DNA from: a candidate division WWE3 bacterium
GTDB lineage: Bacteria > Patescibacteriota > WWE3 > UBA101185 > UBA10185
Direction of reading: 5' to 3'
Length of the DNA stretch: 64,000 bases
Assembly: GCA_012798115.1 (NCBI GenBank)
Contig: JAAZNV010000009.1
Span: forward strand, 10,156 to 74,155
Shown: positions 1 through 64,000 of the stretch, one piece after another
How positions within the stretch are numbered: position 1 is the stretch's first letter
Layout: each line of letters begins with the position of its first letter
Translations under genes and position numbers: made by a program
The notes under the pieces: model-generated
What the model was told of the DNA's origin: nothing
Databases searched by the model: none
What the model saw: only the letters and a program-made list of their open reading frames with translations

Positions 1-1323
1 TTAGACGGGGATGGAAACATTGTTTCAGGAGGGAGCTCGGATACACATGAGTGTATGGAAGAAACTTATGAGGATGATATAGAAAATGCCAGGGAAAAAG
101 CTGAAGAAGAAGGAATACCATCATGTCCAACGGATGCACTTGCTTACGCATACCCACATACTACACGTGAAATATCATTAACAATCAATACTCCAGCTTG
201 CACTGTCTCTGCAGCAGGACCTTTTGTATGTAATGGGGATTTACAAAAAATATCAACGTTAAAATCAACACAGGAAGTTTTAAGAGCCAATAATGATGCT
301 GTAGCAGTTGATGACATAGCTATAGCAGACAATGAATTAAGAATGAGCCTTCAATCTCCACAAGAAGATATATATCATGAAGCCTTTACAGCAGTATCAC
401 ATGGAATATATTCAGCAGACAGTTCTATCAAACCAGCTGATACATCTAGAAATATATCAACAGGAAAAGATTCATATGGACTAGGAGCATCTAATGTAAA
501 TTCTGGATACATTAGAAGTTTATTTGCAGCACCTGCTGCAAAATCTTCTACTGTAACTTATAACCCTTATTCTATTCATTGTAAAAATACAGAATTATTA
601 GGAGCAGGAGGATGGGATTGTGAGACACAAGCAATGCCGGAGCCAGAAATCGCAGACATAGAAGCCTTGAATATAGATCAAAGTTGTGCGTTAAATATGT
701 CAAAAAAGTGCAAGGAGCTAATTTTTGCTCGTACTATTGCAAGTTCTTCAGCAAGTTCTGGTCTTGACATACCTCCTAACAGTATGGAATTTTCTGATAC
801 GTTCTACAGAATTATAAGTGCAGCTGGAACAAGGTTTAATGTACCAGCATCAGTCATTTTGACCTACATGGCCGGTATTGGAAAGCTTAATGAATATGAA
901 TATTATTGGAGTGAAGCTGGAGAAAAGAAATTATTGTTGGCTAGTGCGCCATGGTATGGAACTTTTCCTAGATGTGATGATACTGCCATTGGAGCAGTTG
1001 GATCATATGATTGGTTATTGTTTTGGTTCAATTTTTCAATCAAAAATATTGCTGTAGCACCAGTTGCTTTAGATGAAATAGCTGAAAACAGATCAACAAC
1101 AGCAAGTAGATGTAACTTTATGGACTCTACATATATTACTGCAGCAGCCCTCTACAACGAAGGTCCAAGAACTGGTTGTAGCGGTTGGACAATGGAAAAC
1201 AGTGCTAGAACTTTAAAGGCATTAACATTTGGGCAAGATTCAATAGGAACATCCTACTCCAGAGATACTAGATACTTTGGATGGCAAAATCTAAGAGATA
1301 TATTTACTTACTGCAAATATTGA
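1..1323 (+). CDS. 3'-portion of a larger ORF continuing upstream of the window; secreted/surface protein of unknown function
   Basis: Frame 1 is open from nt 1 (LDGDGNIVSGGSSDTHEC...) into the listed 55..1323 ORF. No motif recognised. Converges on the membrane-protein gene at 1348. Confidence 0.4.
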   Translation, partial: LDGDGNIVSGGSSDTHECMEETYEDDIENAREKAEEEGIPSCPTDALAYAYPHTTREISLTINTPACTVSAAGPFVCNGDLQKISTLKSTQEVLRANNDAVAVDDIAIADNELRMSLQSPQEDIYHEAFTAVSHGIYSADSSIKPADTSRNISTGKDSYGLGASNVNSGYIRSLFAAPAAKSSTVTYNPYSIHCKNTELLGAGGWDCETQAMPEPEIADIEALNIDQSCALNMSKKCKELIFARTIASSSASSGLDIPPNSMEFSDTFYRIISAAGTRFNVPASVILTYMAGIGKLNEYEYYWSEAGEKKLLLASAPWYGTFPRCDDTAIGAVGSYDWLLFWFNFSIKNIAVAPVALDEIAENRSTTASRCNFMDSTYITAAALYNEGPRTGCSGWTMENSARTLKALTFGQDSIGTSYSRDTRYFGWQNLRDIFTYCKY

Positions 1324-1347
1324 CTATTCCTAAAACAGATTTGATGG

Positions 1348-2703
1348 TTATTTCTTTTTCTTATCTTCTCCAAAGAAACCAGCCACTGTTTTATCTATGC
1401 TTAAAGCAGTAATAAAACCATAAACCACAACTCCAAGAGGAACTATAATCCTCATAATGTTCCCCCAACCAGAGGTTTCTGCATTAGCTTCAGCATATGC
1501 TCTCAATGTTGTAAAACCAAGAAGAACAATTACAGGTATTGTAAATCCCATTGCTGCTATTGATAATCCATGTTTAGCCATTCGTTTAAACCAGTCTGTC
1601 ATTCGAGCTTCACTCCCTGGTACCGTCCCAATTGCCATCTCAAAAGGAGCTGTTATAACTGCAAGGACCATTTTTAAATATATAAAACTAGCTTTTATGT
1701 TAACCACAAACCACAGAACAGCACATAAGATAGATATAACAATAGTCATAAGCAAAACACCATAACCCATACCAAAACGCATTTGTGCTACTTGAATAGC
1801 AGCAAATACTTCACCTGCTGAATGAACACCACCTCCCCAACCAAGCATACCAGGAACAAAACTCATAACTATCGAATAGCCACCTCTAAAAATACCCCAT
1901 GCAATTGCAACAATTGCAGCACCAATTGGATAGCTAAAAATAATAAGCAACAAACCTATGGCTATTTTAGGAATGGCATACTGTACACTAACAACTAATT
2001 GTTGGTTTACTTTCTTTCTCATAATTATTAGTATCCCAGTATAAAGAAGCACAATAGATATAATTCCTAGAGACACATTTCTACATAATTTCCATATTTC
2101 AAAAGCAGCTGATAGCAAAGGCATATTGTATCTTTCAACGGAAACAGGAGCTGCCCATGCTTTATTTACAAATGGGACCTTAGCTATAGACTTATTCCAG
2201 AAATACGCCAAGTTAAGCACTAATGGTTCTTTTCTATTAAAATCTTCAAGTGAATATGCAAGACCTAAAATACTGCCCCTAACTGATTTGGAAATATTAG
2301 ACTCGTTAGCAATATTTGTTCCACCACCAACTTTTACATTATTAACTATAATTCTGCATTCATCATCAGTGCGAGCACCACAAGCCTCGACGCCCTCAGG
2401 AAGAAAATCACTTGGGTACGCAAAACTTCTTGCTAAGTAAGATTCGCAACCAATCATATCAGTCAATGTAACCCCATTAATATTAGCGTACATGGATACA
2501 AATACTGAAGTGATCATATTACCAACAATTCTTCTAATATCTAAATCCCACCAATGGTCTGCTTGTTTATATATCAAATACTCAGGATCGCAGCTACTAT
2601 CTCCACCTTCTTCTTCAGCCAAAGCAGCTTTAGGAAAAATAAACAACGATGCTATAAAGAAAATCATCAAAGAAACAATTATTTTAGTCTTAAAATTTTT
2701 CAT
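1348..2703 (-). CDS. Signal-peptide plus polytopic membrane protein: ~200-aa extracytoplasmic domain then 5-6 TM helices; VirB6/TrbL-like architecture (tentative)
   Basis: N-terminus MKNFKTKIIVSLMIFFIASLFIFPKAALA looks like a signal peptide. The C-terminal half carries multiple hydrophobic helices and a KKKK tail. Adjacent to the CHAP-hydrolase and pilin-like genes. Confidence 0.35.
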   Translation of the reverse strand: MKNFKTKIIVSLMIFFIASLFIFPKAALAEEEGGDSSCDPEYLIYKQADHWWDLDIRRIVGNMITSVFVSMYANINGVTLTDMIGCESYLARSFAYPSDFLPEGVEACGARTDDECRIIVNNVKVGGGTNIANESNISKSVRGSILGLAYSLEDFNRKEPLVLNLAYFWNKSIAKVPFVNKAWAAPVSVERYNMPLLSAAFEIWKLCRNVSLGIISIVLLYTGILIIMRKKVNQQLVVSVQYAIPKIAIGLLLIIFSYPIGAAIVAIAWGIFRGGYSIVMSFVPGMLGWGGGVHSAGEVFAAIQVAQMRFGMGYGVLLMTIVISILCAVLWFVVNIKASFIYLKMVLAVITAPFEMAIGTVPGSEARMTDWFKRMAKHGLSIAAMGFTIPVIVLLGFTTLRAYAEANAETSGWGNIMRIIVPLGVVVYGFITALSIDKTVAGFFGEDKKKK

Positions 2704-2768
2704 AATTTATAATGATCTAAATATATTATATGCGTAAATCATTTTCAATTATAGAATAATATATACAT

Positions 2769-5700
2769 ATGGCAAATAACCCTCTTTATCCTGGATATCA
2801 ACCAGGAAAGAAAAACGATGAAAATATTAATCCGTTATATCCTGGCTATTATGCAGGTCAACCTTTGCAAAGGAGACCATCTCCTAAGAATTACTTAAGA
2901 CCAATTGAATATGAAGGGGATAAAATTGCACAAGCACTTGATGAAACAGAGCAAGGGGTTCTAAAAACCATGAATGTACCAAAGTGGATAATAGAAAGAG
3001 TAGCTGATGATTGGAAGAGCAAGTACAAAATATCAATTAAGCCACCGGATATAGAAACTACAGAATTAGATGATTATGCAACCGAAGATTTTCCAGGTGC
3101 TGTTACCACATTAAATGTAGATCCTGGAAGCTGGAAAAAAGATGCAAAGAAAGAAGCTGTAAAGACAATAAAATCATGGGTTAAAGAATCCACTGGATTT
3201 GATACAGATAACCCTCTTAAAACTGATTTTTCTGATATAGAAAACAAGGTGAATCATGAGTTGTGGATTAGAGCATTAGGTTATGGAAAACCAGATACTT
3301 GGCTTGAGGAAAAGACAAGTATGGGAGTAGCAAAAAGGGTAGCTGCCCCATTTCCAAACTTAAGTGAGAATCTACAAAAAGGAGAAAATCCTTTAAACGT
3401 TAGAGACGTGGCTGTATGGTACGTAGATGATAATGGAAACAAAGTAGTAAAAAAAGATATCTATCATAATACAGCAGCTGCTGCTGCAGAGTTTGCAGAG
3501 CAAAGCAGCAATCCTAAAGTTAGAGATAAGCTTCACTCTCAATTTATAGCAAATGCTATAAGCGCTACAAATACAGAAATTCAAGCTAAGTTTAGAAATC
3601 CTGGAATAAAAGATAGATCTTTTTTGGATAAGTATGAAGGAGATGTAAAACTTTTTGACATAAAAACTCAAACTATAGACGACATTCGTAACCTACAAGA
3701 AAAAACCTTAAAAGGAACTACAAAAGAAATAAAGAAATCAATATTAAAAGGGGCTAAAAGAGATTCTTATGCATCAACTTGGGAAGAACTAGAGATTGCA
3801 TTAAATAAAGCAAGCAATAATCAAAAGACTAGAATGAAGAATGCAGAAACTCTTTTATCTCAAGGAAAGATCTCAAAAGAAGCTTTTGATAAGCTACAAA
3901 AGAGTGTAAATGACTATAACAGTTTCTTAGATAATGCGTTAGACAAAGTTACAGGAGCTAAAGATGGAAAACTTTCACCAACTATAGTTTTACACTCGCT
4001 AACTGGGGTTGGAGAAAAAAGTCTTGTAGAAGAAAATCTTTTCACAAAAAGTATAGTAGGAAAACTACAAAAGGATGCTGAGTACAGTATGATAAGTACC
4101 AAACCAGGTGAGATTGGAAGAATGTTACGTGATGATAACTTGAAGGCTCAAGGAATGAGTTTTAGCGCAGAAAAGATAAGTGCTGTTGCATATAGACTAA
4201 GAAGAGAAAAGATAGGACAACAAACCACTGAATTTTTAGAAGCAGTAAACGACCCTAAAAAGGCATTAGAAAGATATGCATGGAACAGGGTAACAAGCAG
4301 AATGTCTCCAAGATTAGCTGCATTTACTACTGGTGAGTACATTGAAAACAGATTAAAAAAGAGAAACTACTTTGGACTAAAAGTTGATGAAAGTGGAATA
4401 CCAAGTACCCTTAGCGGTTCAAAAAGGGCTGTAAGAAAATTTGAAAGATTCGAGAGAAAGTATGGATACAAAGTGGATATTAAGTTAGAGAAGAAATATT
4501 TTGGTGTCGGGAAATTAACCGTTAGAGGAGGGGACCAGTTTAAGATTTTAAACAACAAGCTACTTAAAGGACTTGATTCTGAAATCGATAAAGAATTTTT
4601 ATTGCATACCCTTGGAGATGGGAAAGTTACAGCAGATATGTTATCTAAAAAGTTTTTTGGTAAAACTTTTAAAGATTTAACTGGAGGAGAGAAAAAAGAA
4701 ATAGCTGCATTTGCAAGAGAATCCAGAGCTTATAGAGAATGGGTTAATAGCTTATCAGATAAATTTGGCGATAAAACAAAGCAAGGACTTTTTGGGTATG
4801 AATTATTCAAGAGAGTAAAAGGCAAGAATGATGAACTACCAAATGGGTATAGTCTTACAAGAAAATACGCTGGAAGGTTAGAAAAAGTTCACAAGAAGAT
4901 GTTAGAGGCAAAAGCTAAGTTTGAAAAGAGTGCTATTGGTAAGTTAATAAAAATAGCCAGCAACTGGAGAGAGATGGCAGCAGAGAAGATTGCTGAGTTG
5001 GTCTCTAAGTTAGTAGCTAAGTTAATAGGAGCTGTTGCAGGCTCAACTGGAATATTTGCAGTACTTGGACCAATAATAGAAAAGGCTGTTAATTTTGTGG
5101 TCAAAGAGGTTGTGAAGAGAGTAACAGATTTCTTCAGTGCTGTTGTAAAAGGGGATATAGACAAAGCATTTGAGGTTCTTGAGGAAGCTGCTAAGAAGTT
5201 TGCACTTGGGTGTTCACTAATATTTGCTCCATTTTTTGCTGCCATAATAAGTATTGTATTGCTGTTAGGTTCCATACTAGGTGGATCTGAATCTCCAATT
5301 GATAGAACTGCCGACTCGACATTAATAAAAAGTCAGACAGAGTTTGTCTCAGGAGAAAATGCAGTCGTTAAAATAACAAAGGGTGCAACTGTAAAGGTAC
5401 TAGGAACTGGAGAAACAATTACTAATCCAAACCATTTTGAAAACAGTGTTTTAAGAAGCGGCCTGCAAGTAACATACAAAGTGCATGTAACTCCAAAGAT
5501 TACTTTACCAAACGGATCAGTATTTTTTATAGATGAAGTGTTGGCAAGAAATGAAATGGATTCATGGAGTGTTAAAAACTACGGTACAACAATGGTAAAC
5601 CCGTTTATAGCAGGAAATACAATAACATACGATCTTACGCCACCTATCATTATAAAAGGTGATAAGTTTAAAGATTCTGTAGTAGCCAATACTGCCACAG

Positions 5701-6362
5701 CATACACTCCAGAGGTTGAAGATGTGGCAGAGGCTGAATCAGTAAGTGCAGTTAGAAGCTTTTCTATAGGAGATGCAATGTCGGATGTTCAAGGGTGTGA
5801 AGGGTATGACGTAGGAATATTGCCAGCTAGAGACCCCAATGCTAATAGAGTAGCCCAAAGAGCTTACGACATAGCATCTGGACTAGAAAGAGGTTTCTGG
5901 TGTGATTTTAACCAAAGCCATGACTACCCGCAGTTATGGGATAGTGGGTGGTGGGCACAGTATGGGGCATGGGGGTTAGATGTTGAAAAAGCTAGCACGG
6001 AAGGCGCTTATAAGCTATTTTGGTGTACATGGTTAGTCATAAAATCATATCAAGAAACCACAGATGAAAACTTTCCTGTTGCTACATACGTTCCAAATAT
6101 GAAAAAGTTCTTTGAAGAAAATACAGCAAAAGGATATTCGTATACACCTAGAGATGCAATAACAATAGATGAGATTCAGTCAGGAGATGTATTGTTCTTT
6201 AAAGGCCACGTGGCAATAATATACTCAAAGACATCTGATAGTGTTACTACTGTTGAGTCTAACAATATAAAACTCTCAGTTCCAATAACAACTGCTGAAG
6301 ATGGCCACCTGCCAGGAAGTCTTGGCAGATTAGAAATTATCGGTATTGGTCATAAAAGATAA
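2769..6362 (+). CDS. Giant (1197 aa) protein: large Lys-rich coiled-coil cytoplasmic region, two central TM segments, C-terminal extracytoplasmic CHAP/NlpC-P60-like cysteine peptidase (peptidoglycan hydrolase) domain
   Basis: No signal peptide. N-terminal repeat NPLYPGY x2. Hydrophobic segments VAKLIGAVAGSTGIFAVLGPII and FALGCSLIFAPFFAAIISIVLLLGSILGG. C-terminus has Cys (FWCTW/GFWCDF) and a GDVLFFKGHVAIIYS His motif typical of CHAP/NlpC-P60 amidases. Confidence 0.6.
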   Translation: MANNPLYPGYQPGKKNDENINPLYPGYYAGQPLQRRPSPKNYLRPIEYEGDKIAQALDETEQGVLKTMNVPKWIIERVADDWKSKYKISIKPPDIETTELDDYATEDFPGAVTTLNVDPGSWKKDAKKEAVKTIKSWVKESTGFDTDNPLKTDFSDIENKVNHELWIRALGYGKPDTWLEEKTSMGVAKRVAAPFPNLSENLQKGENPLNVRDVAVWYVDDNGNKVVKKDIYHNTAAAAAEFAEQSSNPKVRDKLHSQFIANAISATNTEIQAKFRNPGIKDRSFLDKYEGDVKLFDIKTQTIDDIRNLQEKTLKGTTKEIKKSILKGAKRDSYASTWEELEIALNKASNNQKTRMKNAETLLSQGKISKEAFDKLQKSVNDYNSFLDNALDKVTGAKDGKLSPTIVLHSLTGVGEKSLVEENLFTKSIVGKLQKDAEYSMISTKPGEIGRMLRDDNLKAQGMSFSAEKISAVAYRLRREKIGQQTTEFLEAVNDPKKALERYAWNRVTSRMSPRLAAFTTGEYIENRLKKRNYFGLKVDESGIPSTLSGSKRAVRKFERFERKYGYKVDIKLEKKYFGVGKLTVRGGDQFKILNNKLLKGLDSEIDKEFLLHTLGDGKVTADMLSKKFFGKTFKDLTGGEKKEIAAFARESRAYREWVNSLSDKFGDKTKQGLFGYELFKRVKGKNDELPNGYSLTRKYAGRLEKVHKKMLEAKAKFEKSAIGKLIKIASNWREMAAEKIAELVSKLVAKLIGAVAGSTGIFAVLGPIIEKAVNFVVKEVVKRVTDFFSAVVKGDIDKAFEVLEEAAKKFALGCSLIFAPFFAAIISIVLLLGSILGGSESPIDRTADSTLIKSQTEFVSGENAVVKITKGATVKVLGTGETITNPNHFENSVLRSGLQVTYKVHVTPKITLPNGSVFFIDEVLARNEMDSWSVKNYGTTMVNPFIAGNTITYDLTPPIIIKGDKFKDSVVANTATAYTPEVEDVAEAESVSAVRSFSIGDAMSDVQGCEGYDVGILPARDPNANRVAQRAYDIASGLERGFWCDFNQSHDYPQLWDSGWWAQYGAWGLDVEKASTEGAYKLFWCTWLVIKSYQETTDENFPVATYVPNMKKFFEENTAKGYSYTPRDAITIDEIQSGDVLFFKGHVAIIYSKTSDSVTTVESNNIKLSVPITTAEDGHLPGSLGRLEIIGIGHKR

Positions 6363-6388
6363 GATGATGGTATTATAGAAATATATTT

Positions 6389-6841
6389 ATGCGAATATTT
6401 AAGGAAAACAAGATAATACTCATAGCCTTAGTTTTACTAGTAACTGTCCTCTTGCTTTTTACCCTTAAGAAAGATACTAAGAACACAGATTTAAGTAGTT
6501 ATAAGAAAACTACTAGCGAACAAAAAAAAGGACAAGCAGCAACTGACACAAGTACAGAGAACAGTCTTCCAAATGATTACGAACATGCAGAAGCTATAAA
6601 AGAACTTCTCAAAGAATATCCGTGGTACTCAAAATTACCAATAGACAATAATGAATATACAATAGTATGGGATCTTGATATAGAGAAATTTAGAATACGA
6701 TTAAAGATACCTGAAACAAGTCCTCAAGAATCAAAGGATTCTTTGATTGCAAAAGCAGTAGAAGATATAAAAACACTAACTGGAGAAGATTTTCAAAAGT
6801 ACACCTATTACGTACTATACCCAAGGACAACACAAGATTAA
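6389..6841 (+). CDS. Small N-terminally membrane-anchored protein, unknown function
   Basis: N-terminal TM (IILIALVLLVTVLLLFTL) followed by a charged domain. Immediately downstream of the CHAP protein. Confidence 0.45.
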   Translation: MRIFKENKIILIALVLLVTVLLLFTLKKDTKNTDLSSYKKTTSEQKKGQAATDTSTENSLPNDYEHAEAIKELLKEYPWYSKLPIDNNEYTIVWDLDIEKFRIRLKIPETSPQESKDSLIAKAVEDIKTLTGEDFQKYTYYVLYPRTTQD

Positions 6842-6848
6842 TACAGAG

Positions 6849-7307
6849 TTAATAAGGGGAGTCAGGAACATCTAACAAATCATTTAATGCACCAAAAATA
6901 TTGCCTAAGACAGACGATGGTGACGTTATGCTGGTTATTCCAAATATTTTAGCAACTATTATAAATATTGAAAAAAACAAAACTATCACAAAAAAACCAT
7001 AAACTGCGTATGTCCATGTCTGTTGAGCACCTTCAAGTCCCCTAGGATCCCCTGTAGCCAAAGAAGCTTTAATAACCCCGTAAGCTATTAAAGCAACTAG
7101 TACACCACCAGAAGCATAAACAAGCGTATTAAATATTCTTCCAATTATGCCGTTTATCTGATCAAGAGATGGATTGTTATCCAAATCTGCAGCAAATACC
7201 TTTAAGATAAACAATTCAGCTGTAAATAAAAATATCATTAAGCTAGGAAGTAAGGAAGATACTTTTCCATGTATAACAATTGGGCTTAATTTTTTGTCTT
7301 TTTTCAT
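6849..7307 (-). CDS. VirB2/TrbC-like pilin-type small membrane protein, paralog 1 of 4; start refined to internal Met
   Basis: The listed ORF 6849..7400 overlaps the upstream gene by 88 bp. An internal ATG at 7305-7307 gives MKKDKKLSP...VFA|AD with a long signal-peptide-like N-terminus. Two hydrophobic helices flank TGDPRGLEGAQQTWTYAVYG, the motif shared by the three neighbours. Confidence 0.5.
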   Translation of the reverse strand: MKKDKKLSPIVIHGKVSSLLPSLMIFLFTAELFILKVFAADLDNNPSLDQINGIIGRIFNTLVYASGGVLVALIAYGVIKASLATGDPRGLEGAQQTWTYAVYGFFVIVLFFSIFIIVAKIFGITSITSPSSVLGNIFGALNDLLDVPDSPY

Positions 7308-7312
7308 ATCTG

Positions 7313-7618
7313 TTATATACCATTTGCTCCAATTAACTTCACAAGAATATCCTTTAATGCAAATGCAATCAAGACGACCACAAGACCTATGACAGACCAT
7401 GTAGCAGAACTTTGAGCTTTTTTTAAGAGCTTTTCATCTCCACGGCTCATAGCAAACTGTACGAAAGCAAACGCTAAAGTAACTACAGTTATACCCACAG
7501 CTATGATAATGGCAACATTAGCAGCCAATATTACCATAGACTGAGCGTTGCCAAACCTACTTGCAGCCTTATCACCAGATGCAAAGCTTCTTACAGCTGT
7601 TTCTAATGGTTCAAACAT
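7313..7618 (-). CDS. VirB2/TrbC-like pilin-type small membrane protein, paralog 2 of 4
   Basis: 101 aa with two TM helices flanking SRGDEKLLKKAQSSATWSVIG. Gap to the downstream gene is 5 nt. Confidence 0.5.
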   Translation of the reverse strand: MFEPLETAVRSFASGDKAASRFGNAQSMVILAANVAIIIAVGITVVTLAFAFVQFAMSRGDEKLLKKAQSSATWSVIGLVVVLIAFALKDILVKLIGANGI

Positions 7619-7644
7619 GTCATTAACCTATTAAATAAATAAAG

Positions 7645-7986
7645 CTAGTCGTTACCACCCAACAGATCGTCTTTTTGCCCCACAAGATTAAGTATTACAC
7701 CCTTAATAGCATAGACAAGGAACAAACCAACTCCGCCAATAACTGCATAAGTAACCCATTTCTGTGCTTGTTCCGTTGCAACCTTATCACCTTGTGATGT
7801 AATAAATCTAATAAATCCCATTGCAAGGAATACCACTACTAATGCTAGTCCAAGAATTATGACTAAGTTTGTGATCCACACAAAAACACTATTCAAATCA
7901 GTAAGTCTACCTCCTAAAGGATTGATAGGCTCTGTAGGAATATCAGTTGACGCAGCAAACACTTTTGTAACAAGTAAATCAAACAT
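7645..7986 (-). CDS. VirB2/TrbC-like pilin-type small membrane protein, paralog 3 of 4
   Basis: 113 aa with two TM helices flanking SQGDKVATEQAQKWVTYAVIG. Confidence 0.5.
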   Translation of the reverse strand: MFDLLVTKVFAASTDIPTEPINPLGGRLTDLNSVFVWITNLVIILGLALVVVFLAMGFIRFITSQGDKVATEQAQKWVTYAVIGGVGLFLVYAIKGVILNLVGQKDDLLGGND

Positions 7987-8017
7987 TTTATTACACCTCC
8001 TTAAATTTAATTAAACC

Positions 8018-8815
8018 TTAAATACTAATATTTCCTCCAATAAGTGAGTTGATTATAACTCTCAATATTGCAGCTGACAACAAAACAAAAATTATACCAA
8101 TAATAGCAGCAGTAAGTTGTCCTTGAGCATCTTGTGTTTTTTTAGGATCTCCTTCACTAGTCATTAGCATATAACCAGATATAACAACATAGCAAAAGCC
8201 AATAAAAAGTGCACCATAATATAATATCCTTGCAACAGGTGATATTAATTCTTGCCAGTTGGTGATCTTTGGACCTTTATATGAATCATTCAGAGATGGA
8301 CCACAAGTATTTATATTACATGTCATACCTGTACAACAATCAGATGGCTTTTCACATGGTTCTCCATATTTAGCACAAAAGAGATCTACAATTTCCTTTT
8401 TACAGCAAACTTCATTACTACCACAATTTCCTATAGCAATCTCCTTACACTTACCAGTTGGAACACATTTATGGGTACATTCTGTAATTAAAGCCCAACA
8501 TTTATCTGCTGTGTTACTACAAGAATAGCTAACCTGTTTGTAAAGGCTACCTGGGCTAGTGGGTGAACAGGTATAGCCTTTATCTGTACACTCATTTCCT
8601 GTTGGCTTCACCTTGCAACAAACGTTATTCATAGAACACGCACCTAAAAGGATGTGCGTAGTAGGGCAAGTAACAGCACTATAACATGTTCCACCTTCAT
8701 CTTTACACTCCTGCGGAGTTGTTACTGATGCACCATAAGACTTAGTTGAGGACAGAAAAATTATGAACCCTAAGAGAAATGAAAATGTAAGACACTTTGA
8801 AAATCTAGTTTTCAT
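8018..8815 (-). CDS. Secreted cysteine-rich (knottin/defensin-like repeat) domain fused to a C-terminal VirB2/TrbC-like pilin module (paralog 4 of 4)
   Basis: Signal peptide MKTRFSKCLTFSFLLGFIIFLSSTKSYG|A. About 170 aa with more than 20 Cys arranged in repeated C..C..CC blocks. The C-terminus (two TM helices flanking SEGDPKKTQDAQGQLTAAIIG) is paralogous to the three preceding genes. Confidence 0.5.
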   Translation of the reverse strand: MKTRFSKCLTFSFLLGFIIFLSSTKSYGASVTTPQECKDEGGTCYSAVTCPTTHILLGACSMNNVCCKVKPTGNECTDKGYTCSPTSPGSLYKQVSYSCSNTADKCWALITECTHKCVPTGKCKEIAIGNCGSNEVCCKKEIVDLFCAKYGEPCEKPSDCCTGMTCNINTCGPSLNDSYKGPKITNWQELISPVARILYYGALFIGFCYVVISGYMLMTSEGDPKKTQDAQGQLTAAIIGIIFVLLSAAILRVIINSLIGGNISI

Positions 8816-8880
8816 AATTAAATATTAACATAATAAAATTAGAGAAATATACATATATTTAACTGATATAATCTTCATAT

Positions 8881-10674
8881 ATGATCTCTTGCCCACATAA
8901 AAAAAGTATAAGGAAGGGTATAACCTTCATAACAATACTTTTATTTGTAATTCCTATGTTACTTTCCCTTAAGATTCAAAACACGTATGCAGAAGATAAG
9001 TGTAAAAACATATCGGACAAGGATGATCAAACAGAATGTTATGAAAATCTAGAAAAGGAAACACAAGCTAAGTTAAGTAGTACAAAATCTAAATTAGATA
9101 ACACATTAAATTCAATCAATCAACTATCTTCTCAACTAAATGTAACACAAGCACAACTCAACGATGTCCAATCAGATATAAACGATATAAAAGAAGAACT
9201 AGATCAAATAAATTCTGTATTAGAAGACAGAAATAATAAATTATCGGAAAAGATAACATTCAGAAACAACTTACTTAGAAACTACTCTAAGAAGAATGTG
9301 GTAAACGACTTGGAACTATTCTTTTCTAGCAACAAGGAAACAAACTTGAGTGGTTTTCAAACAGCTACTTTTATATATGCATTTAACAAAGCAACTAGTG
9401 GGAATATTTTAAAAATAATAGGAGCATTAAACTCTGAAATTAGAAACTATGAAAAAAACAAAGAAGAATCAGAAGAAATTAAGAAAGACCTAGAAATTGC
9501 ACAAAACAACTTAATATCTTTAAAGAAGGATTTAGATGCAAGAAAAGCTAATGCACAAAGCGAAGCAAATAAACTAGAAGAACAAAAAACAGAATACGAA
9601 GAAAAGCTAGAAGAGCTTCAAAGTAAAATATTAAGCTTAAAATATGGTGATGAAAGTGGTTCCGTTGGGGATTATGAGTCACCTTCATCCAAAACACCAT
9701 CCCCTCCGTTTGACAATGCATTTGCAGCATTTTCTTATGGAGCATATACCCATTACAACGGCATGAGCCAATATGGGGCAAAAGGCAGGGCTGAAGATGA
9801 AAAAAGCTATAAAGATATTATTAAGTTTTATTATGGTGAAAGTGTAAAAGAAAAAGATGACTTTCCAGAAAAAATATGTGTTGAAGGTTACGGAAATATG
9901 AGTTTTCAAAAATATCTTTACGGTATAGCTGAAATGCCAAGCTCTTGGGATGAAGATGCTCTAAAAGCTCAAGCAGTAGCTGCTAGATCTTATGCATACA
10001 AAAGAACCAAAGGTGGGGGGTGCATATGCACTACCCAAAGCTGTCAGGTCTTTTCAAAAAGCAAGTCTGACAACCCACCAGGAAGTTGGAAAAAAGCTGT
10101 CGATAACACTGAGAATGAAATAATAGGGGGAGATACAGGAAAATCAGGGTATGGCTGGTATTCATCAACAACGGGAGGATATCTTAACCAAGCAGGGTGG
10201 GACTTAGATGGAAAGTGGCCTGGACAAGCCTACGAAAAAAAAGCAGGATCACCATGGTTCTATAAAGCATGGTATACAAAAAGTTATAGTGATTCATCAA
10301 CATGTGGTCATTCACATCCATGGCTTACAGAAGAAGAAATGGCTGACATTATTAACTCATGGGTGGTTTATACAAAAGGATCTTCAAGTGAGAAAAGTCA
10401 TATTACCCCAAGAACAGAAAGTTGTTGGGGAGGTGATCCTTACTCTCTTGATGAAATGGCATCAAAAGCAGATAAATATGGGGATAAATATACAAACGTA
10501 TCAAAAGTTTGGGTTGATATAAGCAATTCTGGATATACATCAAAAGTTCACTTCCAGACAAATAATGGAGAAGTATCTATTGATGGAGCAACATTCAAGA
10601 CAGTCTTTAACTTAAGAGCTCCTGGATACGTTGCAATAAGAAGCAGACTCTACGATCTTGAATTAAGAGACTAA
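8881..10674 (+). CDS. Membrane-anchored coiled-coil protein with C-terminal SpoIID/LytB-like peptidoglycan-remodelling domain
   Basis: N-terminal TM/signal, then a long Q/N/E/K-rich heptad-like region. The C-terminal domain has AQAVAARSYAY and CICTTQSCQVF, resembling the SpoIID/LytB signature (AQAVAART..., TTxCQVY). Confidence 0.55.
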   Translation: MISCPHKKSIRKGITFITILLFVIPMLLSLKIQNTYAEDKCKNISDKDDQTECYENLEKETQAKLSSTKSKLDNTLNSINQLSSQLNVTQAQLNDVQSDINDIKEELDQINSVLEDRNNKLSEKITFRNNLLRNYSKKNVVNDLELFFSSNKETNLSGFQTATFIYAFNKATSGNILKIIGALNSEIRNYEKNKEESEEIKKDLEIAQNNLISLKKDLDARKANAQSEANKLEEQKTEYEEKLEELQSKILSLKYGDESGSVGDYESPSSKTPSPPFDNAFAAFSYGAYTHYNGMSQYGAKGRAEDEKSYKDIIKFYYGESVKEKDDFPEKICVEGYGNMSFQKYLYGIAEMPSSWDEDALKAQAVAARSYAYKRTKGGGCICTTQSCQVFSKSKSDNPPGSWKKAVDNTENEIIGGDTGKSGYGWYSSTTGGYLNQAGWDLDGKWPGQAYEKKAGSPWFYKAWYTKSYSDSSTCGHSHPWLTEEEMADIINSWVVYTKGSSSEKSHITPRTESCWGGDPYSLDEMASKADKYGDKYTNVSKVWVDISNSGYTSKVHFQTNNGEVSIDGATFKTVFNLRAPGYVAIRSRLYDLELRD

Positions 10675-10730
10675 CACAACTAGAGCCTAACTAACTATTT
10701 GGTTATTTAGTTGATGGTATAATAACCTCA

Positions 10731-11294
10731 ATGAGTACATCAACTTTACTTAAATCATTCATCAAAAACCCACCAAATACTTCCTATCAAGGAAGAGATA
10801 ACGATGAACGCATAATACTTGTTATTAGGAAAAGTTTAGTTGCTGTTTACAAATGGGTACTTATGTTCATTTTGCTCTTAATCATTCCAATATTTTTAAT
10901 GCCTTGGTTAGCAAGTTTGCAATACAACAACTACTTCATATTCACTGCTGGATTCATTCGCTGCTTAACTGCCTTTTGGTACTTATTCTCTATTGGTTTT
11001 ACTTTTCAAAACTTCTTGAATTGGTATTTTGAAGTGCTTTTAGTTACAAATAAGAAAGTTGTAGATATAGACAACTCTTGTACCAATATTTCAGAAGCCA
11101 CCTTAAACAACATTCAAGATGTAACATCAAAAATAAGCAAAGGATGGGAACAAATATTAAATATTGGGTCGATATATATTCAAACAGCCGCAGAAAGAGA
11201 AGAGTTTGAGTTTGATACTATAGATAATCCTTCATTTGTCAGGGATGCTATAGCAGATTTAATTTCAAAACATAAAGGACACCATGGACATTAG
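10731..11294 (+). CDS. Membrane protein with two TM helices and bacterial PH (bPH_2/YdbS-like) domain (tentative)
   Basis: Two adjacent hydrophobic helices followed by a ~100-aa soluble domain with a His-rich tail (HKGHHGH). Confidence 0.35.
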   Translation: MSTSTLLKSFIKNPPNTSYQGRDNDERIILVIRKSLVAVYKWVLMFILLLIIPIFLMPWLASLQYNNYFIFTAGFIRCLTAFWYLFSIGFTFQNFLNWYFEVLLVTNKKVVDIDNSCTNISEATLNNIQDVTSKISKGWEQILNIGSIYIQTAAEREEFEFDTIDNPSFVRDAIADLISKHKGHHGH

Positions 11295-11526
11295 TAATTA
11301 TTCTATACAACAAATAATAAAAGTTGGTTCTGGAACCATTGAAATCTTCGTATTTTTAATGATGGTTCTTTACTTATTCTTTGCATTCATCTTAATTAGG
11401 AAACTAAGGATAATGAATTTAAATCTTAAAACCCCTTACAACAAGTTATTCTTGCTCCTAGCAAGGGTACACTTTGTGGCTTCCTTTATTGTTATTATTC
11501 TTACGTTTATAACCATAAGAAGGTAG
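11284..11526 (+). CDS. Small two-TM membrane protein
   Basis: 80 aa with two hydrophobic segments. Overlaps the upstream gene by 11 nt. Confidence 0.3.
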   Translation: MDISNYSIQQIIKVGSGTIEIFVFLMMVLYLFFAFILIRKLRIMNLNLKTPYNKLFLLLARVHFVASFIVIILTFITIRR

Positions 11527-11527
11527 A

Positions 11528-13375
11528 ATGATTAAAAAACTAACTGCAAAAACCCAAGAACTAAATCCAAAATTACCTCAATACAGTAATTCATTTTCAA
11601 AATGCGTAATCATCAAACCAGAGACACAAGAGTTGCTATTAAAAAAAGGCACTGTATACAGTGTGTTTGATGTATCAGGAGAATCTAATTTTGATACAGA
11701 GCTAGTAATTAAAGTGATAAATGATGTCATAAATAACCTCTACTTCCAATCAGAGAGTATATCTCCAATACAATCAATGGAAAAAGCTATTGTAGAAACC
11801 AAAGAAAAAGTTCTTCAACTATCCAACGATACATTAACTTCCAACCCGCAGAGCATTAACTTAAACATGATAACTGCAGTTTTATGGGGAAGCGTCTTGT
11901 ACATAATAAAATTTGGAGGTGCTAAAGGATATCTAATGAAAAACGGGGAAATATCCCCCTTAGAGATGATATCGGAAGGAAACTTCTCTACTGCTTCAAA
12001 GGTTGTTGATGAAGACGAAGTACTAATATTAGCTACAGAACATTTTGAGAGATCATTTCCCCCAGAAAGACTCTTAGCAACAAGCATTGGTGAAGGAGAC
12101 TTAGATCCCAATCAAGCATGTCTTCTCATGAGACTGATCATAGATACTACATTTTCAGATAATGAAGTGGTTGACTTTGGTTTGGGTGATGCAGTTTCAA
12201 AGAATAAAAACAGGGTAAGAGTAGAAAAACTTACAAGTATTATCGAAGATGCTTCAAGATGGATATTAAAATCTATTAAAAAAGTATGTGGAGTATTTGT
12301 TGCATTAGGAAAACTTTTAGCGGATGCTATTTCAAAAGTACTCCCGAGAAGGAAAGCTGTACTCTTAACAAGAAGTATAAGTCAATTATCAGGAAAAGGT
12401 GGAACAAAAACAAAAAGCTGGTTGCCTTTAAGCTTAATGTCAATATCTCTTGCTTTTCTGGTGTTTTTTATCTTAAGATCTACTGTACTTAAAAGCACCA
12501 ACAAGGAAAATATGGAAAGAAAAAATACAGGACAACAAACAGTTGAAACCAGTACAAAAGAAGTTGTAAATACAGAAACTGAAGACAAGTCAAAAGATGA
12601 GCAATATAAAATTAAACGAGTATCTCCGGAAGTATTTTATGACTTGAAAATTACGGATCAATCAGTAGAACCAAGTGAAATTGAAATAGTTGGAGACAAA
12701 GTTGTTATTGTAGATAAAATTACTGGGAAAATATATGTATCAGATATCTCAACTCCAAACTTTAAGCTTGGGGTAAATACGTTCCCTGGCATTAAATCAC
12801 TAGCATCTTCAGAAGACCTGTTGTCCTTTAATGATAATGAAGGCTACAAGACCTACAGTATTAAAAACTCTACCGTAATAAGCTCATATAAAGTAGAAGG
12901 TTTATCACTAACATTCCCATATGCAGGTTTTATATACTCAGTATCTTCAGATATTTTATCCAAGAATACAGAAAAAGATGGGAAACTAGATGGAGTAGTT
13001 TGGGCCCAAAGCCCAGATTTTGTAGATGCTAAGTCGATGTCAATTGCATACAGCATTTATATATTGAAGAAAGATGGAAACCTTGTTAATTATTCAGGCG
13101 GGTCTAAAACTAGCTTTGCCATTAACGGCCTTGAAAAACCTCTCTCCGATCCTTCAAAGGTTAGCACGAATATTGATTTTGAATACATTTACATAGCAGA
13201 TAAAGGAAATGAAGCTATAGTGGTTATTGATAACAAAGGAAATGTAGTAAAACAGTACAAGTATGAGGATAGTAGTACATGGAGTGATATTAAGAGCATT
13301 GCTATATCTTCGGATGAAAAGACCATCTTTGTTTTAAACTCAAGCAAAATATATAAACTAAATATAGAAAACTAA
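11528..13375 (+). CDS. Bitopic protein: N-terminal degenerate PP2C/SpoIIE-like phosphatase-like domain, one TM, C-terminal extracytoplasmic beta-propeller-like domain (tentative)
   Basis: The N-terminal region (VFDVSGES...ITAVLWGSVLYIIKFGGAKGYLMKNGE...DEDEVLILATEHF) follows the PP2C block pattern. TM is WLPLSLMSISLAFLVFFIL. C-terminal repeats resemble propeller blades (IYVSD, IYIADKGNEAIVVIDNKGNVV). Confidence 0.3.
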   Translation: MIKKLTAKTQELNPKLPQYSNSFSKCVIIKPETQELLLKKGTVYSVFDVSGESNFDTELVIKVINDVINNLYFQSESISPIQSMEKAIVETKEKVLQLSNDTLTSNPQSINLNMITAVLWGSVLYIIKFGGAKGYLMKNGEISPLEMISEGNFSTASKVVDEDEVLILATEHFERSFPPERLLATSIGEGDLDPNQACLLMRLIIDTTFSDNEVVDFGLGDAVSKNKNRVRVEKLTSIIEDASRWILKSIKKVCGVFVALGKLLADAISKVLPRRKAVLLTRSISQLSGKGGTKTKSWLPLSLMSISLAFLVFFILRSTVLKSTNKENMERKNTGQQTVETSTKEVVNTETEDKSKDEQYKIKRVSPEVFYDLKITDQSVEPSEIEIVGDKVVIVDKITGKIYVSDISTPNFKLGVNTFPGIKSLASSEDLLSFNDNEGYKTYSIKNSTVISSYKVEGLSLTFPYAGFIYSVSSDILSKNTEKDGKLDGVVWAQSPDFVDAKSMSIAYSIYILKKDGNLVNYSGGSKTSFAINGLEKPLSDPSKVSTNIDFEYIYIADKGNEAIVVIDNKGNVVKQYKYEDSSTWSDIKSIAISSDEKTIFVLNSSKIYKLNIEN

Positions 13376-13463
13376 CTCTTTTAGTCCTTTTCTGATACAA
13401 TAATTCATTATTGACCAACATAGGTATAAAAAGTAAAATACCCATGCCCAAGAGGATTTAGTC

Positions 13464-14141
13464 ATGCAATTAAAGGCAGAACAAAGAGAAAGGCTTGGAA
13501 AGGCCAACAAGTACATAAGAAGAGAAAATAAGATTCCAGCTGTGATATTCGGAAGAGGTATGGGGTCTGTAAGCATCACCCTTAACTACAATGACTTCAA
13601 TAAGGTTTATCAAGAATCAGGAGAGACAGACTTAATTGATATTGCATGTGGAAACAATAAATATAAGGTTCTTATTAAAGACGTGCAGTTTGATCCTGTA
13701 TCAGACAAAATTTCACATGTCGGATTTTATAAACCAGACTTGACAGAAAAAATAGAAGCTCAAGTGCCGGTGGAAGTTATTGGCGAAGACGTAAACGAGC
13801 TTATAAAAAGCGGTGCAGCAATTGCCCTGCAACTATTACAAGAGATTACTGTTGAAGCATTACCAGAAGACTTGCCACATGAGTTTAGGATTGACGTTTC
13901 TTCTATCAACGAACTTGGAAAAGGAATAACAATAGCAGATTTAGATTACGATAGGAGTAAGGTATCCATCCCAGACTTAGATCCCACAGAAGTAGTTGTT
14001 AGAATAGATGAGGTGACTGTCGAGGAAGAGCCTGTAGAAGAAGTGTCGGAAGAAGAAGCAATTGCAGGTTTAGAAGCAACAGAAGAAAAGAAGGAAGAAG
14101 AAACTGCAGAAAACAAAGAAGACCAAAACAAAAGCGAGTAG
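13464..14141 (+). CDS. rplY: 50S ribosomal protein L25 / general stress protein Ctc
   Basis: MQLKAEQRERLGKANKYIRRENKIPAVIFGRG...; conserved L25/Ctc N-terminal domain with an acidic C-terminal tail. Confidence 0.8.
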   Translation: MQLKAEQRERLGKANKYIRRENKIPAVIFGRGMGSVSITLNYNDFNKVYQESGETDLIDIACGNNKYKVLIKDVQFDPVSDKISHVGFYKPDLTEKIEAQVPVEVIGEDVNELIKSGAAIALQLLQEITVEALPEDLPHEFRIDVSSINELGKGITIADLDYDRSKVSIPDLDPTEVVVRIDEVTVEEEPVEEVSEEEAIAGLEATEEKKEEETAENKEDQNKSE

Positions 14142-14184
14142 GAAGATTACAGTCTGAATCTTTACACTTTAATTCTAATTTATG

Positions 14185-16398
14185 TTACTCCGGCCAACGA
14201 TTCTCTATTAATAGACCATTGGTCTCAATATTGCTCCATATAGCTTCTGTAACAAAAGGCATAAACGGATGAAGTACCTTCAAACCAGTGGTAAAAACAT
14301 ACTTTAAAACGCCTAAAGCTACTCCTTTATCTTCTCTTGTTTTAACATACTCAATATAGTTATCTGCAACTTCATGCCACATAAACTGATATATCAAATC
14401 AGAAGCATCTGAAAACCTAAACTTTTCTAGACTATTATTGACCCCATAAATTAAGCTCCTTAGCTTTTGAATAATCTCTTTATCTACATCAGTTATATTT
14501 TTATCATTTCCTTCTTTATACTCAACAACTTCATTATTTTCCATCAGTAGTAATATAAACCTTGCCATATTCCACAGTTTATTTGCAAAGTTTCTGTAAG
14601 CAACTACCTTGTCCCTAGGAAATGCAAAATCTTTTCCATTTGCAGTTCCTGATATAAGTCCCATTCTTAGTGCATCTGCTCCATACTCAGAAACATAATC
14701 TAAAGGATCAATAACATTTCCTAAACTCTTACTCATTTTCTTTCCATCTATAGCCCTAACCAAACCATGTAGATAAACATCACTAAACGGTGGCTTCCCA
14801 GTAAGATAGATACCAAACATAATCATTCTTGACACCCAAAATCTAATAATTTCCCATCCAGTTTCCATTACTGATGTAGGATAAAAATAGTGAAAATCAT
14901 CTGAATTTGGATAACCAAGAGTAACAAGAGGCCAGTGTCCAGAAGAAAACCAAGTATCAAATGTGTCTGTCTCTTGCAAGTAGTTTCCATTTGGTCTTGC
15001 CTTGGAAATGATACTCTTTGCGTTCTTTGGGGCAATTAAACTCTGTAGTCCTTCTTCTATTTCACTAAATGAATACTTTTTAATGAGATCAGATACCTTT
15101 CCAGTTATTCTTTCTTTTTTCTTATTCAAAAACGTAACCTGAATACTTGGGTTCTCTTCAACAGAATACCAAGCAGGTATTCTAATGCCCCACACAACTT
15201 GTCTGGATATTGGCCAGTCTCTCATTTCTTCCATCCATTTAACGTATGTGATTTCTCTCCATCTTGGGTATATCTTAACTTCTTTATTTATAACAACATC
15301 TAAAGCTGGTTTTTTGAAATTCTCAACCTTAATAAACCAATTAGGAAGAACTGTAGGTTCTATATCATGTCCACCTTTGTAACAAACAGAAACTGTATGT
15401 TCATAATCATAGTCTATTTTTATCATTAAACCTTTTCTCTGAAGGTCTTCAACAACTTTCTTTCTACCTTCTTCAACACTAAGACCTACATAAGGACCTG
15501 TGTTTTCATTTAATTTTCCATCAAGACCAATTACAGATTTGATTTCAAGACTATGTCTTCTGCCTGCTTCATAATCGTTCTTGTCATGTGCTGGAGTTAC
15601 TTTTACAACACCTGTTCCAAACTTTGGATCAACAAATGTATCCCCAATAACTTTAAGCTTAAGATTTCCATTCAGTCCTTCTACTTCTATTTCTTTTCCA
15701 ATGTATTCTTTATATCTCTCATCATTGGGATGAACTGCAACAGCAGTATCCCCAAATTTTGTTTCTGGCCTTGTTGTTGCAACAACAAAAGGTCCATACT
15801 TCATATAATACAGTGGGTCCTTTCTTGTTACGTGTCTTAACTCTAAGTCTGCAAAAGTCGTTCCACATTTTGGGCAATAGTTAACAATGTAATCATCCCT
15901 GTAGACCATGCCTTCTTCAACCATCCTTTGAAATGTCTCATAAACAGTGTCTACAACTTTATCATCAAGTGTAAATGTATATCGTGTCCAATCAAGGCCT
16001 GGGCCCATACTTTTAATCTGAGATTCAATTACTCCCTTGTTTTCTTGTACAAAATCCCATATTTCCTTGTACAAAGAGTCTCTATCATAATCAAATCTAG
16101 ACTTCCCTTTTTCTTTTAAATGCCTTTCAAATACAACCTGTGTTTCAAACCCTGCATGGTCTGTTCCTGGAACCCAAAGAGTTGAATATCCTTGCATTTT
16201 CTTCCACCTTATCAAAATATCTTCAATTGCAAGCATTAACACATGTCCTGTATGCAACTTTCCATTAGCATTTGGTGGTGGGAGAACTATTGTAAAAGGC
16301 TTTTTGTTCTTATCGATCTTGCCTGTAAATATTCCTTTCTCTTCCCACTTCTTTTGAATCTCTGGTTCTTGAATTTTATGATCATACTTTTTTTCCAT
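14185..16398 (-). CDS. valS: Valyl-tRNA synthetase, short form lacking the C-terminal coiled-coil
   Basis: HIGH motif PPPNANGKLHTGH, LWVPGTDHAGFETQ and KMSKSLGNVIDP. 737 aa. Confidence 0.85.
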   Translation of the reverse strand: MEKKYDHKIQEPEIQKKWEEKGIFTGKIDKNKKPFTIVLPPPNANGKLHTGHVLMLAIEDILIRWKKMQGYSTLWVPGTDHAGFETQVVFERHLKEKGKSRFDYDRDSLYKEIWDFVQENKGVIESQIKSMGPGLDWTRYTFTLDDKVVDTVYETFQRMVEEGMVYRDDYIVNYCPKCGTTFADLELRHVTRKDPLYYMKYGPFVVATTRPETKFGDTAVAVHPNDERYKEYIGKEIEVEGLNGNLKLKVIGDTFVDPKFGTGVVKVTPAHDKNDYEAGRRHSLEIKSVIGLDGKLNENTGPYVGLSVEEGRKKVVEDLQRKGLMIKIDYDYEHTVSVCYKGGHDIEPTVLPNWFIKVENFKKPALDVVINKEVKIYPRWREITYVKWMEEMRDWPISRQVVWGIRIPAWYSVEENPSIQVTFLNKKKERITGKVSDLIKKYSFSEIEEGLQSLIAPKNAKSIISKARPNGNYLQETDTFDTWFSSGHWPLVTLGYPNSDDFHYFYPTSVMETGWEIIRFWVSRMIMFGIYLTGKPPFSDVYLHGLVRAIDGKKMSKSLGNVIDPLDYVSEYGADALRMGLISGTANGKDFAFPRDKVVAYRNFANKLWNMARFILLLMENNEVVEYKEGNDKNITDVDKEIIQKLRSLIYGVNNSLEKFRFSDASDLIYQFMWHEVADNYIEYVKTREDKGVALGVLKYVFTTGLKVLHPFMPFVTEAIWSNIETNGLLIENRWPE

Positions 16399-16505
16399 AG
16401 TTATGGCTTGAGGTTATCATAAAAACACTGCTATCTCAATAACAACAAGTATTAGGAACACAAGTAAACCTGCTTTGGATATGTTTATTGTGATAAAATC
16501 CAAAT

Positions 16506-17756
16506 ATGCGTTATTCCCAACTAATTGGAAAGACAAAAAAAGATATTCAAAAAGATGAGGTAGGCATAAGTGCTCAATATCTCATAAGAGGAGGCTTCAT
16601 ACATAAGGAACTGGCAGGGGTATATACCCTACTGCCACTGGGTTTAAAGGTAGTAAATAAGATAACACAAATAATTAGAGAAGAAATTAATGCCATAGAT
16701 GCACAAGAATTGAGTATGACAGCTATTCAAAACCCTGATCCGTGGAAGAAATCAGGAAGATGGGATGATAACGTTGTTGATATATGGTTTAAAACACTTC
16801 TTAAAAATGGTTCTGAGGTTGGTCTTGCTACAACGCATGAAGAACCACTCACTAAACTCTTATCTCAACAAGTTAACTCATACAAAGACCTTCCGCTGTA
16901 TGTATATCAATTCCAAACAAAATTCAGAAACGAGCCAAGGCCAAGAAGTGGCCTACTAAGAGCAAGGGAGTTTATTATGAAAGATCTTTATTCCTTTAAC
17001 ACGAATAAAGAAAGTCATGAAGAATACTACGAAAGAGCAAAACAAGCTTATATCAAAATATGGGAAAGATTAGGCATCGGCAAACACACATATTTAACAT
17101 TTGCCAGTGGAGGAACATTCAGTAAGTATTCTCATGAATTCCAAACATTATGTGAAAATGGTGAAGATACTATTTATGTAGATAAGAAGAAAAAGATAGC
17201 AGTAAACAAAGAAGTATTTAATGACGAAGTACTAAAAGAACTAAACTTGAACAAGAAGGAAATGGAAGAAGAAAAAGCCATAGAAGTAGGAAATATCTTT
17301 CCTCTTGGAACAAAATATTCACAAGCATTGGGCTTGATGTTTACAGACGAAACCGGAGGAAAAAAGCCAGTGGTTATGGGAAGTTATGGTATAGGTATAG
17401 GAAGGGTAATGGCAACGATAGTGGAGTTAATACATGATGATAAAGGAATAATATGGCCAGAGAATGTGTCTCCATGCAAAGTGCATCTTATTGGCCTTAA
17501 TCTTGATGATGAAGATGTGAACAAGAGAGCAGAGGAAGTTTATTCAAGGCTTAAAGGAAAGAAGATTGATGTTTTATTTGACGATAGAAAAGAAGCAACA
17601 CCAGGAGAAAAGTTTGCAGATGCAGACTTAATTGGAATAACATACAGAGCAGTTGTTTCATCAAAAACAAGGGAAGACATAGAAATAAAAAGGAGAGATC
17701 AAGAAAAAGTATCATTGGTACCATTAGAAGATTTTATAGGCAATTTATTGAAGTAA
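16506..17756 (+). CDS. proS: Prolyl-tRNA synthetase, compact form without insertion/editing domain
   Basis: MRYSQLIGKTKKD...GVYTLLPLGLKVVNKI...NPDPWKKSGRWD; class II ProRS core plus a C-terminal anticodon-binding domain. Confidence 0.85.
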   Translation: MRYSQLIGKTKKDIQKDEVGISAQYLIRGGFIHKELAGVYTLLPLGLKVVNKITQIIREEINAIDAQELSMTAIQNPDPWKKSGRWDDNVVDIWFKTLLKNGSEVGLATTHEEPLTKLLSQQVNSYKDLPLYVYQFQTKFRNEPRPRSGLLRAREFIMKDLYSFNTNKESHEEYYERAKQAYIKIWERLGIGKHTYLTFASGGTFSKYSHEFQTLCENGEDTIYVDKKKKIAVNKEVFNDEVLKELNLNKKEMEEEKAIEVGNIFPLGTKYSQALGLMFTDETGGKKPVVMGSYGIGIGRVMATIVELIHDDKGIIWPENVSPCKVHLIGLNLDDEDVNKRAEEVYSRLKGKKIDVLFDDRKEATPGEKFADADLIGITYRAVVSSKTREDIEIKRRDQEKVSLVPLEDFIGNLLK

Positions 17757-17795
17757 TTACAAATCAACGAGAGCGTTGAGTAAACAAATACAAAG

Positions 17796-18827
17796 CTAAA
17801 GTTTATCCATTATTCCCAAAGAAGGGTTAACTTCAACGTTTTCATATCCAACGGATTTATTGTTGAAGTATGCTGCACTAGCAATATAAACAGCATTATC
17901 AGTACACAATCTAATTGGAGGTACTTGAGTTGAAATACCAAGTTTATCTGCTTCCTTTTTCACTTCTTCTCTTAAGTGGATATTTGCAGACACACCACCT
18001 CCTAACATTATTGTTTTAACATTAAACTTCCTAGCTGCTCTAATTGTTTTTTTTACTAATACTTCAACTACAGCTTCTTCAAATTCTCTAGCAATAACTT
18101 CCTGTGGATATTGATTAAGTTCTATTATCCTTTTAGATGCAGTTTTTAGACCAGAAAACGAAAAATCAAAGTTATCTTGATCAACCATAGGTCTTGGGAG
18201 TCTTCCTTTGATAGTATTTTCATCACACTCTAAAGCTTTCTTAGAAAGAATGGCTCCTCCTAAATACTTGGATAAACCTAAAAGCCTTGCCACCTTATCA
18301 TAAGCTTCTCCAACAGCATCATCTAAAGTTCCACCAAGATACTCAAAATTCCCATGATCTTTCATCAAAACCAAATCAGTATGCCCACCACTAACAAGCA
18401 AAACAATAGCTGGAAGTAATAACTCTTGTGTGTTATTCACAAAATTTCCATATATGTGGCCAACTAGGTGGTTAACAGGGATAAGGGGTTTATTTAAGAA
18501 CAAAGACAACGCTTTAGCAGCTTCAACCCCAACAACTAACGACCCTATAAGACCAGGTCCTACTGTCACTGCAACTGCATCTATACCCCTATAGCAATCT
18601 TCAAGTGTATCAAACTTTTTTTCTTTTCTATATTTTTCAAAACATTCAGAAATTACGGGGGTGATAAATTCAACTTGTTTTCTCGCTGCAACTTCAGGAA
18701 CAATACCCCCAGTTTTCTCATGAAACTCTTTTGACGATGCAACAACACTACATATTTCCCTTGTACCACTTTCAACGACTGCTGCTGCTGTTTCATCACA
18801 GGATGTTTCAATACCAAATATGATCAT
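17796..18827 (-). CDS. tsaD: tRNA N6-adenosine threonylcarbamoyltransferase (Kae1/YgjD family)
   Basis: MIIFGIETSCDETAAAVV...VSGGHTDL...GGVSAN; TsaD signature blocks. Confidence 0.9.
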   Translation of the reverse strand: MIIFGIETSCDETAAAVVESGTREICSVVASSKEFHEKTGGIVPEVAARKQVEFITPVISECFEKYRKEKKFDTLEDCYRGIDAVAVTVGPGLIGSLVVGVEAAKALSLFLNKPLIPVNHLVGHIYGNFVNNTQELLLPAIVLLVSGGHTDLVLMKDHGNFEYLGGTLDDAVGEAYDKVARLLGLSKYLGGAILSKKALECDENTIKGRLPRPMVDQDNFDFSFSGLKTASKRIIELNQYPQEVIAREFEEAVVEVLVKKTIRAARKFNVKTIMLGGGVSANIHLREEVKKEADKLGISTQVPPIRLCTDNAVYIASAAYFNNKSVGYENVEVNPSLGIMDKL

Positions 18828-18863
18828 GGGAGAAATATATCAGTAAAACATAATATATAAAAG

Positions 18864-20195
18864 CTAATTGGTTGAAGAAGCTTTCTTAGCACCAATTAAA
18901 GTTTCTTTGCAAGCTTTCAAAGCTTCTTCTGAAGTTAATTTCTTTTCTATACCACCTTCACCAAGAACTGCATTAACAGCAGTCTTTAAAGCTTCTACTT
19001 GTAGAGTATTTCCAACTCTTCCAGTAAAGTAGCCACTCTTAGCAAATGGTGCTGTATCTAGTACTGGTTTTATGTATTTGGATGCAGATCCTGATGCGGC
19101 TTGAGAGCTTAAAGCCACGCTACTAAAAGGCGCACCATAAGCTCTGTACTTTGAAGCTTCATTAAATATTGCTAACTGTTGTTCATCTTGAGTTAAAAAG
19201 TTTATTAAATCCCATGCTGCTTCTTGGTTCTCGCTACTTTTTGGAACGGCATACATCCAAAAATTGGCCCAAGAGGTAGGTGAATCAGCAACAGCTTGAG
19301 GAACTTGAGCAACCCCAATATCCATTGTTGGATTAGCTCTAATAATATCAAGTAAGTTCCATGTTGGAACAAAAATCATAGAAACTTTACCTTGAGAGAA
19401 TGCTTTGGTGGCCTCTGGAAAATTCTTATCCCATACCTTATCTTCAGTTACAAACATTGTATAGAAAGAAAGAGCATCTTGAGCAGCTTTTGTGTCTAAA
19501 TCACTCGGGATATTAATACCTGCCTGAGAAAACATCAAACCAAGTATATCTGCAAAGAAATCAATATTATCTGCAGTACCTATTGCAGCACCTGCTCTAA
19601 CAAACTCTCCATTTTCAGTCTTTACTGTCAAAGCAAGAGCTAACCTCCTAAACTCTTCCCAAGCTGTAGGAGGTGTAGTTTGATCTATTTCATCAAAATG
19701 TTGTTTATTATATACAAGAGCAATACCATCATAATAAACAGGAACTGCAAGAATCTTTCCATCTATTACAGCACTTTGAGAAGATACTGGATAAAAAGTT
19801 TGGTTATACTTTTCTACTGTCATTAACGAAGAAGGCATAGGTGATAAAAAATCTTTTATTTCAGGAATCCAACTATTATGAACAACAACTACATCGGGGG
19901 ATCCTGCTTGTTTTATTCTATTTAAGACTGTCTCTTTATATAAAGAAGATCCTACCACAGACCTATCATCATAAGTAATAGTAGTTGTAGGGCTTTTTTC
20001 CTTATACTTTTTAAGTAATGTATCCATAACCTCAGGGCTTTCCCACAATCCCCACATAGTAATTGATGCAGGTTTAGATACTACTTTCTTTCCTCCAAAT
20101 AAACTCCCAATAACAGGAAGGTCTTTAAGAGTGCAAGCTGTTAAAAGAAAAGGCAATACTAAAAGCAGGATGGCAGTAATTTTTTTGTTTTTCAT
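18864..20195 (-). CDS. Lipoprotein; ABC-transporter extracellular solute-binding protein (family-1-like), orphan
   Basis: Lipobox LLTAC after a signal peptide; 443-aa SBP-like fold. No permease or ATPase genes adjacent. Confidence 0.55.
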   Translation of the reverse strand: MKNKKITAILLLVLPFLLTACTLKDLPVIGSLFGGKKVVSKPASITMWGLWESPEVMDTLLKKYKEKSPTTTITYDDRSVVGSSLYKETVLNRIKQAGSPDVVVVHNSWIPEIKDFLSPMPSSLMTVEKYNQTFYPVSSQSAVIDGKILAVPVYYDGIALVYNKQHFDEIDQTTPPTAWEEFRRLALALTVKTENGEFVRAGAAIGTADNIDFFADILGLMFSQAGINIPSDLDTKAAQDALSFYTMFVTEDKVWDKNFPEATKAFSQGKVSMIFVPTWNLLDIIRANPTMDIGVAQVPQAVADSPTSWANFWMYAVPKSSENQEAAWDLINFLTQDEQQLAIFNEASKYRAYGAPFSSVALSSQAASGSASKYIKPVLDTAPFAKSGYFTGRVGNTLQVEALKTAVNAVLGEGGIEKKLTSEEALKACKETLIGAKKASSTN

Positions 20196-20283
20196 CCTTT
20201 TTATTATATATATACTAAAAGTTAAAATCCAGAAGACAAAATGTTATTAACATTAAATTACTCGACTACTAATATTTTTTAGT

Positions 20284-21591
20284 TTATTGAATAGATAATC
20301 CAATGATGATCCAAAACATAAGAAGGGTTTGATGCATAGTAAAGAAATAATGATCCAAACTACACAATAGAATTATTTGACTAAATGAAATTAAAAATAC
20401 ATAAAAGTAACTTGAATTCACTAATTTCTTGGAAACAAAAAGAAGAAACAGGATGAAAAACACAAAGGAAAATATACCACTTTCTGCTGCTACTAAAGCA
20501 AAAACATTATGTACCGGCTGAGTAAACCTAATGTCTTTGGATTTGAGCATATAGTCATCAATATGTACAGCCAAATTGTTTAAACCTACTCCAAACAATG
20601 GATATTCTTTAAATATTTTATAAGAAGAGGAAAGTAAACTAGATCTCCTATATAAAGAGGGGTGTGTAGACCTTGATATACATGGGAAAAGAGGAACAAC
20701 AAGCATACTTAAGGAAAAAAGAAGAGTTAGCAATAAGATTTTTATTTTCTTCTTGTGGTTACTAAAATATTTTAATTCTTCAGATGTATCAAACGTAGAC
20801 GGTAGTAAAAGGAAGAAATGAACAATTAGACCAAATAAAAACACCAACCATGATGAGTAGCTAAATGTACAGAATAAAGCTGATAGACCAATTATAAAAG
20901 AATATATATAAAATCTGTTTCTTTTAAGAAATGAAAATATTAGTATCAAAGATACCGTTAAGAAACCACCAAATGTATTAGGATGTCTAAATAATCCATA
21001 GGAAGGTATTACTAATTTTCCAAGTAAAGATTCTTTAGCAATTCCCCAAGTAGATGCAGTGTAAGGTTGCTCACCAAAAAATAAGTAATTGTTGAAAATA
21101 GAACCTTTGTTTAAATATTGAAGAACACCTAATATACTCACAAGAAAGACAGATATGGATAAAGCATCTAAAAACTTAAAGAAAAAATATTCAACTTTGA
21201 TTTCAACAAATGTATATAAAAATATGCAGAAATAAAGAAATAATCTAAACCAAAAATATATGGAAGGAATAAACCTAGAAGAAGAAAGAACAGAAAACAA
21301 CGTAGAAAAAACAAAAAGAAGAGAGAATTGTATTTCTTTCCTTGCTAGTAAATCTTTCCAGTTTATCTTCTTAATATCTCCGCTAAAGAGCCATAATATA
21401 ACTATTAAAAAAGCTAATATATCTTGAATATATACAGTAGGAATTAAATAATCTATGAGGACCCCTCCAAAGTACGAGCTAGAAACTAAAAAATGTTTTC
21501 CTAAGTTTAAAGGAATAAGAAAAACTAATACTAGGAAAAGTTTTTGAGATAAAGATAACAAATTTATTTTAGGTATTTTCATATACTTCAA
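20284..21591 (-). CDS. Polytopic (10 or more TM) membrane protein, O-antigen ligase/Wzy-like (tentative)
   Basis: Highly hydrophobic F/L-rich protein with many TM helices and one larger loop; architecture only. Confidence 0.3.
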   Translation of the reverse strand: MKYMKIPKINLLSLSQKLFLVLVFLIPLNLGKHFLVSSSYFGGVLIDYLIPTVYIQDILAFLIVILWLFSGDIKKINWKDLLARKEIQFSLLFVFSTLFSVLSSSRFIPSIYFWFRLFLYFCIFLYTFVEIKVEYFFFKFLDALSISVFLVSILGVLQYLNKGSIFNNYLFFGEQPYTASTWGIAKESLLGKLVIPSYGLFRHPNTFGGFLTVSLILIFSFLKRNRFYIYSFIIGLSALFCTFSYSSWLVFLFGLIVHFFLLLPSTFDTSEELKYFSNHKKKIKILLLTLLFSLSMLVVPLFPCISRSTHPSLYRRSSLLSSSYKIFKEYPLFGVGLNNLAVHIDDYMLKSKDIRFTQPVHNVFALVAAESGIFSFVFFILFLLFVSKKLVNSSYFYVFLISFSQIILLCSLDHYFFTMHQTLLMFWIIIGLSIQ

Positions 21592-22011
21592 GATATAGTG
21601 GTTCTTATTTACGATTTAACAGTGGGCAATGAACTATTTAATAAAGAGATAATTTATATTTATAATATAGCATTAATTTCTTACTATTAAATGTTTGTTT
21701 TCCACATTGGCATTCAATATATTTGAGTATATATAATACGTAGTACTAGATATAGGAGGTGTGGATATGTGCATTAACTGATTAATTGCTCTTGCTTAAA
21801 CTTATACGTAAATCAAGCATTGAAGACAACTTTTTTTGTTATTAATCCAACTAATAGTCACAACTAAACACCTAATTTCCTTTAGCTACCTTCTGTAACA
21901 TCTGTTGATAAAGCTATGTTTAATGTGCAAAACATTGTGGATAAATACCTTAGTTTATCAACACTTGTGATGCGGCGTTAACTTTCCCACATCTTAGTTT
22001 ATTTGCATACA
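21592..22011. promoter_or_regulatory. Candidate chromosomal replication origin (oriC): AT-rich spacer with multiple DnaA boxes downstream of dnaA
   Basis: Perfect TTATCCACA (as TGTGGATAA) at 21936-21944. 1-mismatch boxes at 21903-21911, 21955-21963, 21760-21768 and 21698-21706. Very AT-rich stretch 21641-21695 as a possible unwinding element. The largest non-coding gap in the window. Confidence 0.5.
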
Positions 22012-23415
22012 TTAGTTGTTAAATATGATTTGTTTAACATTTACTATATCTTGAGTAGTTTTTCCTGTTTGAGCCATTTCAGCTTGAATTTTTCCTACCC
22101 CATGCATAACAGTAGTATGGTCTCTTCCTCCTAGGAATTCTCCAATTGTCATAAATGGCATGTCTGTAATTTCTTTCATTAAGTACATAGCAACTTGTCT
22201 TGGTATCACAAGCTCTTTATTTCTCCTTTTTCCTTTTAAGTCTTGGGCTTTTACAGAATAATAAAGGCAAACTGCTTTTAATATTTCATTAACATTGACG
22301 TTTTTCACTGCCTTTTCTCTTATTGTTTGACCAAGGGCTTTTGCTGCTAGATCAACGTTTAATTCCAAACCATTTGCTTTAGCATATGTAACTGCTTGTA
22401 AATAAGCTCCTTCTAGCTCTCTAATGTTTGAGTCAACTTTTTCTGCTATGTAGTTTATGACCTCATTTGGTACAAAATCCTTATTTTCATCTCTTTTTGC
22501 TCGTAGTATTGCTGCTCTCATTTCCATGTCTGGGTTTTGAATATCTGCAATTATTCCACTAGAAAACCTTGATGTTATTCTTTCTTCTAAATTAGTAAAA
22601 TCTTTTGGTGGCCTATCCGATGTAATAACAATTTGTTTCCCAGCCATGTACAAAGTATTAAACGTGTGAAAAAACTCTTCTTGAGTTGCTTCTCTCCCGA
22701 TAATGAACTGAACATCGTCTATTAGAAGAACATCTGCTTTTCTAAACTTTTCTCTAAATTGATTAGTAGTATATTGACCTTTTCCTTTTCCACTTTGTAT
22801 TGCTTCAATAAGCTCGTTAGTGAAGGCCTCTCCAGTTGTGTAAACAACTCTTACTCCTGGTTTTGATTCTATTACCTTATTTCCTATAGCTTGAATTAAA
22901 TGAGTTTTTCCAAGCCCAACTCTTGAATAAATGAAAACAGGATTGTATAACTCACCTGGTTTTTCAGCTACAGCAGTTGCTATTGCATATGCAAGGTTAT
23001 TGTTTTTTCCTATGATGTAGTTTTCAAATGTAAATTTAGAACTAAGATTAGACTTCTGCCTCTTTTCTTCCACCACAACACTTGGGTCTCTTTGTGATGA
23101 AAACAATGGTCCTAATTCGCCTTTTCCTTCCTTATCCATCCTACCATTCTTATCTGTGCTAACTTTTAGCTTAGTTTTTAAGTCTCTTCCAGCAGTATTT
23201 CTGATTGCTTTCTCTACGATATCTAGATACTTTTTTTCTAGATTTTTCTTAACGAAATCATCCTCACATGTTATTACAACTAAATTATCGTTTAAAGATT
23301 CTGCTTGAGTGCGAGCAATAACTGATTTGTATACCATGGGAGATATTTCTATCTCCACTTGCCCAAGAACCGTTTTCCAGAACCCTTTTAAGCTGTCAAA
23401 AGACTCAATATTCAT
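22012..23415 (-). CDS. dnaA: Chromosomal replication initiator DnaA
   Basis: Walker A GLGKTHL, AAA+ core, C-terminal DNA-binding helix-turn-helix (KELVIPRQVAMYLMKEITD...TIGEFLGGRDHTTVMHG). Confidence 0.95.
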   Translation of the reverse strand: MNIESFDSLKGFWKTVLGQVEIEISPMVYKSVIARTQAESLNDNLVVITCEDDFVKKNLEKKYLDIVEKAIRNTAGRDLKTKLKVSTDKNGRMDKEGKGELGPLFSSQRDPSVVVEEKRQKSNLSSKFTFENYIIGKNNNLAYAIATAVAEKPGELYNPVFIYSRVGLGKTHLIQAIGNKVIESKPGVRVVYTTGEAFTNELIEAIQSGKGKGQYTTNQFREKFRKADVLLIDDVQFIIGREATQEEFFHTFNTLYMAGKQIVITSDRPPKDFTNLEERITSRFSSGIIADIQNPDMEMRAAILRAKRDENKDFVPNEVINYIAEKVDSNIRELEGAYLQAVTYAKANGLELNVDLAAKALGQTIREKAVKNVNVNEILKAVCLYYSVKAQDLKGKRRNKELVIPRQVAMYLMKEITDMPFMTIGEFLGGRDHTTVMHGVGKIQAEMAQTGKTTQDIVNVKQIIFNN

Positions 23416-23462
23416 AGTTTATATGGGAAGGAACTACTTAACGTTAGTGTAAGATATATTAG

Positions 23463-23471
23463 TTATCCACA
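23463..23471 (+). promoter_or_regulatory. Perfect DnaA box (TTATCCACA) in the dnaA upstream region; likely autoregulatory site or oriC element
   Basis: Exact 9-mer consensus 45 nt upstream of the dnaA start. A second weaker box (AATCCACA on the reverse strand) lies at 23484-23491. Confidence 0.5.
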
Positions 23472-23505
23472 ATTATCAAGCAATGTGGATTGTTAAATTA
23501 GATTC

Positions 23506-24327
23506 TTAGAGTGCTTTTTCTTGATCCCTTTGAGCTTTATTACCTTTTTTCCTCATAAGCTCTGTGTAGTCTTCTTCTAAGTTCCCAGGTAGTGGAGAAA
23601 AATCTTCAAAATGATAAATTATTCCTTTTCTAAACAAATATTTAGGAGTCTTTCTATCCCAAATAACTATAGTGTCCACCTTTGCTCTTATAGATGATTC
23701 AACGCCCACAGGAGAATCTTCAAAAGCTAAGACTTCCTTAGGCTTTAGTTTAAAGGATTTTAGTGCCTTTCTGTATATTTCAGGACTTGGTTTTATTCTT
23801 TTTACTTCATCACCGCATATTATTAAGTCAAAAGCATCTTTAATATCAAGTTTATTAATTACAACATCTGCAATAGATCTTTTAGTGTTTGTTAAAAGGG
23901 CTAGTTTACAAGACTTCTTTTCTTTTAATTCATAAATCAAATCCCAAAATCCTTCTGTAGGTTCTATTTTTGAATTGTTTATTATGTTTATATATGCTTT
24001 CTCTGTTAAATCAATTAATTCATCTAGTGGTTCCTTTACTGCATGACCATACGTGGCTTTTATTACTTTCCATGATTCTGAAATAGGGTAGCCATATAAT
24101 TTGTAATCCCTTGCGTTTATATAGCTTACTTCAATATCATCCAATACTTTTTGAATAGCATTAGTCATCAATTCTTCTGTTTCTTTTACTACTGTTCCAT
24201 CTAAGTCAAAAAATACTGCTTTTTTTCCTTCAAATAATTTTTTATACATACTGTTTCTTAATTTTATATTTAAATGCTTATTATTTCTAGTGATTTTAAT
24301 ACTTACGTATTTGAGATATAACATCAT
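23506..24327 (-). CDS. HAD-superfamily hydrolase (phosphatase/beta-phosphoglucomutase-like)
   Basis: Motif I FFDLDGTVV plus downstream HAD motifs (LLTNT..., ...FEDS). Confidence 0.7.
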   Translation of the reverse strand: MMLYLKYVSIKITRNNKHLNIKLRNSMYKKLFEGKKAVFFDLDGTVVKETEELMTNAIQKVLDDIEVSYINARDYKLYGYPISESWKVIKATYGHAVKEPLDELIDLTEKAYINIINNSKIEPTEGFWDLIYELKEKKSCKLALLTNTKRSIADVVINKLDIKDAFDLIICGDEVKRIKPSPEIYRKALKSFKLKPKEVLAFEDSPVGVESSIRAKVDTIVIWDRKTPKYLFRKGIIYHFEDFSPLPGNLEEDYTELMRKKGNKAQRDQEKAL

Positions 24328-24346
24328 TTTTTGTTAGTATTTTAGT

Positions 24347-24571
24347 ATGGAAGAAAAAGAGTTTGAAGAAAGTAAAAATATTAAATTTAAATGTCCTAAT
24401 TGTGGCTCTCTGCAGAGGGATGATGTAGTCTTTTTATGCAATAAATGCAATCAATCGGAAATGTTGTATAAGGATGGTGTTTATATGTGTCCTTCGTGCT
24501 TAAAGCCTGGAGAAAATTTCGAATGCTTGAGATGTGGCTCTAAAGAAGTAGTGATGAAGATAAAAGAGTAG
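24347..24571 (+). CDS. Small zinc-ribbon protein (four CxxC pairs)
   Basis: CPNCGS...CNKCNQ...CPSC...CLRCGS within 74 aa. Confidence 0.45.
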   Translation: MEEKEFEESKNIKFKCPNCGSLQRDDVVFLCNKCNQSEMLYKDGVYMCPSCLKPGENFECLRCGSKEVVMKIKE

Positions 24572-25015
24572 TTATTCTATTCCTTTATCATCGTAGTACA
24601 TTCTTAAAATATAAGCAGCTGCTAAATGGTCGTTTGTCTTTCTATGCTTCTCTGAAATTCCTAAATCTAATGCTTCCTCAAACGCTCTTGCTGAAGACCC
24701 ATACTCATTTTGAGTCTCAACAGGCCTTTTTGTGTTGGTTTTTAATATTTTTGCAAATCTTCTTATTTCAATAGACTCTGCAGTATCTTTTCCTTCCATT
24801 GTCAATGGCAGACCTAGAATAATGAGCTCTACTTTATTCTCAATAACTACCCTGTTTATTCTTATAAGAGCGTTGTTAGTGTTTTTAGCTGAAATTACTT
24901 CTAAAGGAGTAACTAACCCATTTCTCCCAAGTGCCAAGCCAATATTTGCTCTACCATAATCCACTCCAAGTATAGTAGCAGAATCGTATTTAATCTTTTT
25001 ACTATTCATTATCAT
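24572..25015 (-). CDS. ruvX: Putative pre-16S rRNA nuclease / Holliday-junction resolvase-like YqgF
   Basis: ILGVDYGRANIGLALG...ELIILGLP...AAAYILRMYYD; RuvX/YqgF blocks. Overlaps the upstream gene by 4 nt. Confidence 0.75.
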   Translation of the reverse strand: MIMNSKKIKYDSATILGVDYGRANIGLALGRNGLVTPLEVISAKNTNNALIRINRVVIENKVELIILGLPLTMEGKDTAESIEIRRFAKILKTNTKRPVETQNEYGSSARAFEEALDLGISEKHRKTNDHLAAAYILRMYYDDKGIE

Positions 25016-26565
25016 TCCTTCTCTATAGTAATTTGTATTCTGCTTATATCTTTGGGTATGTTTCTAAAAAATGGCACTGCTGGACTAAGACGAAACTCAT
25101 ATGAGTTAACGTTCTTAATTGATCCTAATAGACTCTGTGCTTCTGCTGCAGATTTTCCTCTAAGTTGGTTTTTAATATCTTCCTCATTAATATTAGGAAC
25201 AATAAAAGTTTTAAGAGTAACTTGAATGTCTGCTTCTTGTGAAGTTAAAACACTACTGGTAGAGCTTCCAAGTACCTCTACTTTAACTTCTCTGTCTTGT
25301 TCTGATAGTGCAAACCCTTCTGGTATTACATCTTTAACATATTCATCTATAAACTTATTTAGTTCACTTTCCATGTATGCTAAACCCTCTCCACTTACAG
25401 TTTGGGTGAGAGATATTTTTTCTGCTTCATCCCCAATATTTTTGGTAAAACTATCTTTAATTATTTGAACTTGAGTTGAGCCTGCAACTAGCTTTTGTCC
25501 AATACCCAACTTACTCTTGATGTCCTCCTCAGCCTTTTTTGTACTAACCAGTTTCAGCTCAGTAGATATATTGTTTCTATCATCTGATGTAACTATTTTT
25601 ACTTCCTCACTCTTTCCACCATCTATATCACTTTTGGTCTTTGCAGCAAGTTCACTCTTTTTATATCCAGAAACTTCAAGTGATTTTCCATCATCTATAT
25701 TAAAAGATTCCCCAACACTAGAAGCAATGATGTCCACAGTTGCTTCTCCTGCAATATTGACCTCAGGATTAGAAGAATTTTCTGTGCTAGCTGGAATATC
25801 AACATCGTCTTTAAGATAATAATTCAAGTCTGTTGATTTTCCTTCGTAAACAACCTTATCTCCTTTATCAAGACTTATTTCTTTGGATGTTTTATTGTAC
25901 AAGGTTATCTCTCCTTCAGCCTTTTCCCCAACTGTTTTTGTGCCAGTAGTATCCTTTTCTAAGGTTGACTCTATATTCGTTGCTATAGTAGTTCCTCTAA
26001 GAACCTTGTTTTGTACGCTTGTTGAAGCACTATTTTTAACTTTTATAGTTACACTTTTTGTTAATGCTTGTGAGTGAACAGATATTTTTACACTTGCTTT
26101 TGGGGCCTTTAAACCATAGAAAATGAAACTAGCAAGTAAAGTAAGTAATATAAGAACTGGAGTGAGCACCTTCTTCTTTCCACTTGTTAGTTTTCTTATA
26201 AAATTTAGCGGTGCAATATTAATCTTTTTAGATTTGAAAATATTCATGGGAAGAGTGATCACTTTTTGTTTTGATTGCTTTGCTGTAGCTTCTATTAATG
26301 TCTGGTCTTCTTCTATGTATGGTTGTTCGGGACCTCCTCCTATAACTGACGAAAGGAGGCTATTTCCTATTTCATCATCAGTTGCAAAATCAATACTTTT
26401 TTCCATCTTATCAGCTTCATACTGAATAAGCTTAATATTTAATGAGTTTTCAAATAAGACAGATTCTTTTGGGATGTTTACCTCGATATTTAAATCAGTA
26501 ATGCTTTTTATCTTGCTTATTGCGGTAACAACATCATCGTTGGGTTGTAAATATAGTTTAATCAT
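25012..26565 (-). CDS. Bitopic membrane protein: ~125-aa cytoplasmic N-domain, one TM, ~370-aa Ser/Thr/Lys/Glu-rich beta-rich extracytoplasmic domain; unknown function
   Basis: TM VLTPVLILLTLLASFIFYGL. No family recognised. Last-but-one gene of an operon with the actin-like and FtsK/HerA-like ATPase genes. Confidence 0.4.
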   Translation of the reverse strand: MIKLYLQPNDDVVTAISKIKSITDLNIEVNIPKESVLFENSLNIKLIQYEADKMEKSIDFATDDEIGNSLLSSVIGGGPEQPYIEEDQTLIEATAKQSKQKVITLPMNIFKSKKINIAPLNFIRKLTSGKKKVLTPVLILLTLLASFIFYGLKAPKASVKISVHSQALTKSVTIKVKNSASTSVQNKVLRGTTIATNIESTLEKDTTGTKTVGEKAEGEITLYNKTSKEISLDKGDKVVYEGKSTDLNYYLKDDVDIPASTENSSNPEVNIAGEATVDIIASSVGESFNIDDGKSLEVSGYKKSELAAKTKSDIDGGKSEEVKIVTSDDRNNISTELKLVSTKKAEEDIKSKLGIGQKLVAGSTQVQIIKDSFTKNIGDEAEKISLTQTVSGEGLAYMESELNKFIDEYVKDVIPEGFALSEQDREVKVEVLGSSTSSVLTSQEADIQVTLKTFIVPNINEEDIKNQLRGKSAAEAQSLLGSIKNVNSYEFRLSPAVPFFRNIPKDISRIQITIEKE

Positions 26566-26574
26566 ATATTTTAA

Positions 26575-27777
26575 CTAAATTCCTAGTATCTCCTTATAAA
26601 TAATAGACGCAGCTACTGTATACAACCAATCAGAACTTAATAACTCTCCTGTGGCATAAGATACTTTTGATAAATCAGATAAGGATAATTTGGCTATCTC
26701 TAGACTAGCTTTAAATGGAATTGTTTTAGTCCATGGTTCTTCTTTTAGAGCGTTTTCAATATCTGGTATTTCAGCTCCACATCCGGATAGAAATATTTTG
26801 TTTGAAAACATTTTTATTCCAGAAAAATCTTCAAATAGCAACTTAATTCCATCAATCCACAAGCTTGTTATTCCTTTCAAGCATTTCTCGACGGTTATCC
26901 TCTCACTTTCTGAAAGTTTTTCTTGGTTGTACATATTTAATACATTTTCAGCATCTTTTGGTGATAAACCCATGTTTAACCCCACTGCTTCTATGAAGTG
27001 TGTATGTCCAATATTTAGGGTTTTAGATGAAACTATGCCACCACCAAATACAACTCCTACATCAGTTGAGTCTTCTGCAATACTAATTAAGACAAAATCT
27101 AGAATGTTTTTTGGAGGGTTTTTAAACCATTCAACAACTGAATACATCTGAGATCCTAATGCAATTAATTCAAGGCCTGATTTTTTAATTATTCCTTGAA
27201 TGGATTTAACGTGAAAACTTGGAGCAAAAGAATTGTACACTGCAGCTTCAATTGTCTCCCCACGCTGGCCCTCAAGTATTGCTACATTTTGATTATCTAT
27301 TTTTAAATAAATGTCAGACGTTGTTATTGAATCTAGTTCTAAATCTGGATCTCCAGTGTTCTGAAGAACTTTGTTATGTGCTTGAATATATGAAGCTTCT
27401 GTAATTCTGGAGTAAAGTTCTTCCACCTCATCAGCCTTAATAGGATCTGTTGTTGCTCTTTTTAGTCTTACCGTTGTAGTAAGTCCTAGTGTAATTCCGC
27501 CATCAATAGCAATTATTGTTTTTCTTGTTTTATCCTCTAAATTTTCTGTTGCTTTACTAACAACCTCTTTTATTGCTTCGCTAACCCCTTCTTTATTAAT
27601 AACCATTCCATTCCTTACGTAACCTTTCTCTAGGTTCTTTTTTCCTGACCCAATTATTTTAAATAAATCCCCATCGAAAAAGAATGCAACACATCTAACA
27701 TCCTTAGCATTTACATTCAAAGATAAGAACTTATTTGTGTTGGTATCTACTTTTTCTAAAAAAGGCAGATTAAACAT
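26575..27777 (-). CDS. Actin-fold ATPase of the FtsA/PilM family
   Basis: N-terminal glycine-rich phosphate loop region and a GHTHFIEAVGLNMGLSPKDAENVL block resembling the FtsA/PilM GG...AE..K motif; 400 aa. No ftsZ nearby. Confidence 0.5.
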   Translation of the reverse strand: MFNLPFLEKVDTNTNKFLSLNVNAKDVRCVAFFFDGDLFKIIGSGKKNLEKGYVRNGMVINKEGVSEAIKEVVSKATENLEDKTRKTIIAIDGGITLGLTTTVRLKRATTDPIKADEVEELYSRITEASYIQAHNKVLQNTGDPDLELDSITTSDIYLKIDNQNVAILEGQRGETIEAAVYNSFAPSFHVKSIQGIIKKSGLELIALGSQMYSVVEWFKNPPKNILDFVLISIAEDSTDVGVVFGGGIVSSKTLNIGHTHFIEAVGLNMGLSPKDAENVLNMYNQEKLSESERITVEKCLKGITSLWIDGIKLLFEDFSGIKMFSNKIFLSGCGAEIPDIENALKEEPWTKTIPFKASLEIAKLSLSDLSKVSYATGELLSSDWLYTVAASIIYKEILGI

Positions 27778-27801
27778 TAGATTGATTATACAAATAGTAA
27801 G

Positions 27802-30210
27802 TTAAAACGGAAAGTTTGTTCGGTTTATGCTTGGTTCTTCTTGTGAGGCAGGTTCTTCTGAAAGTCTTCTGTTAATGAACTCTTCAACTTCTTGAACAGG
27901 AGTTCCATATTTTATTCTTGATAATTCTCTAATCTCGTCTGCTACCCTAGGATCTTTTTTGACAGAAGATAGGTCATTCCAATCTATCCATAAAGAAAAG
28001 GGTGGGGAAGGCTGCCCTCTTACTAAAAGCCTCATATAAGCATTTCCTGTTGGAAGATTGCTTAAATCTTGTTTTGTAAATGTTGGTGCAAACTGAGGTT
28101 CTAAAAATTCTGCATCTTCTACACCGACTCTAAAAGAACATATTGTTCCAACGTTTCCAAACACAGCTTCTTTTATATCTTCTTCAAGTTGTTGAATAAA
28201 CTGATGTGCTACAGTCAAATTAAGCTTGTATTTTCTAGCTTCTGAAAGGATAGTAGCAAAATCAGGTGTGGCAAAATTTTGAAACTCATCTACATACAAG
28301 AAGAAATTAGGAAAATCTCCATGAAGCTTGTGTCTTCTTAACGCTGATGCAAGTATTCTTGGGACGAACAATAATCCGATAAAGTTGGAGTTTTCTTCAC
28401 CAATTTTCCCTTTTGCAAGGTCCACCAAAAGTATTTTCTTCTCAGCCATTATTTGGTCAAAGTTGAATGAGGATTTAGGTTGTCCAATTATATTTCTCAT
28501 AGTTTTATCTGTTGTAATTCTGTCGAATTTAGACACAAAGTATCCCATTGTTTCGCCTTTCCTACTTGCTGTTGTTTTAGCCATCTCATCTGTCCAGTAT
28601 CTTCTAACAAGAGGATCAGTTAGCTTGTCTAAAAATTTCTTGGAGTAGCTCTCGTCAATAAATAATCTCAAAACATCTATCATTGTTGCTTCTGGATCAA
28701 CCATTGCAGTAAGCATCACATTTCTAATTGATCTCTCAAGAAGAGGGCCCATTATTCCTTGCTTGTTTGGATCATATAGTTTGTAGAGTAGGGCAATAAA
28801 TGCATTTATTATCATATTTTTTTCTTCATCAGTTTGAGCTTCAAGTAAGTTGAGTCCTAAAGGCCTTTCCGTATCTGCAGCATCAAACAAAATGACATCC
28901 TCTTTCCTTTCTGGGGGTATTTTTTGAAGTAGCTCGTCAATGTCTGTTCCATGGGGGTCAATAATTGCAACCCCTTCTCCTCTTTTAATATCTTGGAGTG
29001 CGCACCACATTAAGAATTGAGACTTTCCAGATCCTGTTTGTCCAACTATATACATATGTCTTGTTCTATCTTCGTCAAGCATATGAATTTCCTTTTCCAC
29101 TCCTCTAAATATACTTTTCCCTAAGAAGATTCCTTCATCTGGTAGCTCTACTGGAGCAGAGGATTTTCTAGCGATAAGCCACAAAATATTGGGTGTACCA
29201 ATGTCTTTGTTTGGAAAATGAAATACTGTAGCCATTTCTATATTGTTTAATACAGAAACGTTTGAGTATAACTGTATGCTAAGCATTGGAATGTTTATGT
29301 TTTTAATTCTTAATCTTCTGTATATGAAATCATTTACGTATTTTTTGGGGGATATTAAGAATCTTCTTACAAATCTGTTGTATGAAACATCTGTAAACTG
29401 TTCAAATGCCCCTACCATATTATGCATTTGAGAATCTGCAGTCATCTTATCACTTGCAACTGATACTATTCTTATTTTTATATAAAACCCTGGATTGGAT
29501 ATCTTGTTCTCAACTCCTTCAAGAAACTTTTCATCTATATTTATCTTCTTGTCTGGATTTGCTGCTTTTGCTCTAACATTAGATATAAATCTTCTACCTG
29601 CCATTCTCCAATCATCATCTGCAGGTTGGATTACGTACTGAACAGCAGTTACTTGATCCACCCTCATTTTACTCATAGCTGATGTTATAGGGCTTAAAGA
29701 ATCACTCTTTAAATCTTCATATTGTTTTATTGGATAGAAAGCAGGTCCTTTGAGCTTTAACTCTGTAATTCTAGTAAATTTTCCTCTATCCCATACTTCA
29801 TGTGGTTTTACTATATCTACTTGAGCAGCAGGGTACGCTGCATTTATTTGTTTTTCCACAAGAGATGCAATTTCATCAGGTGTTACGACGTAAAAAGCTA
29901 TTCCTTCTGCCTTAGAAACTATTTCAAAGGATATTCTATATTGCCCTGTAAATAATGCTTTCCAAAAACCTTTTTTAAACCCAATGAGGCTAGAAAACAT
30001 ATGTTCTGCGGCTTTTATTTCTATCTCATTGTCATTAGGTAAAAGAACTTGAAAAAACGTTAAGTTATATTGTGTTTGTTTCTCCTTTCTTTTCCTAAGC
30101 CATGAAGCAACTCCTAGAGTGATAAATGTCAATAAAAACACAGAAACTATCAAGTAAATAGAAATCCAAAATGTATTGTATAAAGTGTTATTTACTTCCA
30201 TGGGCAGCAA
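27802..30210 (-). CDS. FtsK/HerA-superfamily P-loop ATPase of the T4SS VirB4/VirD4 (TraC/TraG) type, N-terminal TM anchor
   Basis: One N-terminal TM. Walker A HMYIVGQTGSGKSQ followed by GEGVAIIDPHG. Walker B FLYVDEFQNF then SEARKYKLNLTVAHQ, matching the VirB4/VirD4 pattern DEF...aRKyg..l.l.tQ. Confidence 0.6.
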   Translation of the reverse strand: MLPMEVNNTLYNTFWISIYLIVSVFLLTFITLGVASWLRKRKEKQTQYNLTFFQVLLPNDNEIEIKAAEHMFSSLIGFKKGFWKALFTGQYRISFEIVSKAEGIAFYVVTPDEIASLVEKQINAAYPAAQVDIVKPHEVWDRGKFTRITELKLKGPAFYPIKQYEDLKSDSLSPITSAMSKMRVDQVTAVQYVIQPADDDWRMAGRRFISNVRAKAANPDKKINIDEKFLEGVENKISNPGFYIKIRIVSVASDKMTADSQMHNMVGAFEQFTDVSYNRFVRRFLISPKKYVNDFIYRRLRIKNINIPMLSIQLYSNVSVLNNIEMATVFHFPNKDIGTPNILWLIARKSSAPVELPDEGIFLGKSIFRGVEKEIHMLDEDRTRHMYIVGQTGSGKSQFLMWCALQDIKRGEGVAIIDPHGTDIDELLQKIPPERKEDVILFDAADTERPLGLNLLEAQTDEEKNMIINAFIALLYKLYDPNKQGIMGPLLERSIRNVMLTAMVDPEATMIDVLRLFIDESYSKKFLDKLTDPLVRRYWTDEMAKTTASRKGETMGYFVSKFDRITTDKTMRNIIGQPKSSFNFDQIMAEKKILLVDLAKGKIGEENSNFIGLLFVPRILASALRRHKLHGDFPNFFLYVDEFQNFATPDFATILSEARKYKLNLTVAHQFIQQLEEDIKEAVFGNVGTICSFRVGVEDAEFLEPQFAPTFTKQDLSNLPTGNAYMRLLVRGQPSPPFSLWIDWNDLSSVKKDPRVADEIRELSRIKYGTPVQEVEEFINRRLSEEPASQEEPSINRTNFPF

Positions 30211-30514
30211 ATCCTTTTAATGCTTCTTTTTCTTCTAGTGAAGCTAGGCTAGTAATTTTATCTGTTTTATCTAGCAGCTCCGTTTTTGTTTTTGGCTCTA
30301 ACTCTTCTGTTCCTATGAGCGATGAGATAGAATGATCCCCATTACTGTATTCTTGCTGGGGTACTTCTTCTTTTGCTATTGTTAGTACTGTGTCTGATTC
30401 TGCGCTACCTCCATCTTCTGGTATTATTCCAGAAACAAATTCTCGTGAAGCTGCTTGTTGTATGGAATCAGATTCTTCTTGTGGAACTTCACCAATAACA
30501 GGTAGTTTAATCAT
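30188..30514 (-). CDS. Small acidic, low-complexity protein; weakly supported
   Basis: 108 aa rich in E/S/T, overlapping the ATPase start by 23 nt. No motif. Confidence 0.25.
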   Translation of the reverse strand: MIKLPVIGEVPQEESDSIQQAASREFVSGIIPEDGGSAESDTVLTIAKEEVPQQEYSNGDHSISSLIGTEELEPKTKTELLDKTDKITSLASLEEKEALKGFAAHGSK

Positions 30515-30570
30515 AGAAATATTTTAGCATTAACAAGGAGAAAATTAACAATTTAACAATGTAGTGTAAA

Positions 30571-30975
30571 TTATCTTCTTTTAGTTCCTTTGAAATATCT
30601 CTTTCTTATCTTGTCTGCTTCATCTTCAACTGACTCTGAAAAATCTTGTATAGTGTCCATGATAGGACCTTTTTCTTTTTCAAATTCCTTCTTTGCCTTT
30701 TCTATTTTTTCTTTCGTTTCTTCGATCATTGGTTCTGTTTGTTCTTTAAGATCCTCGTACTTAACCTTTGCTTTTCCATACTCAACCTTAGCTTTCTCTG
30801 CATACTTCTTACCTTTATCTTCATATTCCTTTGCAATTTTCTTAACTTTCTTTCTTGTTTCTTCTCCTTTATCTGGAGCAAAAAGAACTCCAAATATAGT
30901 TCCAGCTATTGTTCCCCAAAACAACCCTTTGAAAAAAGAACCACCACTTCTACGATGATAATGCCTATCTGTCAT
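30571..30975 (-). CDS. YtxH-like membrane-anchored coiled-coil stress protein
   Basis: N-terminal TM (GLFWGTIAGTIFGVLFA) followed by a K/E-rich helix (KKYAEKAKVEYGKAKVKYEDLKEQ). Confidence 0.45.
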   Translation of the reverse strand: MTDRHYHRRSGGSFFKGLFWGTIAGTIFGVLFAPDKGEETRKKVKKIAKEYEDKGKKYAEKAKVEYGKAKVKYEDLKEQTEPMIEETKEKIEKAKKEFEKEKGPIMDTIQDFSESVEDEADKIRKRYFKGTKRR

Positions 30976-31257
30976 TTATATTTCCTCCTCATCATAATCA
31001 TCTTCGTCCTCAAAGGCCCCAACTATAGATCTGATGGTTTTTAAACCTTTTGATATTCCTCCAGCAATTCCCATAACTGTGGTCATAGGTATAGCTAGAG
31101 ATGAGGTAATTTTTTTACCTATCTTGGATATTTCTTTAACGTTTTCTGCAGTTTCCTTTATATCTTTTAAGACAAATATCAAATACAACGAAACAGCTGT
31201 TAAAGAAACAATAAAAACTATTAAGGAAATTGTTAAAATTATTTGTAGTGTTTCCAT
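30976..31257 (-). CDS. DUF948-like small membrane protein
   Basis: N-terminal TM plus an amphipathic helix and an acidic tail; frequently paired with YtxH-like genes. Confidence 0.4.
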   Translation of the reverse strand: METLQIILTISLIVFIVSLTAVSLYLIFVLKDIKETAENVKEISKIGKKITSSLAIPMTTVMGIAGGISKGLKTIRSIVGAFEDEDDYDEEEI

Positions 31258-31360
31258 AGGCAGTTTAATAAGTTAAGTATAATCCTGCTTTTAAATTATA
31301 GTCAATGTTTTGATATACTCTTAAGAGTTTAGAAATTTAAAATTGGAAGGGGTGTTTTAA

Positions 31361-31600
31361 ATGGACGATAATTTAACACAAGCAATACCAACAGACCAAG
31401 CGCAAGATACAGGACTACCACCTCAAGATGGTAATTCTGCAATCCCAGCAATGGATTCAACAGAAGAAAAAGTAGAAGAACCTACATTAGAAGAAGCTCC
31501 TATAACAGAGGCTCCTTTGGATGAAGGTTTAGAAGAGCCTGAAGAAGAGTCCTTTGAGGATGAAATAGTTGATGATGATTCTGGTGATAGCAAGCTTTAA
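31361..31600 (+). CDS. Small highly acidic, probably disordered protein
   Basis: 79 aa, about 35% D/E. SD-like GGAAGGGG 8 nt upstream of the ATG. Confidence 0.35.
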   Translation: MDDNLTQAIPTDQAQDTGLPPQDGNSAIPAMDSTEEKVEEPTLEEAPITEAPLDEGLEEPEEESFEDEIVDDDSGDSKL

Positions 31601-31634
31601 GTTCTGGTTTTTGTTTAACAAGTCTTGTTAAAGA

Positions 31635-31661
31635 AAGAAGGGCGCTTGAGGCGCCCTTCTT
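31635..31661 (-). terminator. Rho-independent terminator of dnaK (GC-rich 11-bp stem, 5-nt loop)
   Basis: AAGAAGGGCGC-ttgag-GCGCCCTTCTT. On the minus strand it is followed by TTCTTTCTTT. Lies 20 nt downstream of the dnaK stop. Confidence 0.7.
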
Positions 31662-31681
31662 ACGTGAACCTTAAGTAACTC

Positions 31682-33565
31682 TTACTCAACTACTTCGCCT
31701 TCAACAGGTTCATCTTTCTTATCTTTATTACCGTCTTCTGGATCTTTTTGCTCATTAGAATTGCCTTGCTCTCCTTGTTTATACATGTATTGTCCAATCT
31801 TTTGCATTGATAGAGAAAGTTCTTGAGTTTTTTGCTTTAAAGTTTCTGCTGATGCAGTTTGAAGATTGTCTTTAATATCTTTTACTTTATCTTCAATTTC
31901 CTTTTTAACATCTGCTGGTATTTTATCTCCAGCTTCTCTCAGTGATTTTTCTGCTGTATAACACAAACCATCTGCTTGATTTCTTGCTTCAACTTCTTCT
32001 TTTCTCTTTTTATCTTCTTCAGCATGAGATTCTGATTCTTTTACCATCTTTTCAACTTCTTCTTTTGATAATCCAGTTCCTCCTTGGATTGTTATCTTTT
32101 GTTCCTTTCCTGATGCTTTATCTTTTGCAGTAACATTTAAGATACCATTGGCATCAATATCAAAAGTAACTTCAACTTGAGGCATACCTCTTGGAGCTGG
32201 AGGAATTCCATCAAGAATGAATCTTCCAAGAGATTTATTGTCGGAAGCCATTTCTCTTTCTCCCTGCAATACATTTATTTCAACACTTGTTTGATTATCA
32301 GCAGCAGTAGAAAACACTTGGCTTTTTTGTGTTGGAATAGTCGTATTTCTGTTTATAAGAGGAGTGGAGACACCCCCAAGGGTTTCTATACCTAATGTCA
32401 AGGGAGTTACATCGAGTAAAAGTACATCTTTTACATCTCCTGCAAGTACGCCTCCTTGAATTGCTGCACCTACAGCAACAACTTCGTCAGGGTTAATGCT
32501 TTTATTTGGTTCTTTACCAAAAAAGTCTTTAACAATTTGATTAACCTTAGGCATTCTCGTCATTCCTCCAACTAAAACTACTTCGTCTATCTGGTTCTTT
32601 GAAAGACCTGAGTCTTTTAAGGCATTTTCAATAGGAGATATTGTCTTTTGGATTAAGTCATCCACCAGTTGTTCTAGTTTAGATCTGGAGAGTTTGATAT
32701 CTAAATGTTTAGGTCCGCTCTTGTCTGCTGTGATAAACGGGATATTAATTTCAGTTTCCATTGTTGAAGAAAGTTCTATCTTAGCTTTTTCTGCTGCATC
32801 CTTAAGTCTTTGCATTGCTTGTCTATCACTAGACAAGTCAATTCCGTTTTCTTTCTTAAATTCCTCAAGAAGGTAGTTTATTACTCTTTGATCAAAATCA
32901 TCCCCACCAAGATATGTATCTCCATTTGTAGCTTTTACTTCAAAGACGCCATCTCCAATCTCAAGTACTGATACATCAAAAGTTCCACCCCCAAGATCAT
33001 ATACGACAATCTTCTCATTCTTTTTCTTATCAAGACCATACGCTAAGGATGAAGCTGTGGGCTCGTTAATGATTCTTTTGACTTCAAATCCAGCTATCTG
33101 GCCTGCTTCCTTTGTAGCTGTTCTTTGGGAATCATTAAAGTATGCAGGAACTGTGATTATTGCTTCTGTTATTTTTTGGCCTAAGAAAGTTTCAGCATCA
33201 GATTTCATTTTAGCCAATATCTTTGCAGATACTTCTTGAGGTGTGTAAGTTTTTCCTTCTATTTCTACACATGCAAGACCGTTTTGTCCTTCAACTATCT
33301 CATAAGGATAGTTCTTCTTTATTTTTTGAACCTCAGGGTCTGAATACTTTCTACCCATTAATCTTTTGATTGAAAAGATAGTGTTTTTTGGGTTTACCAC
33401 TTGTTGTCTTTTTGCTGGAACACCAACTATGTTTTGGTCTGGCACTACTATTGAAGGAGTAGTGTTTCCACCTTCCACGTTTGGTATTACTTTTGTGGTG
33501 CCACCCTCCATTACAGCCATACAGCTGTTAGTTGTTCCTAAGTCTATTCCTAATATTTTTGACAT
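31682..33565 (-). CDS. dnaK: Chaperone DnaK (Hsp70)
   Basis: [18 protein letters not shown]...; full Hsp70 signatures. Confidence 0.97.
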
Positions 33566-33579
33566 ATTTTCCTCCTTAA

Positions 33580-34074
33580 TTATTTACCAACTACTACTTT
33601 GGCTGGTCTTAATAATTTTCCATTTAATAAGTAACCATTACTTAGTACTTTTAAAACTTTGTCTTTTTCACCTTCACCAGTCTCAACAGCTTCCATTTCA
33701 TTTGAATTAAAATCCTTTCCCAATGCTTTTATCTCTTCAACGCCCATAAATGAAAGTGTTTGCTTAAAATCTTTTAATGTTAGTTCTAAACCTTTATCTT
33801 TAATGTGTTCTCCAATTTTTTCTAAGTTATCCAAAAATGGAAGGATATCTTCTATTGTTTGTTTTTTTATATAAAAAGCTAGTTGTTCCTTATCTTCTAA
33901 TACTCTTTTTTCTAAATTTTTGTAATCAGCTAGTGCTCTTTTCCAATTATTCTCCAAGTCTTTCACTTTTCCTTCTAAATGTTTAATGTGTTTTTGGCAC
34001 TTTTCTAGCTCTTCAATTTTTTTGTCTTTCACTTCTTTCATATTTGAATCCAGGCAGTGAGTATCTATTACCAA
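33580..34074 (-). CDS. grpE: Nucleotide exchange factor GrpE
   Basis: Coiled-coil N-terminus and C-terminal GrpE beta-domain (…[14 protein letters not shown]). Positioned between hrcA and dnaK. Confidence 0.8.
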
Positions 34075-34790
34075 GAACCACCTAGTTCTTCCAAAAGTTT
34101 CTTAGTATATTTGACTATTGGAATTATTCTTGAGTAGTTCAGTCTTGATGGTCCTAAGACTGCAAGATAACCTCCCTTTTCACCTATCTTAAATGGTGTA
34201 AAAATTATTGTACCTTTTTGTAGATTTTCTGTTGGAATTTCGTCCCCAATTAGTGTGTAAATATCTTGTCCTGGAGCAACACTTTGAAATATTCTGTCTA
34301 ATATTTCATAGCTATCTAATATTCTTAATGCTGATTTAGCAATGTCTATATCCCAAAATTCTTTGTATTCAAGAACATTAACTGCTCCTGCATACGTTAC
34401 AAAACCTTCGTTTGTTGTTGCTATCGATAGGCATCCTGTTGCTTCTGACATTGCAAGGGTAGTTTCTCTAAGTAGTTTTTCTACCTCAAATCTATTTGTC
34501 CAAAGCCTTTGTTTTAAAGCTACTTCTTGAAGTACTGGTAACTCTTCTTCTTGCATCATTTCTTCTATGTACATTTTGTATGCCATTTTGGTTGGAACTC
34601 TCCCAGACGATGTATGAAGCATTTCAAGAAAACCCATGTCAATGAGTTTTGCCATTTCATTCCTTATTGTTGCTGGAGAGCAGTGTAAGTTATGGTTTCT
34701 GACTATCTCAACAGACCCAACGGGTTCTGCTGTGTTTATGTAGTCATCTATTATTGCTTGAAGTAGTTCTATTTGTCTTTCTGTTAACAT
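34068..34790 (-). CDS. hrcA: Heat-inducible transcription repressor HrcA (compact, 240 aa)
   Basis: MLTERQIELLQAIIDDYINTAEPVGSVEI...; winged-helix N-terminus typical of HrcA. Overlaps grpE by 7 nt. Confidence 0.8.
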   Translation of the reverse strand: MLTERQIELLQAIIDDYINTAEPVGSVEIVRNHNLHCSPATIRNEMAKLIDMGFLEMLHTSSGRVPTKMAYKMYIEEMMQEEELPVLQEVALKQRLWTNRFEVEKLLRETTLAMSEATGCLSIATTNEGFVTYAGAVNVLEYKEFWDIDIAKSALRILDSYEILDRIFQSVAPGQDIYTLIGDEIPTENLQKGTIIFTPFKIGEKGGYLAVLGPSRLNYSRIIPIVKYTKKLLEELGGSW

Positions 34791-34791
34791 A

Positions 34792-34827
34792 TTATCAGTA
34801 ATATACCATGAGTGCTAAGAGTGTCAA
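34792..34827 (-). promoter_or_regulatory. hrcA-grpE-dnaK promoter (-35 TTGACA, 16-nt spacer, -10 TATATT) giving an essentially leaderless hrcA mRNA, overlapped by a CIRCE-like inverted repeat
   Basis: Minus-strand reading: ggggTTGACActcttagcactcatggTATATTactgataatATG. The element TTAGCACTC-N9-TACTGATAA (34792-34818) has a perfect left CIRCE half-site and 9-nt spacer, but only 6 of 9 matches in the right half. Confidence 0.5.
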
Positions 34828-34945
34828 CCCCTATTTGCAAAACATTATGCGGTATCCGATCAGATTGTATTGCTGACTTTAAAATGAGGGACTGCATTAG
34901 GGAGAAAATACTAGAAAAAGACAAAGTGAAGAAGTAATAAAAGAT

Positions 34946-34973
34946 TAGCCAATCTAAAACACCTGATTGGCTA
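34946..34973 (-). terminator. Rho-independent terminator of lepA (9-bp stem TAGCCAATC/GATTGGCTA, 10-nt loop)
   Basis: The inverted repeat overlaps the lepA stop codon. On the minus strand it is followed by TCTTTTATT. Confidence 0.55.
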
Positions 34974-36767
34974 TTTTGTTAGTATCTGTCTAAATGCTTC
35001 TTGAGGTATATCTACTTTTCCTATCCTCTTCATTCTTTCTTTCCCTTTCTTTTGAATGTCTAAAAGCTTATCCTTTCTTTCTCTATGTCCACCAGACATT
35101 TTGGCAAGCACATTCTTCCTTAGTGCTGGTATATCTTCTCTTGAAATTATCTTTCCTCCAACTGCTGCTTGGAGAGACACTGCAAATTGTTGTCTTGGAA
35201 TAACATCTTTAAGTTTCTTAAGAAGGGATTTTCCTATTACATCTGCCTTTGATCTTAAAACAACGTTAGATAAAGGTTCCACTATACTTCCATGAACTAA
35301 AATATCTAATTTTACTGCATCGACAGCTCTATAATCCAAGAATTCGTAATCCAAACTTGCAAATCCAGAAGATACACTTTTCAAGTCATCAAAGAAATTA
35401 TAAATAAGCTCGGAAAGAGGAAGTTCATATTCAAAGACTATATTGTTTTCATTTGGATACTCCATCTTTTTTAATATTCCTCTTCTGTCATTGCACAAGG
35501 ACATAACATTTCCTGAATATTGAGAAGGGCATATAATTGTGCACAGTATCCAAGGCTCCTTGATTTCTTGGATGCTTGATCTGTCTGGGAGGTCTGATGG
35601 TGTTCTAACATAAAGTGTTTCTTCTTTTGTATTTAAGATTTCATATTCCACTGCCGGGGTAGTGGATATTAAGTTTAAGCTATACTCCCTTTCTAATCTT
35701 TCTTGAATAATATCTGCATGAAGAAGGCCCAAAAAACCACATCTAAATCCAAATCCTAATGCAGAGTTGCTTTCTGGTTCATAGTACAGTGATGAGTCTG
35801 AAAGAGATAACCTTTCTAAAGCTTCCCTTAATTGGTTAAACTTTGAATTATCTATTGGATAAAGAGATACAAATACAAATGGTTTTACCTCTTTATACCC
35901 AGCTAGGGGAGTTGCAGGCTCATTTTCCCAGCATACGGTATCTCCAACCTTAACAGAATGAATATCTTTTAAACCTGTTGCAATGTATCCAACCTCTCCT
36001 GTTTTAAGAGAGTTTGTCTTGAATCGTTTAAGCTTAAAATAGCCAACTTCTTCTGGGATAGATGCTTTTCTTGTAGCTAAGAACTTTATCTTTCTTCCAT
36101 TTTCTATATTGAACTCTCCATCTACTACTTTTATTGCAGCAACTACGCCAAGATATTCATCATAAGCTGAGTCAAAGATTAATGCTCTTGAAGGGCTTTT
36201 TTCCATTCCAATTGGAGCTGGAATTACCTTAATTATCCTTTCTAGCATTTCTTTTACCCCCTCACCTGTTTTTGCAGATACCTTTAAAATGTCTTCTTTC
36301 TTGAAACCAAATGTACTTGAAATATCTTCTTCAAGTGTTTCTACATCACCAATGTTCATATCTATTTTGTTTATTACAGGAATAATTTTTAAATTAGCCT
36401 CCTTGGCTTTATAGTAGTTTGATACTGTTTGAGCTTGTATACCTTGTGTTTTATCAATTAGAAGTACGGCTCCTTCACAGGCTGCAAGAGATCTAAATAC
36501 TTCATATGTAAAGTCTACATGCCCGGGGGTATCAATAAGATTTAGTTGATAGTCTTTATATTGCATTCTTACTGCCTTAAGTTTTATTGTTATTCCTTTT
36601 TCTCTTTCTAGATCCATTGAATCAAGTGTTTGTTTTACTATATTTCTTTGATCTACAGCATGTGTTATTTCTAATAATCTATCTGCTAAGGTAGATTTTC
36701 CATGATCTATGTGGGCTATTATACAAAAGTTTCTAATTTGAGACTGATTCATGAGGTGATTATACAT
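34971..36767 (-). CDS. lepA: Elongation factor 4 (LepA)
   Basis: IRNFCIIAHIDHGKSTLADRLL...; GTPase G1-G4 motifs plus the LepA C-terminal domain. Confidence 0.95.
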   Translation of the reverse strand: MYNHLMNQSQIRNFCIIAHIDHGKSTLADRLLEITHAVDQRNIVKQTLDSMDLEREKGITIKLKAVRMQYKDYQLNLIDTPGHVDFTYEVFRSLAACEGAVLLIDKTQGIQAQTVSNYYKAKEANLKIIPVINKIDMNIGDVETLEEDISSTFGFKKEDILKVSAKTGEGVKEMLERIIKVIPAPIGMEKSPSRALIFDSAYDEYLGVVAAIKVVDGEFNIENGRKIKFLATRKASIPEEVGYFKLKRFKTNSLKTGEVGYIATGLKDIHSVKVGDTVCWENEPATPLAGYKEVKPFVFVSLYPIDNSKFNQLREALERLSLSDSSLYYEPESNSALGFGFRCGFLGLLHADIIQERLEREYSLNLISTTPAVEYEILNTKEETLYVRTPSDLPDRSSIQEIKEPWILCTIICPSQYSGNVMSLCNDRRGILKKMEYPNENNIVFEYELPLSELIYNFFDDLKSVSSGFASLDYEFLDYRAVDAVKLDILVHGSIVEPLSNVVLRSKADVIGKSLLKKLKDVIPRQQFAVSLQAAVGGKIISREDIPALRKNVLAKMSGGHRERKDKLLDIQKKGKERMKRIGKVDIPQEAFRQILTK

Positions 36768-36834
36768 AAAATCCTAAAAAGGAGCTTATATTAAAATAAA
36801 AGTGCGAAGTTATTTATTTCTCCGCACTTAAATG

Positions 36835-37104
36835 TTAAGTACTCTCTACCTTTTCAATACCTGGCTGATCTTTTAGGAAAATAATTATTTCCTCAGCCAT
36901 TTTCTTAGAACAGCTTAATTTGAGCTTCGTTCCATTTTCGTAGTTCTCCCCAACCACTGGTATCGCAAACTTTCTTATCAAAAAGAGTTCAAGATTAGGG
37001 TTGCAAGGTTCAACCCAAATGTATTGCTTACCAAAGATACACATGAACACTCTCCTTCTTGTATGTTTAGCAGAGATTATATAGATATGATACTTTTTAA
37101 TCAA
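36835..37104 (-). CDS. Small hypothetical protein
   Basis: 89 aa, no recognised motif. Ends 2 nt after the murJ stop. Confidence 0.3.
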   Translation of the reverse strand: MIKKYHIYIISAKHTRRRVFMCIFGKQYIWVEPCNPNLELFLIRKFAIPVVGENYENGTKLKLSCSKKMAEEIIIFLKDQPGIEKVEST

Positions 37105-37105
37105 A

Positions 37106-38770
37106 TCACAACGACTCTGTTTCCGTCTCCACTAAATTTATAGATTCTGTAGTTAAATTAGTCTTTGAAACTCGAACCTTTTTTAAGAGTTTATAGAAAA
37201 GTTCAACTTCTTCTACTTTTAGTAAGCTTGTTATTAAAAGGTAGGCACTCATTCCAATAACACCTGCAGTTATTGTTAATGCTATTAAGTTTATTGTTCT
37301 TGTTGTATCAAAAACAAATTCATCTAAGAATCTCATTGGAATATAAAGCATAATACCCATAAATGCTGTAGACCAAGCTATTTTGGTGAAAGGAATAATT
37401 AGTCGTTTTTTGTCAAACCCGCCAACCTTTCTATCAAGTAGGAATAAAAGTACACCCATGTCTATTAAGGAAGTAATTGAATATGCAAAAGCTATTGACC
37501 AAACCCCAAACTTTAAATGAGTAACAAAAGTTAAGGAAACTAAAACATTAATTATAGCTGTGGATATATTTACAATAACAGGTGTAAGGGTGTCTTTTAA
37601 AGCATAGTAAGCTCTTGTTATTAAATAGTTTGCACTTTGAGCAAAAATTGCAATGCTAAAAAAGGCTAATGTATGAGCTGTCTTTATTGTGGCTTCCCAT
37701 GGGAAATTATGAACTCCATAAACAATTCTAACCACTGGAACCCTCAGTATTAAAAGAATCATACTGACGGGCATAACTAGATACATCATTTGATGAAGGG
37801 ATGTTAAGAAAGTTTCTTTGTATTTTTCTTTGTCTTCTTCTACCCCTTCTGCTGAAAGTGTTGGTAAGCTTGCAGAAGCCATTGATATTCCAAATAGGGT
37901 AATAGGCAACGTCTGGAGCTGATCCGCGAATTTTAGATATATTACAGAAGATGTGGAGACTAGAATAGCTAGACTGTTGTTTATTGTTTGAGTCAAGTTT
38001 GATATTAAGACGGAAACTATCCTTGGGGGCACAAGAGCAGTTACCTTTTTGAAATTGCTATTCTTTAAGTTTAAAGAAGGCGAAAATCTAAACCCTGTTT
38101 TCTTAAGCAATGGAAGCTGAATCCCAAGGTGAAGTACAGATCCTACCGCAACTCCTACTGCAGGTCCATATATTCCCATACTCTTGGATAAGAAGAAAAT
38201 TCCTCCTATCATTCCTAAGTTGTACATAACAGGTGCTAAAGCAGGAATTGCAAAGAAGCTAAAAGATTGAAGGATACTTGTAGATAAGCTTCCTGCAACT
38301 AACAAGGTTTGGGATGCTAACATTATTCTCATTAAATCAACTCCAAGACTTATCTCTTTGTTAGTGAAGTTTCCCACTGATAGTAGCTTAATGATTTGAG
38401 GTGCAAAAATAAACATGATTATCCCTATGAATATGAAGAATGATAAGGTAGCGTTTATTATTGATGACGCCATATTGAAAGCTTCTTCTTTATCTATCTT
38501 TAACAGCCCAGTAAATACTGGTATGAATACTGTTGATATAGCTCCTACTACTAAAACTGAGTATATAAGGTTTGGAATTCTGTCTGCTGTGTAAAAGACG
38601 GCAAGTTCATTTGATATACCAAAGTTTGAAGCTAAAAGCCTTGTTTTAACAAATCCTAAAATTGCACTTATCCCACTGGCTAAGGACAAGATTAATGTTG
38701 CTGATAAAATAGTATTTTGCGTTTTGAAAAGAAATACATTTATTGGTTTTTGTTTTATCTTAAGTTGCAT
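37106..38770 (-). CDS. murJ: Lipid II flippase MurJ (MviN), MOP superfamily
   Basis: About 14 predicted TM helices; N-terminal block ...LGFVKTRLLASNFGISNELAVFYTADRIPNLIY matches the MurJ conserved region. Confidence 0.8.
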   Translation of the reverse strand: MQLKIKQKPINVFLFKTQNTILSATLILSLASGISAILGFVKTRLLASNFGISNELAVFYTADRIPNLIYSVLVVGAISTVFIPVFTGLLKIDKEEAFNMASSIINATLSFFIFIGIIMFIFAPQIIKLLSVGNFTNKEISLGVDLMRIMLASQTLLVAGSLSTSILQSFSFFAIPALAPVMYNLGMIGGIFFLSKSMGIYGPAVGVAVGSVLHLGIQLPLLKKTGFRFSPSLNLKNSNFKKVTALVPPRIVSVLISNLTQTINNSLAILVSTSSVIYLKFADQLQTLPITLFGISMASASLPTLSAEGVEEDKEKYKETFLTSLHQMMYLVMPVSMILLILRVPVVRIVYGVHNFPWEATIKTAHTLAFFSIAIFAQSANYLITRAYYALKDTLTPVIVNISTAIINVLVSLTFVTHLKFGVWSIAFAYSITSLIDMGVLLFLLDRKVGGFDKKRLIIPFTKIAWSTAFMGIMLYIPMRFLDEFVFDTTRTINLIALTITAGVIGMSAYLLITSLLKVEEVELFYKLLKKVRVSKTNLTTESINLVETETESL

Positions 38771-38833
38771 TTTTCTTCAGGAGGTAAAATCTCTTTTTAC
38801 TTCATCGCAGTTATGTTATTATACATCCCGAAC

Positions 38834-39163
38834 ATGGCAAATACTAAGTCTGCAAAAAAGAATATTAGAGCTTCTTTAAAGAAGAGATCCCACAATAATA
38901 TGTGGGAGAAGAGATTTAAGAATGCAATCAAGTCCCTTTCCAGGTCAATAAAGGAAAAGGAAGAAGAAGGTGTTGTAAAGGAGAAACTTAAGGTTCTTCA
39001 AAAGGTGTTGGATAAAGCTTCAAAAGAAAAAGTTATTCATAAGAATAAAGCAAATAGAGTAAAATCAAAATATGCTCTTAAAGTTTCTGCCCTTTTCTCA
39101 AAAGAAGGAGAAAAACCAAAACTTAAACCTGAAAGAAAGTCTTCAAAGTCAAAAGCAAAATGA
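38834..39163 (+). CDS. rpsT: 30S ribosomal protein S20 with Lys-rich C-terminal extension; start refined
   Basis: MANTKSAKKNIRASLKKRSHNNMWEKRFKNAIK is the S20 N-terminus. The listed ORF start at 38717 would overlap the murJ start on the other strand; the in-frame ATG at 38834 is preferred. Confidence 0.8.
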   Translation: MANTKSAKKNIRASLKKRSHNNMWEKRFKNAIKSLSRSIKEKEEEGVVKEKLKVLQKVLDKASKEKVIHKNKANRVKSKYALKVSALFSKEGEKPKLKPERKSSKSKAK

Positions 39164-39182
39164 AGCGTTTCTTAACTTAGGT

Positions 39183-39737
39183 TTGAACCTCCTTTCTAGT
39201 ACTGATACTACTAATTCTAATAACCCTAGTATCCTTAAGAATAAAAAGATTAAGTTCATTTCTGATGACTCTGATGAGGTGGTGCCTTTCTTTAAAAAAC
39301 TTATTCTCTGTTTATGTATTATCTTTTCGGTTGTGATCATCCTTAACCTTTTAACGACTCAGATTATTAAGTCTCTTAAGGTAAAACAAGATAGTTTGAT
39401 ACGACAAGTACAAAGTTACTCTGAGATTGAAAAGTCAGCAAAATACGTTGATAAAAGAGTTTCTTATTACAAGAAAATCCTTTCACAAAGAGAAAGTATG
39501 TCTCCTAGGTTGGATTTTATCTTAAGTAATACTGACGAAAGTATATATATAAAAGATGCTAGATATTCGTTAAGTAGCTTTAGCATTTTTGCAGAAGGTC
39601 CTAATGCTTATACGTTCACAAATTTAATATCTAAATATTTGAGTGGAGGTGTTGTATCTGAAATCTCAATTAAAGGAGCTAGGTTGAATACAAGAACTGG
39701 AATGTTTGAAGTCGATATGGAAGGGAGGTTTAAATGA
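39183..39737 (+). CDS. PilN-like bitopic protein (short cytoplasmic N-terminus, one TM, periplasmic-type domain); start uncertain (probably TTG/GTG)
   Basis: The listed ATG at 39072 would overlap rpsT by 92 nt. In-frame TTG at 39183 gives an LNLL N-terminus (compare the PilN INLLP motif); a GTG at ~39279 is preceded by GAGG. TM is LILCLCIIFSVVIILNLL. Confidence 0.3.
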   Translation: MNLLSSTDTTNSNNPSILKNKKIKFISDDSDEVVPFFKKLILCLCIIFSVVIILNLLTTQIIKSLKVKQDSLIRQVQSYSEIEKSAKYVDKRVSYYKKILSQRESMSPRLDFILSNTDESIYIKDARYSLSSFSIFAEGPNAYTFTNLISKYLSGGVVSEISIKGARLNTRTGMFEVDMEGRFK

Positions 39738-40291
39738 AAGAAAAGTTTAATCTAGTTGTAAGCAATTTAAAAAGAGTGTTATCAAATAGTGATCTATCTT
39801 ACAAGATATATATGGTTTTTGCTATACTAACGTTTATTTTGATTGGTGTGTTTGGAATTGTTCCTTCCTCTAAGGTTTTTATTGCAAATATAAAGTTAGC
39901 TATAGATATGAACAAGAGTAATAGTATGCTTTCTAGTAAATTAGTTGAATTAAAGAAAGTTGAAGGTGATCTAAAAGCTGTGGAAGATAGCATCTTCTTC
40001 CTTGAAAATTACCTTCCAGAACAATTCAATGTTCAAGATTATATTGTTGATTTTGTTTTTTCATCTGGAGAAACAGATTTTTCAATAGATAGAGTTACAC
40101 CTGTAAAAGAAGCAGGAGATGTTATTAATTTAGCCATTGTGTTTGTTGGTAACGGTAATCCAGTTGAGTTGGTTAATATTTTGGAATCTCTAAATAGAGT
40201 TACTGAAATACAAGATCTTAAGGTGTCACAAAACGAAGGATATACAACTTTAAGCATGTTGGTTAAAACGTTTATTATGGAAAAACAATGA
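39734..40291 (+). CDS. PilO-like bitopic protein (TM, coiled coil, C-terminal domain)
   Basis: TM IYMVFAILTFILIGVFGIV, then a coiled coil (LSSKLVELKKVEGDLKAVEDSIFFLEN). 4-nt overlap with the preceding gene. Confidence 0.3.
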   Translation: MKEKFNLVVSNLKRVLSNSDLSYKIYMVFAILTFILIGVFGIVPSSKVFIANIKLAIDMNKSNSMLSSKLVELKKVEGDLKAVEDSIFFLENYLPEQFNVQDYIVDFVFSSGETDFSIDRVTPVKEAGDVINLAIVFVGNGNPVELVNILESLNRVTEIQDLKVSQNEGYTTLSMLVKTFIMEKQ

Positions 40292-40473
40292 AAGACTTTA
40301 TTAAAATTTTAATTGCATTTATAACAGTTTTACTTCTTTGGGCAGCAATAGGTGTGAAAAAGCTAGATAGGAATAATTTTCTTTCTTCTTCAACTCTTGA
40401 CATGTCCCGTCCTCTAAATGTTACTATAGATGTAGAGTTTATTAATAAGTTAAATCCTGCCTATGGAAAATAG
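40288..40473 (+). CDS. Small N-terminally anchored membrane protein
   Basis: 61 aa, TM ILIAFITVLLLWAAIGV; translationally coupled to its neighbours. Confidence 0.3.
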   Translation: MKDFIKILIAFITVLLLWAAIGVKKLDRNNFLSSSTLDMSRPLNVTIDVEFINKLNPAYGK

Positions 40474-40927
40474 TAGTTTTAGTGTAAAAGAAAATGCTGG
40501 AAAAAGTTTTAAAACATTTGTTTTAACTTTATCTGTTTCTCTTATTATCTTTAGTGTTGTTTATTATGTGATGAGTGTTAACTCATCTAACCAAGAATCT
40601 TTTGATAATTCTTTAAGTGATAATGTGGTTGAGAAAGAAGTAAAAGGAGTAGAGCAAAAGTCAGTATTTAATGAGATTGCTAGCAAAGATCCAGGGGTAC
40701 AAGCAAAGGAGGTCTTAGCAGGTTCTACTGTTGCTACAACAGCAGAGGTTCAGCAAACAACTCAAAGTGCAGCAGATCTTCAAACTGGAACTTTCAGCAT
40801 AACTGCTGGATTGTTCATTGCTTTGATAATATTTTTGTCTACTCTTGTCTTTGTTTTAAACAACCCTAGGAAACTAGCTTTATCTTCTTTTGAAAAGAAT
40901 GCTTTAAGAGACGTTGAAGAGAAGTAG
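40463..40927 (+). CDS. Small surface protein with N-terminal signal anchor and C-terminal tripartite sorting-signal-like tail (LQTGT motif, hydrophobic helix, basic tail); candidate sortase substrate
   Basis: C-terminus ...AADLQTGTFSITAGLFIALIIFLSTLVFVLNNPRK. A sortase gene lies 570 nt downstream. Confidence 0.35.
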   Translation: MENSSFSVKENAGKSFKTFVLTLSVSLIIFSVVYYVMSVNSSNQESFDNSLSDNVVEKEVKGVEQKSVFNEIASKDPGVQAKEVLAGSTVATTAEVQQTTQSAADLQTGTFSITAGLFIALIIFLSTLVFVLNNPRKLALSSFEKNALRDVEEK

Positions 40928-40939
40928 TTTTGGAATAAA

Positions 40940-40968
40940 AAGAGCTGAAGTTTTTGTTTTCAGCTCTT
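40940..40968. terminator. Bidirectional rho-independent terminator between convergent genes (10-bp stem AAGAGCTGAA/TTCAGCTCTT)
   Basis: Perfect inverted repeat with a 9-nt T-rich loop. Flanked by an A-run on the + side, which reads as a U-run on the minus strand. Confidence 0.6.
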
Positions 40969-40977
40969 TGCCAAGAT

Positions 40978-41397
40978 TTAAATGTTTGTAGATACCGCAA
41001 ACTTTTCCAGTGCATTTTTGAGAGACATCCACACGTTGTTCTTGCCATCATAGAACGTGAGGAACAAATGTGGGAACTGCTTGACATACCAGTTTAGATC
41101 CTCTTCTGAAGTCGCTTCTCCCACCCACATTGCGTTCTTATGAGATCTTAGTTCTTTCTCTGACTGGAAGCCGTAAACTGAAACGAAAGGTCTGTTATCC
41201 AATCCACTTTTGAACAGCCTTTCGTCTTGTCTGTTTGTGGCAGGAAGACGAGGGCCAAAATAGTATCTTCCACATTTTTCGCATGGATAAGCACATGAAT
41301 ATGAGGAACATCCTGTTTGGAGGACTACGCGATCCTCACTAGAAGGATTTACATATCCATCACACCCAGGCATTTTACATACAAATTTCTCACTCAT
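40978..41397 (-). CDS. Cys-rich (zinc-ribbon-like N-terminus) hypothetical protein
   Basis: CKMPGCDG...CSSYSCAYPCEKCG cluster in the first 45 aa. Confidence 0.35.
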   Translation of the reverse strand: MSEKFVCKMPGCDGYVNPSSEDRVVLQTGCSSYSCAYPCEKCGRYYFGPRLPATNRQDERLFKSGLDNRPFVSVYGFQSEKELRSHKNAMWVGEATSEEDLNWYVKQFPHLFLTFYDGKNNVWMSLKNALEKFAVSTNI

Positions 41398-41497
41398 TTT
41401 CTCTCCTTTAGATGTTTTTGTTCTGATGATTGTACCTTACCTTGGCAACGTTGTCAAACACTACAGGTTCTTGGAGTAATAGTTAAATAATACATAT

Positions 41498-42211
41498 TTA
41501 TTCTAAAAGAGAAGCTTTGACTAGTAATCTTTTTGTTTTTGTTCCTGCTGGCCAACAGGTCATTAAGCTGACCGTTGATTCATTTAAGTACCCTGGTTTC
41601 CAGTTTTCAAGTGGGTTTACTTGGTTTGGATAAAATACCTCTTTTTCCTCAACCTTGTAGCTTAAGTCCTTATTGTTGTACTTGATAGTGAACATATCTC
41701 CTGCTTCTAAATCTCCAAGGGTAGAAAATATTGTTTTATAGTTTCTTGGGTTATAAAACCATGGGAGAACAGAATGACCATATATGAAAGAATTGCCTTT
41801 TTCACCAGGAAGACTTGATCCTTTATAGTGTCCTAAAAATTCTTCTGGACTTGAACCTGTAAAATCTGTTTTAACTTTTGCGTTTTCTATTTTCAGCTTA
41901 GGTATGGAAAGAAAAAAGAATTCAGGGACGTTTTGTTCTTCTGCTTCTATATTTTTGTTATCTTTTAACTCTGAGAAGCTAAAGTCCTTGAATCCTGTAG
42001 CTACACCAAGAACTGTAGACTCCATTGGTTTGGACACTTTATCTTGTGTTTTAAATGATACAAGTGGAAGAATAACTTGAGTTCCAAGTACAAAAAACCC
42101 AAGGGCCATAAGTGCCCCAGACAATATCCTTGCTTTAAAGAGGAATGGAAAATTTACAGACTTGTAAATTGGATCAAAGGATTCATTTTTAATATATACT
42201 TTTTTAGGCAT
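41498..42211 (-). CDS. Sortase-family transpeptidase, N-terminally membrane-anchored
   Basis: N-terminal TM, catalytic His region FIYGHSV and catalytic Cys motif LMTCWP (sortase TLxTC). 237 aa. Confidence 0.65.
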   Translation of the reverse strand: MPKKVYIKNESFDPIYKSVNFPFLFKARILSGALMALGFFVLGTQVILPLVSFKTQDKVSKPMESTVLGVATGFKDFSFSELKDNKNIEAEEQNVPEFFFLSIPKLKIENAKVKTDFTGSSPEEFLGHYKGSSLPGEKGNSFIYGHSVLPWFYNPRNYKTIFSTLGDLEAGDMFTIKYNNKDLSYKVEEKEVFYPNQVNPLENWKPGYLNESTVSLMTCWPAGTKTKRLLVKASLLE

Positions 42212-42213
42212 TG

Positions 42214-42915
42214 TTAAGAGTTTAACACTGTTTCTATAGCCATTGGAATTATCAATTCTTCATCTATTTCACTAAGTTTTGATCTCATATCTATTTTTCT
42301 GAATTCCTCAAATATACTTACTAATTGTTTAGTTGTATAAAGATTAGCTTGGGATAAAGACTTCCTTTTAACAAAGTCATGTAGTTTAACAAATGAAGGG
42401 GATCCGAACTTTGCTGAAGCAATTGATCTTAATCCATAAAAAAACAAAGAAAATATTTCATATGGGGAGATTTGATCAGATATTAACTTTGAAAGTTCAT
42501 TGTATGCATTTTCTCTTTGTTTATAAAATACAAAGTCCACAAGTTTAAATGTACTACTGGTAGGGATAGCGTCATTTAGATTTGTTTTTGCCTTCAGTTT
42601 TGCTGCATTTTTGATGAAAGCATTTGTTTTAGGAAGGGACTTTGCAGACAAAATTATTAATGTCGTAGATAAAGGTAGCTTAGTTATTACTTCAATAAAC
42701 TTATCCATATTCATTCTTCCTGCTGAAGTTATGTCAATAACAATAAAAGGTGGGTTTCCAAATAAGTCGCTAGAATGACCTTTCTCATACAAATCTTCTG
42801 GTGTTATATCACTAATATTTACTTCTATCCTAGATTCAATGTTTAGTTTCTTTTGTTGATTTTGAATTAATGCCCTTGATTTAGGAAGATCATCCCCATG
42901 AACTATGTAAATCAT
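42214..42915 (-). CDS. holA: DNA polymerase III delta subunit-like (compact)
   Basis: N-terminus MIYIVHGDDLPKSRALIQ... resembles the delta N-terminal domain (..lyGeD..l). Reduced length of 233 aa. Confidence 0.4.
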   Translation of the reverse strand: MIYIVHGDDLPKSRALIQNQQKKLNIESRIEVNISDITPEDLYEKGHSSDLFGNPPFIVIDITSAGRMNMDKFIEVITKLPLSTTLIILSAKSLPKTNAFIKNAAKLKAKTNLNDAIPTSSTFKLVDFVFYKQRENAYNELSKLISDQISPYEIFSLFFYGLRSIASAKFGSPSFVKLHDFVKRKSLSQANLYTTKQLVSIFEEFRKIDMRSKLSEIDEELIIPMAIETVLNS

Positions 42916-42950
42916 ATTTTTATTTTAACTTATAACTTGAAATTGAATAG

Positions 42951-44060
42951 CTACTTATCACCAAACAAATATTTTTGGACATAAGCATGTATTTGAGAAA
43001 AATCTCCAGTTTGGGGAATGAGAACGTAAGCACCACCATAAAGTGTTGAATCTACAGGGTGATACAAAAGTCCACCGCTGTTAGCATCACTTCTATCATC
43101 TAATACGATAGATTCTATCTTACTAAGATCTAGTTTTTGAGATAGCATGTAAAAGTTTTCCAGCGTCTGAAAATCAATATTTGTGTCTACGTTTTGTGCA
43201 TAGGCATCATACAGTCCTTTTATCTTTGCAGGACTGAGAACAGTTTCAAGAGAAAAAATCTTATCTTTTATTGCAGAAATGACTTTTTGTTGTCTTTTTG
43301 CTCTTGCAAAATCCGTATTCTCATCATTATCTCCATGCCTAGATCTAGCGTACTTTAAAGCTGTCTTACCATCCATCTTTTGCAGTCCAGATTTAAACTC
43401 AACGCGTTCAAATCTGCAAGGAAAGTCATATTCACTTATCTTGTCTCCAAGTTTTTTTATCTCTTCTTCATTCTTTCCACAAGTATCATTTTCCTTTCCT
43501 TCTATTGGGTAAAAGTTATCGACAAAAGCATTTTCCACATTAACTTCAATGCCATTTAAGACTTCTATTGCTTGTTCAAATAAGTTAAACGTTACAAGTA
43601 TGTGGTAGTGTATTGGTATTCCCATCACTTTTTCTATTTGTTCTTTTAAACCATCTATTCCTTTGTAGGCATAAACTGCGTTTATCTTTGTTTGATAGTC
43701 ACTAACCCATAAATCTCTAGGCAAGGAAATTAATACCACATCGTTTTCTGTTGTTCCTATTGATGCAACAAGAATAGTGTCCGTTAATGTAGCCCTTCCT
43801 TGTTCTGCTCCTACATCTCTTTTGTCTGATCCAAGGACAAGTATATTTATTCTCCCATCTGTTTCTTTAAGGTTTGCAGCTGCTACATTTGAAACAATAG
43901 ATATTGGATTGAATGTTTGTTTAATTCTGCCTCTAAAAACATATAAGGAGGCACCTATTACACAAAGTACAACTAAAAGCAGGATAAACTTTACTAATCC
44001 TTTATTGTTTACCTCTTTTCTTAAGATACTTTTTTGTTTGTATATGTCTGTATAGTTCAT
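42951..44060 (-). CDS. LytR-CpsA-Psr (LCP) family cell-wall polymer phosphotransferase
   Basis: N-terminal TM; NILVLGSDKRD...GRATLTDTILVASIG LCP core motif. Confidence 0.8.
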   Translation of the reverse strand: MNYTDIYKQKSILRKEVNNKGLVKFILLLVVLCVIGASLYVFRGRIKQTFNPISIVSNVAAANLKETDGRINILVLGSDKRDVGAEQGRATLTDTILVASIGTTENDVVLISLPRDLWVSDYQTKINAVYAYKGIDGLKEQIEKVMGIPIHYHILVTFNLFEQAIEVLNGIEVNVENAFVDNFYPIEGKENDTCGKNEEEIKKLGDKISEYDFPCRFERVEFKSGLQKMDGKTALKYARSRHGDNDENTDFARAKRQQKVISAIKDKIFSLETVLSPAKIKGLYDAYAQNVDTNIDFQTLENFYMLSQKLDLSKIESIVLDDRSDANSGGLLYHPVDSTLYGGAYVLIPQTGDFSQIHAYVQKYLFGDK

Positions 44061-44068
44061 GGTTGATT

Positions 44069-44734
44069 TTAGTTATAAGTCCTAATTATATCTGCAAAAG
44101 TTTTAGGATCAAGACTTGCATTTCCAACTAAAACTCCATTCAAGTTAGTTATTTTGGCTATATGCTCAATATTATTTTCATTCACAGACCCCCCATATAT
44201 TAGTGGGGTATTGCTTGAGATTATCTTTCTAATCTCATTAACTATAAGCACTATCTTGCTTGGATCCTCTGCATTATAAACACCATTTTTTGATATATTA
44301 ACAGGATTTTCCCATGCCATTATTACACCTTCTTTGTGTAGCCTTACTAAATCTTCTGGGTTGGTAAAACAAATGATAGGAGTTATCTTTTCTTTCAAGC
44401 ATATGTCTCTTTTTGCTACTACTACGTTTACTTCTTCTTTTCTTTCACTATGTCCTATAATTGCATATTTGCAGAACTCCTTAACTTGAAATGCACCTGT
44501 TTCTCCAGTGTTTGCACCTTTTTCTTTTAAGGATATATCTTGTGCAGCTACCTTTAACATACTCTTCTTTGAGAGTTCATAAATTACTGGGATAAAAGGA
44601 AAGGATGGTGCAATTATTATTTCATTCTCCGGAGATAAGAATTTAAGAAATCCAGAGAAGCCATCAACCCAAGATATGGTATCTTCAAACCCCATGTTTT
44701 CTTTCCAATTTGCAACTATGTATTTATTTATCAT
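44069..44734 (-). CDS. tpiA: Triosephosphate isomerase
   Basis: ...NTGETGAFQVKEFCKYAIIGHSERK...; TIM active-site His/Glu context. Confidence 0.85.
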   Translation of the reverse strand: MINKYIVANWKENMGFEDTISWVDGFSGFLKFLSPENEIIIAPSFPFIPVIYELSKKSMLKVAAQDISLKEKGANTGETGAFQVKEFCKYAIIGHSERKEEVNVVVAKRDICLKEKITPIICFTNPEDLVRLHKEGVIMAWENPVNISKNGVYNAEDPSKIVLIVNEIRKIISSNTPLIYGGSVNENNIEHIAKITNLNGVLVGNASLDPKTFADIIRTYN

Positions 44735-44735
44735 C

Positions 44736-45581
44736 TTAAGATATCCTTCTAATAGTTTCTTCTATCAACTTTGGCAGGTTCTCTATATCTTCATGTGTAT
44801 AACTGTATCCTAATGTATTTAAACACGAAAAAACTACTCCTATGTCCGTATATATTTTATCCGCAAATTGGCAAGCAACAAGACTGTTAATCAAGACGTT
44901 TCCACCAATTTCCCCGATTTTTGATTTGCCACAACCCATTGGACAGTTTGAACATGATGGGTATATTCCCATATCTACACGAAGTTCGTCCTTCTTGGAA
45001 AGAATCTCGTTATATAGCTTTTCATATTCATCAAAGTTTAATGGTTTGTCAATTTCCGTTCCTGTAATAACTACTCCTTTGATGTTTTTTTCGGTAAATA
45101 TTTTTTCAAGAAAGCTTTCTGGGGTAGTGAAGTAATCATCAAGAAGTATCTTATTGTTCTCAAAGTTTATAGCACTTCTTTTCCCAGGAAGTCCTAGTGA
45201 GTCTGTACTTGTTTCTTCTCCAAGGAAGTCTACTTTAGCATTACATATGTCTAGTACAGTTGGTTGATCTGACCTCCCAAATATTGCTATAGCATCTACT
45301 CCTGCAAACCTCATTCTTAACGATAAGCTTCCACCTATGTATATGTCTTCTATTACACCACCATCATTTAAAACTACTGCAGTCTTTGACGCAAAGGGAA
45401 AAAAGCCATTTAGTGGCCCAATAGCAAGCACGACAGGGTTTAAGTCTGAGTACATCTCGTGAAGTTTTATTCCAAGAGCAACACCACCTAGGTATTTGTT
45501 AAGATCTGCAAAGCTTTTTAAATCAGCTTCCTTCTTATTTAAGTCTATTGTTAGTACCTTTTTAGCTAAAAAATCTATCAT
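44736..45581 (-). CDS. Truncated aldehyde:ferredoxin oxidoreductase (AOR)-family protein: AOR N-terminal domain plus Cys cluster, lacking most of the tungstopterin-binding domains
   Basis: LTIDLNKKEADLKSFADLNKYLGGVALGIKL, VVLAIGPLNG and MRFAGVDAIAIFGRSDQPTVLDI align with the AOR_N blocks. YPSCSNCPMGCGK resembles the AOR [4Fe-4S]-ligand region. 281 aa against ~600 aa for AOR/GAPOR. Confidence 0.5.
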   Translation of the reverse strand: MIDFLAKKVLTIDLNKKEADLKSFADLNKYLGGVALGIKLHEMYSDLNPVVLAIGPLNGFFPFASKTAVVLNDGGVIEDIYIGGSLSLRMRFAGVDAIAIFGRSDQPTVLDICNAKVDFLGEETSTDSLGLPGKRSAINFENNKILLDDYFTTPESFLEKIFTEKNIKGVVITGTEIDKPLNFDEYEKLYNEILSKKDELRVDMGIYPSCSNCPMGCGKSKIGEIGGNVLINSLVACQFADKIYTDIGVVFSCLNTLGYSYTHEDIENLPKLIEETIRRIS

Positions 45582-45853
45582 TCTTCGTTTTTTCCTTCTA
45601 TTTCTTCGTGGTTTTCTACCTCAAACACATCTTTAGGACATATCTTTGATATTTTTTCTACATGAAGCATGTTTATTCTAGGATCTATCTCTATTTGCAT
45701 TTCTAACTTTTGGTTATCATCTCTTTTCTTTTTGAATATTCTGATTAAAGCTTCTTCAAGCCCCACCTTTTTTAACTGTCTTTGTGATTCTAGCAAACAC
45801 AATTCACATCCGTTGCATTTATCTGTTTGTGTTGGTTTTAATATCTTAGCCAT
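45578..45853 (-). CDS. Small ferredoxin-like protein (split CxxCxxC...CP 4Fe-4S motif)
   Basis: CNGCELC near the N-terminus and a distal KICPKD motif; 91 aa. Translationally coupled (4-nt overlap) to the AOR-like gene. Confidence 0.4.
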   Translation of the reverse strand: MAKILKPTQTDKCNGCELCLLESQRQLKKVGLEEALIRIFKKKRDDNQKLEMQIEIDPRINMLHVEKISKICPKDVFEVENHEEIEGKNEE

Positions 45854-45857
45854 ATCT

Positions 45858-46832
45858 TTATGATTCTAGGGCTTTTATTCCTGGCAAGGTATCCTCAGCA
45901 AGGTATTGAAGCATAGCACCTCCACCTGTGGATACAAAGCTAAACTTATTTAGTATTCCTAGTTTGTCTACTGCAGCGATAGTATCGCCGCCGCCTATGA
46001 CAGAAAATACACCTTTTTCTTGAGTCAGTTTAACAGTTTCATTAGCTATTTCCTTTGTACCTGTTATATATTCTTCTTTTTCATACATTCCAAGAGGTCC
46101 TGCCCAAAGTATTGTTTTTGCACTGTTAATTATTTGTTTAAATTTTTCTATTGTTTTTGTATCTATATCTTTAGATTCTACACTACTGTTATCTGATAAA
46201 ACTAAGTTCTGAGGTATTTCTTTACTCCAATTTGCAGAAAGTATTGAGTTTAAAAGTACGTAATCTGCTTTTTGGATAAATTTATCTATCACCGGGAGTT
46301 TACTCTCAAGTTTTATACCGCCAATTATTACAATTAATGGCTTGTCTGGGTTTGTAGTTACTTTGTTTAGTGTTTCAATCTCCTTTTGAAATCTAAATCC
46401 TACGTAAGAAGGTAAATACCTTGTTATTCCAACAATAGAAGTATGTTCTCTATGTGATGTTGCAAAGCTTTCATTTACATATATATCTGCCTTTGAAGCA
46501 AGTTCTTTTGCGAAGTTAGTGTCATTTTGTTCTTCTCTTGAGTCGAATCTTAAGTTCTCCAGTATTTCATATCTACTTTCTCCTATTTTTTCATTAAAGT
46601 ATGGAATTAAATGCTTAGTGCTTAACTCTTCTTTGAATACGCCTTCTGGCTTTCCAATGTGGCCTGCAATTAAAGGAATTCCACCTTTTTCTATGATGAA
46701 TTTAAGTGTAGGAAGAAGGTTATCTAGTCTGTATGTTTCTCTAATAACATTATTTTCTATTGGTACATCAATATCACATCTTACAAATACCTTTGTTCCT
46801 TGTTTGATAGGAGCATCAATTAAAGACTGCAT
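45858..46832 (-). CDS. pgk: Phosphoglycerate kinase (compact)
   Basis: Hinge and ATP-binding blocks (...GGGDTIAAVDKLG..., GGGAML). 324 aa. Confidence 0.9.
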   Translation of the reverse strand: MQSLIDAPIKQGTKVFVRCDIDVPIENNVIRETYRLDNLLPTLKFIIEKGGIPLIAGHIGKPEGVFKEELSTKHLIPYFNEKIGESRYEILENLRFDSREEQNDTNFAKELASKADIYVNESFATSHREHTSIVGITRYLPSYVGFRFQKEIETLNKVTTNPDKPLIVIIGGIKLESKLPVIDKFIQKADYVLLNSILSANWSKEIPQNLVLSDNSSVESKDIDTKTIEKFKQIINSAKTILWAGPLGMYEKEEYITGTKEIANETVKLTQEKGVFSVIGGGDTIAAVDKLGILNKFSFVSTGGGAMLQYLAEDTLPGIKALES

Positions 46833-46916
46833 GAAGATATTCTAGCATTTATTGGTTTGACTTTATAAATTCTTAATAGTATAACCAAGAAAAATATTAG
46901 AAAGGGAGATGTTGTC

Positions 46917-47570
46917 ATGAGTAAGAAGACGGGTAATGCTGTCCAAGACGACAAGCTAACGAACGAGGAGCTTGGTGCTTTATATCGCAGGGTTTTGGAA
47001 ATTAGTCGCCGCTTGAACGACGGAACTATTAAGTATACTTCTGTGATGGGGGGTCTTCAGGAAATTATTGAGGGTCAAGGGGCAGAGGATCGGTCAGTCT
47101 GGAACTGGAAGACTATTGAGATCGGAACTTACAAGGATATGGAGTCCCTGCGCAAAGCTCTGGAAGAAGCAGGTGCTGCTATTAGGGGTCAGGCAAGTGA
47201 TGTTCTCAACAGGGTATATTTAAGTAAATCCAAACAGTCCTTGGATCTGGTGGTTTTGTCCGTCAAAGAGCTGGGATTTTCTCAAAGAGCCCAACTAGAA
47301 AGCATCCACAAAATCGGTGACGTACAGGGTTTGGGCAAGCCTCCAGCTGAAGCAGCTCCGCAGTACCTATTGGAGCACGGTAATAACCTAAAACCTGGAG
47401 AGGTTCTAATCTTTGCAATGGAACCTATTATAGACTCCTTTTGCGATCTGCGCCTGTTCTTCGTCAAGCGCTTTGGCGATGTTCTTAGTCTCGGCGCGTT
47501 CCGCGTTCGCCCTGATGACTTCTGGGATGTTGACGATCGCTTCGTGTTCGTTCGTGTTCGTTGCAAGTAG
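46917..47570 (+). CDS. Compositionally foreign (GC-rich, ~48% GC) gene of unknown function inserted between gap and pgk on the opposite strand
   Basis: GC content is visibly higher than the flanks (~33%). The 3' end contains a GTTCGT hexamer repeat; no motif recognised. Followed by a hairpin terminator. The 47282..47629 minus-strand ORF is an Arg-rich mirror artefact. Confidence 0.45.
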   Translation: MSKKTGNAVQDDKLTNEELGALYRRVLEISRRLNDGTIKYTSVMGGLQEIIEGQGAEDRSVWNWKTIEIGTYKDMESLRKALEEAGAAIRGQASDVLNRVYLSKSKQSLDLVVLSVKELGFSQRAQLESIHKIGDVQGLGKPPAEAAPQYLLEHGNNLKPGEVLIFAMEPIIDSFCDLRLFFVKRFGDVLSLGAFRVRPDDFWDVDDRFVFVRVRCK

Positions 47571-47578
47571 GTTCTTTG

Positions 47579-47620
47579 AACTCCGTGTTTTTGGATTTTT
47601 CTATACCAAAGCACGGAGTT
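47579..47620 (+). terminator. Hairpin terminator after the GC-rich gene, abutting the gap stop codon
   Basis: AACTCCGTG...CACGGAGTT (9-bp outer stem with an inner TTTGG/CCAAA pairing) followed by TTTTATT. Confidence 0.5.
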
Positions 47621-47621
47621 T

Positions 47622-48698
47622 TTATTCACTCATCATTATTGCCATATCAACAAGTCTATTACTGTATCCCCATTCATTGTCATACCAAGCAAATATCTTA
47701 ACTAAATTCTTATCTATAACCTTAGTCATAGACAAATCTACTACTGCAGAGTAGGGGTTTCCAATAATATCTGAAGATACAATAGGTTCATAAGTAACTT
47801 GGATAACATCCTTGTAAATTGAATTTTTAGAAGCTTCTTCAAATGCTTTATTTACTTCATCTTCAGTAACATTCTTTTCAACCAAAGCTGTAATATCAGA
47901 TAAAGACCCTGTAACAATTGGAACTCTAAGAGATACACCATCAAATTTTCCCTTAAGATTTGGCAATGCTTCTGTTGTTGCGTCTGCAGCACCAGTAGTT
48001 GTAGGTATTATATTGTAACCAGATGACCTAGCCCTTCTTAAATCTACCTTTTCTCCAGATGGTGGAGTATCCACAACACTCTGATTATTTGTTATTGCAT
48101 GAATAGTACTCATTCCAGCTTTAATAATCTTGAAATTCTTGTCAAGAATAGCTAGCACTGGAGAAATACAGTTCGTTGTACAAGAAGCATTTGAGATAGC
48201 ATTTTGACCTAAATACTGTGAATCATTAACCCCTTTCATAAATGTTTGAATAGTTCCACCTTTTGTTGGAGCAGACACTATTACTTTCTTAGCTCCTGCC
48301 TTTATATGTTCCAATGCACTGTCATCTTTAGTAAATCTTCCTGTGCATTCCAAAACAATATCAATATTTAGCTTTTTCCATGGTAATTTGCTTGGTTCTT
48401 TTTCTGAAGTTACTAAAGTTCTTTTTCCGTCTACAATAAGATAATTTTCATTTCCCTTAATATCAAAAAACTCCTTTTCTCCCTTATTGTCTTCCAGTCT
48501 TGTCTTTTTACCATCTTCTTCTATGTATATTTCCTTGTTGTAAACTCCATAAACCGTGTCATATTTTAAAAGGTGAGCTAAGACTCGAGGATTAGTTAAA
48601 TCATTGATAGCAGCAATGCTTAATCCTTTTTCAAGAGCAATCTTGAAAGAAGATCTCCCTATTCTTCCAAATCCATTTATTGCAAGCTGGGCAGTCAT
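47622..48698 (-). CDS. gap: Glyceraldehyde-3-phosphate dehydrogenase (type I)
   Basis: INGFGRIGR N-terminus and the active-site context ASCTTNC. Confidence 0.9.
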   Translation of the reverse strand: MTAQLAINGFGRIGRSSFKIALEKGLSIAAINDLTNPRVLAHLLKYDTVYGVYNKEIYIEEDGKKTRLEDNKGEKEFFDIKGNENYLIVDGKRTLVTSEKEPSKLPWKKLNIDIVLECTGRFTKDDSALEHIKAGAKKVIVSAPTKGGTIQTFMKGVNDSQYLGQNAISNASCTTNCISPVLAILDKNFKIIKAGMSTIHAITNNQSVVDTPPSGEKVDLRRARSSGYNIIPTTTGAADATTEALPNLKGKFDGVSLRVPIVTGSLSDITALVEKNVTEDEVNKAFEEASKNSIYKDVIQVTYEPIVSSDIIGNPYSAVVDLSMTKVIDKNLVKIFAWYDNEWGYSNRLVDMAIMMSE

Positions 48699-48719
48699 AT
48701 TTTAATTCTACAACATTAA

Positions 48720-48986
48720 CTAATTTAAAAGTGAATTCAACCAAGTTTTTAACATCTCTTTAGGCATTGCACCTGTTCTTCTATCTATTTCTTTATCATC
48801 TTTCAAGGCTACAAATGTTGGAATGCTCATAATATTAAACTTTGATGCTAGATCTGATTCTGCTTCTACATCAGATTTCTGGAATTGTATCTTTCCTTGG
48901 TAATCACCTTCAATTTCTTCAAATATTGGGGCCATTATCTTGCACGGTCCACACCAATCTGCATAAAAATCTATTAATTTAATCAT
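48720..48986 (-). CDS. trxA: Thioredoxin (minimal, 88 aa)
   Basis: WCGPC active site. Confidence 0.85.
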   Translation of the reverse strand: MIKLIDFYADWCGPCKIMAPIFEEIEGDYQGKIQFQKSDVEAESDLASKFNIMSIPTFVALKDDKEIDRRTGAMPKEMLKTWLNSLLN

Positions 48987-49066
48987 TTCAAATCTCCTAA
49001 GATGAAAATATATTTACTAAATAAAACTGCTGGGATCTATGATAACATAATCTTTGTTTACTCACT

Positions 49067-50080
49067 ATGAAAAATATTTCAAGAAGAAAATATACTCTTT
49101 TTCTATTGATTTTAATGCTTCTTATAACCGTCTTTATTTTTGGGGAAGGACTTTTTAAGAAAGTATTTAAAGATGAGTTTCTTGTTAAAGAAGATTTAAC
49201 AGAAAAAAATTATTATTCTACGCTTTTAATCAACACATTAAGTGATTCCGGAAGCTCACCTGATTTTAGTATCCTCCAGTCTAATTGGAATCCTGGAGAA
49301 GAGTATGGTACGTCCAATCAGCCTGAGATATCAGGAGAAAGTGGCATAGTTGTAGACATAAATTCTGGGAGGATTCTTTATGAGAAAAATTCTACACAAA
49401 GGTTAAAAATTGCAAGTTTAACTAAAATTATGACTGCTGTAGTTGCTTTAGAACATAAGAATATTAATGATGAGATTGTTGTTTCCTTAAAAGCTTCATC
49501 TATTGGAGAAAATGTTATGGGTATATCAGAAAGTGAAGTATACACACTAGAAGAACTTCTTTATGGGCTGATTTTAAATTCTGGAAATGATGCTGCATAT
49601 GCAATTGCAGAAGGAGTTGCTGGGAACTCCGACACATTTGTTAAGTGGATGAATATGAAAGCAAAGGAATTGAATTTAAATGATACGTATTTTACTGACC
49701 CTTGTGGTTTAAACGATGAAACTTATTCCACTTCAGTAGATTTAGTTAAGTTATCTAGGTATGCAATGCAAAAAGAAGAGTTTAGGAAGATAGTAAGTAC
49801 GGTTAGTATGGAGCTTCCTTATTCTGAAAAACATAAATATATTTATTTGGAAAACCAAACTAATCTTTTAACTACATATCCTGGAGTTGCAGGAATAAAA
49901 ACAGGGTATACAGAAGAAGCAGGGTATTGTTTAGTTTCTTATACAAAGAATAATAACATTGAGCTAATTGGAGCAGTCTTAAATAGTGAAAATAGGAAGT
50001 TTGATATGATTTTTATGCTCGATCACAGTTATTCCACATTGGGAGTTGTAATCGAGCATCCTTTACTTCAATTTTATTAA
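49067..50080 (+). CDS. D-alanyl-D-alanine carboxypeptidase (serine-type, PBP5/6-like)
   Basis: N-terminal TM, SxxK motif (ASLTK), SGN motif (LNSGND) and a KTG motif (IKTGYT). Confidence 0.8.
   Translation: MKNISRRKYTLFLLILMLLITVFIFGEGLFKKVFKDEFLVKEDLTEKNYYSTLLINTLSDSGSSPDFSILQSNWNPGEEYGTSNQPEISGESGIVVDINSGRILYEKNSTQRLKIASLTKIMTAVVALEHKNINDEIVVSLKASSIGENVMGISESEVYTLEELLYGLILNSGNDAAYAIAEGVAGNSDTFVKWMNMKAKELNLNDTYFTDPCGLNDETYSTSVDLVKLSRYAMQKEEFRKIVSTVSMELPYSEKHKYIYLENQTNLLTTYPGVAGIKTGYTEEAGYCLVSYTKNNNIELIGAVLNSENRKFDMIFMLDHSYSTLGVVIEHPLLQFY
49995..50079 (+). repeat. 85-bp perfect direct repeat, copy 1 (3' end of the carboxypeptidase gene)
   Basis: GGAAGTTTGATATGATTTTTATGCTCGATCACAGTTATTCCACATTGGGAGTTGTAATCGAGCATCCTTTACTTCAATTTTATTA, identical to 50615-50699. 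Confidence 0.85.
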
Positions 50081-50081
50081 T

Positions 50082-50588
50082 TCAATCGGTGGCTTTAACA
50101 ATAACAATTCCTTTGGCCTCACCTACTTGCGTATAAAGACCTGAGGACAGCTTTTCTCCAGTCGGTATTGTTATTGGGCCCATTCTAAAACTATCGCGTT
50201 GAGGAAAATAAATCTTTTGTATTCTTGGTTCGTACCCCTTAAGTTTATACAGAATGTATCCCATAAGTGTGTTTTTTACGTAGTTTATGAAATGTTTGTT
50301 TTCACGTAGAACGCAAGCTGATGCCAACTCGTCATCGGTTCTTGTTCCTTTTTTTGGTTTCACATATAAAACAAAACTTACACTAGCAAACCATTCCAGG
50401 GCAGAACTAGGATGCTTCTCTTTCCAAATTGCCATACGACTAAGATCTGTGTCAAGAGAATAAATTACCCATTCTATACCGCTGCTTGGTGCCTTAAAGC
50501 ACTTGTCGTAATAATCCATTTGTCGCTCCTTTTCTAGTCTTTTCCTTTTGATTTTCTGGATTGTAGCAGTAAAGAGTTTTGTATTCAA
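50082..50588 (-). CDS. Hypothetical protein encoded between the two direct-repeat copies (cargo of a small insertion)
   Basis: 168-aa ORF in a slightly more GC-rich 535-bp segment bounded by the 85-bp repeats. No motif recognised. Confidence 0.4.
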   Translation of the reverse strand: MNTKLFTATIQKIKRKRLEKERQMDYYDKCFKAPSSGIEWVIYSLDTDLSRMAIWKEKHPSSALEWFASVSFVLYVKPKKGTRTDDELASACVLRENKHFINYVKNTLMGYILYKLKGYEPRIQKIYFPQRDSFRMGPITIPTGEKLSSGLYTQVGEAKGIVIVKATD

Positions 50589-50614
50589 CTCTGCAAGTCT
50601 TGGTTATTTAAGTG

Positions 50615-50699
50615 GGAAGTTTGATATGATTTTTATGCTCGATCACAGTTATTCCACATTGGGAGTTGTAATCGAGCATCCTTTACTTCAATTTTATTA
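50615..50699 (+). repeat. 85-bp perfect direct repeat, copy 2 (non-coding duplicate of the carboxypeptidase 3' end)
   Basis: Identical to 49995-50079. The next base differs (G vs A), turning the TAA stop context into TAG. Confidence 0.85.
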
Positions 50700-51131
50700 G
50701 TTGTTTACCTGTGTTGGTATTGATCGCATTACAGAAGCTACACCTCTTAACACATAACATTCTGAGTTAGACATGTAAGTGTCTCTTCTGGTTTTTGCAA
50801 GTACCCTGTCATAAACTCTTATTTCAACCCCTTCTTTTTTAAGCAATACTCTAGCTCTTGGAGCAACTTTCCTTGATACTGTAGATAACAGGTTGTTGGT
50901 GTATTTCCTGGATTCATAGTCTACCCCATTTAATATCTCTTGAAGATCAAGTTTCTTGTCTTTTGGCTTCGACCTTAAAATTGCTTGGAATGATACCTGT
51001 GCTATCTTGACGTGCCCATCTAATTTCTTTGCATAGGGATACTTGTATACTACTTTTGGAAACCATACTAAAAAGACCGTTACTGATTTTTGGTGTATAA
51101 ATACCGTAAATTCTGTGCCTTCTCCTCCCAT
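50697..51131 (-). CDS. Hypothetical basic protein abutting repeat copy 2
   Basis: 144 aa, K/R-rich, no motif recognised. Its 3' end overlaps the end of repeat copy 2. Confidence 0.35.
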   Translation of the reverse strand: MGGEGTEFTVFIHQKSVTVFLVWFPKVVYKYPYAKKLDGHVKIAQVSFQAILRSKPKDKKLDLQEILNGVDYESRKYTNNLLSTVSRKVAPRARVLLKKEGVEIRVYDRVLAKTRRDTYMSNSECYVLRGVASVMRSIPTQVNN

Positions 51132-51235
51132 CGTCTTTCCTTTCTTTATTTATCGCTTGGATTCTACCAATAAACATCTTGTATTTCAATTCTATAAGCT
51201 TTGATTATAAATTGCATATTTGTAATAATAAAGAC

Positions 51236-51766
51236 ATGGAAAACAATAAACGTAAGAGTATATTCCCTTTAGTTGTAATATTTCTATTCATTGGAATTCT
51301 AGTATTTGGAGCTTATTGGTATGGTAAACAATCTTCCTTAGAAAACACAAAGAATGAAATAGAAGAGTCAAAAGAATCTACTTCTTCAAAAGACGAGGAG
51401 AAAAAAGATGAAGGAGAAAATGGCAAAGAAGATGAATCTGAAAAGATGAAAGAAGAAGATACAGAAGAAGAAATAAAAACAGAGCTAAAGAAGCTATTTG
51501 CAGTTAAATATAATAAAGAAATTGAAGATGTAAGTATAACAATAAGTCAAAGAAAAGGAGACTACATTGTAGGTGGCGTTAAATTTACTGGAGAAATGGC
51601 TGGTGGGTATTTGTTAGGTGCTAAGGTCAATGGGGAGTGGAAGATAATATTTGATGGTAATGGGACTATTCCATGTAGTTCAGTAGATAAAGTAGATTTT
51701 CCGTCTGATTTAGTTACAGAATGCTGGGATACAGTAAACATGGAATCTGTTGATAGAACAAAGTAA
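51236..51766 (+). CDS. N-terminally anchored protein with acidic linker and small C-terminal domain; start refined to second ATG
   Basis: MENNKRKSIFPLVVIFLFIGILVFGAYWYG is the TM; the E/K-rich linker encodes ~100 aa. The upstream ATG at 51179 adds a non-hydrophobic leader. Confidence 0.4.
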   Translation: MENNKRKSIFPLVVIFLFIGILVFGAYWYGKQSSLENTKNEIEESKESTSSKDEEKKDEGENGKEDESEKMKEEDTEEEIKTELKKLFAVKYNKEIEDVSITISQRKGDYIVGGVKFTGEMAGGYLLGAKVNGEWKIIFDGNGTIPCSSVDKVDFPSDLVTECWDTVNMESVDRTK

Positions 51767-51835
51767 CAAACAATAAACAAAACCATCAATTGATTTTCTT
51801 AAGGTTACTAAGTTAATAGGTGATATTATATTTTC

Positions 51836-53815
51836 GTGTCTAAAAATAATTCCCAAGATAAATCTGAACTACTTAAGAAGTTAAACCTCCAGCAGATAGA
51901 AGCTGTGAAGCACTTAAATGGTCCTGCACTTGTTGTAGCAGGTCCTGGAAGTGGTAAAACAAGAGTATTGACCCACAGAGTTGCTTATTTAATAAAAGAA
52001 AAGAAAATCCCGGAGGCTAATATCTTATGTGTGACTTTTACAAATAAAGCAGCTGATGAAATAAAGTCTAGAGTTAGTGTTTTACTTTCTAATAATCAAG
52101 AATCTTCAAAACTTCCTTGGAGTGGAACATTTCACTCAATATGTTCAAAAATCCTTAGAAAGGATGGAATAAACATTGAAATACCCCCATCTTATGTGAT
52201 TTATGATACGGATGATTCGTCAGATGTAATAAAAGGAATACTTAAGGATTTTGGAATTGATTCTAAGAGATTTCATCCCAAGGCTGTATGGGAAACAATA
52301 TCTAGTGCCAAGTCAGAGCTTGTTCCACCGCTTGATTATGAAGGCTATGCTCAAGGTTATTACCAAAGGACAGTTGCTAAAGTTTATCCTGAGTATCAAA
52401 AGAGATTAAAAGATAACAACGCCTTGGACTTTGATGATCTTCTTTTTGAAACAGTAAGATTATTTGACGAGATTCCTCACATTTTGGAGAAATATCAAAA
52501 CTTATTTAAGTACATTCTTGTGGATGAATATCAAGATACAAATAAAGCACAATATATTTTGACTAAACAATTATCTAATTCCCACAAGAATATATTTGTG
52601 GTTGGAGATATGTCGCAAGCTATTTACTCTTTTAGAGGAGCTGATTTTAGAAATATACTTAACTTTCAAAAAGATTACCCTGAAGCCAAAATATACAACT
52701 TAGAACAAAATTATAGATCAACCCAAAACATCTTAGATGCTGCTAAGAACGTGATAAAGAATAATTCCACTCATATCCCTCTTGATTTATGGACTGAAAA
52801 TGAAGGTGGGGAGAAAGTAGTGGTTTTTTCTGGAGGTACAGACAAAGAAGAAATATCTTTTGTCATAAATGAAATAACTAATCAAATATCTTTAGGTAAG
52901 TCATTTGGTGATGTTGCTGTCTTGTATAGAACTAATGCTCAGTCTAGAGCAATGGAAGAGGCTTTAATTAAAAATAATATCCCATATAGAATATTTGGAG
53001 GTGTAAGGTTTTACTCTAGGAAGGAAATAAAAGATATTGTTGCTTACCTTCGTGTTATTCATAACCCTAAGGACTCTGTTTCATGGAAAAGAATAATAAA
53101 TATACCTCCAAGAGGAATAGGACAAAAAACTATGGAAAAGCTAAAAGAAGGAAAATGGGACATTGAAGAAGTGGAGAAGGTGTCTAAACTCCCACTTTCT
53201 AAATGGATAAAAAGCAAAGAAGCTTTATCCACCAATGAGCTAATGGATATAGTCTTAAATGACACAGGGTATATTAAGTGGCTTGATGATGGCGCAGAAG
53301 AAGCTTTGTCTAGAGTGGAAAACGTCAAAGAACTAAGATCTGTTGCTTCTCTTTTTGTAAATCTTGAAGATTTTCTTGAGAATATTTCTTTAATAGAAAA
53401 TACAGAAAAGCCTAGTGATGTAAAAAATACAAACTCTGTAACTTTGCTTACCGTTCATTCTGCAAAAGGACTAGAGTTTGGTGTTGTCTTTATCATTGGA
53501 ATGGAGGAAGGGTTGTTTCCTCATGCTCAGTCTATTGGGGAAGCACAAGATTTGGAAGAAGAAAGGAGGCTTTGTTATGTCGCAATTACGAGAGCAAAAG
53601 AAAAAGTTTATTTAACTAATGCTAAGTCAAGACTTTACTTTGGAAATATTCAAGCAAATCTTCCAAGTAGATTTTTGTTGGAGATTCCAAGTAAGTTGAT
53701 TGATTTTAAGGGAATTAATTTTACTAACTACTTTGGCAATCATTTTAAGAGTACATCCGACAATGATTTTTTAGATGACTTAGATTTAAATAGAAACTTT
53801 TTTAAGTGGGAATAG
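51836..53815 (+). CDS. UvrD/PcrA-family SF1 DNA helicase (compact, 659 aa)
   Basis: QQIEAVKH..GPALVVAGPGSGKTRVLTHRVAYLI, DEYQDTN and the other UvrD motifs. Confidence 0.85.
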   Translation: MSKNNSQDKSELLKKLNLQQIEAVKHLNGPALVVAGPGSGKTRVLTHRVAYLIKEKKIPEANILCVTFTNKAADEIKSRVSVLLSNNQESSKLPWSGTFHSICSKILRKDGINIEIPPSYVIYDTDDSSDVIKGILKDFGIDSKRFHPKAVWETISSAKSELVPPLDYEGYAQGYYQRTVAKVYPEYQKRLKDNNALDFDDLLFETVRLFDEIPHILEKYQNLFKYILVDEYQDTNKAQYILTKQLSNSHKNIFVVGDMSQAIYSFRGADFRNILNFQKDYPEAKIYNLEQNYRSTQNILDAAKNVIKNNSTHIPLDLWTENEGGEKVVVFSGGTDKEEISFVINEITNQISLGKSFGDVAVLYRTNAQSRAMEEALIKNNIPYRIFGGVRFYSRKEIKDIVAYLRVIHNPKDSVSWKRIINIPPRGIGQKTMEKLKEGKWDIEEVEKVSKLPLSKWIKSKEALSTNELMDIVLNDTGYIKWLDDGAEEALSRVENVKELRSVASLFVNLEDFLENISLIENTEKPSDVKNTNSVTLLTVHSAKGLEFGVVFIIGMEEGLFPHAQSIGEAQDLEEERRLCYVAITRAKEKVYLTNAKSRLYFGNIQANLPSRFLLEIPSKLIDFKGINFTNYFGNHFKSTSDNDFLDDLDLNRNFFKWE

Positions 53816-53897
53816 TTTGATTTATTTTGACTTGCTTGATTTGCTAACCTATCTTTTTTTATGTTACATTTACGCAAATAAGTAAAAAGGAGGATGA

Positions 53898-54218
53898 ATG
53901 AGCAGGATGATCCCATGTGTAGTTAAGCTCACTGGTGACCCTAGGTTTTATGTAGTTGGATCAAGCAATGGTAAGGTGATTTCAATCCTTATTTCTTGTG
54001 AAGGTAAGCAAATTTTTGAGCCCTTATCAAATAAGGAAATTCGTTTAAAACCTGCTGACAGTGCTAGCTTCCTTAATTGTATAAAGGACTTAAGAAACAA
54101 ACCTTCTATCTTGGTCTGTGAGTTTAAAACTTATGAAGAAGCTGAATTTGCAGCTGCTAAAGCATATGGAGTTGATTATGACTTAGTCGATTTTATATGC
54201 TTGTATACCCCCGTATGA
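53898..54218 (+). CDS. Small hypothetical protein with strong SD
   Basis: AAGGAGG 5 nt upstream of the ATG; 106 aa, no motif. Confidence 0.4.
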   Translation: MSRMIPCVVKLTGDPRFYVVGSSNGKVISILISCEGKQIFEPLSNKEIRLKPADSASFLNCIKDLRNKPSILVCEFKTYEEAEFAAAKAYGVDYDLVDFICLYTPV

Positions 54219-54231
54219 AATTTATACGGGG
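54209..54231 (+). terminator. Rho-independent terminator overlapping the stop codon (CCCCGTAT/ATACGGGG stem)
   Basis: 8-bp GC-containing stem with a 7-nt loop, followed by a T-rich tract. Confidence 0.5.
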
Positions 54232-54258
54232 AGTTTCATTTTAATGTAAAATATCCAT

Positions 54259-55035
54259 ATGTATGAGCCGATTAAATCTCTTGGGCAAAACTTCCTTGTG
54301 GATATGAATGTTGCAAGAAATATGGTTGATTCTCTTTATATTGTTGATGGCGATGAGATTATTGAAGTAGGGCCGGGGCATGGGGCCTTGACGGAGTTTT
54401 TGGTTGATAAGATAAGAAATACCAACTCAAGGCTTTACTCTATTGAAATAGATGAAAGATTTTATGAAAAGCTTCTTGGTATGTACACTGCTAGTAACGT
54501 TGAGATAATAAACCAAAACATCTTAGATTATCTTCCAAAATTTAGCCCTTCCATAGATTTTAAAGTTATTGGTTCTTTGCCTTATTACATAACATCACCA
54601 ATTATTCACAACATTGTTTATATGTTTAAGAAGCCAAAGATTTGTGTATTTCTTGTTCAAAAAGAAGTTGCTGAGAAAATCAAAAGCAAAGCACCAGACT
54701 CTTCTTATATGTCTTGTTTTATTCAAACCTTCTTTGAAGTTGAATACATTGGTAAAGTCCCAAAGAATAAGTTCAAACCTGAGCCTAAAGTAGATGGCGG
54801 AATAATTAAACTTACAAGAAAAGACTTGAGTAGAGATTTGAATACTAATCAAAGTTTCGTTAGGAAGTATGAAGGATTCTTACATAAGGCATTTTCTAAT
54901 CCTAGAAAAATGCTAAACAAAGTCTTTTCTAAGGAAGAATTAGAAACTGGAAATATTAGTCCTTCTTTGAGAGCCCAAAATTTAAATGCAAATGATTGGT
55001 TAAGTTTTTATAAAATTTTAAATAAGGTTAATTAA
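54259..55035 (+). CDS. rsmA: 16S rRNA (adenine1518/1519-N6)-dimethyltransferase
   Basis: LGQNFLVD...VEVGPGHGALTEFL; KsgA/Dim1 SAM-binding motif. Confidence 0.9.
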   Translation: MYEPIKSLGQNFLVDMNVARNMVDSLYIVDGDEIIEVGPGHGALTEFLVDKIRNTNSRLYSIEIDERFYEKLLGMYTASNVEIINQNILDYLPKFSPSIDFKVIGSLPYYITSPIIHNIVYMFKKPKICVFLVQKEVAEKIKSKAPDSSYMSCFIQTFFEVEYIGKVPKNKFKPEPKVDGGIIKLTRKDLSRDLNTNQSFVRKYEGFLHKAFSNPRKMLNKVFSKEELETGNISPSLRAQNLNANDWLSFYKILNKVN

Positions 55036-55039
55036 AATT

Positions 55040-55774
55040 ATGAGATTTAGTATTTGCATCCCATCTTTGAATGAAGAGAAGTATATAGACAAACTCCTTA
55101 ATTGCTTAGTGAGACAAACGTTTAAGGATTATGAGGTGATTGTGTCTGATGGTAAATCAGAGGACAACACAAGAGGAATTGTTTCGGGATTTAAAGATAA
55201 GTTAAACATTAAATTTATGGATTCACCAAAAAGAGGGGTTTCTTTTCAAAGAAATTATGCTGCTAAGAACTCCAGTGGTGACTACGTTATATTTTTTGAT
55301 GCAGACGTACAAATAAGTGATGATTTTCTTGAAAGAATAAACAAGTTTATAGAAAAAAGAGGTGTAGATGTACTGACTTCATGGAACAGGCCTTTATCTA
55401 GTAGGTTGGATGATAAGTTTTTATTTTTTCTTTACAACATTGTTTGTTTGGAATTGGTAAAAAAGATAGCACCTGGGGCAGTAGGTGTTTTTATATGTGT
55501 AAGAAGATCTTCTTTTGAAAGAATAGAAGGATTTAAAGAAGATATTAGTTTTGCTGAAGATTATGAATTAGTTAGAAGATTGCATAAAAATGGCTTCAAG
55601 TACGCTTTATTAAAAAGTCCACCAATAGAAGTATCTGTTAGAAGATTAGAAAAAGAAGGAAGGTTACATATGGTTGCTAAAACGCTGAAGACTGCTGTTT
55701 ATTATCTTTTGTTTGGAAACAACTTTGCTGAAAAATTAAAAGGCAAGATAATTCACGAGTCTGGAAAGTTTTAA
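55040..55774 (+). CDS. Family-2 glycosyltransferase
   Basis: ICIPSLNEEKYI...VIVSDGKSEDNT...FFDADV; GT-A DXD context. Confidence 0.75.
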   Translation: MRFSICIPSLNEEKYIDKLLNCLVRQTFKDYEVIVSDGKSEDNTRGIVSGFKDKLNIKFMDSPKRGVSFQRNYAAKNSSGDYVIFFDADVQISDDFLERINKFIEKRGVDVLTSWNRPLSSRLDDKFLFFLYNIVCLELVKKIAPGAVGVFICVRRSSFERIEGFKEDISFAEDYELVRRLHKNGFKYALLKSPPIEVSVRRLEKEGRLHMVAKTLKTAVYYLLFGNNFAEKLKGKIIHESGKF

Positions 55775-55801
55775 TGTCTTAGGTATTGTGGTTAAAAGAT
55801 C

Positions 55802-55838
55802 GAAGCCCGTTGTACTTAAGCTTAACGGGCCTCTTTTT
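55802..55838 (+). terminator. Rho-independent terminator after the glycosyltransferase gene
   Basis: GAAGCCCGTT-gtacttaagctt-AACGGGCCTC followed by TTTTT. Confidence 0.65.
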
Positions 55839-55953
55839 GGCCCAAAGTTTATCTTTAAGCCTGTACTCTATGATCCCGTCCAAAAGGACGATATTTAATT
55901 GTTAATAAGAAAATAGCTTATATACTAATTTAAGTCAATGTTATACTTGGTCC

Positions 55954-56889
55954 ATGAAGAGACATGTACTTCAATCCCATCTTTGGGAGAAATTTAAAAA
56001 TGACTATGGAACACCAGCAGTAAGGGTTGGAAATGTAGTTTATACAAAACATAAGATACCATTTATCCCATACTTTTATGGTTACTGCCCAAGAGTAAAT
56101 CCTTTTGATATAAACTTTGATGATATTAAAAAATCTCTGAAGGAAAACTCATGTGTTGCTATTCATTTTGATGTTCCAAATGTTACTAAAGATGATTCTT
56201 CTGCTAGAGATGCAGAAAAAATACTTAAAGACAAATGTGTTTTATCCTCGAGAGTAGAGTTTGCAAAAGGTAATTTTCTTCTTGATTTAACTAAATCAGA
56301 AGAAGAAATACTTGCAAATATGCATAAGAAACATAGGTACAACATTAAAGTTGCACAAAAAAAGGGTGTTGTGGTGAGAGAAAGTACGGATGATAAGGAT
56401 TTTGATATTTTCTTTAATTTGTATGAGGAAACTGGAAAGAGGCAGAAGTTCTTTTCAAGGTCAAGAAATTACTTAAGTAAAGTATGGAGTACATTTAAAG
56501 AAGAAGGCATTGCTTATGTTTTAATTGCTGAATATGAAAGTAGACCCTTAGCTTCTTGGTTACTCATTATTTACGATGGTGTCTTATACTACCCATACGG
56601 AGGCTCTGCTCAAGAAGATAAAGGCGTACAAGCAAATTGCTTGTTGGGTTGGGAAGCAATAAAATTTGGAAAGAAAATGGGGTGCACTTTATTTGATATG
56701 TGGGGAGCATCTGAGGATATGAGTAATACAAGTGATCCATATTATGGTTTCTCCTTGTTTAAGCAAAAGTTTGGAGCAAGACATGTTACTTATATTCCAT
56801 CCTATGACTATGTAATTAATAGTTCAGTTTATAGATTGTTTACCATGGCAAATGATGCTAGGTGGAAGATTCTAAACATTTTAAAATGA
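55954..56889 (+). CDS. FemAB-family (FemX/MurM-like) peptidoglycan cross-bridge aminoacyltransferase, paralog 1
   Basis: N-terminal ...LQSHLWEKFKNDYG... resembles the FemX ..QS..lGWakvk.. start; ~310 aa tandem GNAT-like size. Confidence 0.55.
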   Translation: MKRHVLQSHLWEKFKNDYGTPAVRVGNVVYTKHKIPFIPYFYGYCPRVNPFDINFDDIKKSLKENSCVAIHFDVPNVTKDDSSARDAEKILKDKCVLSSRVEFAKGNFLLDLTKSEEEILANMHKKHRYNIKVAQKKGVVVRESTDDKDFDIFFNLYEETGKRQKFFSRSRNYLSKVWSTFKEEGIAYVLIAEYESRPLASWLLIIYDGVLYYPYGGSAQEDKGVQANCLLGWEAIKFGKKMGCTLFDMWGASEDMSNTSDPYYGFSLFKQKFGARHVTYIPSYDYVINSSVYRLFTMANDARWKILNILK

Positions 56890-57788
56890 TCCCAGTTTCT
56901 GACATCAGACAATCTGATAAATGGGCATTGTATTTAAAAGGACTTGGATGGAGTTCTCATAGAACAACAAGGGGAATTTGTGTTGAATATATAAAAACAA
57001 TACTTGGAACCATGGTCAAGATTCAACACCCTATTCCTCTAACATTAGAAGATCTTAAAGAAATAGAGGATTTTTGTGTTAAACAAAAGGCGTTGTTTAT
57101 TAAGATAGAACCATTTGTTGGGCAGGATGTTAGTATCTTAGAAAGATCTGGCTACAAGAAGAATTTCTATCCACTTTCACCTCCATCAACAATATATATA
57201 GATTTAACTAAGTCGGAGGAAGATCTTTGGGATAATCTTTCTCATAGTGCAAGATACTCAATTAGAAGAGCTCAAAGGGAGGGGACAGTTACTAGGTTTT
57301 ATCAAAATCCTCTGCCAGAGAAGGTGCCTGATTACTTTGAAATGTTAAAAAGTACAGCAAGAAGGAAGCACTTTTATGTTCAACCGCTTAAAGATTTTCT
57401 AGCAAAAATAAAAATTTTTGGGAAGGATTGTCATCTCGTTTTATCTTATGATAGCAATGGAAAATTACTTAGCGGCAAGTTTTATCTTTGCCATGGGGAT
57501 ATGGTCTTGTATTCTACAGGTGGAACTTCAAAAGAAGGTTTAAAAACAAAAGCAGGATATGAGCTTTTATGGAGATCTATTTTATATTTTAAAGGCTTGG
57601 GATATAAGGTTTTTGACTTAGAAGGAAAAGATGATAGTAGATTTGAATCTATTACAAAAAATTGGGGAGGGTTTAGCCATTTCAAGGAAAAATTTAACGG
57701 GGAAGAAATAGAATTTCCATATCCTTATGTTAAGTACCTTAATCCTCTCTTAAAGTTTGCCTCTAAATTTGGTAATTTACCTTTTTAG
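56886..57788 (+). CDS. FemAB-family aminoacyltransferase, paralog 2 (start refined to the ATGA overlap)
   Basis: MIPVSDIRQSDKWALYLKGLGW...; same family as the upstream gene. The listed 56862 start would overlap by 28 nt; the ATG at 56886 overlaps the upstream TGA. Confidence 0.55.
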   Translation: MIPVSDIRQSDKWALYLKGLGWSSHRTTRGICVEYIKTILGTMVKIQHPIPLTLEDLKEIEDFCVKQKALFIKIEPFVGQDVSILERSGYKKNFYPLSPPSTIYIDLTKSEEDLWDNLSHSARYSIRRAQREGTVTRFYQNPLPEKVPDYFEMLKSTARRKHFYVQPLKDFLAKIKIFGKDCHLVLSYDSNGKLLSGKFYLCHGDMVLYSTGGTSKEGLKTKAGYELLWRSILYFKGLGYKVFDLEGKDDSRFESITKNWGGFSHFKEKFNGEEIEFPYPYVKYLNPLLKFASKFGNLPF

Positions 57789-57819
57789 CTTTTCGTTTTC
57801 ACTTCACTACTAGAATTCA

Positions 57820-60711
57820 TTAACCCTTTTCTGCAAAAGGACATATACCCTTATAATCACACCAAGTGCAATGTTTCCCTGGATTAGCCTCAAACTCTCC
57901 TTTTTTTATTCCCTTAACAACCTCTTTTATTTTTTCCTTCTCAGCTTCTATCTGCTTGTCTGTTCTTTTTGTTGATATCTTTTCTCCGGTTTCTACGTAA
58001 TAAAGAACTAAGTCTTTTGGATTTAAATTCAAAGCTTCCTTTACAGCCATTGCGTAAATAGTCATTTGAGCATCTTGGTTTGCTTCTTTTTGGCTTTTCT
58101 CGTTTCCTGTTTTGTAATCAATAATTTCTATATCTCCACTTGGAAGTTCATCTATCCTGTCTATTTTTCCAAATAGTTTTATCCCATCTATTTTTAAATT
58201 AAATGACTTCTCAATACCTAAATGTTTAACGTCCAAGTTCTTATTCTTGTTGTAGTAGTCCTCTAAAAGTTTAATACCGCTTTCAAATCTTAATTTCCTA
58301 TGCTTTTCATCAATATAACCTAATGGATTCCAATTCTTTTCGTAAATATCTAAAAGCTGATCGATAGAAATGTCTTTCCCAAACATTTTTTGGGTGTGAA
58401 ATTCCTTTAAAGTTTCATGAATAGTGTTTCCAAAACTTAAAGAATGATTTGGAGCTGTTGGTATTTTTAAAACATAAGAATATTTATATCTCAAAGGACA
58501 TATTAAGTAATTGTCTACTTGAGAGTAGCTGATAAAATCAGGGGCGAAACCTGTAAGCTTTTTGACTTTAGGTTCTCTAAAACCTGTTCCTACTGCAAAT
58601 AAAGTAGACTGCTCCTCTTTTTTTCTAATACTGTCTACTTTTACTTCCTTAATGCTTAATTCTGTTTCTTCAAGGAACCCACTAGGCGTGGTTTCTCTTT
58701 TACCTCCGTAATCCTTTCCTAAAGTCATAAAAAGATACTTTTTTGCTCTTGTCATACCAACATAAAACAATCGTCTTTCTTCTTGTATATGCTCATCTCC
58801 AATTGGAAGAGTTTCTTTTATTAGATCGTCTGGTAGTTCTATTAAATCCCCCTTGTTTCTTGTTGGAAATCTTCCTGAGACAAGGTTTATTATGAAAACA
58901 ACAGGGAACTCCAGTCCTTTTGCAGAATGAACGGTAAGTAAATTAATTGTGTCAACATCTTCTACTTCTGCTTGAGCTGGGTTTTCGCCAGCTTCAATTA
59001 CAAGATCAATATAGTCTACAAAATCAATAAGGGTTGGCATTTCTTTTGTTTCTGAATGAAAGTCCACTTCAAATTTTTGTATTTTATTTAAAAACAAATT
59101 CAAATTTTTTATACTTAGTTCATTTTCAATAGTTTCTTCTTCTAGAAAATGATTAATGTAGCCAATTGAATTTACTAAGTTGTATACAATTTCAGTAGGG
59201 GATGATTTAGTAAGATTATTTTGAAATTCCAGTATCAAGCTTTTAATACGCTCAACATTCTCATCTTTTGACTCTTTGACTTGAGTCCATAAATCTGTTT
59301 TTTTAAATCTTGTTTGCGATAAAAGTTTTGATATTTCTTCATAAGAAATGTTTAAAGAATCTATATTTAATACCCTGTATAGGCTTGTACCATCTGTGGG
59401 GTCAACAATGGCCTTTAGAAGGGCCAAAATGTCCCTTATTTCCTCTCTATCATATAATCCTCTGTTTCCTACTAGTTGATAAGGAAGATTATGTTTTCGA
59501 AGAGCCATGAAAATCGGATCAAGATGGTTATTTGCTCTTGCTAGTATGGCAAAATCCTTGTATGTATATTGAGGTTCCTTAGCTAGTATTTCTAGTATTT
59601 TTGAAATAATAAACTCAACTTCATCCTCAAGGGTTTCTGTTTGAATTATCTCTGGAGTAATTCCCTTTTCTTTAGTTTCACTTTTTAGTTCTTTTGAGAT
59701 TCCTAACTTTGACTCCAAAGTATCTGGGTTGTTATTCTTGATTAGTTTATATGCAGGATCTAGAATTTTTTGAGAAGATCTGTAATTCTTAAGAAGAGTT
59801 ACCATTGTTGAATCTTTAAAGTCTTCCATAAATTGAAGAATATTTGAAACAGCAGCTCCCCTAAATTTATATATTGATTGGGAGTCATCCCCAACTACTA
59901 GAAGACTTCTTTCTTGATAATCATTGCTTCTTCTAGTGTTTTTATTAGGGAAGAGAAGTTTTATTAATTCATATTGAGCATAATTTGTATCTTGAAACTC
60001 ATCTACAAGTATGTGTTTGAACTGCTCTTGATATTTTTTTAAAATATTTGGTCTTTCTTTGAATAGTTTTATTGTCCACGTTATTAAATCTCCAAAGTCT
60101 AGCTTTGAATTTTGTATTTTTAATTGTTCATATCTTTCGTAAATATAGACAAGCTCCTCCCATCTTTGTTTTTCTTCATCGTCCTCCCTATTCTTGTTTG
60201 ATTTGATTACAAATTCACTGAACTCCTTGGAGGATATATTCTCATCTTGGAGTCTGGATATGAATTTAATTATTGCTGATATGAACTTAGTGGGGTTTCC
60301 TAATGGTCTAAAATATCTTAAATCAAATTCAAAAATGTTCTTTCTAAACAATAACCACTGGTCTGAAGGAGAAAGTATTTTATATGATGGGTCAAGACCA
60401 ATCTCTAATCCTTCTGCTTTTAAAATTCGATCTGCAAATGAATGAAAAGTATATACCCATGGTTCCTCATACCCTAATGGCATTATGTCTCCAATTCTTA
60501 AAATCATCTCTTGTGATGCTTTTTCAGTGAATGTTAAAGCTAGTATTTCTTGTGGTTTTACTTTTTTATCTTGAATTAAGTATCTTATTCTTTCTGTTAT
60601 TACTCTTGTTTTACCTGTTCCGGCTCCAGCAACTACTAGGATAGGCCCTGATTTGTGCTTTATTGCTTTAATTTGGTCTTCGTTAAGTTGTGTTTTTGTA
60701 TCTTTGGACAC
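57820..60711 (-). CDS. UvrD-like SF1 helicase fused to a C-terminal PD-(D/E)xK nuclease with a Cas4/AddB-type 4-Cys cluster
   Basis: N-terminal GPILVVAGAGTGKTRVITERIRYLI and DEFQDTN. C-terminal CPLRYKY...DRIDEL..IIDYKTG...CTWCDYKGICP gives a RecB-family nuclease core plus a Cys cluster. Confidence 0.7.
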   Translation of the reverse strand: MSKDTKTQLNEDQIKAIKHKSGPILVVAGAGTGKTRVITERIRYLIQDKKVKPQEILALTFTEKASQEMILRIGDIMPLGYEEPWVYTFHSFADRILKAEGLEIGLDPSYKILSPSDQWLLFRKNIFEFDLRYFRPLGNPTKFISAIIKFISRLQDENISSKEFSEFVIKSNKNREDDEEKQRWEELVYIYERYEQLKIQNSKLDFGDLITWTIKLFKERPNILKKYQEQFKHILVDEFQDTNYAQYELIKLLFPNKNTRRSNDYQERSLLVVGDDSQSIYKFRGAAVSNILQFMEDFKDSTMVTLLKNYRSSQKILDPAYKLIKNNNPDTLESKLGISKELKSETKEKGITPEIIQTETLEDEVEFIISKILEILAKEPQYTYKDFAILARANNHLDPIFMALRKHNLPYQLVGNRGLYDREEIRDILALLKAIVDPTDGTSLYRVLNIDSLNISYEEISKLLSQTRFKKTDLWTQVKESKDENVERIKSLILEFQNNLTKSSPTEIVYNLVNSIGYINHFLEEETIENELSIKNLNLFLNKIQKFEVDFHSETKEMPTLIDFVDYIDLVIEAGENPAQAEVEDVDTINLLTVHSAKGLEFPVVFIINLVSGRFPTRNKGDLIELPDDLIKETLPIGDEHIQEERRLFYVGMTRAKKYLFMTLGKDYGGKRETTPSGFLEETELSIKEVKVDSIRKKEEQSTLFAVGTGFREPKVKKLTGFAPDFISYSQVDNYLICPLRYKYSYVLKIPTAPNHSLSFGNTIHETLKEFHTQKMFGKDISIDQLLDIYEKNWNPLGYIDEKHRKLRFESGIKLLEDYYNKNKNLDVKHLGIEKSFNLKIDGIKLFGKIDRIDELPSGDIEIIDYKTGNEKSQKEANQDAQMTIYAMAVKEALNLNPKDLVLYYVETGEKISTKRTDKQIEAEKEKIKEVVKGIKKGEFEANPGKHCTWCDYKGICPFAEKG

Positions 60712-60849
60712 TGGTTGTATTATAAACGATTAAGGTTCTTCTTAGAAAAAACAAACAGATTTTGTATTTTATTTACAAAGGCTTTGGTTATCCCATGTTG
60801 TAGTTGGCAGTATGTTTAAGCATACACCAAACTTAAGTTCTTTCCTTAA

Positions 60850-60879
60850 TTGAATCGAAGTATTCATTAGGGTTATAAT
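60850..60879 (+). promoter_or_regulatory. Near-consensus sigma70-type promoter (TTGAAT-18 nt-TATAAT) for the small ORF
   Basis: -35 at 60850-60855, perfect -10 TATAAT at 60874-60879, then AAGGAGGG SD at 60894-60901. Confidence 0.5.
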
Positions 60880-60905
60880 GACGTTCCAACACGAAGGAGG
60901 GAAGA

Positions 60906-61010
60906 ATGAGTAATTTTAGTCCAATAATTTATTTTGTTCTTTTCGTTGTGGTAGTTCTGATTGGTCTTTTCTGCATAGCTGGTTTCTATGGTAAGTCTAA
61001 CGGTAAGTAG
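60906..61010 (+). CDS. 34-aa hydrophobic single-TM peptide (MSNFSPIIYFVLFVVVVLIGLFCIAGFYGKSNGK), not in the ORF track
   Basis: Bracketed by a consensus promoter, a strong SD with 4-nt spacing, and a hairpin terminator with U-tract. Such canonical signals are rare among the neighbouring genes. Confidence 0.45.
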   Translation: MSNFSPIIYFVLFVVVVLIGLFCIAGFYGKSNGK

Positions 61011-61039
61011 GGGAAGTGATTAAGTTTATTGTTCACACT

Positions 61040-61069
61040 AAAGCCCTTCTTTATTCCAGGAGGGGCTTT
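61040..61069 (+). terminator. Rho-independent terminator for the small ORF, overlapping the 3' end of rmuC on the other strand
   Basis: AAAGCCCTTC...GAGGGGCTTT (one mismatch) followed by TCTTTCTCT. Confidence 0.5.
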
Positions 61070-62109
61070 TCTTTCTCTGGTTCTATTGCTTGAACTTTTT
61101 CTATCTTTCCAAATAGTCTAGTGAATTTATTTTTAACCCCATCCATAGATTTATATGTATTTGATATATGCCTTCCAAGAACATCTAGTTCTTCATTAAA
61201 CTTTTGAGCATCTACTTTTATTCCAGCTAGAGATTTTAATATCTTATCTGCATGTTTTTGAAGCTCGTGTTGTTGATAGGCAACTAGAAGTACTTTTAAG
61301 AAGTAAGTTAAAGTGTTTGGAGATGCTAGTATTATATTTTTAGCTTTTGAATATTCTTCTATTTCTGGTGTGTTTACAACAAGTTCGTAATATACATTTT
61401 CTGATGGAACATACATTATTGCCTGATCTGTGGTCTTTTCTTCTGGGAGAATATATTTACTTGATATTTCTTCTATCCTTTTTTTGACGTCTGATACAAA
61501 TACTTTCTTAAACCTATCCCTTTCTGCTTGTGTCTCTGCGGTTATCATTGCTTTAAAGTTTTCCATTGGAAACTTGGAATCTATTGGGATAATTCCTCTG
61601 TCTGTGAAGACTACAGCATCACAAGCATTACCGTCTTTAAACTTATATTGTGTTTTGTATAAGTCTTTAGGTAGGAAGTTTTCTAGTATTTCATATAAAA
61701 ATTGTTCACCAAGACCACCTCTTAGCTTTGGGGATTTTAAAATATTGCTTAAATCCTTCATATCTGTACCAAATTCTTGTATTCCACCCAACTGTTTTTG
61801 TACTTCTCTAATTACATCTGATGATTTTTCTAGTCTCTCAGATATGAATTTTGTTTGTTGGCTTAATGTATCTCTTTGATTTTTCATTTGTTCTTCCATA
61901 CTTGTTCTTTGATCTTTTAGCTGTCTTTCCATAACTTCTGTGTTTTTCTCTACTGACCCCTTCATTTCTTTCAGCCATTCCATAAGGACAGTGTCTTCTG
62001 TTTTTTGAGACCTTTTGATTTGCTGGATTATGAAATAACCAATGGATATTAAAGAACCAACGGTTAAGAAGATTATTAATACTATCGTTTGAGAAGTCAT
62101 TGTTATCAT
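61051..62109 (-). CDS. rmuC: DNA recombination protein RmuC
   Basis: N-terminal TM, long coiled coil and the RmuC C-terminal nuclease-like domain (...VMYVPSENVYYEL...). Confidence 0.75.
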   Translation of the reverse strand: MITMTSQTIVLIIFLTVGSLISIGYFIIQQIKRSQKTEDTVLMEWLKEMKGSVEKNTEVMERQLKDQRTSMEEQMKNQRDTLSQQTKFISERLEKSSDVIREVQKQLGGIQEFGTDMKDLSNILKSPKLRGGLGEQFLYEILENFLPKDLYKTQYKFKDGNACDAVVFTDRGIIPIDSKFPMENFKAMITAETQAERDRFKKVFVSDVKKRIEEISSKYILPEEKTTDQAIMYVPSENVYYELVVNTPEIEEYSKAKNIILASPNTLTYFLKVLLVAYQQHELQKHADKILKSLAGIKVDAQKFNEELDVLGRHISNTYKSMDGVKNKFTRLFGKIEKVQAIEPEKEKPLLE

Positions 62110-62167
62110 TCTAGCACAGGAAAGAAAAATACCGTCTGAGTATTGTCATCGACGGTATTTGTTGTGT

Positions 62168-62401
62168 TTATCTTTTTGTTTTTGCTATTTCGTAAAATTT
62201 GCCTAAAGCTTGTGAGCTTAGTTTTTGGACTTTTTCTTCAAGTACAGTTCCTTTAACTGTGGACTCAACAGATGTAATTAAATCTTGTATTAAAAGGCAC
62301 TCTCCTTGAGTTTTAGCTGTGTTAAGTGCCCTTTCAATTTCCTTGATTATATCTTCTACACTATACTCTCCCTGTTCCTTAGAGACTTTTGTTCTATTCA
62401 T
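62168..62401 (-). CDS. Small hypothetical helical protein
   Basis: 77 aa, no motif. Confidence 0.3.
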   Translation of the reverse strand: MNRTKVSKEQGEYSVEDIIKEIERALNTAKTQGECLLIQDLITSVESTVKGTVLEEKVQKLSSQALGKFYEIAKTKR

Positions 62402-62462
62402 TTCTCCTCCTTATCTATTGTTTTGATAGGATTATATAAACAAGGAATGATAAAATCAATTT

Positions 62463-62825
62463 ATGCCTAAGTTTATTAAGTTTGTTGGTGTTTTAACTAT
62501 ACTTTTGTGGTCTTTGCTTATAACTTTAGTTTTTACCACTCTCCCTAATTCTTATACAAACATATTTATGTTTTTGGTTGTTTTGTTTTTGTGTTTAGGG
62601 TTTACTTTATCCTTACCTTTTTATTTTATTTACACAAAGAAGCTTCCAAATTTTATTAACTTGAAGTTACTCTATAGAAAAGGGTTAAAGTGGGGGGTGT
62701 TTATTAGCTTTGGGGTCGTGTGCTTCCTCTTTCTTAAAGCTTTAAATCTAATTAATCTACTTAATATTGGTCTGCTTCTCCTTTTCTACATTGGTATCTT
62801 CTTTCAAATAAAGGGTAAAAGGTAA
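62463..62825 (+). CDS. Small multi-TM membrane protein
   Basis: 120 aa with 3-4 hydrophobic helices. Confidence 0.35.
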   Translation: MPKFIKFVGVLTILLWSLLITLVFTTLPNSYTNIFMFLVVLFLCLGFTLSLPFYFIYTKKLPNFINLKLLYRKGLKWGVFISFGVVCFLFLKALNLINLLNIGLLLLFYIGIFFQIKGKR

Positions 62826-62879
62826 ATATCTTTGATTGTGTTTATTACCTCTAAGTAGCATAAATGTTAAAATTCTCCT

Positions 62880-64000
62880 GTGAAGAAGAAAATATTAATT
62901 ACAACAGCAATAGATTACGTAAATGATGTAATTCATATTGGTCATGCTTATCAAAAAATATTAGCTGATTGTATAGCTAGGTACCAAAGACTAAGAAGAG
63001 GAGAAAACAACGTATTTTTTGTAACTGGCACCGATGAACATGGTCAAAAGGTATTTAACGTAGCTAAAGAAAAAGGAATTGATGTTAAACAGTTTGTAGA
63101 TGAAATATCCAAAAAAGATCAAGAGCAGCAAGACTCTTTGAACATATCATATGATAGATTTATTAGAACTACGGATGAAGACCATAAAAGGATAGCAACT
63201 GAATTCTTTAAAAAAGTTTATGATGCAGGATATATATACAAGGGAACATATAAAGGACTTTATTGTGAAGGATGTGAAGAATACAAAACAGAAAAGGAAC
63301 TAGTTGATGGAAGATGCACCCTTCATCCTAATGGAGAAATACAGATTGTTGAAGAAGAAAACTACTTCTTTAAGTTCTCTGAATTTAGAGCTTTCCTTAA
63401 AGATTTATTTGATAAGAACAGTGATTTTGTGTTGCCAAAGCAACGTTTTAACGATATGTATTCTTTAGTGGATAAGGTGGAAGATATACCTGTAACCAGA
63501 AGAAAAGAGAAACTTCCATGGGGTATTGAATGTCCAATAGATAGTAATCATGTTCTATGGGTGTGGTTTGATGCTCTTGTTAACTACTTAACGTTTGGAT
63601 TGCAGAAAAACTGCTGGGATAGTGATACTCAAATAGTTCATTTCCTAGGAAAAGACAATGCAAGAATGCATGCACTTTTATGGCCCTCAATGCTAAAAGC
63701 CGCTGGTTATGAAATTCCATCGAATGTTTATGTAAATGCATTCTTGAGTTTGAATGGTAAAAAGATTAGCAAAAGTTTAGGAAATGTAGTTAGTCCTAAA
63801 GAATTAGTAGAGAAGTATGGGGTAGATCCTGTTAGGTACTACTTCTTAAGATATGGGCCTATTGTTGAGGATAGTGATTTCTCCGAAGAACACTTTAAAA
63901 GTGTGTACAATGGAGATCTTGCAAATGGTCTTGGAAACACAGTATCTAGGCTTTTTAAGCTTTCTGACAGAGCTAAAATGTCATTCACTGTCAATAAGAC
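62880..64000 (+). CDS. metG: Methionyl-tRNA synthetase, 5' portion (continues beyond the window); GTG start
   Basis: ILITTAIDYVNDVIHIGHAYQKILADCIARYQRLRRGENNVFFVTGTDEHGQKV; class I HIGH region. The frame is open to the window end, and the first in-frame start after the TAA at 62868 is GTG at 62880. Confidence 0.85.
   Translation, partial: MKKKILITTAIDYVNDVIHIGHAYQKILADCIARYQRLRRGENNVFFVTGTDEHGQKVFNVAKEKGIDVKQFVDEISKKDQEQQDSLNISYDRFIRTTDEDHKRIATEFFKKVYDAGYIYKGTYKGLYCEGCEEYKTEKELVDGRCTLHPNGEIQIVEEENYFFKFSEFRAFLKDLFDKNSDFVLPKQRFNDMYSLVDKVEDIPVTRRKEKLPWGIECPIDSNHVLWVWFDALVNYLTFGLQKNCWDSDTQIVHFLGKDNARMHALLWPSMLKAAGYEIPSNVYVNAFLSLNGKKISKSLGNVVSPKELVEKYGVDPVRYYFLRYGPIVEDSDFSEEHFKSVYNGDLANGLGNTVSRLFKLSDRAKMSFTVNK

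Follow-up and report, generated by a model that had tools for sequence, protein, structure and literature searches.

A half-size aldehyde:ferredoxin oxidoreductase-like protein and its ferredoxin-like partner between pgk and tpiA in WWE3 bacteria: a candidate pterin-free redox module

What is the role of a half-size protein of the aldehyde:ferredoxin oxidoreductase (AOR) family, encoded together with a small protein bearing an iron-sulfur motif, in the midst of the glycolytic genes of a candidate division WWE3 bacterium? We analysed the locus within a window of 64,000 nucleotides, by which we mean the whole stretch of DNA under study [Table 1]. The original prediction described two translationally coupled ORFs of 91 and 281 aa on one strand between pgk and tpiA, and the coordinates agree exactly: 4 nt separate the stop of pgk from the start of the 91-aa gene, the stop of the 91-aa gene and the start of the 281-aa gene overlap as ATGA, and 1 nt lies between the stop of the 281-aa gene and the start of tpiA. 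The 91-aa gene and the 281-aa gene (hereafter mini-AOR) are a two-gene, translationally coupled module. Both Pfam and NCBIfam identify the flanking genes as those of GAPDH, PGK and TIM. The wider claim that the pair sits inside a gap-pgk-tpiA operon holds for pgk and tpiA, which flank the pair directly, but has to be qualified upstream, where an antisense ORF lies between gap and pgk. A promoter and terminator scan of positions 41000-49300 was uninformative because the sites were fewer or no more than in shuffled sequence, and neither protein of the pair had a match in PHROGs.

Table 1. Positions of the genes, domains and cysteine motifs discussed in the text, in coordinates of the window.
Feature	Position	Strand	Basis or remark
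trx	48720-48986	(-)	ORF and profile matches; head of the conserved gene string (trx and gap together 47622-48986)
gap	47622-48698	(-)	Pfam and NCBIfam; with trx at the head of the conserved gene string
217-aa ORF	46917-47570	antisense	Foreign composition, GC 0.48; between gap and pgk in this window
pgk, 324 aa	45858-46832	(-)	Pfam PGK, 283 bits; directly upstream of the pair
91-aa ferredoxin-like gene	45578-45853	(-)	ORF; predicted single [4Fe-4S] carrier
CxxCxxC codons	45797-45817	(-)	C13-x2-C16-x2-C19
C72-P73 codons	45635-45640	(-)	CP of the cluster motif
281-aa mini-AOR gene	44736-45581	(-)	ORF, AFOR_N and Foldseek
Mini-AOR residues 1-197, complete AOR domain 1 (beta-sandwich)	44991-45581	(-)	AFOR_N, hhalign, AF2
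Mini-AOR residues 203-281, domain 2/3 remnant with predicted [4Fe-4S] ligands	44739-44975	(-)	HMM, alignment, conservation
C210/C213/C217 codons	44931-44954	(-)	Motif C210-S-N-C213-P-M-G-C217-G
C237 codon	44871-44873	(-)	Fourth ligand candidate, in the (N/H/D)SLVAC motif
tpiA, 221 aa	44069-44734	(-)	Pfam TIM, 136 bits; directly downstream of the pair

From our analysis of the mini-AOR, the N-terminal part is an AOR domain. The likeness had been noticed over the first ~130 aa, and the profile match proposed as a check is significant (Pfam AFOR_N, PF02730; residues 8-120, E 1.8e-18, 67.4 bits against a cut-off of 29.8 bits), while AFOR_C (PF01314) reaches only 10.4 bits, below its cut-off of 27 bits. 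Using hhalign with the mini-AOR alignment A1, residues 4-197 were aligned with residues 3-226 of the long homologue P0217 (99.5% probability, E 2e-22). The AF2 model shows the strand pattern of AOR domain 1 over residues 1-190, with pLDDT values mostly of 82-98 and one block at 68. Searches of the PDB returned AOR-family structures only, both by Foldseek (1aor, E 6e-14, TMq 0.59) and by profile, the latter in three collinear pieces. In total, 394 homologues were found, and those listed have lengths of ~280 aa.

The remaining residues are a remnant of domains 2 and 3. An HMM of the module of residues 203-281 matched two collinear segments of long AORs (~265-300 and ~444-530; up to 35 bits pairwise), which carry the CxxCPxGC and xSLxxC...LGxxxTxED motifs, respectively. 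These segments are separated by ~170-190 aa in the long forms and by ~10 aa in the mini-AOR, where an LGYxYTHED helix region closes the remnant. According to the alignment, ~50 aa have been deleted ahead of the CxxC motif, ~170-190 aa behind it, and ~45 aa from the C-terminal end; compared with AORs of 545-605 aa, ~270-320 aa are absent, which matches the ~300 aa of tungstopterin domains that had been estimated as missing. The AOR-type CxxCPxGCG ligand motif was correctly predicted to be retained: C210, C213, and C217, together with C237, are conserved in mini-AORs of 64/64 species and align in the same order with C288, C291, C295, and C494 of Pyrococcus furiosus AOR (PfAOR). Judging by these motifs, the four-cysteine site holds a putative [4Fe-4S] cluster. 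As AF2 has low confidence over residues 210-241 (pLDDT below 50), the fold modelled for residues 203-281 is tentative.

The cofactor side of the protein has fared differently from the cluster site. The PfAOR residues R182, E313, D338, D343, H448, K450, and D489, whose identities we confirmed on the sequence, reportedly have roles around the W-pterin. E313, D338, D343, H448, and K450 fall in the segments deleted from the mini-AOR; the R182 position is F, the R76 position is K, and the D489 position varies (N/H/D/R). As read from its sequence, binding of a tungsto-bispterin in the known way is impossible for the mini-AOR. No moa, moe, or tup genes were found in the scanned ORFs of the 64-kb window, and the description of a complete WWE3 genome makes no mention of molybdenum or tungsten (Kantor et al., 2013; PMC3812714).

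The 91-aa protein carries the CxxCxxC...CP motif noted earlier. Within its family, which ranges in length from 75 to 109 aa, C13, C16, and C19 are present in 65/65 sequences and C72 and P73 in 64/65, and the same cluster motif is found in the small partners of the long and cysteine-less relatives described below. The Pfam Fer4 families remain below threshold (E 0.04-0.15; best 14.1 bits versus a cut-off of 21.1), and a Fer4 E value < 0.01 was obtained for just two of 19 homologues. Foldseek with the AF2 model (pLDDT 80) gave no significant match; the best hit was NdhI (E 0.17), and the top of the list consists mostly of Fe-S subunits (e.g., NdhI, AorA). Likewise, no significant PDB sequence or fold match to the known Fe-S subunits of AORs was obtained (E 0.5-8). 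With hhalign, the single-cluster ferredoxin of T. maritima aligned end to end at 49% probability. Single-cluster [4Fe-4S] ferredoxins (T. maritima, P. furiosus; Fer4_15) share the spacing of CxxCxxC...CP and a similar order of secondary structure elements with the 91-aa protein; it differs in a conserved 13-residue insertion (E-x-Q-R-Q-L-K-K-V-G-L-E) after the third cysteine, in falling under all Pfam thresholds, and in always being encoded with an AOR-like gene, which it usually overlaps. From motif and spacing, we predict that it is a very divergent, single-[4Fe-4S] ferredoxin-like protein.

We then considered whether the pair is under selection. Half the normal AOR length and an AFOR_C score under threshold could be taken to indicate a non-functional remnant, a pseudogene, or a mis-called ORF. 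This reading deserves next to no credence and is ruled out by the homologues (394 in all, those listed being ~280 aa long), by intact mini-AOR ORFs in 64 species, by a dN/dS of 0.048, and by the exact retention of residues, those kept being precisely the cluster ligands. The dN/dS of the mini-AOR is lower than that of gap, pgk, and tpiA; the ferredoxin-like gene has a value of 0.057 and the flanking genes range from 0.089 to 0.135. Median identity to the window across 63 species is 53.8% for the mini-AOR, 53.4% for PGK, and 46.6% for TPI. The suggestion that the gene is a relic stands in the evolutionary sense, as a ~545-aa AFOR_N+AFOR_C homologue occupies the same slot in relatives, and fails in the sense of decay, given the low dN/dS and the PGK-like conservation. 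The operon comparison in relatives, run as had been proposed, showed that the slot is shared and that a half-size AOR protein with a ferredoxin-like partner recurs. The two genes are always adjacent and overlap in ~48 of 63 loci. The order fdx-mini-tpiA-lytR is found in the loci of all 64 WWE3 species, with tpiA directly downstream wherever the locus extends far enough; in most of the 64 the gene immediately preceding the ferredoxin-like one is pgk. The conserved string reads trx-gap-(pgk)-fdx-AOR-like-(tpiA)-lytR-holA-sortase. Since this neighbourhood is a frozen block that takes in trx, lytR, holA, and sortase as well, location by itself argues only weakly for a part in glycolysis.

The origin of the mini-AOR can be read from sister lineages, in which this slot is occupied by the gene for a ~545-aa AFOR_N+AFOR_C protein, again next to that of the small partner (P0217, P0322-P0362). 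This family of Patescibacteria shares with the mini-AOR the slot, the partner, F at R182, and K at R76, and forms its sister clade; it differs in retaining domains 2/3 (AFOR_C) and in that tpiA is missing from between its own gene and lytR. In every one of the 41 long homologues from CPR, H448 is replaced by T, R182 by F, D338 by Y/W, and K450 by E/D, and 39-40 of the 41 still have the cluster cysteines. Relatives of 550 aa without these cysteines (P0211, P0215, P0220) have lost the AOR cluster instead of the lobes, keeping domains 2/3 and a cysteine-bearing small partner. Neighbour-joining of domain 1 gathers the mini forms into a single clade (70/100), whose sister group is formed by the long forms with cysteines. 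P0218, the nearest of the canonical relatives, still has E313, H448, and R182, and its gene is followed by a MoaD/ThiS-like gene and not by a ferredoxin-like one. Because the long form in the same slot is already without H448 and R182, the mini form is the last stage of a reduction that took place within the slot and started from an AOR-like gene of ~545 aa. In the sister lineages, active-site residues were lost first and then either the cluster or the lobes, which makes the series a clean case of the dismantling of a complex metalloenzyme in reduced genomes. Taken as a whole, the mini-AOR is very probably an AOR domain 1 with a stitched ~80-aa piece of domains 2/3, devoid of pterin lobes, accompanied by a ferredoxin-like partner gene and standing at the end point of reduction in place. 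It represents a natural minimal AOR core, in which strong selection maintains domain 1 and the cluster cradle although the tungstopterin lobes are gone.

Could the pair nevertheless be catalytic? The original prediction hinted at a new ferredoxin-linked function on glyceraldehyde-3-phosphate (GAP) or aldehydes, which would operate either without pterin, by new Fe-S chemistry, or with a cofactor subunit supplied in trans. AOR-family descent, the retained ferredoxin-like partner, a position exactly at the GAP/DHAP/1,3-BPG node, and very strong purifying selection speak for such an oxidoreductase. We nevertheless consider it quite improbable: the pterin-holding domains 2/3 are deleted, and the catalytic and pterin residues R182, D338, H448, and K450 had already been replaced in the long precursor family (41/41), the first being F and the others deleted in the mini form. 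Moreover, no MoaD-like gene lies nearby, unlike in P0218, and normal GAPDH and PGK are present. All four cysteines are predicted cluster ligands, which leaves no obvious open iron site. A split AOR with domains 2/3 encoded elsewhere found no support; a search with the long-form domains 2/3, which depends on shared words, retrieved 44 proteins, all of them full-length two-domain proteins except for fragments on contigs <1.7 kb, and no stand-alone AFOR_C protein was among them. The suggested link to GAPOR, the archaeal AOR-family enzyme, did not survive scoring, as NCBIfam GAPOR_Arch (NF040818) gives the mini-AOR 13 bits against a cut-off of 1300 and the long relatives, at 18-34 bits, are no closer; membership of GAPOR is ruled out. 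We found no paper on the mini-AOR in the literature on WWE3, CPR, or Patescibacteria with AOR, tungsten, or AFOR_N. Many proteins of this family are labelled 'aldehyde:ferredoxin oxidoreductase' at JGI, and the label would wrongly assign an aldehyde-oxidising or tungsten-dependent metabolism to Patescibacteria.

With the cofactor pocket lost and the cluster site kept, the mini-AOR probably moves electrons rather than oxidising aldehydes, and on sequence grounds the pair is most likely a pterin-free, two-cluster electron-transfer or redox module. We give this overall explanation, which combines the identity of the proteins with a role in electron transfer, a probability of about 0.5. The mechanism as a whole is more tentative. 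The mini-AOR would no longer oxidise aldehydes, and the 91-aa protein would dock at its cluster face in the manner of the ferredoxin or Fe-S subunits of AORs (AorAB, BamBC, WOR5). The docked pair would form a pterin-free chain of two [4Fe-4S] clusters carrying low-potential electrons to or from a hypothetical further partner, which may bind the surface vacated by the pterin lobes. The pair would be co-expressed with lower glycolysis in a host that ferments via PFOR and a group 3b hydrogenase. WWE3 has been described with PFOR, ADP-forming acetyl-CoA synthetase, and group 3b hydrogenase, and the sole ferredoxin-type item in the list of electron carriers of that study is a 'ferredoxin oxidoreductase-like protein', with no stand-alone ferredoxin (Kantor et al., 2013; PMC3812714). 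An operon for a group 3b hydrogenase lies next to pgk in those mini-AOR loci that diverge most. The conserved pair is a candidate for the low-potential carriers that PFOR-fermenting WWE3 is missing. Some observations run against electron transfer: in the cysteine-less lineages the pair cannot form a two-cluster chain, so that the pair may have been conserved for something other than passing electrons from one protein to the other. The small protein fails the Pfam ferredoxin thresholds and lacks a significant structural match, and the AF2 model of the mini-AOR is weak over 210-241. The gene order is frozen with the unrelated lytR, holA, and sortase, and the neighbourhood therefore says little on function.

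A possible, though rather doubtful, alternative is that the pair senses redox state, iron, or oxygen or serves as a scaffold pseudoenzyme, with a structural or sensory cluster; the mini-AOR, with or without its partner, would use the site once taken by the pterin phosphate to bind GAPDH, PGK, TPI, or a triose phosphate, and would modulate flux instead of carrying electrons. The position next to tpiA and to pgk or gap, which is invariant across 64 species, fits this role, but the block is frozen and of multiple functions. The most conserved residues of domain 1 (S65, K66 at the PfAOR R76 position, Y81, G83-G84, and the G130-x-x-G133 loop) correspond to PfAOR loops that reportedly face the pterin phosphates and the cluster, and the cysteine-less long relatives indicate that the family persists without the cluster. 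Nevertheless, neither Pfam nor NCBIfam finds a DNA-binding or known regulatory domain, and the four cluster cysteines and the four of the partner are essentially invariant, which is more than a purely structural role normally calls for.

If the cluster were exposed on the former cofactor side, a dedicated ferredoxin might feed a new activity at the triose-phosphate node, be it novel Fe-S chemistry on a triose phosphate or aldehyde or a redox switch on GAPDH, TPI, or thioredoxin; this is unlikely, but if true it would mean that a tungstoenzyme has given rise to a new class of enzymes or regulators that do without a cofactor. Highly improbable is a function like that of ferredoxin:thioredoxin reductase (FTR), in which the small ferredoxin would send electrons, via the mini-AOR cluster and C253, to the thioredoxin whose gene heads the string; one use might be to maintain the catalytic cysteine of GAPDH in its reduced state. 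Such a function would account for trx-gap being part of the conserved string and for the fifth cysteine, C253, which 62/64 mini-AORs have and the long forms lack. However, C253 aligns with a helix Leu of PfAOR (residue 510 by our own count) and is likely buried, there is no homology to FTR, and at least one related locus has a gene for a TrxB-like flavoprotein. The FTR-like reading was rejected as the CPC...CPC...CHC motifs are absent and C253 is the one cysteine outside the four ligands, so that no CPC/CHC-type disulfide pair is possible.

In comparison with known systems, the mini-AOR shares the fold and sequence of domain 1 with the tungsten AORs (P. furiosus AOR, 1AOR; FOR, 1B25; WOR5, 6X1O; BamB, 4Z3W; C. 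autoethanogenum AOR, 9G7J; Foldseek E 1e-12 to 6e-14), and it has their CxxCxxxC...C cluster ligands in unchanged order. With 281 aa against 580-650 aa, however, it lacks ~270-320 aa, which make up nearly the whole of domains 2 and 3, and is without both DxxGL(C/D) pterin contexts, E313, H448, and K450. Archaeal GAPOR has AOR-family membership and an association with glycolysis in common with it, but is a pterin-containing protein of ~650 aa, and the WWE3 organism, unlike the case of replacement by GAPOR, has normal GAPDH and PGK. In gene arrangement there is a parallel with heteromeric AORs of bacteria and archaea (AorAB(C), 8C0Z; BamBC, 4Z3W; WOR5-L/S, 6X1O; the bifurcating AOR, 9MQX), in which an AOR-type subunit is likewise encoded beside a small ferredoxin-type subunit; docking with the Fe-S subunit and relay from the AOR [4Fe-4S] cluster are the presumed likeness to the WWE3 pair. 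The Fe-S partners of heteromeric AORs are proteins of 150-180 aa with three or four clusters. In contrast, the WWE3 partner has one cluster motif in 75-109 aa, and the AOR subunit that it accompanies is without pterin.

From our analysis of mini-AOR, the 281-aa protein encoded just before tpiA, the predicted likeness of its N-terminus to aldehyde:ferredoxin oxidoreductases (AORs) held, as did the absence of the tungstopterin domains: residues 8-120 matched Pfam AFOR_N with 67.4 bits (cut-off 29.8), and AFOR_C, with 10.4 bits, stayed under its cut-off of 27. A profile built from 35 mini-AOR homologues had PDB matches in the AOR family alone, split into three collinear parts (residues 9-123 on AOR 11-137, 162-202 on 198-239, and 207-220 on 304-317, the CxxCxxxC loop). 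With the AlphaFold2 model (pLDDT 77.7, pTM 0.83; confident over 1-195, poor over 210-241), Foldseek retrieved nine AOR-family chains from the PDB (E 6e-14 to 1e-11, TMq ~0.59, ~230 aligned columns), and no non-AOR structure reached E 1e-3. In hhalign, residues 4-197 aligned with residues 3-226 of a long relative at 99.5% probability, so domain 1 is complete and the Pfam model spans just the start of it. Residues 203-281, searched as an HMM, matched two collinear segments of long AORs (≤35 bits, pairwise tests), namely the CxxCPxGC loop (~265-300) and the xSLxxC...LG(Y/W)x(Y/F)T(H/T)ED stretch (~444-530), with a spacing of ~170-190 residues in the long forms against ~10 in mini-AOR.

The sequence of P. 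furiosus AOR (PfAOR, residues 4-581) was rebuilt from HMMER alignments as a numbering frame. At the key positions, which we take to be numbered as in publications on 1AOR, the amino acids are those expected (R76, N93, R182, A183, C288, C291, C295, E313, D338, D343, H448, K450, D489, C494); their roles, i.e., pterin/phosphate contacts and residues beside tungsten, reportedly come from the work of Chan et al. in 1995. C288, C291, C295 and C494 correspond to C210, C213, C217 and C237 of mini-AOR, each kept in 64 of 64 homologues, and the CxxCPxGCG-type Fe-S ligand motif is indeed retained. In mini-AOR, R76 is replaced by K and R182 by F, the D489 position is variable, and the segments with E313, D338, D343, H448 and K450 are gone. 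A fifth cysteine, C253 (window 44823-44825; Leu in PfAOR), was found in 62 of 64 mini-AORs and in neither long forms nor canonical AORs. The original prediction had also pointed to the archaeal enzyme GAPOR on account of the glycolytic neighbourhood; this link failed (13 bits against GAPOR_Arch, cut-off 1300), and a still-catalytic GAP or aldehyde oxidoreductase is very unlikely. Domain 1 and the cluster ligands place mini-AOR in the AOR superfamily; since the defining features of tungstopterin enzymes are missing, it should be classed neither as an aldehyde:ferredoxin oxidoreductase nor as GAPOR. Public databases name such proteins 'AFOR N-terminal domain-containing protein' or, misleadingly, 'aldehyde:ferredoxin oxidoreductase'.

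Both genes lie between pgk and tpiA on one strand, as tightly spaced as had been described: 4 nt separate the pgk stop from the start of the 91-aa ORF, the 91-aa and 281-aa ORFs share an ATGA overlap, and 1 nt separates the 281-aa stop from the tpiA start. The same gene string carries a thioredoxin gene; an FTR-like thioredoxin reductase is a very unlikely reading.

Positions of the features discussed, in the window unless a locus is named
Feature	Position	Strand	Basis or remark
Large ORFs without Pfam family	within 55-6362, 11528-13375, 25012-27777		Pfam scan
T4SS-pilin-like protein	8018-8815		near the large ORFs without Pfam family
dnaA	22012-23415	-	
HerA/DUF87-like ATPase	27802-30210		near the large ORFs without Pfam family
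LytR-CpsA-Psr protein, then holA, sortase	after tpiA	-	window ORFs
TPI (tpiA)	44069-44734	-	Pfam + NCBIfam
mini-AOR, 281-aa ORF	44736-45581	-	window ORF
Small protein, 91-aa ORF	45578-45853	-	window ORF
PGK (pgk)	45858-46832	-	Pfam + NCBIfam
217-aa ORF	46917-47570	+	antisense
GAPDH (gap)	47622-48698	-	Pfam + NCBIfam
Thioredoxin (trx)	48720-48986	-	window ORF
Cys-less AOR-like gene, locus L004	6001-7653		
Cys-less AOR-like gene, locus L006	6001-7653		

We found 394 mini-AOR homologues in a large protein database, the best 120 of which are all 279-309 aa long, 54-100% identical and carry WWE3 or Patescibacteria in their names. When 1.84 billion cluster representatives were searched exhaustively with a profile, 42 clusters came up at E < 1e-30, mostly full-length minis of 270-300 aa with some shorter fragments, the next tier being AORs of 540-600 aa. 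Scanning a single genome for each species gave 64 loci, nearly all labelled WWE3 and including the complete genome RAAC2_WWE3_1. The order small protein, mini-AOR, tpiA, lytR is kept in every locus reaching far enough, the gene immediately upstream being pgk in most loci and gap in ~8, and the two genes overlap in ~48 of 63. Relative to their window counterparts, mini-AOR shows a median identity of 53.8% and the small protein one of 52.8%; PGK stands at 53.4%, TPI at 46.6% and GAPDH at 62.3%. In a comparison with L007, the closest relative, dN/dS came to 0.048 in mini-AOR, 0.057 in the small protein, and 0.089, 0.097 and 0.135 in gap, pgk and tpiA, the ratios being approximate as dS is high. 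A dead relic is excluded by so conserved a family (64 loci, cluster cysteines 64/64, dN/dS 0.048).

The 217-aa ORF parting gap from pgk has a foreign composition (GC 0.48 versus 0.33-0.34 in its neighbours and the window) and matched no Pfam or NCBIfam family, and PHROG gave a single match (E 0.006). In L007, where flanking genes are ~84-92% identical, the same place holds a copy with 55% identity, and L045 has a weak copy; the ORF resembles a rapidly evolving foreign insert. The gap-to-pgk distance varies among WWE3 genomes, some having ~45 nt and others 400-2400 nt, and small ORFs without Pfam matches lie on the opposite strand in the longer gap-pgk or pgk-small protein spacers (compared in L007, L009, L018, L028, L043, L052, L055, L060, L062 and the P0119 contig), which points to an insertion hot spot within an otherwise frozen gene string. 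Typical bacterial PGKs have ~390-400 aa; that of the window has only 324 aa (320-347 aa in relatives) and matches Pfam in two stretches, implying internal deletions. Elsewhere in the window, large ORFs of 422, 451, 1197, 615, 517 and 400 aa have no Pfam family at E ≤ 1e-5; with their neighbours they are CPR dark matter of the usual kind and may represent cell-surface or conjugation-like machinery. Since dnaA is present, the window probably lies close to the chromosomal origin of replication.

Outside the mini forms, the closest relatives are Patescibacteria proteins of ~540-578 aa with AFOR_N and AFOR_C, at least one cluster of which has a WWE3-labelled member. Loci of such long forms (L073, L074, L005) share the window architecture (trx - gap - ... 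- pgk - 79-aa CxxCxxC..CP gene - 545-aa AOR-like gene - lytR - holA). No tpiA lies between the AOR-like gene (~545-550 aa) and lytR in these three, L004 or L006, and L004 and L006 also lack pgk at the locus. Among 41 long Cys-containing members, the cluster cysteines are present in 39-40, and H448 is replaced by Thr (41/41), R182 by Phe (41/41, as in mini-AOR), D338 by Tyr or Trp (41/41) and K450 by Glu or Asp; canonical comparators retain H448 and R182 (11/11). A third state in the same slot (P0211, P0215, P0220; ~550 aa) has lost all four cluster cysteines and is a second, different degradation route of the same ancestral enzyme; its upstream small partner retains its own CxxCxxC...CP. In a domain-1 neighbour-joining tree, a simple method giving moderate support, mini forms are monophyletic (70/100 bootstraps) and sister to the long Cys-containing group, with the Cys-less variants next and a canonical-looking 585-605-aa clade outside; within that clade, a MoaD/ThiS-like gene comes after P0218, in an unrelated genomic context. 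The most economical account is a three-step reduction in place: an AOR with a small Fe-S partner would already have stood in this gene block, its pterin site would have decayed, and some lineages would then have lost the cluster, whereas the WWE3 lineage to which the window belongs would have shed the useless pterin lobes through several internal deletions, leaving exactly domain 1 and the cluster ligands. We hold this identity and origin of mini-AOR with high confidence.

The small protein bears the CxxCxxC...CP motif originally reported for it (C13xxC16xxC19...C72P), with C13, C16 and C19 present in 65 of 65 homologues and C72 in 64. In these homologues (70-99 aa) CxGCxxC is invariant, the third Cys is followed by a conserved QRQLKKVGLE insertion, and an IDPR motif and a CP at the C-terminus are present as well. 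No Pfam ferredoxin family scored above threshold (E 0.04-0.15), and Foldseek with the AlphaFold2 model (pLDDT 80) gave no significant match, the top of the list being mostly Fe-S subunits (NdhI, AorA 8c0z_C, a 9mqx_E subunit, FwdG, P. furiosus ferredoxin). With the T. maritima single-cluster ferredoxin, hhalign aligned it end to end with cysteines in register (49% probability). By motif and topology, therefore, it is ferredoxin-like and not a demonstrated ferredoxin.

The two-gene module is conserved and coupled, with the cluster ligands kept and the pterin apparatus absent. Each protein would bind one [4Fe-4S] cluster, and the small protein would dock at the cluster face of mini-AOR, like ferredoxin or Fe-S subunits on AORs, making the pair a putative pterin-free electron relay or redox module, a tentative mechanism that we put at roughly 0.4. 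WWE3 fermentation involves PFOR, ADP-forming acetyl-CoA synthetase and a hydrogenase of group 3b; the paper on the complete genome (PMC3812714) mentions a single carrier of ferredoxin type, 'a ferredoxin oxidoreductase-like protein'. In L071 (1-3656) and L072 (1-3622), the most divergent of the mini-AOR lineages, a four-gene group 3b-type [NiFe] hydrogenase cluster (Fer4_22, FAD/NAD/DHODB_Fe-S protein, Oxidored_q6, NiFeSe_Hases) adjoins pgk and runs divergently from it. The Cys-less long relatives argue most strongly that the function conserved throughout is something other than cluster-to-cluster transfer; the main rival, a pseudoenzyme acting as a sensor or scaffold on the adjoining glycolytic enzymes, we consider rather unlikely.

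A search of the openly accessible literature found no description of mini-AOR, its small partner or the reductive series. In essence, mini-AOR is a clear and surprising example of a metalloenzyme pared to its electron-transfer core and kept under strong selection, with no new chemistry demonstrated.

Follow-up and report, generated by a model that had tools for sequence, protein, structure and literature searches.

Within the window, by which the whole 64-kb stretch of DNA analysed here is meant, an open reading frame on the plus strand separates the gap and pgk genes, both of which lie on the minus strand (Table 1). These two neighbours could be identified because genes in the same order in the related loci L003 and L086 match Pfam. 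The 217-aa product of the ORF has the same sequence as NMB91761.1 (GYA37_02850), which carries the label "candidate division WWE3 bacterium". The first-pass annotation had drawn attention to the antiparallel orientation of this ORF and to its GC content of about 48% as compared to about 33% in the flanking genes, and both observations were reproduced, with recalculated GC values of 0.482 for the ORF, 0.330 for pgk, 0.337 for gap and 0.338 for the mean of the window; a uniform GC, named there as a possible refutation, was not found. Using sliding windows of 654 nt (sd 0.027), the island was recovered with the ORF approximately 5 sd above the mean and as the strongest GC outlier in the 64 kb, the runner-up away from the locus reaching 0.408. 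GC3 amounts to 0.50 in the ORF versus 0.21 in gap and pgk. The glycolytic cluster itself (44069-46832) is unusual in that the pgk product comprises only 324 aa, and that a 91-aa Cys-rich ORF (45578-45853) and a 281-aa protein, matching only the N-terminal domain of aldehyde:ferredoxin oxidoreductase (PF02730), are located between pgk and tpi; this arrangement is present also in L003 and L086.

Table 1. Features at the gap/pgk locus, in coordinates of the window
Feature	Position	Strand	Remarks
pgk	45858-46832	-	Pfam matches of identically arranged genes in L003 and L086
Promoter-like site, TTGACT - 17 nt - TATAAC	46857..46885	+	Read from sequence; kept in L003
Ribosome-binding site, AGGGAGA	46903..46909	+	7 nt 5' of ATG
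ORF, homologue of DGR variable proteins	46917..47570	+	217 aa; protein identical to NMB91761.1
N-terminal domain, two helices, residues 1-55	46917..47081	+	Common to L003, L001 and the DGR target of L007
C-type-lectin-like domain scaffold, residues 64-172	47106..47432	+	
Variable repeat (VR) region	47433..47566	+	Homologous to VRs of relatives with cognate TR
GTTCGT GTTCGT, in-frame 6-nt duplication in conserved VR 3' end	47550..47561	+	
GGTTCTTTGAAC, last surviving unit of the CTTNG-repeat region	47571..47582	+	
Hairpin and T run, intrinsic-terminator-like	47580..47623	+	Cassette part in L001, L003, L006, L008, L009, L010 and L083
gap	47622-48698	-	Pfam matches of identically arranged genes in L003 and L086

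The ORF is accompanied by candidate signals of its own. The promoter-like site had been missed by a consensus scan, since its second hexamer ends in C, and it falls outside the portion shared with L001. Homology of the window with L001 and L007 starts at about 46897. At the other end of the gene, a hairpin at 47580-47619 folds at -21.1 kcal/mol (z = -5.4, with 0 of 200 shuffles as good), and its T run at 47619-47623 overlaps the gap stop codon at 47622-47624, in agreement with the earlier description of a terminator reaching that codon. The GTTCGT hexamer noted at the end of the ORF is indeed present twice, although what had been taken for a repeat is really the conserved end of the VR, RFVFVRRK, carrying a 6-nt duplication: the ORF ends in CGC TTC GTG TTC GTT CGT GTT CGT TGC AAG TAG (...RFVFVRVRCK), while the family sequence, lacking the duplication, is CGC TTC GTG TTC GTT CGT CGC AAG TAG.

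The view that the protein has no recognisable motif had to be abandoned, since some of its homologues can be shown to be variable proteins of diversity-generating retroelements (DGRs). Searches of Pfam, PHROGs and NCBIfam with the window protein and 68 homologues gave nothing usable, the best PHROG match (E = 0.006) being to a family of unknown function. Homologues, all of about 200 aa, annotated as hypothetical and free of Pfam matches, number 21 by sequence search and at least 463 clusters by profile search, and a scan of one genome per species identified 239 loci encoding relatives, nearly all in Patescibacteria. A scan of viral contigs with the family profile yielded no relative, and there is hence no sign of a phage origin. 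Members outside Patescibacteria were observed in L071 and L077 (Bradyrhizobium), L035 (Syntrophorhabdaceae) and L064 (Bryobacterales). The Bradyrhizobium copies show no template repeat (TR) or reverse transcriptase (RT) in the examined flanks, and these two cultured genomes are possible experimental entry points. Family genes are richer in GC than the flanking host DNA in 94% of cases (n=84), the mean excess being 11 points for the core and 17 for the VR. Because this excess is a family-wide trait, the high GC of the window gene says little about how recently it was inserted.

In the family alignment, an almost invariant centre, SKSKQSLDLVVLSVKELGF, is followed by a C-terminal stretch of approximately 45 residues with scattered hypervariable columns. 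Eleven such columns in the VR contain 93% residues of the NNC/NNT type, as compared to 63% in variable columns elsewhere, and it was this pattern that pointed to DGRs. The AF2 model of the window protein (pLDDT 90) suggests a CLec-like fold preceded by an N-terminal helical hairpin. [quoted passage not shown] No evident hydrophobic segment or signal peptide is present (maximum KD19 1.38). Two observations on family members stand apart. The family profile at A3 positions ~50-90 (window residues ~66-100) matches artificial alphaRep/HEAT-like PDB proteins with E = 3e-12, and the model places the same stretch in the lectin-like domain. Further, P0016 (250 aa, on a 27.4-kb contig) continues past ...RFVFVRR into QSSHFSPSFY..., a peptide of the 3' flank of the L009 TR, and looks as if the end of its gene had been replaced by the TR and its flank.

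Related loci confirm that members of this family are targeted by DGRs. In 33-35 loci, the terminal ~135 nt of the gene, which correspond to the VR, are present a second time 350-500 nt downstream as TR, with a VR/TR identity of 80-93% and with 90-100% of the mismatches located at A of the downstream copy, and an RT then follows. In L007, a 217-aa target with an N-terminal domain like that in the window is followed by the TR, a minus-strand Avd and the RT, and L009 has the same order; similarity of the window protein to the L007 target is 43% over the full length, and residues 33-213 compare with the L009 target at 47%. The Avd ORFs of relatives match NF033474, 'DGR protein Avd', and their RTs carry LGNLxSQ, which fits [LIV]GxxxSQ, a motif typical of DGR RTs. 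About half of the family genes in the examined loci are solitary. Where the MAG of a solitary copy also contains a DGR, the mismatches between the VR of the copy and the TR of that DGR were adenine-specific in 18 of 23 cases at best and in about 50% of cases in the others. Because the mismatches are only partly adenine-specific, solitary copies are not generally perfect remote targets of the co-resident DGR.

The window gene belongs to the solitary copies. TR, Avd and RT are all absent from a stretch of 72 kb, consisting of the 64-kb window and the 8 kb past its right end: the VR is not repeated anywhere in this stretch, and tblastn of the window with the RT and Avd sequences of relatives gave a best E of 0.39. 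Its VR nevertheless carries the signature expected from mutagenesis. Adenine makes up 9.1% of the window VR, as compared to 29% of the remaining gene, 26% of TRs and 14% of VRs that have a TR next to them. When the window is compared with L003, dN/dS amounts to 1.3 for the VR, 0.45 for the lectin-like core and 0.51 for the N-terminal domain. The low A content together with the elevated VR dN/dS is the mark left on the VR by adenine mutagenesis. At the same time, it departs from the TRs and scaffold of its clade at non-adenine positions (G4C, C13R, G17V, W19S and G25V), and scaffold residues that are invariant in the family have been replaced (C142P, W to S in RWL, and G to V/C in the VR). The conserved VR end, the 17-mer CGCTTCGTGTTCGTTCG, is retained. 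In a metagenome scan with this 17-mer, the matches listed were mostly due to chance, and the window lineage was not among them.

The MAG with GYA37_ tags also contains, on a 37-kb contig, a paralogous target P0011 (GYA37_03190) and the RT P0158 (GYA37_03200), which is of the DGR type, together a complete-looking DGR of the clade of the window gene, known here from proteins alone. The clusters of P0158 and P0011 have one member on one contig each, and the window gene was observed on many contigs from four sources. This difference suggests that the P0011/P0158 DGR is strain-specific, mis-binned or poorly assembled.

Comparison of strains revealed that the window VR is static. Over 20.6 kb, the window and L086 are 99.43% identical and differ at four VR positions, all of them C/T changes and two of them synonymous at third positions, with none of the four at TR-adenine positions (using the L009 TR as the aligned TR); L210 is 99.57% identical to the window and has no VR difference. 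DGR activity as the source of the four differences was rejected on these grounds. The 90% cluster of the window protein comprises only three protein variants, with 10 contigs read for P0001, 5 for P0123 and 2 on record for the variant of the window itself. A positive control was provided by the solitary homologue found in L001 and L209, the two loci being 99.1% identical over 5.15 kb. Here, 20 of the 47 differences fall within 97 nt of the VR, and 16 of these 20 are at TR-adenine positions, where 24% would be expected from the A share of the TR. Between the corresponding proteins, P0003 and P0149, there are 13 residue differences, without exception inside the VR. The L001 homologue has no TR or RT within 6 kb, and thus solitary copies can be live remote targets, since its VR diversifies at TR-adenine positions. 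By the same comparison of sequences, the window copy does not look like a live remote target, and the stasis of its VR may well be permanent.

The region 3' of the VR also differs between the window and active loci. In the latter, a CTTNG-rich region of ~60-70 nt lies between the stop codon and the hairpin, which is a GC-rich stem-loop followed by a T run. Within 80 nt after the stop codon, active loci contain a median of 4 CTTNG motifs, the window 1, and the background a mean of 0.30 (background P(>=4) = 0.0005). The antisense mean is only 0.09, so that the array is strand-specific. A shuffle test, in which the motifs stayed in place and only the spacers were randomised, revealed a tendency of the spacers to pair into a long interrupted hairpin (mean z = -1.7, 45 loci, p = 2e-7), the pairing being individually significant in only about half of the 45 loci. 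No consensus structure was obtained when the post-stop regions were aligned with MAFFT and folded with RNAalifold, and a crude 'long hairpin' criterion was dropped, because it is satisfied by the terminator itself and hence does not discriminate. In the window, the array has been deleted save for the unit GGTTCTTTGAAC with retention of the stem-loop, and as a result the hairpin begins 9 nt past the stop codon. L003 exhibits a different, partial deletion of the CTTNG region, and its normal stop codon is gone. The distribution of motif counts among solitary copies of the family is bimodal, as 28 of 49 have three or more motifs and 17 of 49 have one or none.

Sequences just 3' of the VR are needed for retrohoming in the Bordetella phage BPP-1, where the Mtd site consists of the IMH and a GC-rich hairpin/cruciform with a GRNA loop located 4-34 bp past the VR (Guo et al. 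2011, PMC3240598). The present family resembles this arrangement in having a conserved stem-loop downstream of the VR, past the end of TR/VR homology, and some members, such as L020, L061 and L064, have BPP-1-like GC-rich stems of 8-9 bp with GAAA loops. Unlike in BPP-1, the GC-rich hairpin of the family is situated ~60-90 nt downstream, behind a strand-specific CTTNG array with spacers that tend to pair. By analogy with the BPP-1 requirement, deletion of the array is proposed as the uncoupling step, and its loss may have uncoupled the window copy from its DGR. It is possible, though doubtful, that CPR-clade DGRs recognise their targets via a CTTNG array pairing into an interrupted hairpin together with the GC-rich stem-loop, and that the independent deletions in the window and in L003 uncoupled both copies.

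The unit common to the window and L001, the closest full-length homologue, extends from ~20 nt 5' of the ATG to the end of the hairpin (~46897-47623). In L001, this RBS, ORF, 3' region and hairpin are found inside an rRNA operon, the order of which (4142-12608) is 16S, gene, tRNA, cofD, tRNA, 23S, 5S; the 23S match spans 3.86 kb as compared to a 2.9-kb model, and hence contains an insertion. Comparison of the gap-pgk spacer in relatives, which the first-pass annotation had called for, revealed that another species (L003/L005, GCA_049297375.1) has the gene at this very site. Since the syntenic flanks are only 80-90% identical, the insertion must be old, predating the split from the L003 species. 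Within the syntenic block, the ORF body is least conserved (62-69%), and the upstream region with the first ~165 nt is among the most conserved parts (93-97%), above the local flanks. No flanking repeats or mobility genes were found at the window gene. Thus, the foreign insertion suggested earlier retains the atypical composition and the occurrence of the cassette in unrelated contexts in its favour, but the GC excess is shared by the entire family and the event is not recent. Elsewhere in the window, the 3' end of a Peptidase_S11-like gene is present twice in the form of a 93-nt direct repeat (49990-50082 and 50610-50702, 97% identity), with a 168-aa minus-strand ORF (50082-50588) between the two copies. 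The ~530 nt between the repeats (~50080-50610) have no counterpart in the syntenic L003 region, and 49990-50702 looks like an insertion with a duplicated target.

Taken together, the window gene is probably a solitary former DGR target that is old and now frozen. In relatives, the RT with Avd copies the TR into cDNA, misreading adenines, and this cDNA then replaces the VR at the 3' end of the gene. The cassette comprising the RBS, the ORF, the 3' region and the hairpin would have entered between gap and pgk in an ancestor common with the L003 species, adenine mutagenesis would have formed the VR in the past, and the copy would now be uncoupled, with a VR fixed across strains, the CTTNG region deleted and a 6-nt duplication in the VR end. 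Its product would be a small, apparently cytoplasmic binding protein with a presumed ligand-binding role and a variable surface formed by the last ~45 residues; its specificity would now be fixed, and its expression is most likely driven by a promoter of its own. Against a frozen state count the intactness of the ORF with its hairpin and conserved VR end, and the clustering of the four window/L086 differences in the VR, where ~0.8 would be expected. The main rival, according to which the gene is an active remote target that is rewritten in trans rarely or whose variants are quickly purged, draws on this same intactness of the ORF, the VR 3' end and the hairpin, on the presence of P0158 and P0011 in the same MAG, and on the L001 lineage, in which a solitary homologue is clearly diversified with neither TR nor RT nearby. 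It also accords with the lower apparent activity of DGRs of the CPR clade, where purifying selection can hide activity (Roux et al. 2021, PMC8144416); strong selection of this kind could mask low-level DGR activity in consensus assemblies. This rival is nevertheless unlikely, because between strains that are 0.4-0.6% apart, the VR shows 0-4 differences, which are exclusively transitions and never at a TR-A site, the non-adenine changes in the VR would be reset by retrohoming, the CTTNG region is deleted, and the single-member clusters mean that the DGR was either unseen in the other assemblies of the species or mis-binned.

A frozen but functional gene has also to be distinguished from a decaying, pseudogene-like relic without remaining function, retained only for want of a deletion. 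Such decay would be in line with a raised core dN/dS (0.45 for window/L003 versus 0.22 for window/L001), the loss of family-invariant residues and the independent 3' rearrangements in both gap/pgk copies, including the lost stop codon in L003. It is quite improbable given that an undisrupted ORF is kept by the window lineage, by L003 and by every strain variant, that dN/dS is below 1 in the core and the N-terminus, that the AF2 model is confident, and that the promoter-like site, RBS and terminator are conserved, along with the upstream region and the start of the gene, between two species. The strong GC and GC3 excess would also be compatible with a foreign insertion of recent date, with a chimeric assembly or with a structured non-coding RNA. 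GC-rich islands of AT-rich genomes are often RNA genes. These explanations have hardly any likelihood. Junctions of the window type are also present in L086, L087, L088 and L210-L212, which derive from JGI, Logan, ENA and NCBI and are 99.4-100% identical to the window, and these independent assemblies exclude the chimerism against which the first-pass annotation had recommended a check. A recently acquired islet was rejected, in spite of the atypical composition, on account of the copy at the same site in L003, the lack of flanking mobility genes or repeats and the GC excess of the whole family. As for RNA, no Rfam family was detected at the gathering score in the whole window, and at E up to 10 the region 46600-47900 gave only chance-level matches, whereas conservation at the protein level, codon-position patterns and the pLDDT-90 model favour a coding gene.

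DGRs and small, domain-less targets in CPR bacteria are already documented (PMC8144416, PMC5758913), and targets of CPR-clade DGRs are typically without transmembrane or known domains (Roux et al. 2021, PMC8144416). In Patescibacteria/CPR, variable proteins ('DGR clade 2', PMC8144416; 'CPR set', with the unclassified VR classes UVR1-6, Wu et al. 2018, PMC5758913) are likewise small with the VR at the extreme C-terminus and, like the window protein, have no recognisable transmembrane segment and no Pfam domain. Homologues of the window gene agree with CPR DGR targets also in being flanked by TR, Avd and RT and in their adenine-specific TR/VR mismatches; the window copy, unlike these, lacks all three elements in its surroundings and has a VR that is static between strains. 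Its position away from an RT/TR cassette recalls remote targets such as the TvpA paralogues of Treponema denticola and those of Legionella (PMC5758913). In the survey of Wu et al. 2018 (PMC5758913), targets at a distance of more than 100 kb were restricted to DGRs not belonging to the CPR set. The homologue of the L001 lineage behaves exactly as a remote target. By definition, such targets differ from a TR of the same genome solely by A-to-N changes; the strain data for the window argue against current targeting. Possibly new are the 3' element punctuated by CTTNG motifs, the evidence from L001 that a CPR genome can harbour a remote target, and a natural drop-out target.

Hence, a GC island that interrupts an operon of core metabolism and had no explanation is now recognised as a DGR variable-protein gene left alone. 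Because surveys that start from the RT miss solitary copies, DGR catalogues under-count targets and cannot separate live remote targets from fossils, and a family of at least 463 clusters without a Pfam or NCBIfam model should be given its own name and profile. The contrast between the window, where the array is lost and the VR static, and L001, where the array is kept and the VR diversifies with no RT nearby, provides a testable hypothesis on the cis element needed by CPR DGRs and on how hypermutation is switched off. If recognition via the CTTNG array holds true, the L001 lineage would exemplify CPR DGRs acting on remote targets, undetected in earlier surveys, and the window would represent a case in which a protein that used to be hypervariable has been naturally 'frozen', its gene having become an ordinary part of the chromosome.

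Follow-up and report, generated by a model that had tools for sequence, protein, structure and literature searches.

The window, a 64-kb stretch of DNA from an uncultured WWE3 bacterium, encodes a D-alanyl-D-alanine carboxypeptidase, DacA, on its plus strand (positions 49067 to 50080). The gene is intact, and its product of 337 amino acids matches Pfam PF00768 over residues 83 to 308 (E = 8e-60). Two small minus-strand genes lie downstream, one for a 145-amino-acid orphan protein (50082 to 50519; NCBI tag GYA37_02870) and one for a basic orphan protein of 144 amino acids (50697 to 51131; GYA37_02875). They are followed on the plus strand by the gene for a conserved 176-amino-acid membrane-anchored protein (51236 to 51766), which has homologues in L001, L012, L013, and L016 (L numbers denote loci compared with the window). 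The order of the core genes is conserved: TIM, PGK, GAPDH, thioredoxin, and dacA, then the 176-amino-acid protein gene, UvrD, and RsmA. In the sister-strain locus L005, precomputed Pfam calls across about 6 kb on each side comprise FemAB, glycosyltransferase, RsmA, UvrD, thioredoxin, GAPDH, PGK, AFOR_N, and TIM and include no recombinase.

The 3' end of dacA is present twice. As an earlier note on this DNA had claimed, the repeat is perfect over 85 bp: positions 49995 to 50079 (R1) and 50615 to 50699 (R2) are identical at 85/85 positions and run into different stop codons, TAA at 50078 to 50080 and TAG at 50698 to 50700. Similarity extends somewhat further, with 90/93 matches between 49990 to 50082 and 50610 to 50702. 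This pair is the only direct repeat of at least 30 nt and the only exact repeat of at least 20 nt in the 64-kb window, in which there are exactly two occurrences of a 45-nt repeat core (0 expected from shuffled sequences). R1 codes for the last 28 codons of dacA. The Peptidase_S11 domain stops at residue 308 and the repeat starts at about residue 310; the C-terminal motif MLDH..LGV.IEHPLL encoded there is common to DacA and its full-length homologues in relatives. R1 is the working 3' end of dacA, which is intact through it, in keeping with the earlier proposal that the proximal copy is a replacement 3' end. R2 is a noncoding relic of the dacA tail and forms the 3' flank of the 144-amino-acid protein gene. 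That gene had been described as starting at the distal repeat; it does adjoin the repeat, but it ends there, its stop codon overlapping the last 3 nt.

Four sister-strain loci from independent metagenome assemblies (L005, L006, L007, and L009), 99.1 to 99.4% identical to the window, are colinear with it, in some cases across the whole insertion and in others as far as the repeat, where the contig stops. L006 and L007 are the contigs that break off precisely there, as might be expected if a repeat had been collapsed or joined chimerically in assembly. However, both copies are spanned colinearly in the window, L005, and L009. In L005 and L009, moreover, the copies differ at two positions, copy 1 carrying ACA>ACG and copy 2 carrying ACTTCAA>ACTCCAA, which makes the two copies distinguishable. 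The sister assemblies and these copy-specific polymorphisms leave the assembly artefact that the earlier note had allowed for with practically no probability: it is excluded, and the 620-bp insertion is real. The empty site that the note had predicted for a single-gene insertion is present in the closest relatives, L001 to L004, where dacA converges directly on a gene of the 144-amino-acid family with a 4-nt overlap. We also considered a polymorphism-free stretch among the sister strains (50039 to 50687) as a sign of recent arrival and set it aside; other stretches of the 11 kb compared go just as long without a polymorphism.

The 535 bp between the repeat copies have a GC content of 37.8%, compared with 33.8% for the window, which bears out the slight elevation noted earlier; it is not striking, as 7.5% of 535-bp windows are at least as GC rich. 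The protein encoded there had been read as 168 amino acids long. The TTG start of that 168-codon open reading frame (ORF) is in fact the beginning of the -35 hexamer TTGAAT (50588 to 50583) of the gene's own promoter-like site, whereas an AAGGAG lies 6 nt upstream of an ATG at 50519, the alignment with the sole homologue of the protein starts at this methionine, and the NCBI call is likewise 145 amino acids. The promoter-like site, P_B (50560 to 50588, minus strand), consists of TTGAAT, a 17-nt spacer, and TG-TACAAT and is followed by the leader CCAGAAAATC and the AAGGAG ribosome-binding site (50520 to 50559). From the -35 hexamer to CCAGAAAATC, P_B is identical at 37/39 positions to the native promoter at the same place in L012; the leader GCTACAATCCAGAAAATC also occurs in L010 and L013, and GCTATAATCCAGAAAATC occurs in L001. 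P_B is only about 65 to 72% identical to P_A, the neighboring promoter-like site of the 144-amino-acid protein gene (51161 to 51189, minus strand; TTGAAA, 17 nt, TG-TAGAAT; 10/12 matches), which is shared with L004. Upstream of P_B, the distal end of the inserted unit (50589 to 50614, minus strand) is, by leader alignment, homologous to the stretch between promoter and 176-amino-acid protein gene elsewhere (the ATCAAGGCTTATAGG region), and it meets R2 in a novel joint between 50614 and 50615. The 620-bp unit is a complete transcription unit, comprising a sigma-70-like promoter, the 145-amino-acid ORF, and a dacA tail, and is a copy of what normally occupies the same locus in other WWE3 lineages. 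In L010, a member of the 145-amino-acid family is the sole gene at this position, overlapping dacA by 4 nt and preceded by the same leader, GCTACAATCCAGAAAATC. The family was found in only two lineages and nowhere outside this position, and it is thus not the conserved housekeeping gene that the earlier note had named as the finding that would speak against an insertion.

The 144-amino-acid protein gene appears to be the older resident. Its homologues P0003 and P0004 (70 to 73% identity) lie at the same position in L001 to L004, and its synonymous divergence (dS, 0.45 to 0.60; dN/dS, 0.18 to 0.29) resembles that of dacA (dS, 0.58 to 0.66), which fits vertical descent. The ORFs for the 145- and 144-amino-acid proteins are both under purifying selection. 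We searched for signatures in these two proteins and in the proteins of 179, 188, 183, and 217 amino acids, and nothing scored above threshold in Pfam, PHROGs, PADLOC, or NCBIfam. The 145-amino-acid protein has no recombinase or nuclease signature in these four collections, including LAGLIDADG, GIY-YIG, HNH, PD-(D/E)xK, or similar nuclease domains, and family scans detected no toxin or immunity signature at the locus. A sequence search of solved structures gave only chance-level matches, and fold searches returned no recombinase, nuclease, or other informative match. The AlphaFold model of the 144-amino-acid protein (pLDDT of 37) is unusable. A match to P0006, a 507-amino-acid tandem-repeat protein, consisted of six weak stretches (E = 9e-5) and was judged likely spurious.

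Comparison of genomes whose DacA proteins are 67 to 85% identical shows that in this WWE3 clade a hypervariable single-gene slot lies between dacA and the 176-amino-acid protein gene. It is bordered by a fixed sigma-70-like promoter at one end and by a hairpin in the last dacA codons at the other. The slot is empty in L015 and encodes proteins of 141 amino acids in L004, 179 plus 139 amino acids in L001, 188 amino acids in L012, 183 amino acids in L013, and 51 amino acids in L018, in addition to the 145-amino-acid family member in L010. Besides the one empty state, there are at least five mutually unrelated orphan occupants, all convergent on dacA. Conserved flanking core genes thus enclose a site where close relatives differ in their gene content, as in a horizontal-transfer hotspot. 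In L001 the insertion is at the promoter end, and the dacA-tail hairpin is not one of its boundaries.

The hairpin in R1 (50015 to 50059) has the arms ATGCTCGATCACA and TGTAATCGAGCAT, which form a 13-bp stem around a 19-nt loop and encode M-L-D and I-E-H of DacA; its counterpart in R2 spans 50635 to 50679. The repeat block is approximately centered on it (20 nt, 45 nt, and 20 nt). The single C.A mismatch in the stem becomes G.U on minus-strand RNA, and predicted fold energies are about -19 to -22 kcal/mol (z = -2.5 to -3.7). Only one codon combination yields the 9-bp perfect arms (P = 0.0005 from codon usage), and the pairing needs the rare codons CTC (4% of Leu), ATC (10% of Ile), and GAG (23% of Glu). 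The hairpin is under nucleotide-level selection beyond the amino acid constraint; its core stem is invariant, and so no compensatory changes are available. A strong hairpin is present in 7/7 lineages with a convergent gene and in 1/5 without one, the exception being L019 (Mann-Whitney P = 0.003 for the minus strand and 0.009 for the plus strand; the 12 lineages are not phylogenetically independent). In L016 and L020, which have no convergent gene, MLD and IEH are kept but are written in noncomplementary codons. The hairpin is not followed by a U-tract on either strand (the sequence beyond it is AAAAATCATATC on the minus strand and CCTTTACTTC on the plus strand), indicating that it is not a classical intrinsic terminator, and a terminator consensus scan of 48900 to 51900 found 0 terminator-like sites. 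Because it occurs mainly where a convergent gene exists, the hairpin is probably the 3'-end signal of the slot gene, and it would act on minus-strand slot-gene transcripts as a 3'-end, stabilizing, or read-through-limiting signal.

The repeat sequence appears to be confined to this locus. In the genome and metagenome contigs searched, the only matches to a 29-mer from the repeat core, or to a degenerate coding form of it, were at dacA; neither the 29-mer nor the 85-bp core matched a viral contig collection, and an E-value scan of 49500 to 51400 against Rfam gave only chance matches. The block is near identical among the window, L001, L004, and L013, although the remainder of dacA differs by 15 to 20%, and this shared block and the duplication have their inner edge at the same point (49995). 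It is puzzling that one repeat type should be common to lineages whose dacA genes are so different. We rejected the idea that the repeat is universally ultraconserved, since it is the dacA block that has diverged most from L010 and is unremarkable in comparisons with L012 and L015.

These observations are best accounted for, at a probability that we put at about 60%, by general recombination that stacked two alternative occupants of the dacA slot. The resident 144-amino-acid protein gene would have been inherited vertically, being common to the closest relatives. The newcomer, a 620-bp unit of P_B, the 145-amino-acid ORF, and a dacA tail, would have been copied from the same slot in another lineage or strain. 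The cell's general recombination could have built the stack through one homologous join, in or beside the dacA tail, and one illegitimate join that fused sequence just past P_B to a point 85 bp inside dacA. With the illegitimate joint placed 85 bp ahead of the dacA stop codon, the dacA tail would come to be present twice. R1 would preserve dacA, and the relic R2 would provide the 144-amino-acid protein gene with its earlier 3' flank and hairpin. The junction at 50614/50615 is novel, and the other side is homologous. From these comparisons we infer how the units recombined, which way the DNA moved, and what the hairpin does. Two routes are conceivable, namely, homology-facilitated illegitimate recombination following DNA uptake and unequal crossover between a pair of chromosomes that differ in their slot allele. 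The former is an established route for insertions with one-sided homology (PMC3240628), and natural competence has been shown in Saccharibacteria, another group of Patescibacteria (PMC10633639). Because R1 and R2 are identical, the donor must have had the same repeat type, as a conspecific strain would, unless conversion followed; from a source as distant as L010 or L012, a divergent repeat would have come in. That the edge of the duplication falls on the edge of the shared block is not predicted by a random illegitimate joint and hints at a preferred crossover point.

Stacking could also have arisen in place, if unequal sister-chromosome exchange had duplicated the promoter, the 144-amino-acid protein gene, and the repeat in tandem and one copy had later been replaced by a 145-amino-acid allele through homologous recombination or had diverged past recognition. 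The two units are indeed alike in size (about 600 to 620 bp, with ORFs of 144 and 145 codons) and carry identical repeats, both promoter-like sites have a 17-nt spacing and a TG, and the predicted order of secondary-structure elements in the two proteins is loosely similar. However, the proteins share no sequence or profile similarity (BLASTP E = 2; hhalign probability of 0.2%), the coding DNA is unalike, with resemblance restricted to promoter and repeat, and P_B is far closer to the promoters of other lineages (37/39) than to P_A. Divergence in place is excluded by the finding that the 145-amino-acid family stands alone in L010, and replacement would need donor DNA already flanked by the repeat on both sides; we therefore consider a tandem origin unlikely. 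We regard as similarly improbable a recombinase-driven exchange in which the 85- to 93-bp hairpin block serves as an attC- or att-like site for a recombinase encoded elsewhere in the genome and single-gene cassettes, each with its own promoter, are inserted, excised, and swapped in an integron-like manner without an adjacent integrase. The fixed promoter, the precisely replaced ORFs, the hairpin at the 3' end of each gene, the centering of the repeat on that hairpin, the nucleotide-level selection on it, and the coincidence of the duplication's inner edge with that of a repeat type shared among diverged lineages would all suit such a system. Against it, neither strand of either repeat copy, with 15 nt on each side, contains GTTRRRY or RYYYAAC cores, and there is no integrase within about 6 kb. 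The second unit carries the slot promoter and the region beyond it, making it a whole-slot copy rather than a promoterless cassette; the insertion in L001 lies at the promoter end without this hairpin as a boundary; and the 145-amino-acid family and the repeat core were found only in this slot. It is accordingly doubtful that the hairpin block is the recombination site of an undescribed, integrase-distant cassette system of Patescibacteria. We have equally little confidence that such a system takes up, stacks, and releases single orphan genes between the fixed promoter and the dacA-end hairpin, and it seems no more probable that cycles of insertion and pop-out have spread one repeat type across lineages whose genomes differ by 15 to 20%. 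Under that reading, a second slot, between PGK and GAPDH, suggests that such exchange could extend across the genome.

A lone foreign gene between direct repeats, with its target gene left intact, recalls an integrative element, and the earlier note had accordingly suggested a decayed att-type element or a homing-type selfish gene at the dacA 3' end. A weak LAGLIDADG_3 match in the neighboring 144-amino-acid protein (E = 0.13) might seem to favor this option, but at 13 bits it falls below the 22.5-bit cutoff and lies in the resident gene rather than in the insert. The insert itself lacks matches in Pfam, PHROGs, PADLOC, and NCBIfam, so that no nuclease signature backs the homing proposal, and fold searches were uninformative. 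Nor does an att-type origin find a recombinase, in the insert or within about 6 kb in L005, or a repeat core in viral contigs. At 535 bp, the insert is too small to have held a lost recombinase and contains no remnant ORF, and the ends of the unit are slot sequences, not element ends. An element or homing gene whose integrase or nuclease was later lost is thus very improbable, close to refuted. Transposition receives no support either: the insert encodes no transposase, its best terminal inverted match is 10/20 (shuffle mean, 10.2), and the duplication is 85 bp long, in contrast to the short target-site duplication expected. For the scar, general recombination between alternative slot occupants is a better explanation than att-type integration.

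Several known systems share features with the locus. Horizontal-transfer hotspots, or flexible genomic islets, are variable sites between conserved core genes, and the dacA slot resembles them in its conserved core order and in having unrelated orphan genes, or nothing, at a fixed point in close relatives. It differs in its single-gene scale, in the common orientation and single conserved promoter of its occupants, and in that these abut or overlap the dacA stop codon, with a selected hairpin inside dacA as the far border. CDI and Rhs toxin loci contain displaced "orphan" 3' modules, in which an incoming module copies the conserved end of the resident gene; there, too, the old gene end is pushed downstream, leaving a short direct repeat behind. 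In the present case, however, dacA, whose end is duplicated, is not the variable gene, and no toxin or immunity signature was found. Integrative elements with att sites in tRNA or protein genes likewise leave flanking direct repeats, the proximal of which restores the target 3' end, whereas the 535-bp dacA insert has a single orphan ORF, lacks a recombinase, and belongs to a unit whose ends have their homologues in the chromosomal slot of relatives, not in a phage or plasmid. Integrons and attC arrays share an end promoter followed by unrelated, stackable single-ORF units, each with a hairpin-forming end; the dacA slot differs in lacking a nearby integrase and attC cores, in placing the site in the coding end of an essential-type gene, and in that the stacked unit brings its own promoter copy.

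Homology-facilitated illegitimate recombination (PMC3240628) has homology at one end, an illegitimate joint at the other, and no element-encoded enzyme, and here the dacA tail would supply the clean homologous side and 50614/50615 the novel joint. The difference is that the joint lies inside the homologous gene and so produces the 85-bp duplication; the event is one that we infer. As for the hairpin, REP hairpins in 3' untranslated regions of E. coli are reported to limit read-through and stabilize the upstream mRNA and also to occur between convergent genes (bioRxiv 10.64898/2026.03.23.713779). This is the role that we propose for the dacA hairpin, which differs from REPs in being a single-locus feature written in rare codons within coding sequence, whereas REPs are dispersed extragenic repeats.

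The repeat marks a genuine, fixed gene gain in an uncultured WWE3 genome, neither an assembly error nor a mobile element. It represents an ordinary kind of genome variation seen at a very fine scale, with the turnover of orphan genes in a streamlined Patescibacteria genome visible at single-gene resolution. An otherwise rigid housekeeping backbone contains fixed slots, with a reusable promoter at one end and a rare-codon hairpin in a neighboring gene at the other, and purifying selection on the orphan proteins makes them candidates for lineage-specific functions. If the hairpin is a 3'-end signal, a regulatory element of one gene is hidden in the coding sequence of the opposite gene, which bears on the annotation of gene ends in compact genomes; if it is instead a recombination site, the locus would be a new cassette system.

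The 3' end of dacA in this candidate division WWE3 (Patescibacteria) genome is present twice. Positions 49995-50079 (copy 1) and 50615-50699 (copy 2) are identical over the full 85 nt, as the earlier note had claimed, and the change of stop codon from TAA in copy 1 to TAG in copy 2 is likewise real; similarity continues beyond the 85 nt (49990-50082 versus 50610-50702, 90/93). Within the 64 kb this is the sole direct repeat of at least 30 nt and the sole exact repeat of at least 20 nt, and its 45-nt core has two exact occurrences in the window against 0 expected. The intervening 535 bp show the slightly raised GC content described before (37.8% versus 33.8% for the window); 7.5% of equal-size windows reach this mild excess. 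Two minus-strand genes lie here: an inserted gene of 145 aa (50082-50519; GYA37_02870 at NCBI) and a resident gene of 144 aa (50697-51131; GYA37_02875). The inserted gene had been read as 168 aa; that longer ORF starts at the TTG of the gene's own -35 hexamer. AAGGAG lies upstream of the ATG at 50519, and the alignment of the protein's sole homologue begins at the methionine of this codon. The 144-aa gene, said to start at the distal copy, ends there instead. On the plus strand, the relic dacA tail of copy 2 gives rise to a 50-codon pseudo-ORF (50548-50700) with a TTG start, which overlaps the 145-aa gene's promoter in antisense; its expression is unlikely, but gene callers could be misled by it.

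An assembly artefact, which the earlier note had kept as an option, is excluded by independent colinear assemblies and copy-specific substitutions. The identical 145-aa protein is encoded on contigs of several independent assemblies, and the sister-strain loci L005, L006, L007 and L009 are colinear with the window at 99.1-99.4% identity. L005 and L009 show one private substitution per repeat copy (ACA>ACG in copy 1, ACTTCAA>ACTCCAA in copy 2), so the two copies are separate, independently evolving sequences. The insertion is older than the ~0.7% divergence among the window and its sister strains, whose mismatches number 7 in 435 nt of the 144-aa gene versus 0 in 438 nt of the 145-aa gene. In L007, the 144-aa gene (1204-1641, corresponding to window 50697-51131) has a mosaic patch at residues 26-35, with one extra codon, that resembles the allele of the relatives' loci L001 and L004. 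The L006 and L007 contigs stop exactly at the repeat; L011, a contig of 623 bp and the only other one to carry a homologue of the 145-aa family, reaches 14 nt past the gene's stop codon and ends just before a hairpin in the dacA tail. Short-read assemblers often break at repeats, and these contig ends could be repeat-induced breaks or could reflect mixed populations with differing slot states.

The slot, the space between dacA and the gene of the 176-aa family (a conserved membrane-anchored protein), was compared among relatives. The 144-aa protein has two homologues (70-73% identity) in L001-L004, where dacA and the convergent 144-aa-family gene are direct neighbours, overlapping by 4 nt, and the 145-aa gene is absent; this empty site bears out the single-gene insertion first proposed. 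The 145-aa protein had no relative by word-indexed search, and an exhaustive HMMER search recovered one homologue, P0005 (49% identity, E = 6e-28), which in L010 occupies the slot alone and overlaps the dacA stop by 4 nt. Looking up dacA relatives gave additional slot states: unrelated ORFs of 188 aa in L012 and 183 aa in L013 and L014, a 51-aa ORF in L018, an empty slot with a 56-nt spacer in L015, no convergent gene in L016, L017, L019 and L020, and an extra 179-aa ORF ahead of a 139-aa gene in L001 and L002. Pairwise BLASTP found no mutual relationship among the occupants, the 144-aa and 145-aa families are unrelated also in profile comparison, and no occupant matched a family in Pfam, PHROGs, PADLOC or NCBIfam. 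The housekeeping order around the slot (TIM, PGK, GAPDH, thioredoxin, dacA, UvrD, RsmA) is kept throughout. After UvrD, a 106-aa plus-strand ORF (53898-54218), called as a gene in L005 and L006 too, had zero family matches in every library searched.

Low dN/dS in both families (0.18-0.29 for the 144-aa family, 0.28 for the 145-aa family) shows that the two ORFs are real, constrained genes. In the 144-aa family dS (0.45-0.60) is comparable to that of dacA (0.58-0.66), and vertical descent of this gene within the window/L001/L004 clade would fit. For the 145-aa family, the AlphaFold model (pLDDT 62, medium-low confidence) matches generic alpha/beta folds only; that for the 144-aa family is unusable. 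The idea of a homing-type gene is not supported, the only relevant match being a weak, sub-threshold one in Pfam (LAGLIDADG_3, E = 0.13), to the resident protein rather than the insert.

Each gene is preceded by a sigma-70-like site on the minus strand, with 17-nt spacing and an extended -10: P_B for the 145-aa gene (50588-50560, TTGAAT / TG-TACAAT) and P_A for the 144-aa gene (51189-51161, TTGAAA / TG-TAGAAT). Alignment of the regions upstream of all slot genes yielded a conserved slot promoter (ATCAAGGCTTATAGG, TTGAA, a spacer and TGCTACAATCCAGAAAATC) that precedes unrelated ORFs in L010, L012 and L013, the window's 145-aa gene and, with GCTATAAT, the 179-aa gene of L001. From the -35 hexamer to CCAGAAAATC, P_B shares 37/39 positions with the L012 slot promoter; it is only ~65-72% alike to the adjacent P_A, whose variant GGTAGAATCCAAGCGATAAA is common to the window and L004. 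Positions 50589-50614, also part of the inserted unit, are a diverged copy of sequence from the side of the promoter that faces the 176-aa gene. The 620-bp unit therefore comprises, in order, a stub of beyond-promoter sequence, promoter, leader, ORF and dacA tail, and by this anatomy it is a copy of almost an entire slot of some other lineage or strain, with no element ends of its own.

We consider the feature to be, with a probability of about 0.6, a recombination scar in which two alternative orphan genes are stacked in a hypervariable single-gene slot. Up to 50614 the window is colinear with a chromosome carrying the 145-aa occupant (dacA, repeat, 145-aa gene, P_B), and from 50615 on with one carrying the 144-aa occupant (repeat, 144-aa gene, P_A, 176-aa gene), so that one non-homologous joint and one homologous exchange suffice. 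The exchange would lie within the dacA tail or to its left, and the joint would link the DNA immediately past P_B to a position 85 bp inside dacA. One possible route is homology-facilitated illegitimate recombination, which yields insertions of such a kind (PMC3240628); unequal crossover between chromosomes that differ in slot allele would lead to the same product. Saccharibacteria have been shown to be naturally competent (PMC10633639), although WWE3 have not. In a sister lineage, the 179-aa orphan gene at the promoter end of the same slot (L001 810-1349, L002 1660-2199) is an independent stacking event. It has the canonical leader GCTATAATCCAGAAAATC and, in L001, its own hairpin and T-run (~1361-1400); L001 and L004 are identical through the promoter spacer; beyond it L001 has the canonical -10 and leader instead, and the insertion ends in a new joint past the cassette's own hairpin and T-run. 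It looks like a mirror image of the window's stack.

The hairpin of the dacA tail is present in each repeat copy (ATGCTCGATCACA, 19 nt, TGTAATCGAGCAT), its arms encoding the conserved M-L-D and I-E-H. Given these residues, a single codon combination allows the perfect 9-bp core, with a joint probability of 0.0005 from window usage (CTC, 4% of Leu; ATC, 10% of Ile; GAG, 23% of Glu). Among 12 lineages, which are phylogenetically non-independent, a strong hairpin (-17 to -27 kcal/mol) is found in 7/7 with a gene converging on dacA, and 1/5 without such a gene has a strong one (Mann-Whitney P = 0.003 on the minus strand, 0.009 on the plus strand; Fisher's exact test by hand, 7/0 versus 1/4, ~0.01). 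L016 and L020 keep MLD/IEH, but in non-complementary codons. Two stem substitutions among the window, L001 and L004 still pair as G.U on minus-strand RNA; L010 has the opposite polarity. A U-tract after the hairpin is absent on both strands, and a consensus scan found no classical terminator. The last codons of dacA hide a selected hairpin, a noteworthy side-feature of the scar. It probably serves as a 3'-end, stabilising or read-through-limiting signal of the slot gene, placed inside the dacA coding end, a role comparable to that reported for E. coli REP hairpins (bioRxiv 10.64898/2026.03.23.713779). If so, the duplicated tail leaves each stacked gene with both promoter and hairpin. The exceptional lineage, L019, has a strong hairpin (3407-3481, -22.7 kcal/mol) with no convergent gene after it, and may have lost its slot gene recently.

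Two explanations that invoke mobile-element machinery were weighed against the scar. A decayed integrative element, which the earlier note had listed as an option, finds no support: terminal inverted repeats and attC core motifs were not found in the inserted unit or repeat, no recombinase gene lies within ~6 kb of the slot, and the unit's ends are slot sequence. A recombinase-driven cassette model for the slot is improbable but still live, and it draws on the distribution of the repeat. In comparisons of the window with L001 or L004, 15.5% of dacA positions differ, versus a single position in the 85-bp block (binomial P ~1e-5; 2e-4 to 5e-4 at synonymous sites alone). L013 has the same repeat type (5-7 differences versus 15-17 expected); versus L012, L015 and L010, the divergence of the block is unremarkable or even the highest within dacA. 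Because L012 and L010 also have the hairpin, its selection is not the whole reason for the shared type. The inner edge of the shared block (~49990) coincides with that of the duplication (49995). On one reading, cycles of stacking and subsequent pop-out between the two copies could carry a single repeat type from lineage to lineage, leaving no cassette. On the other, the coincidence hints at a preferred crossover point ~20 nt from the hairpin, which would point towards site-directed recombination. The identity of the two copies implies either later conversion of the copies or a donor that shared the repeat type and was therefore probably a conspecific strain. This identity and the coincidence of edges keep the recombinase-driven model as a minority view. 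As a recombination scar, the feature is a new example of already known genome plasticity.

The PGK-GAPDH interval is a second variable slot in the window. It holds a plus-strand orphan ORF of 217 aa (46917-47570; flanks 46850-46934 and 47579-47870) with 48% GC versus 34% for the genome, and dN/dS against its 215-aa L001 homologue is 0.60. L012, L016 and L018 have nothing in this slot, and unrelated ORFs occupy it in L017 (118 aa), L019 (167 aa) and L020 (158 and 71 aa); its ORFs are always convergent on GAPDH. Compared with L001, the ORF is 60-70% identical, while its flanks, the 3' end of GAPDH among them, stand out as conserved islands (81-82/85), and an inverted repeat with 18-nt arms (47579-47620) lies between the 217-aa ORF and GAPDH.

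Follow-up and report, generated by a model that had tools for sequence, protein, structure and literature searches.

The window considered here – the whole stretch of DNA analysed, 64 kb in length – comes from an uncultured member of WWE3 (Katanobacteria, Patescibacteria/CPR), a placement based on the relatives of its RmuC. [quoted passage not shown] The gene downstream, rmuC, is convergent to the ORF, and its product bears a hydrophobic segment at the N-terminus; the gene upstream is divergent and encodes a helicase of the UvrD/PcrA type fused to a nuclease. Gaps of 194 nt upstream and 40 nt downstream separate the small gene from these neighbors (86 nt upstream in strains of the L001 type, described below). 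A first-pass annotation had described a promoter, a Shine-Dalgarno (SD) sequence, an ATG, a hairpin and a U-tract for this ORF, and each of these was recovered in place (Table 1).

Table 1. Features of the small gene and its neighbors, with positions counted from the first nucleotide of the window
Feature	Position	Strand	Remarks
UvrD/PcrA-type helicase + PD-(D/E)XK Cas4-like nuclease fusion gene, divergent, upstream	57820-60711	-	
Left edge of the conserved unit, 10 nt 5' of the -35	60840-60849	+	blastn of L001, L005; upstream comparison
Putative -35 hexamer, TTGAAT	60850-60855	+	same in L008; still discernible in L051, L052 (TTGATT or TTTGAT)
Putative -10 hexamer, TATAAT, 18-nt spacer after the -35	60874-60879	+	
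Shine-Dalgarno sequence, AAGGAGGG, 4 nt ahead of the ATG	60894-60901	+	
34-codon ORF, predicted product MSNFSPIIYFVLFVVVVLIGLFCIAGFYGKSNGK	60906-61010	+	ATG at 60906; dN/dS 0.20 vs L008
Predicted terminator stem-loop, arms AAAGCCCTTCTT and AGGAGGGGCTTT, loop TATTCC	61040-61069	+	12 pairs, 5 G-C
U-tract, TCTTTCTCTGG, predicted mRNA 3' end	61070-61080	+	
3' end of rmuC, last codons EKEKPLLE, under the terminator of the small gene	61051-61080	-	
rmuC, convergent	61051-62109	-	Pfam RmuC 8e-52

Expression signals and the overlap with rmuC

The promoter of the small gene matches the consensus at 10 of 12 positions and is the joint best in a consensus scan of 6 kb. Promoter-like matches of a looser kind are no more frequent here than chance would give (16 found against 23.6 expected), and neither are loose terminator-like matches (2 found against 2.6 expected). 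The composite signal is rare: the two strands of the 64-kb window together contain just six cases of a promoter of at least 10/12 with an SD 5-mer and then an ATG behind it, and all six composites precede ORFs, the one described here of 34 codons and the five others of 69-144 codons. The combination of promoter, SD and ATG at the small gene exceeds that expected by chance.

The promoter would be of the sigma-70 type, its 18-nt spacer falling inside the 16-18 nt expected of such promoters. It is retained in L008, L051 and L052, loci in which flanking and coding sequences have diverged; in L051 and L052, whose RmuC proteins are 87% identical to that of the window, it can be aligned together with its spacer, whereas the ORFs downstream cannot. 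From the positions of the signals, transcription would begin at about 60886-60887 and end at about 61078; the mRNA would then measure about 190 nt, some 20 nt of it leader. Pairing of the SD with nucleotides of the ORF is seen in the minimum free energy (MFE) structure only, in a fold that is not significant (z -1.4), and the centroid lacks it. Two further candidate features were rejected: an operator, TGAAT-N6-ATTCA, within the promoter spacer, which is not conserved in L008; and a MITE-like inverted repeat around the unit (60824-60851 and 61005-61032, 71% complementary), which is a weak match for AT-rich DNA and whose left arm crosses a strain breakpoint at 60840.

An SD of this quality is unusual in the window. 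Most long ORFs (45 of 58) lack even an SD 4-mer and only seven of 58 carry a 6-mer, which bears out the observation in the first-pass annotation that SDs are weak at most genes. A TANAAT box ending exactly 6-7 nt before the start is found at 12 of 57 genes (15 of 57 if the distance is relaxed to 4-10 nt). Such a box at 6-7 nt has the look of a signature of leaderless mRNAs, and on this basis many genes look leaderless; the neighboring helicase, with TATAAT, 7 nt and GTG, is an example. The minority of genes that are led by an SD has among its members those for DnaK, a YtxH-like protein and a pilin-like protein. The small gene probably belongs to this leadered class, and because it shares the SD-led minority with dnaK it is probably well expressed. 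Searches for structured RNA gave nothing: there was no match to Rfam at the gathering threshold in the whole window, a permissive Rfam scan of 60650-61150 returned only chance-level matches far under threshold, and a search for tRNA or tmRNA found none.

Immediately after the hairpin stands TCTTTCTCT. The hairpin itself has a folding energy of -16.4 kcal/mol (z = -4.0), with none of 200 shuffled sequences as stable; read on the minus strand it is weaker (-10.5 kcal/mol, z -1.75) and is followed by the tail UUUAGUG. Among related loci a T-rich tail follows the hairpin on the strand of the small ORF in 14 of 20, while an A-rich head that could serve rmuC is present in one of 20, and it is on account of this asymmetry that we do not regard the structure as a symmetric bidirectional terminator. 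The terminator of L008 differs in detail: three changes, each synonymous in rmuC, disrupt the original stem, and an insertion of 8 nt gives the old 5' arm something new to pair with, by which the terminator is rebuilt upstream. Hairpin and U-tract have the form of an intrinsic (Rho-independent) terminator and, as such, are kept in relatives.

The stop codon of rmuC (61051-61053) sits in the hairpin loop. The 3' arm and U-tract supply the codons for the last eight residues of RmuC, EKEKPLLE, and the U-tract is antisense to Glu and Lys codons at the RmuC C-terminus. Because the terminator of the small gene overlaps the 3' end of rmuC, the two mRNAs are partly complementary, over at least about 28 nt if the extent of overlap is taken from the predicted 3' end. 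The arrangement is like that of convergent pairs that share a terminator region in compact genomes, the hairpin lying between, and partly inside, both genes. The overlap of terminator and rmuC is most simply seen as genome compaction.

The peptide and its closest relatives

The predicted product begins with a short uncharged N-terminus (MSNFSP), continues in a hydrophobic helix that spans approximately residues 7-27 and ends in a tail, YGKSNGK, with a charge of +2. The hydrophobic stretch of residues 7-27 is long enough to cross a bilayer, and AlphaFold2 models a single helix over residues 4-33 (mean pLDDT 87.6). On these predictions the product is a single-pass membrane micro-protein of 34 aa. 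Its C-terminus (FYGKSNGK) is polar, charged and aromatic; the tails of the equivalents in relatives (see below) are polar with varying charge. The tail had been described as Lys-rich, an overstatement for GKSNGK, which holds only two Lys. By the positive-inside rule the two-Lys tail would face the cytoplasm and the N-terminus the exterior, and membrane insertion would be post-translational, because a chain of 34 residues cannot exit the ribosome before termination; orientation and insertion alike follow from established knowledge of small membrane proteins.

The peptide has no match in Pfam (E<=1), NCBIfam (E<=10) or PADLOC. A phmmer search of 1.84 billion representatives returned the ortholog in L008 as the sole match, and a query extended by seven upstream codons retrieved just the peptide itself. 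The description of the gene as unannotated holds in so far as it has no name; the ORF has, however, been called in the gene sets of JGI, Logan and ENA.

The exact peptide sequence is present on seven metagenome contigs; contigs of this population derive from SRR6476075, SRR25435849, SRR25435861 and JGI 3300028903, 3300028625 and 3300022663. On several of the seven (L001-L005) a same-strand FemAB gene takes the place of the helicase as left neighbor. Comparison of L001 and L005 with the window by blastn showed 99.6% identity over 60840-64000 and nothing to the left. Since identity begins at 60840 despite the rearrangement, promoter, ORF and terminator stay with rmuC as a block.

The L008 ortholog, MSELSPIVYFVLFVVVVLIGLCCMAGFYGKSGGK, shares 82% peptide identity with the product of the small gene, at an RmuC identity of 95%. 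Between the two ORFs dS is 0.55 and dN 0.11 (Nei-Gojobori), giving an omega of 0.20, and codon position 3 accounts for 11 of 17 differences. When random sets of mutations of the same size were generated, only eight of 20,000 introduced no stop codon and changed six or fewer residues (p ~4e-4). The helix core (residues 9-21) has five synonymous changes and no replacement. Omega for rmuC is 0.03; the peptide is thus constrained, yet roughly six-fold more relaxed than its neighbor. These figures point to purifying selection on the ORF at the level of the protein, strongest on the hydrophobic core. With an omega of about 0.2 against 0.03 for rmuC, a steady and relaxed constraint is expected to erase similarity by the point at which RmuC identity has fallen to 87%; replacement of the cassette does not appear to be needed to explain the loss, and indels and duplications, judging from the loci compared, clearly occur. 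Taken on its signals and its pattern of substitution, the flagged stretch has the properties of a real, self-contained coding gene.

Positional equivalents at the 3' end of rmuC in WWE3

A single fixed filter was applied to the related loci; it retained ORFs that start with ATG, carry an SD 4-mer at -17 to -4, encode 25-60 aa and reach 2.3 or more in their best Kyte-Doolittle window of 18 residues. An ORF that passes this filter, is convergent to rmuC and lies no more than 460 nt from the stop was found at 17 of 28 WWE3 loci. The background is low: the remaining 446 kb of strand sequence from the same loci contains just two such ORFs. The nominal binomial probability of 17 in 28 is ~5e-39, a value to be read in the light of loci that are related, and so not phylogenetically independent, and of filter thresholds that were fixed after a first look. 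Such an ORF is absent from all nine of the rmuC loci examined outside WWE3.

Further equivalents were recognised in L036 and in the three loci at 87% RmuC identity (L051, L052 and L053). Relatives at intermediate distances were reached through RmuC homologs and the contigs encoding them. Equivalents range from 29 to 53 aa and from zero to three copies per locus. Tandem ORFs are found in L010, where three stand behind one promoter, and in L021 and L052, with two each; at L012, L013, L028 and L037 there is no equivalent and rmuC directly abuts the next gene. Fast turnover, variation in presence and absence, and tandem copies (L010, L021) are also typical of type I toxins.

The architecture recurs from locus to locus. 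Most related loci have a TATAAT box 20-60 nt 5' of the small ORF, most have a strong hairpin right at its 3' side, and nearly all relatives, for all their differences in coding sequence, retain a properly spaced SD and ATG. When 19 positional equivalents were aligned, no column proved to be conserved and identity averaged 19%. Conservation of sequence is gone beyond about 95% RmuC identity, and homology past L008, or possibly L010, is not demonstrable by this route. As no column is shared and phmmer finds L008 alone, the homology of the distant equivalents is argued from position and architecture only. The ORF is nevertheless conserved in related genomes, with an ortholog in L008 and equivalents by position at 17 of 28 loci in WWE3.

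A probable small membrane protein, and the alternatives

We think it probable that the locus holds a monocistronic gene for a single-pass membrane micro-protein, and that this gene is one of a WWE3-specific, fast-evolving set of small transmembrane (TM) proteins at the 3' end of rmuC. The product would have its site of action within the bilayer, and its likeliest role would be that of a non-essential accessory to, or modulator of, another membrane protein or of membrane properties; under this explanation it would not be an RNA-controlled toxin. The set of small TM proteins at the end of rmuC would be dispensable in WWE3.

E. coli has several small membrane proteins of up to 50 aa, among them AcrZ, KdpF, CydX, MgtS and YohP. 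KdpF and CydX sit in the operons of their partner complexes, whereas the small gene is monocistronic and convergent to a DNA-recombination gene; no membrane complex shares an operon with it, and no partner could be identified at the locus. The class has been reviewed (PMC10730256). The predicted product is like its members in length, in having one hydrophobic helix with a short polar tail, in possessing its own SD, in its poor conservation of sequence and in a tendency to be left out of annotation; unlike the members of described families, it has no sequence similarity to any of them. The gene is an unnamed addition to the small membrane proteins of bacteria.

The first-pass annotation had offered two readings of the architecture, a regulatory micro-protein and a toxin of the type I toxin-antitoxin kind. 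The first of these is supported as far as a micro-protein goes, on the strength of purifying selection, position across WWE3 and architecture; the second is not supported, on account of the antisense promoter, the gaps, the leader and the toxin families. The likeness to toxins is nonetheless real. Searches for type I toxins have looked for hydrophobic peptides of up to 70 aa with a TM segment and a polar, charged or aromatic C-terminus (PMC2887945), and the peptide, with 34 aa, one predicted helix and the C-terminus FYGKSNGK, has these features. Fst/Ldr, TisB, DinQ and Zor (PMC2887945; PMC3567139) are similarly of less than 60 aa, with one TM segment and a polar or aromatic C-terminus, and the small gene further resembles type I toxins in forming a transcription unit of its own, terminator included, in the tandem copies of its relatives and in its rapid turnover. 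DinQ is a single-TM toxin tied to DNA damage (PMC3567139), so that a link between such a toxin and DNA damage is known.

An explanation built on this likeness would have the product be a type I-like membrane toxin that depolarises the membrane when in excess, with the convergent rmuC mRNA (its 3' end or a read-through product) as the antisense RNA, or else some other variant of a toxin. Overlap at the 3' end together with the want of a good terminator of its own – 19 of 20 loci have no terminator oriented for rmuC, making read-through antisense possible – means that the rmuC mRNA could serve in this way, over the complementary stretch described above. The Bacillus pairs bsrG/SR4 and txpA/RatA overlap at their 3' ends, much as the small gene overlaps the convergent transcript of rmuC. 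The MFE fold, in which the SD is paired, and the variation in presence and absence also fit such a toxin.

Against this stands the apparent absence of an RNA partner. The first-pass annotation had proposed a search for an antisense RNA or promoter on the opposite strand; the consensus scan found no promoter-like site of at least 9/12 on the minus strand of 60850-61100, and none of at least 10/12 on the antisense side of any of 16 related loci, compared with nine of 16 on the sense side. A TAAAAT on the minus strand (60918-60913) was considered as an antisense -10 and rejected, having no usable -35 and not being conserved in L008. The promoters of helicase and small gene in L052 lie back to back with about 35 nt between them, which leaves no space for an sRNA gene. 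The intergenic intervals used in the search for type I loci were more than 400 nt upstream and more than 250 nt downstream (PMC2887945); gaps of 194 or 86 nt and of 40 nt are far smaller. The leader, at about 20 nt, is short and unstructured (the fold that pairs the SD is the one with z -1.4 that the centroid does not support), and the tandem ORFs of L010 are polycistronic behind one promoter rather than repeated modules of toxin and sRNA. Neither Pfam nor NCBIfam gave a match to a known toxin family (Hok/Gef, Ldr, Fst, TisB, Ibs, ShoB, TxpA, BsrG and others), and Rfam gave none to an antitoxin RNA at the locus. A strong promoter and a strong SD, in a window where SDs mark genes such as dnaK, argue for abundant expression, and this too counts against a toxin. 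With the RNA side seemingly absent, the type I toxin-antitoxin reading is not supported, and we consider a toxin of any of these kinds unlikely.

A bolder form of the idea extends it to the lineage: the 3' end of rmuC in WWE3 would be a cassette of micro-TM toxins or stress effectors (zero to three per locus) under a conserved promoter, with rmuC mRNA as their sole antisense partner. We give this little credence. If true, a coding mRNA, that of rmuC, would double as an antitoxin and couple the state of the membrane to the handling of DNA damage, and such coupling would sit in an episymbiont with a minimal genome.

It is highly improbable, in our estimation, that the peptide is a membrane effector or accessory of a module formed by RmuC and the UvrD-type helicase-nuclease, for example in defence or the response to DNA damage, with the TM protein anchoring or signalling for a membrane-anchored RmuC. 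Across WWE3, and in either of the strain arrangements, the small gene does adjoin rmuC, RmuC has its own hydrophobic N-terminal segment, and PADLOC models match both neighbors ('RTasRmuC' matches RmuC at 1e-11, 'RTasHel' the helicase at 2e-94). The PADLOC matches are, however, generic and at the level of domains, the best match of the helicase being PcrA/UvrD, and there is neither a reverse transcriptase nor another defence gene adjacent. The small gene is missing from about one third of the WWE3 loci that retain rmuC, it is convergent to rmuC and hence not co-transcribed with it, and it is unchanged in the many strains in which FemAB replaces the helicase. Its tight linkage to rmuC has a simpler source, because the gap of 40-120 nt between the two genes holds the terminator. 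A defence island was likewise rejected, given the generic PADLOC matches and a helicase that is PcrA/UvrD-like with a nuclease domain of the Cas4 type.

Finally, the notion that the transcript matters and not the peptide – a non-coding RNA, or a unit that insulates or modulates rmuC and the helicase, with the ORF an incidental product of T-rich sequence – draws on the better conservation of promoter than ORF at 87% RmuC identity, on the readiness with which hydrophobic ORFs arise in T-rich DNA and on the position of the unit, antisense between co-directional rmuC and helicase in the arrangement of the window, but is barely credible when substitutions track the reading frame (omega and the excess at position 3, above), the SD and ATG are retained at the right spacing in nearly all relatives, the T-rich background gives just two comparable ORFs in 446 kb, and the whole transcript has no Rfam match above chance and an unremarkable fold (z -1.4).

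Annotation routinely overlooks small membrane proteins or leaves them without a name, and the tiny genomes of CPR bacteria are assumed to hold little that is dispensable; to our knowledge almost nothing is known of small membrane proteins in Patescibacteria. The small membrane protein gene that we favor at this locus indicates that a real small gene can be recognised by its signals alone. Its SD-led, leadered mRNA is exceptional among many apparently leaderless genes, and this would be useful for gene calling in WWE3. The finding overturns nothing; its value lies in a well-supported annotation and in a candidate for the study of small-protein function or toxicity in the CPR. For WWE3 itself, it suggests that a whole lineage retains a slot for fast-evolving micro-proteins at a single chromosomal position.

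Strain-level and locus-level variation around the small gene

A breakpoint of strain-level rearrangement lies at window position 60839/60840, to the left of the gene for the 34-aa single-transmembrane (TM) protein. Rightwards from 60840 the near-identical metagenome contigs (L001-L005) share 99.6% identity with the window; left of the breakpoint, genes for Mur ligase, DegT and FemAB take the place of the helicase. Both left-hand arrangements recur among relatives with 87-95% RmuC identity: that with FemAB is found in L008 (the nearest diverged ortholog locus), L051 and L053, and that with the helicase in L052.

Downstream of the conserved promoter, the number of small ORFs varies between relatives, as the loci from L051, L052 and the more distant WWE3 rmuC locus L010 show (Table). 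The terminator has also turned over, as is evident from a comparison of L008 5060-5110 with window 61010-61069. In L008 the window-type stem is broken by three G-to-A changes, all of them synonymous in rmuC, and an 8-nt insertion upstream gives rise to a new stem, in which the former 5' arm now serves as the 3' arm.

Table. Small ORFs, rmuC-flanking genes and examples of leaderless-type starts (window coordinates unless a locus is named)
Feature	Position	Strand	Description
L051 small ORFs	L051 3596-3780		19-aa non-TM ORF; stop overlaps start of 41-aa TM ORF
L052 small ORFs	L052 3632-3881		two ORFs, 48 and 32 aa
L010 small ORFs	L010 2162-2500		three TM ORFs, 32, 34 and 41 aa; one Shine-Dalgarno (SD) sequence apiece
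77-aa protein gene	62168-62401	-	uncharacterised; strong promoter and SD
120-aa protein gene	62463-62825	+	uncharacterised, multi-TM; leaderless-type start
69-aa protein gene	36835-37044	-	non-hydrophobic; TTGATT-17-TATAAT, SD, ATG
37-aa ORF	11413-11526	+	weak SD; C-terminal half hydrophobic
Leaderless-type starts	60711-60726 (helicase); 8881; 10731; 16506; 26575-27777 (-); 54259; 62463

The neighbours of rmuC and other small ORFs

In PADLOC the helicase-nuclease (57820-60711, minus strand) matches 'RTasHel' (2e-94) and RmuC (61051-62109, minus strand) matches 'RTasRmuC' (1e-11), both models being drawn from reverse-transcriptase-associated defence systems. Since no reverse transcriptase was seen among the genes neighbouring the two, and PcrA/UvrD is the best-scoring assignment for the helicase, we read the matches as generic domain matches.

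On the side away from the small gene, rmuC adjoins the genes for the 77-aa and 120-aa proteins, neither of which found a match in Pfam, NCBIfam or PADLOC. The pair also stands beside rmuC in the near-identical contigs, and a 120-aa gene was observed in L051 and L052 as well.

Elsewhere in the window, the 69-aa protein gene possesses a complete set of signals, as does the 34-aa gene; its product opens MCIFGKQYIWVEPCNPNLELF, and two long minus-strand genes flank it. The 37-aa ORF, with its hydrophobic C-terminal half (MNLNLKTPYNKLFLLLARVHFVASFIVIILTFITIRR), is contained within an intergenic gap (11294-11528) and stops shortly before the next gene.

Leaderless-type gene starts

Among the papers that a full-text search of the Patescibacteria/CPR literature for 'leaderless' returned, none, judged mainly by title and abstract, dealt with leaderless genes of these organisms. 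Judged by their sequence signals, leaderless-type starts appear common across the window. In 12 of 57 long ORFs the distance from the end of a TANAAT box to the start codon is exactly 6-7 nt, and in 15 of the 57 it falls within 4-10 nt; an SD 4-mer is missing from 45 of 58 ORFs.

The true start of rmuC is probably the fourth codon, an ATG at 62100-62098 within the region of the listed gene start (62098-62109). A TAGAAT box stands 7 nt before this codon and overlaps the listed ATG, and in the L008 ortholog the position of the listed first codon holds no ATG. With its start at the fourth codon, 7 nt past TAGAAT, rmuC would be leaderless too.
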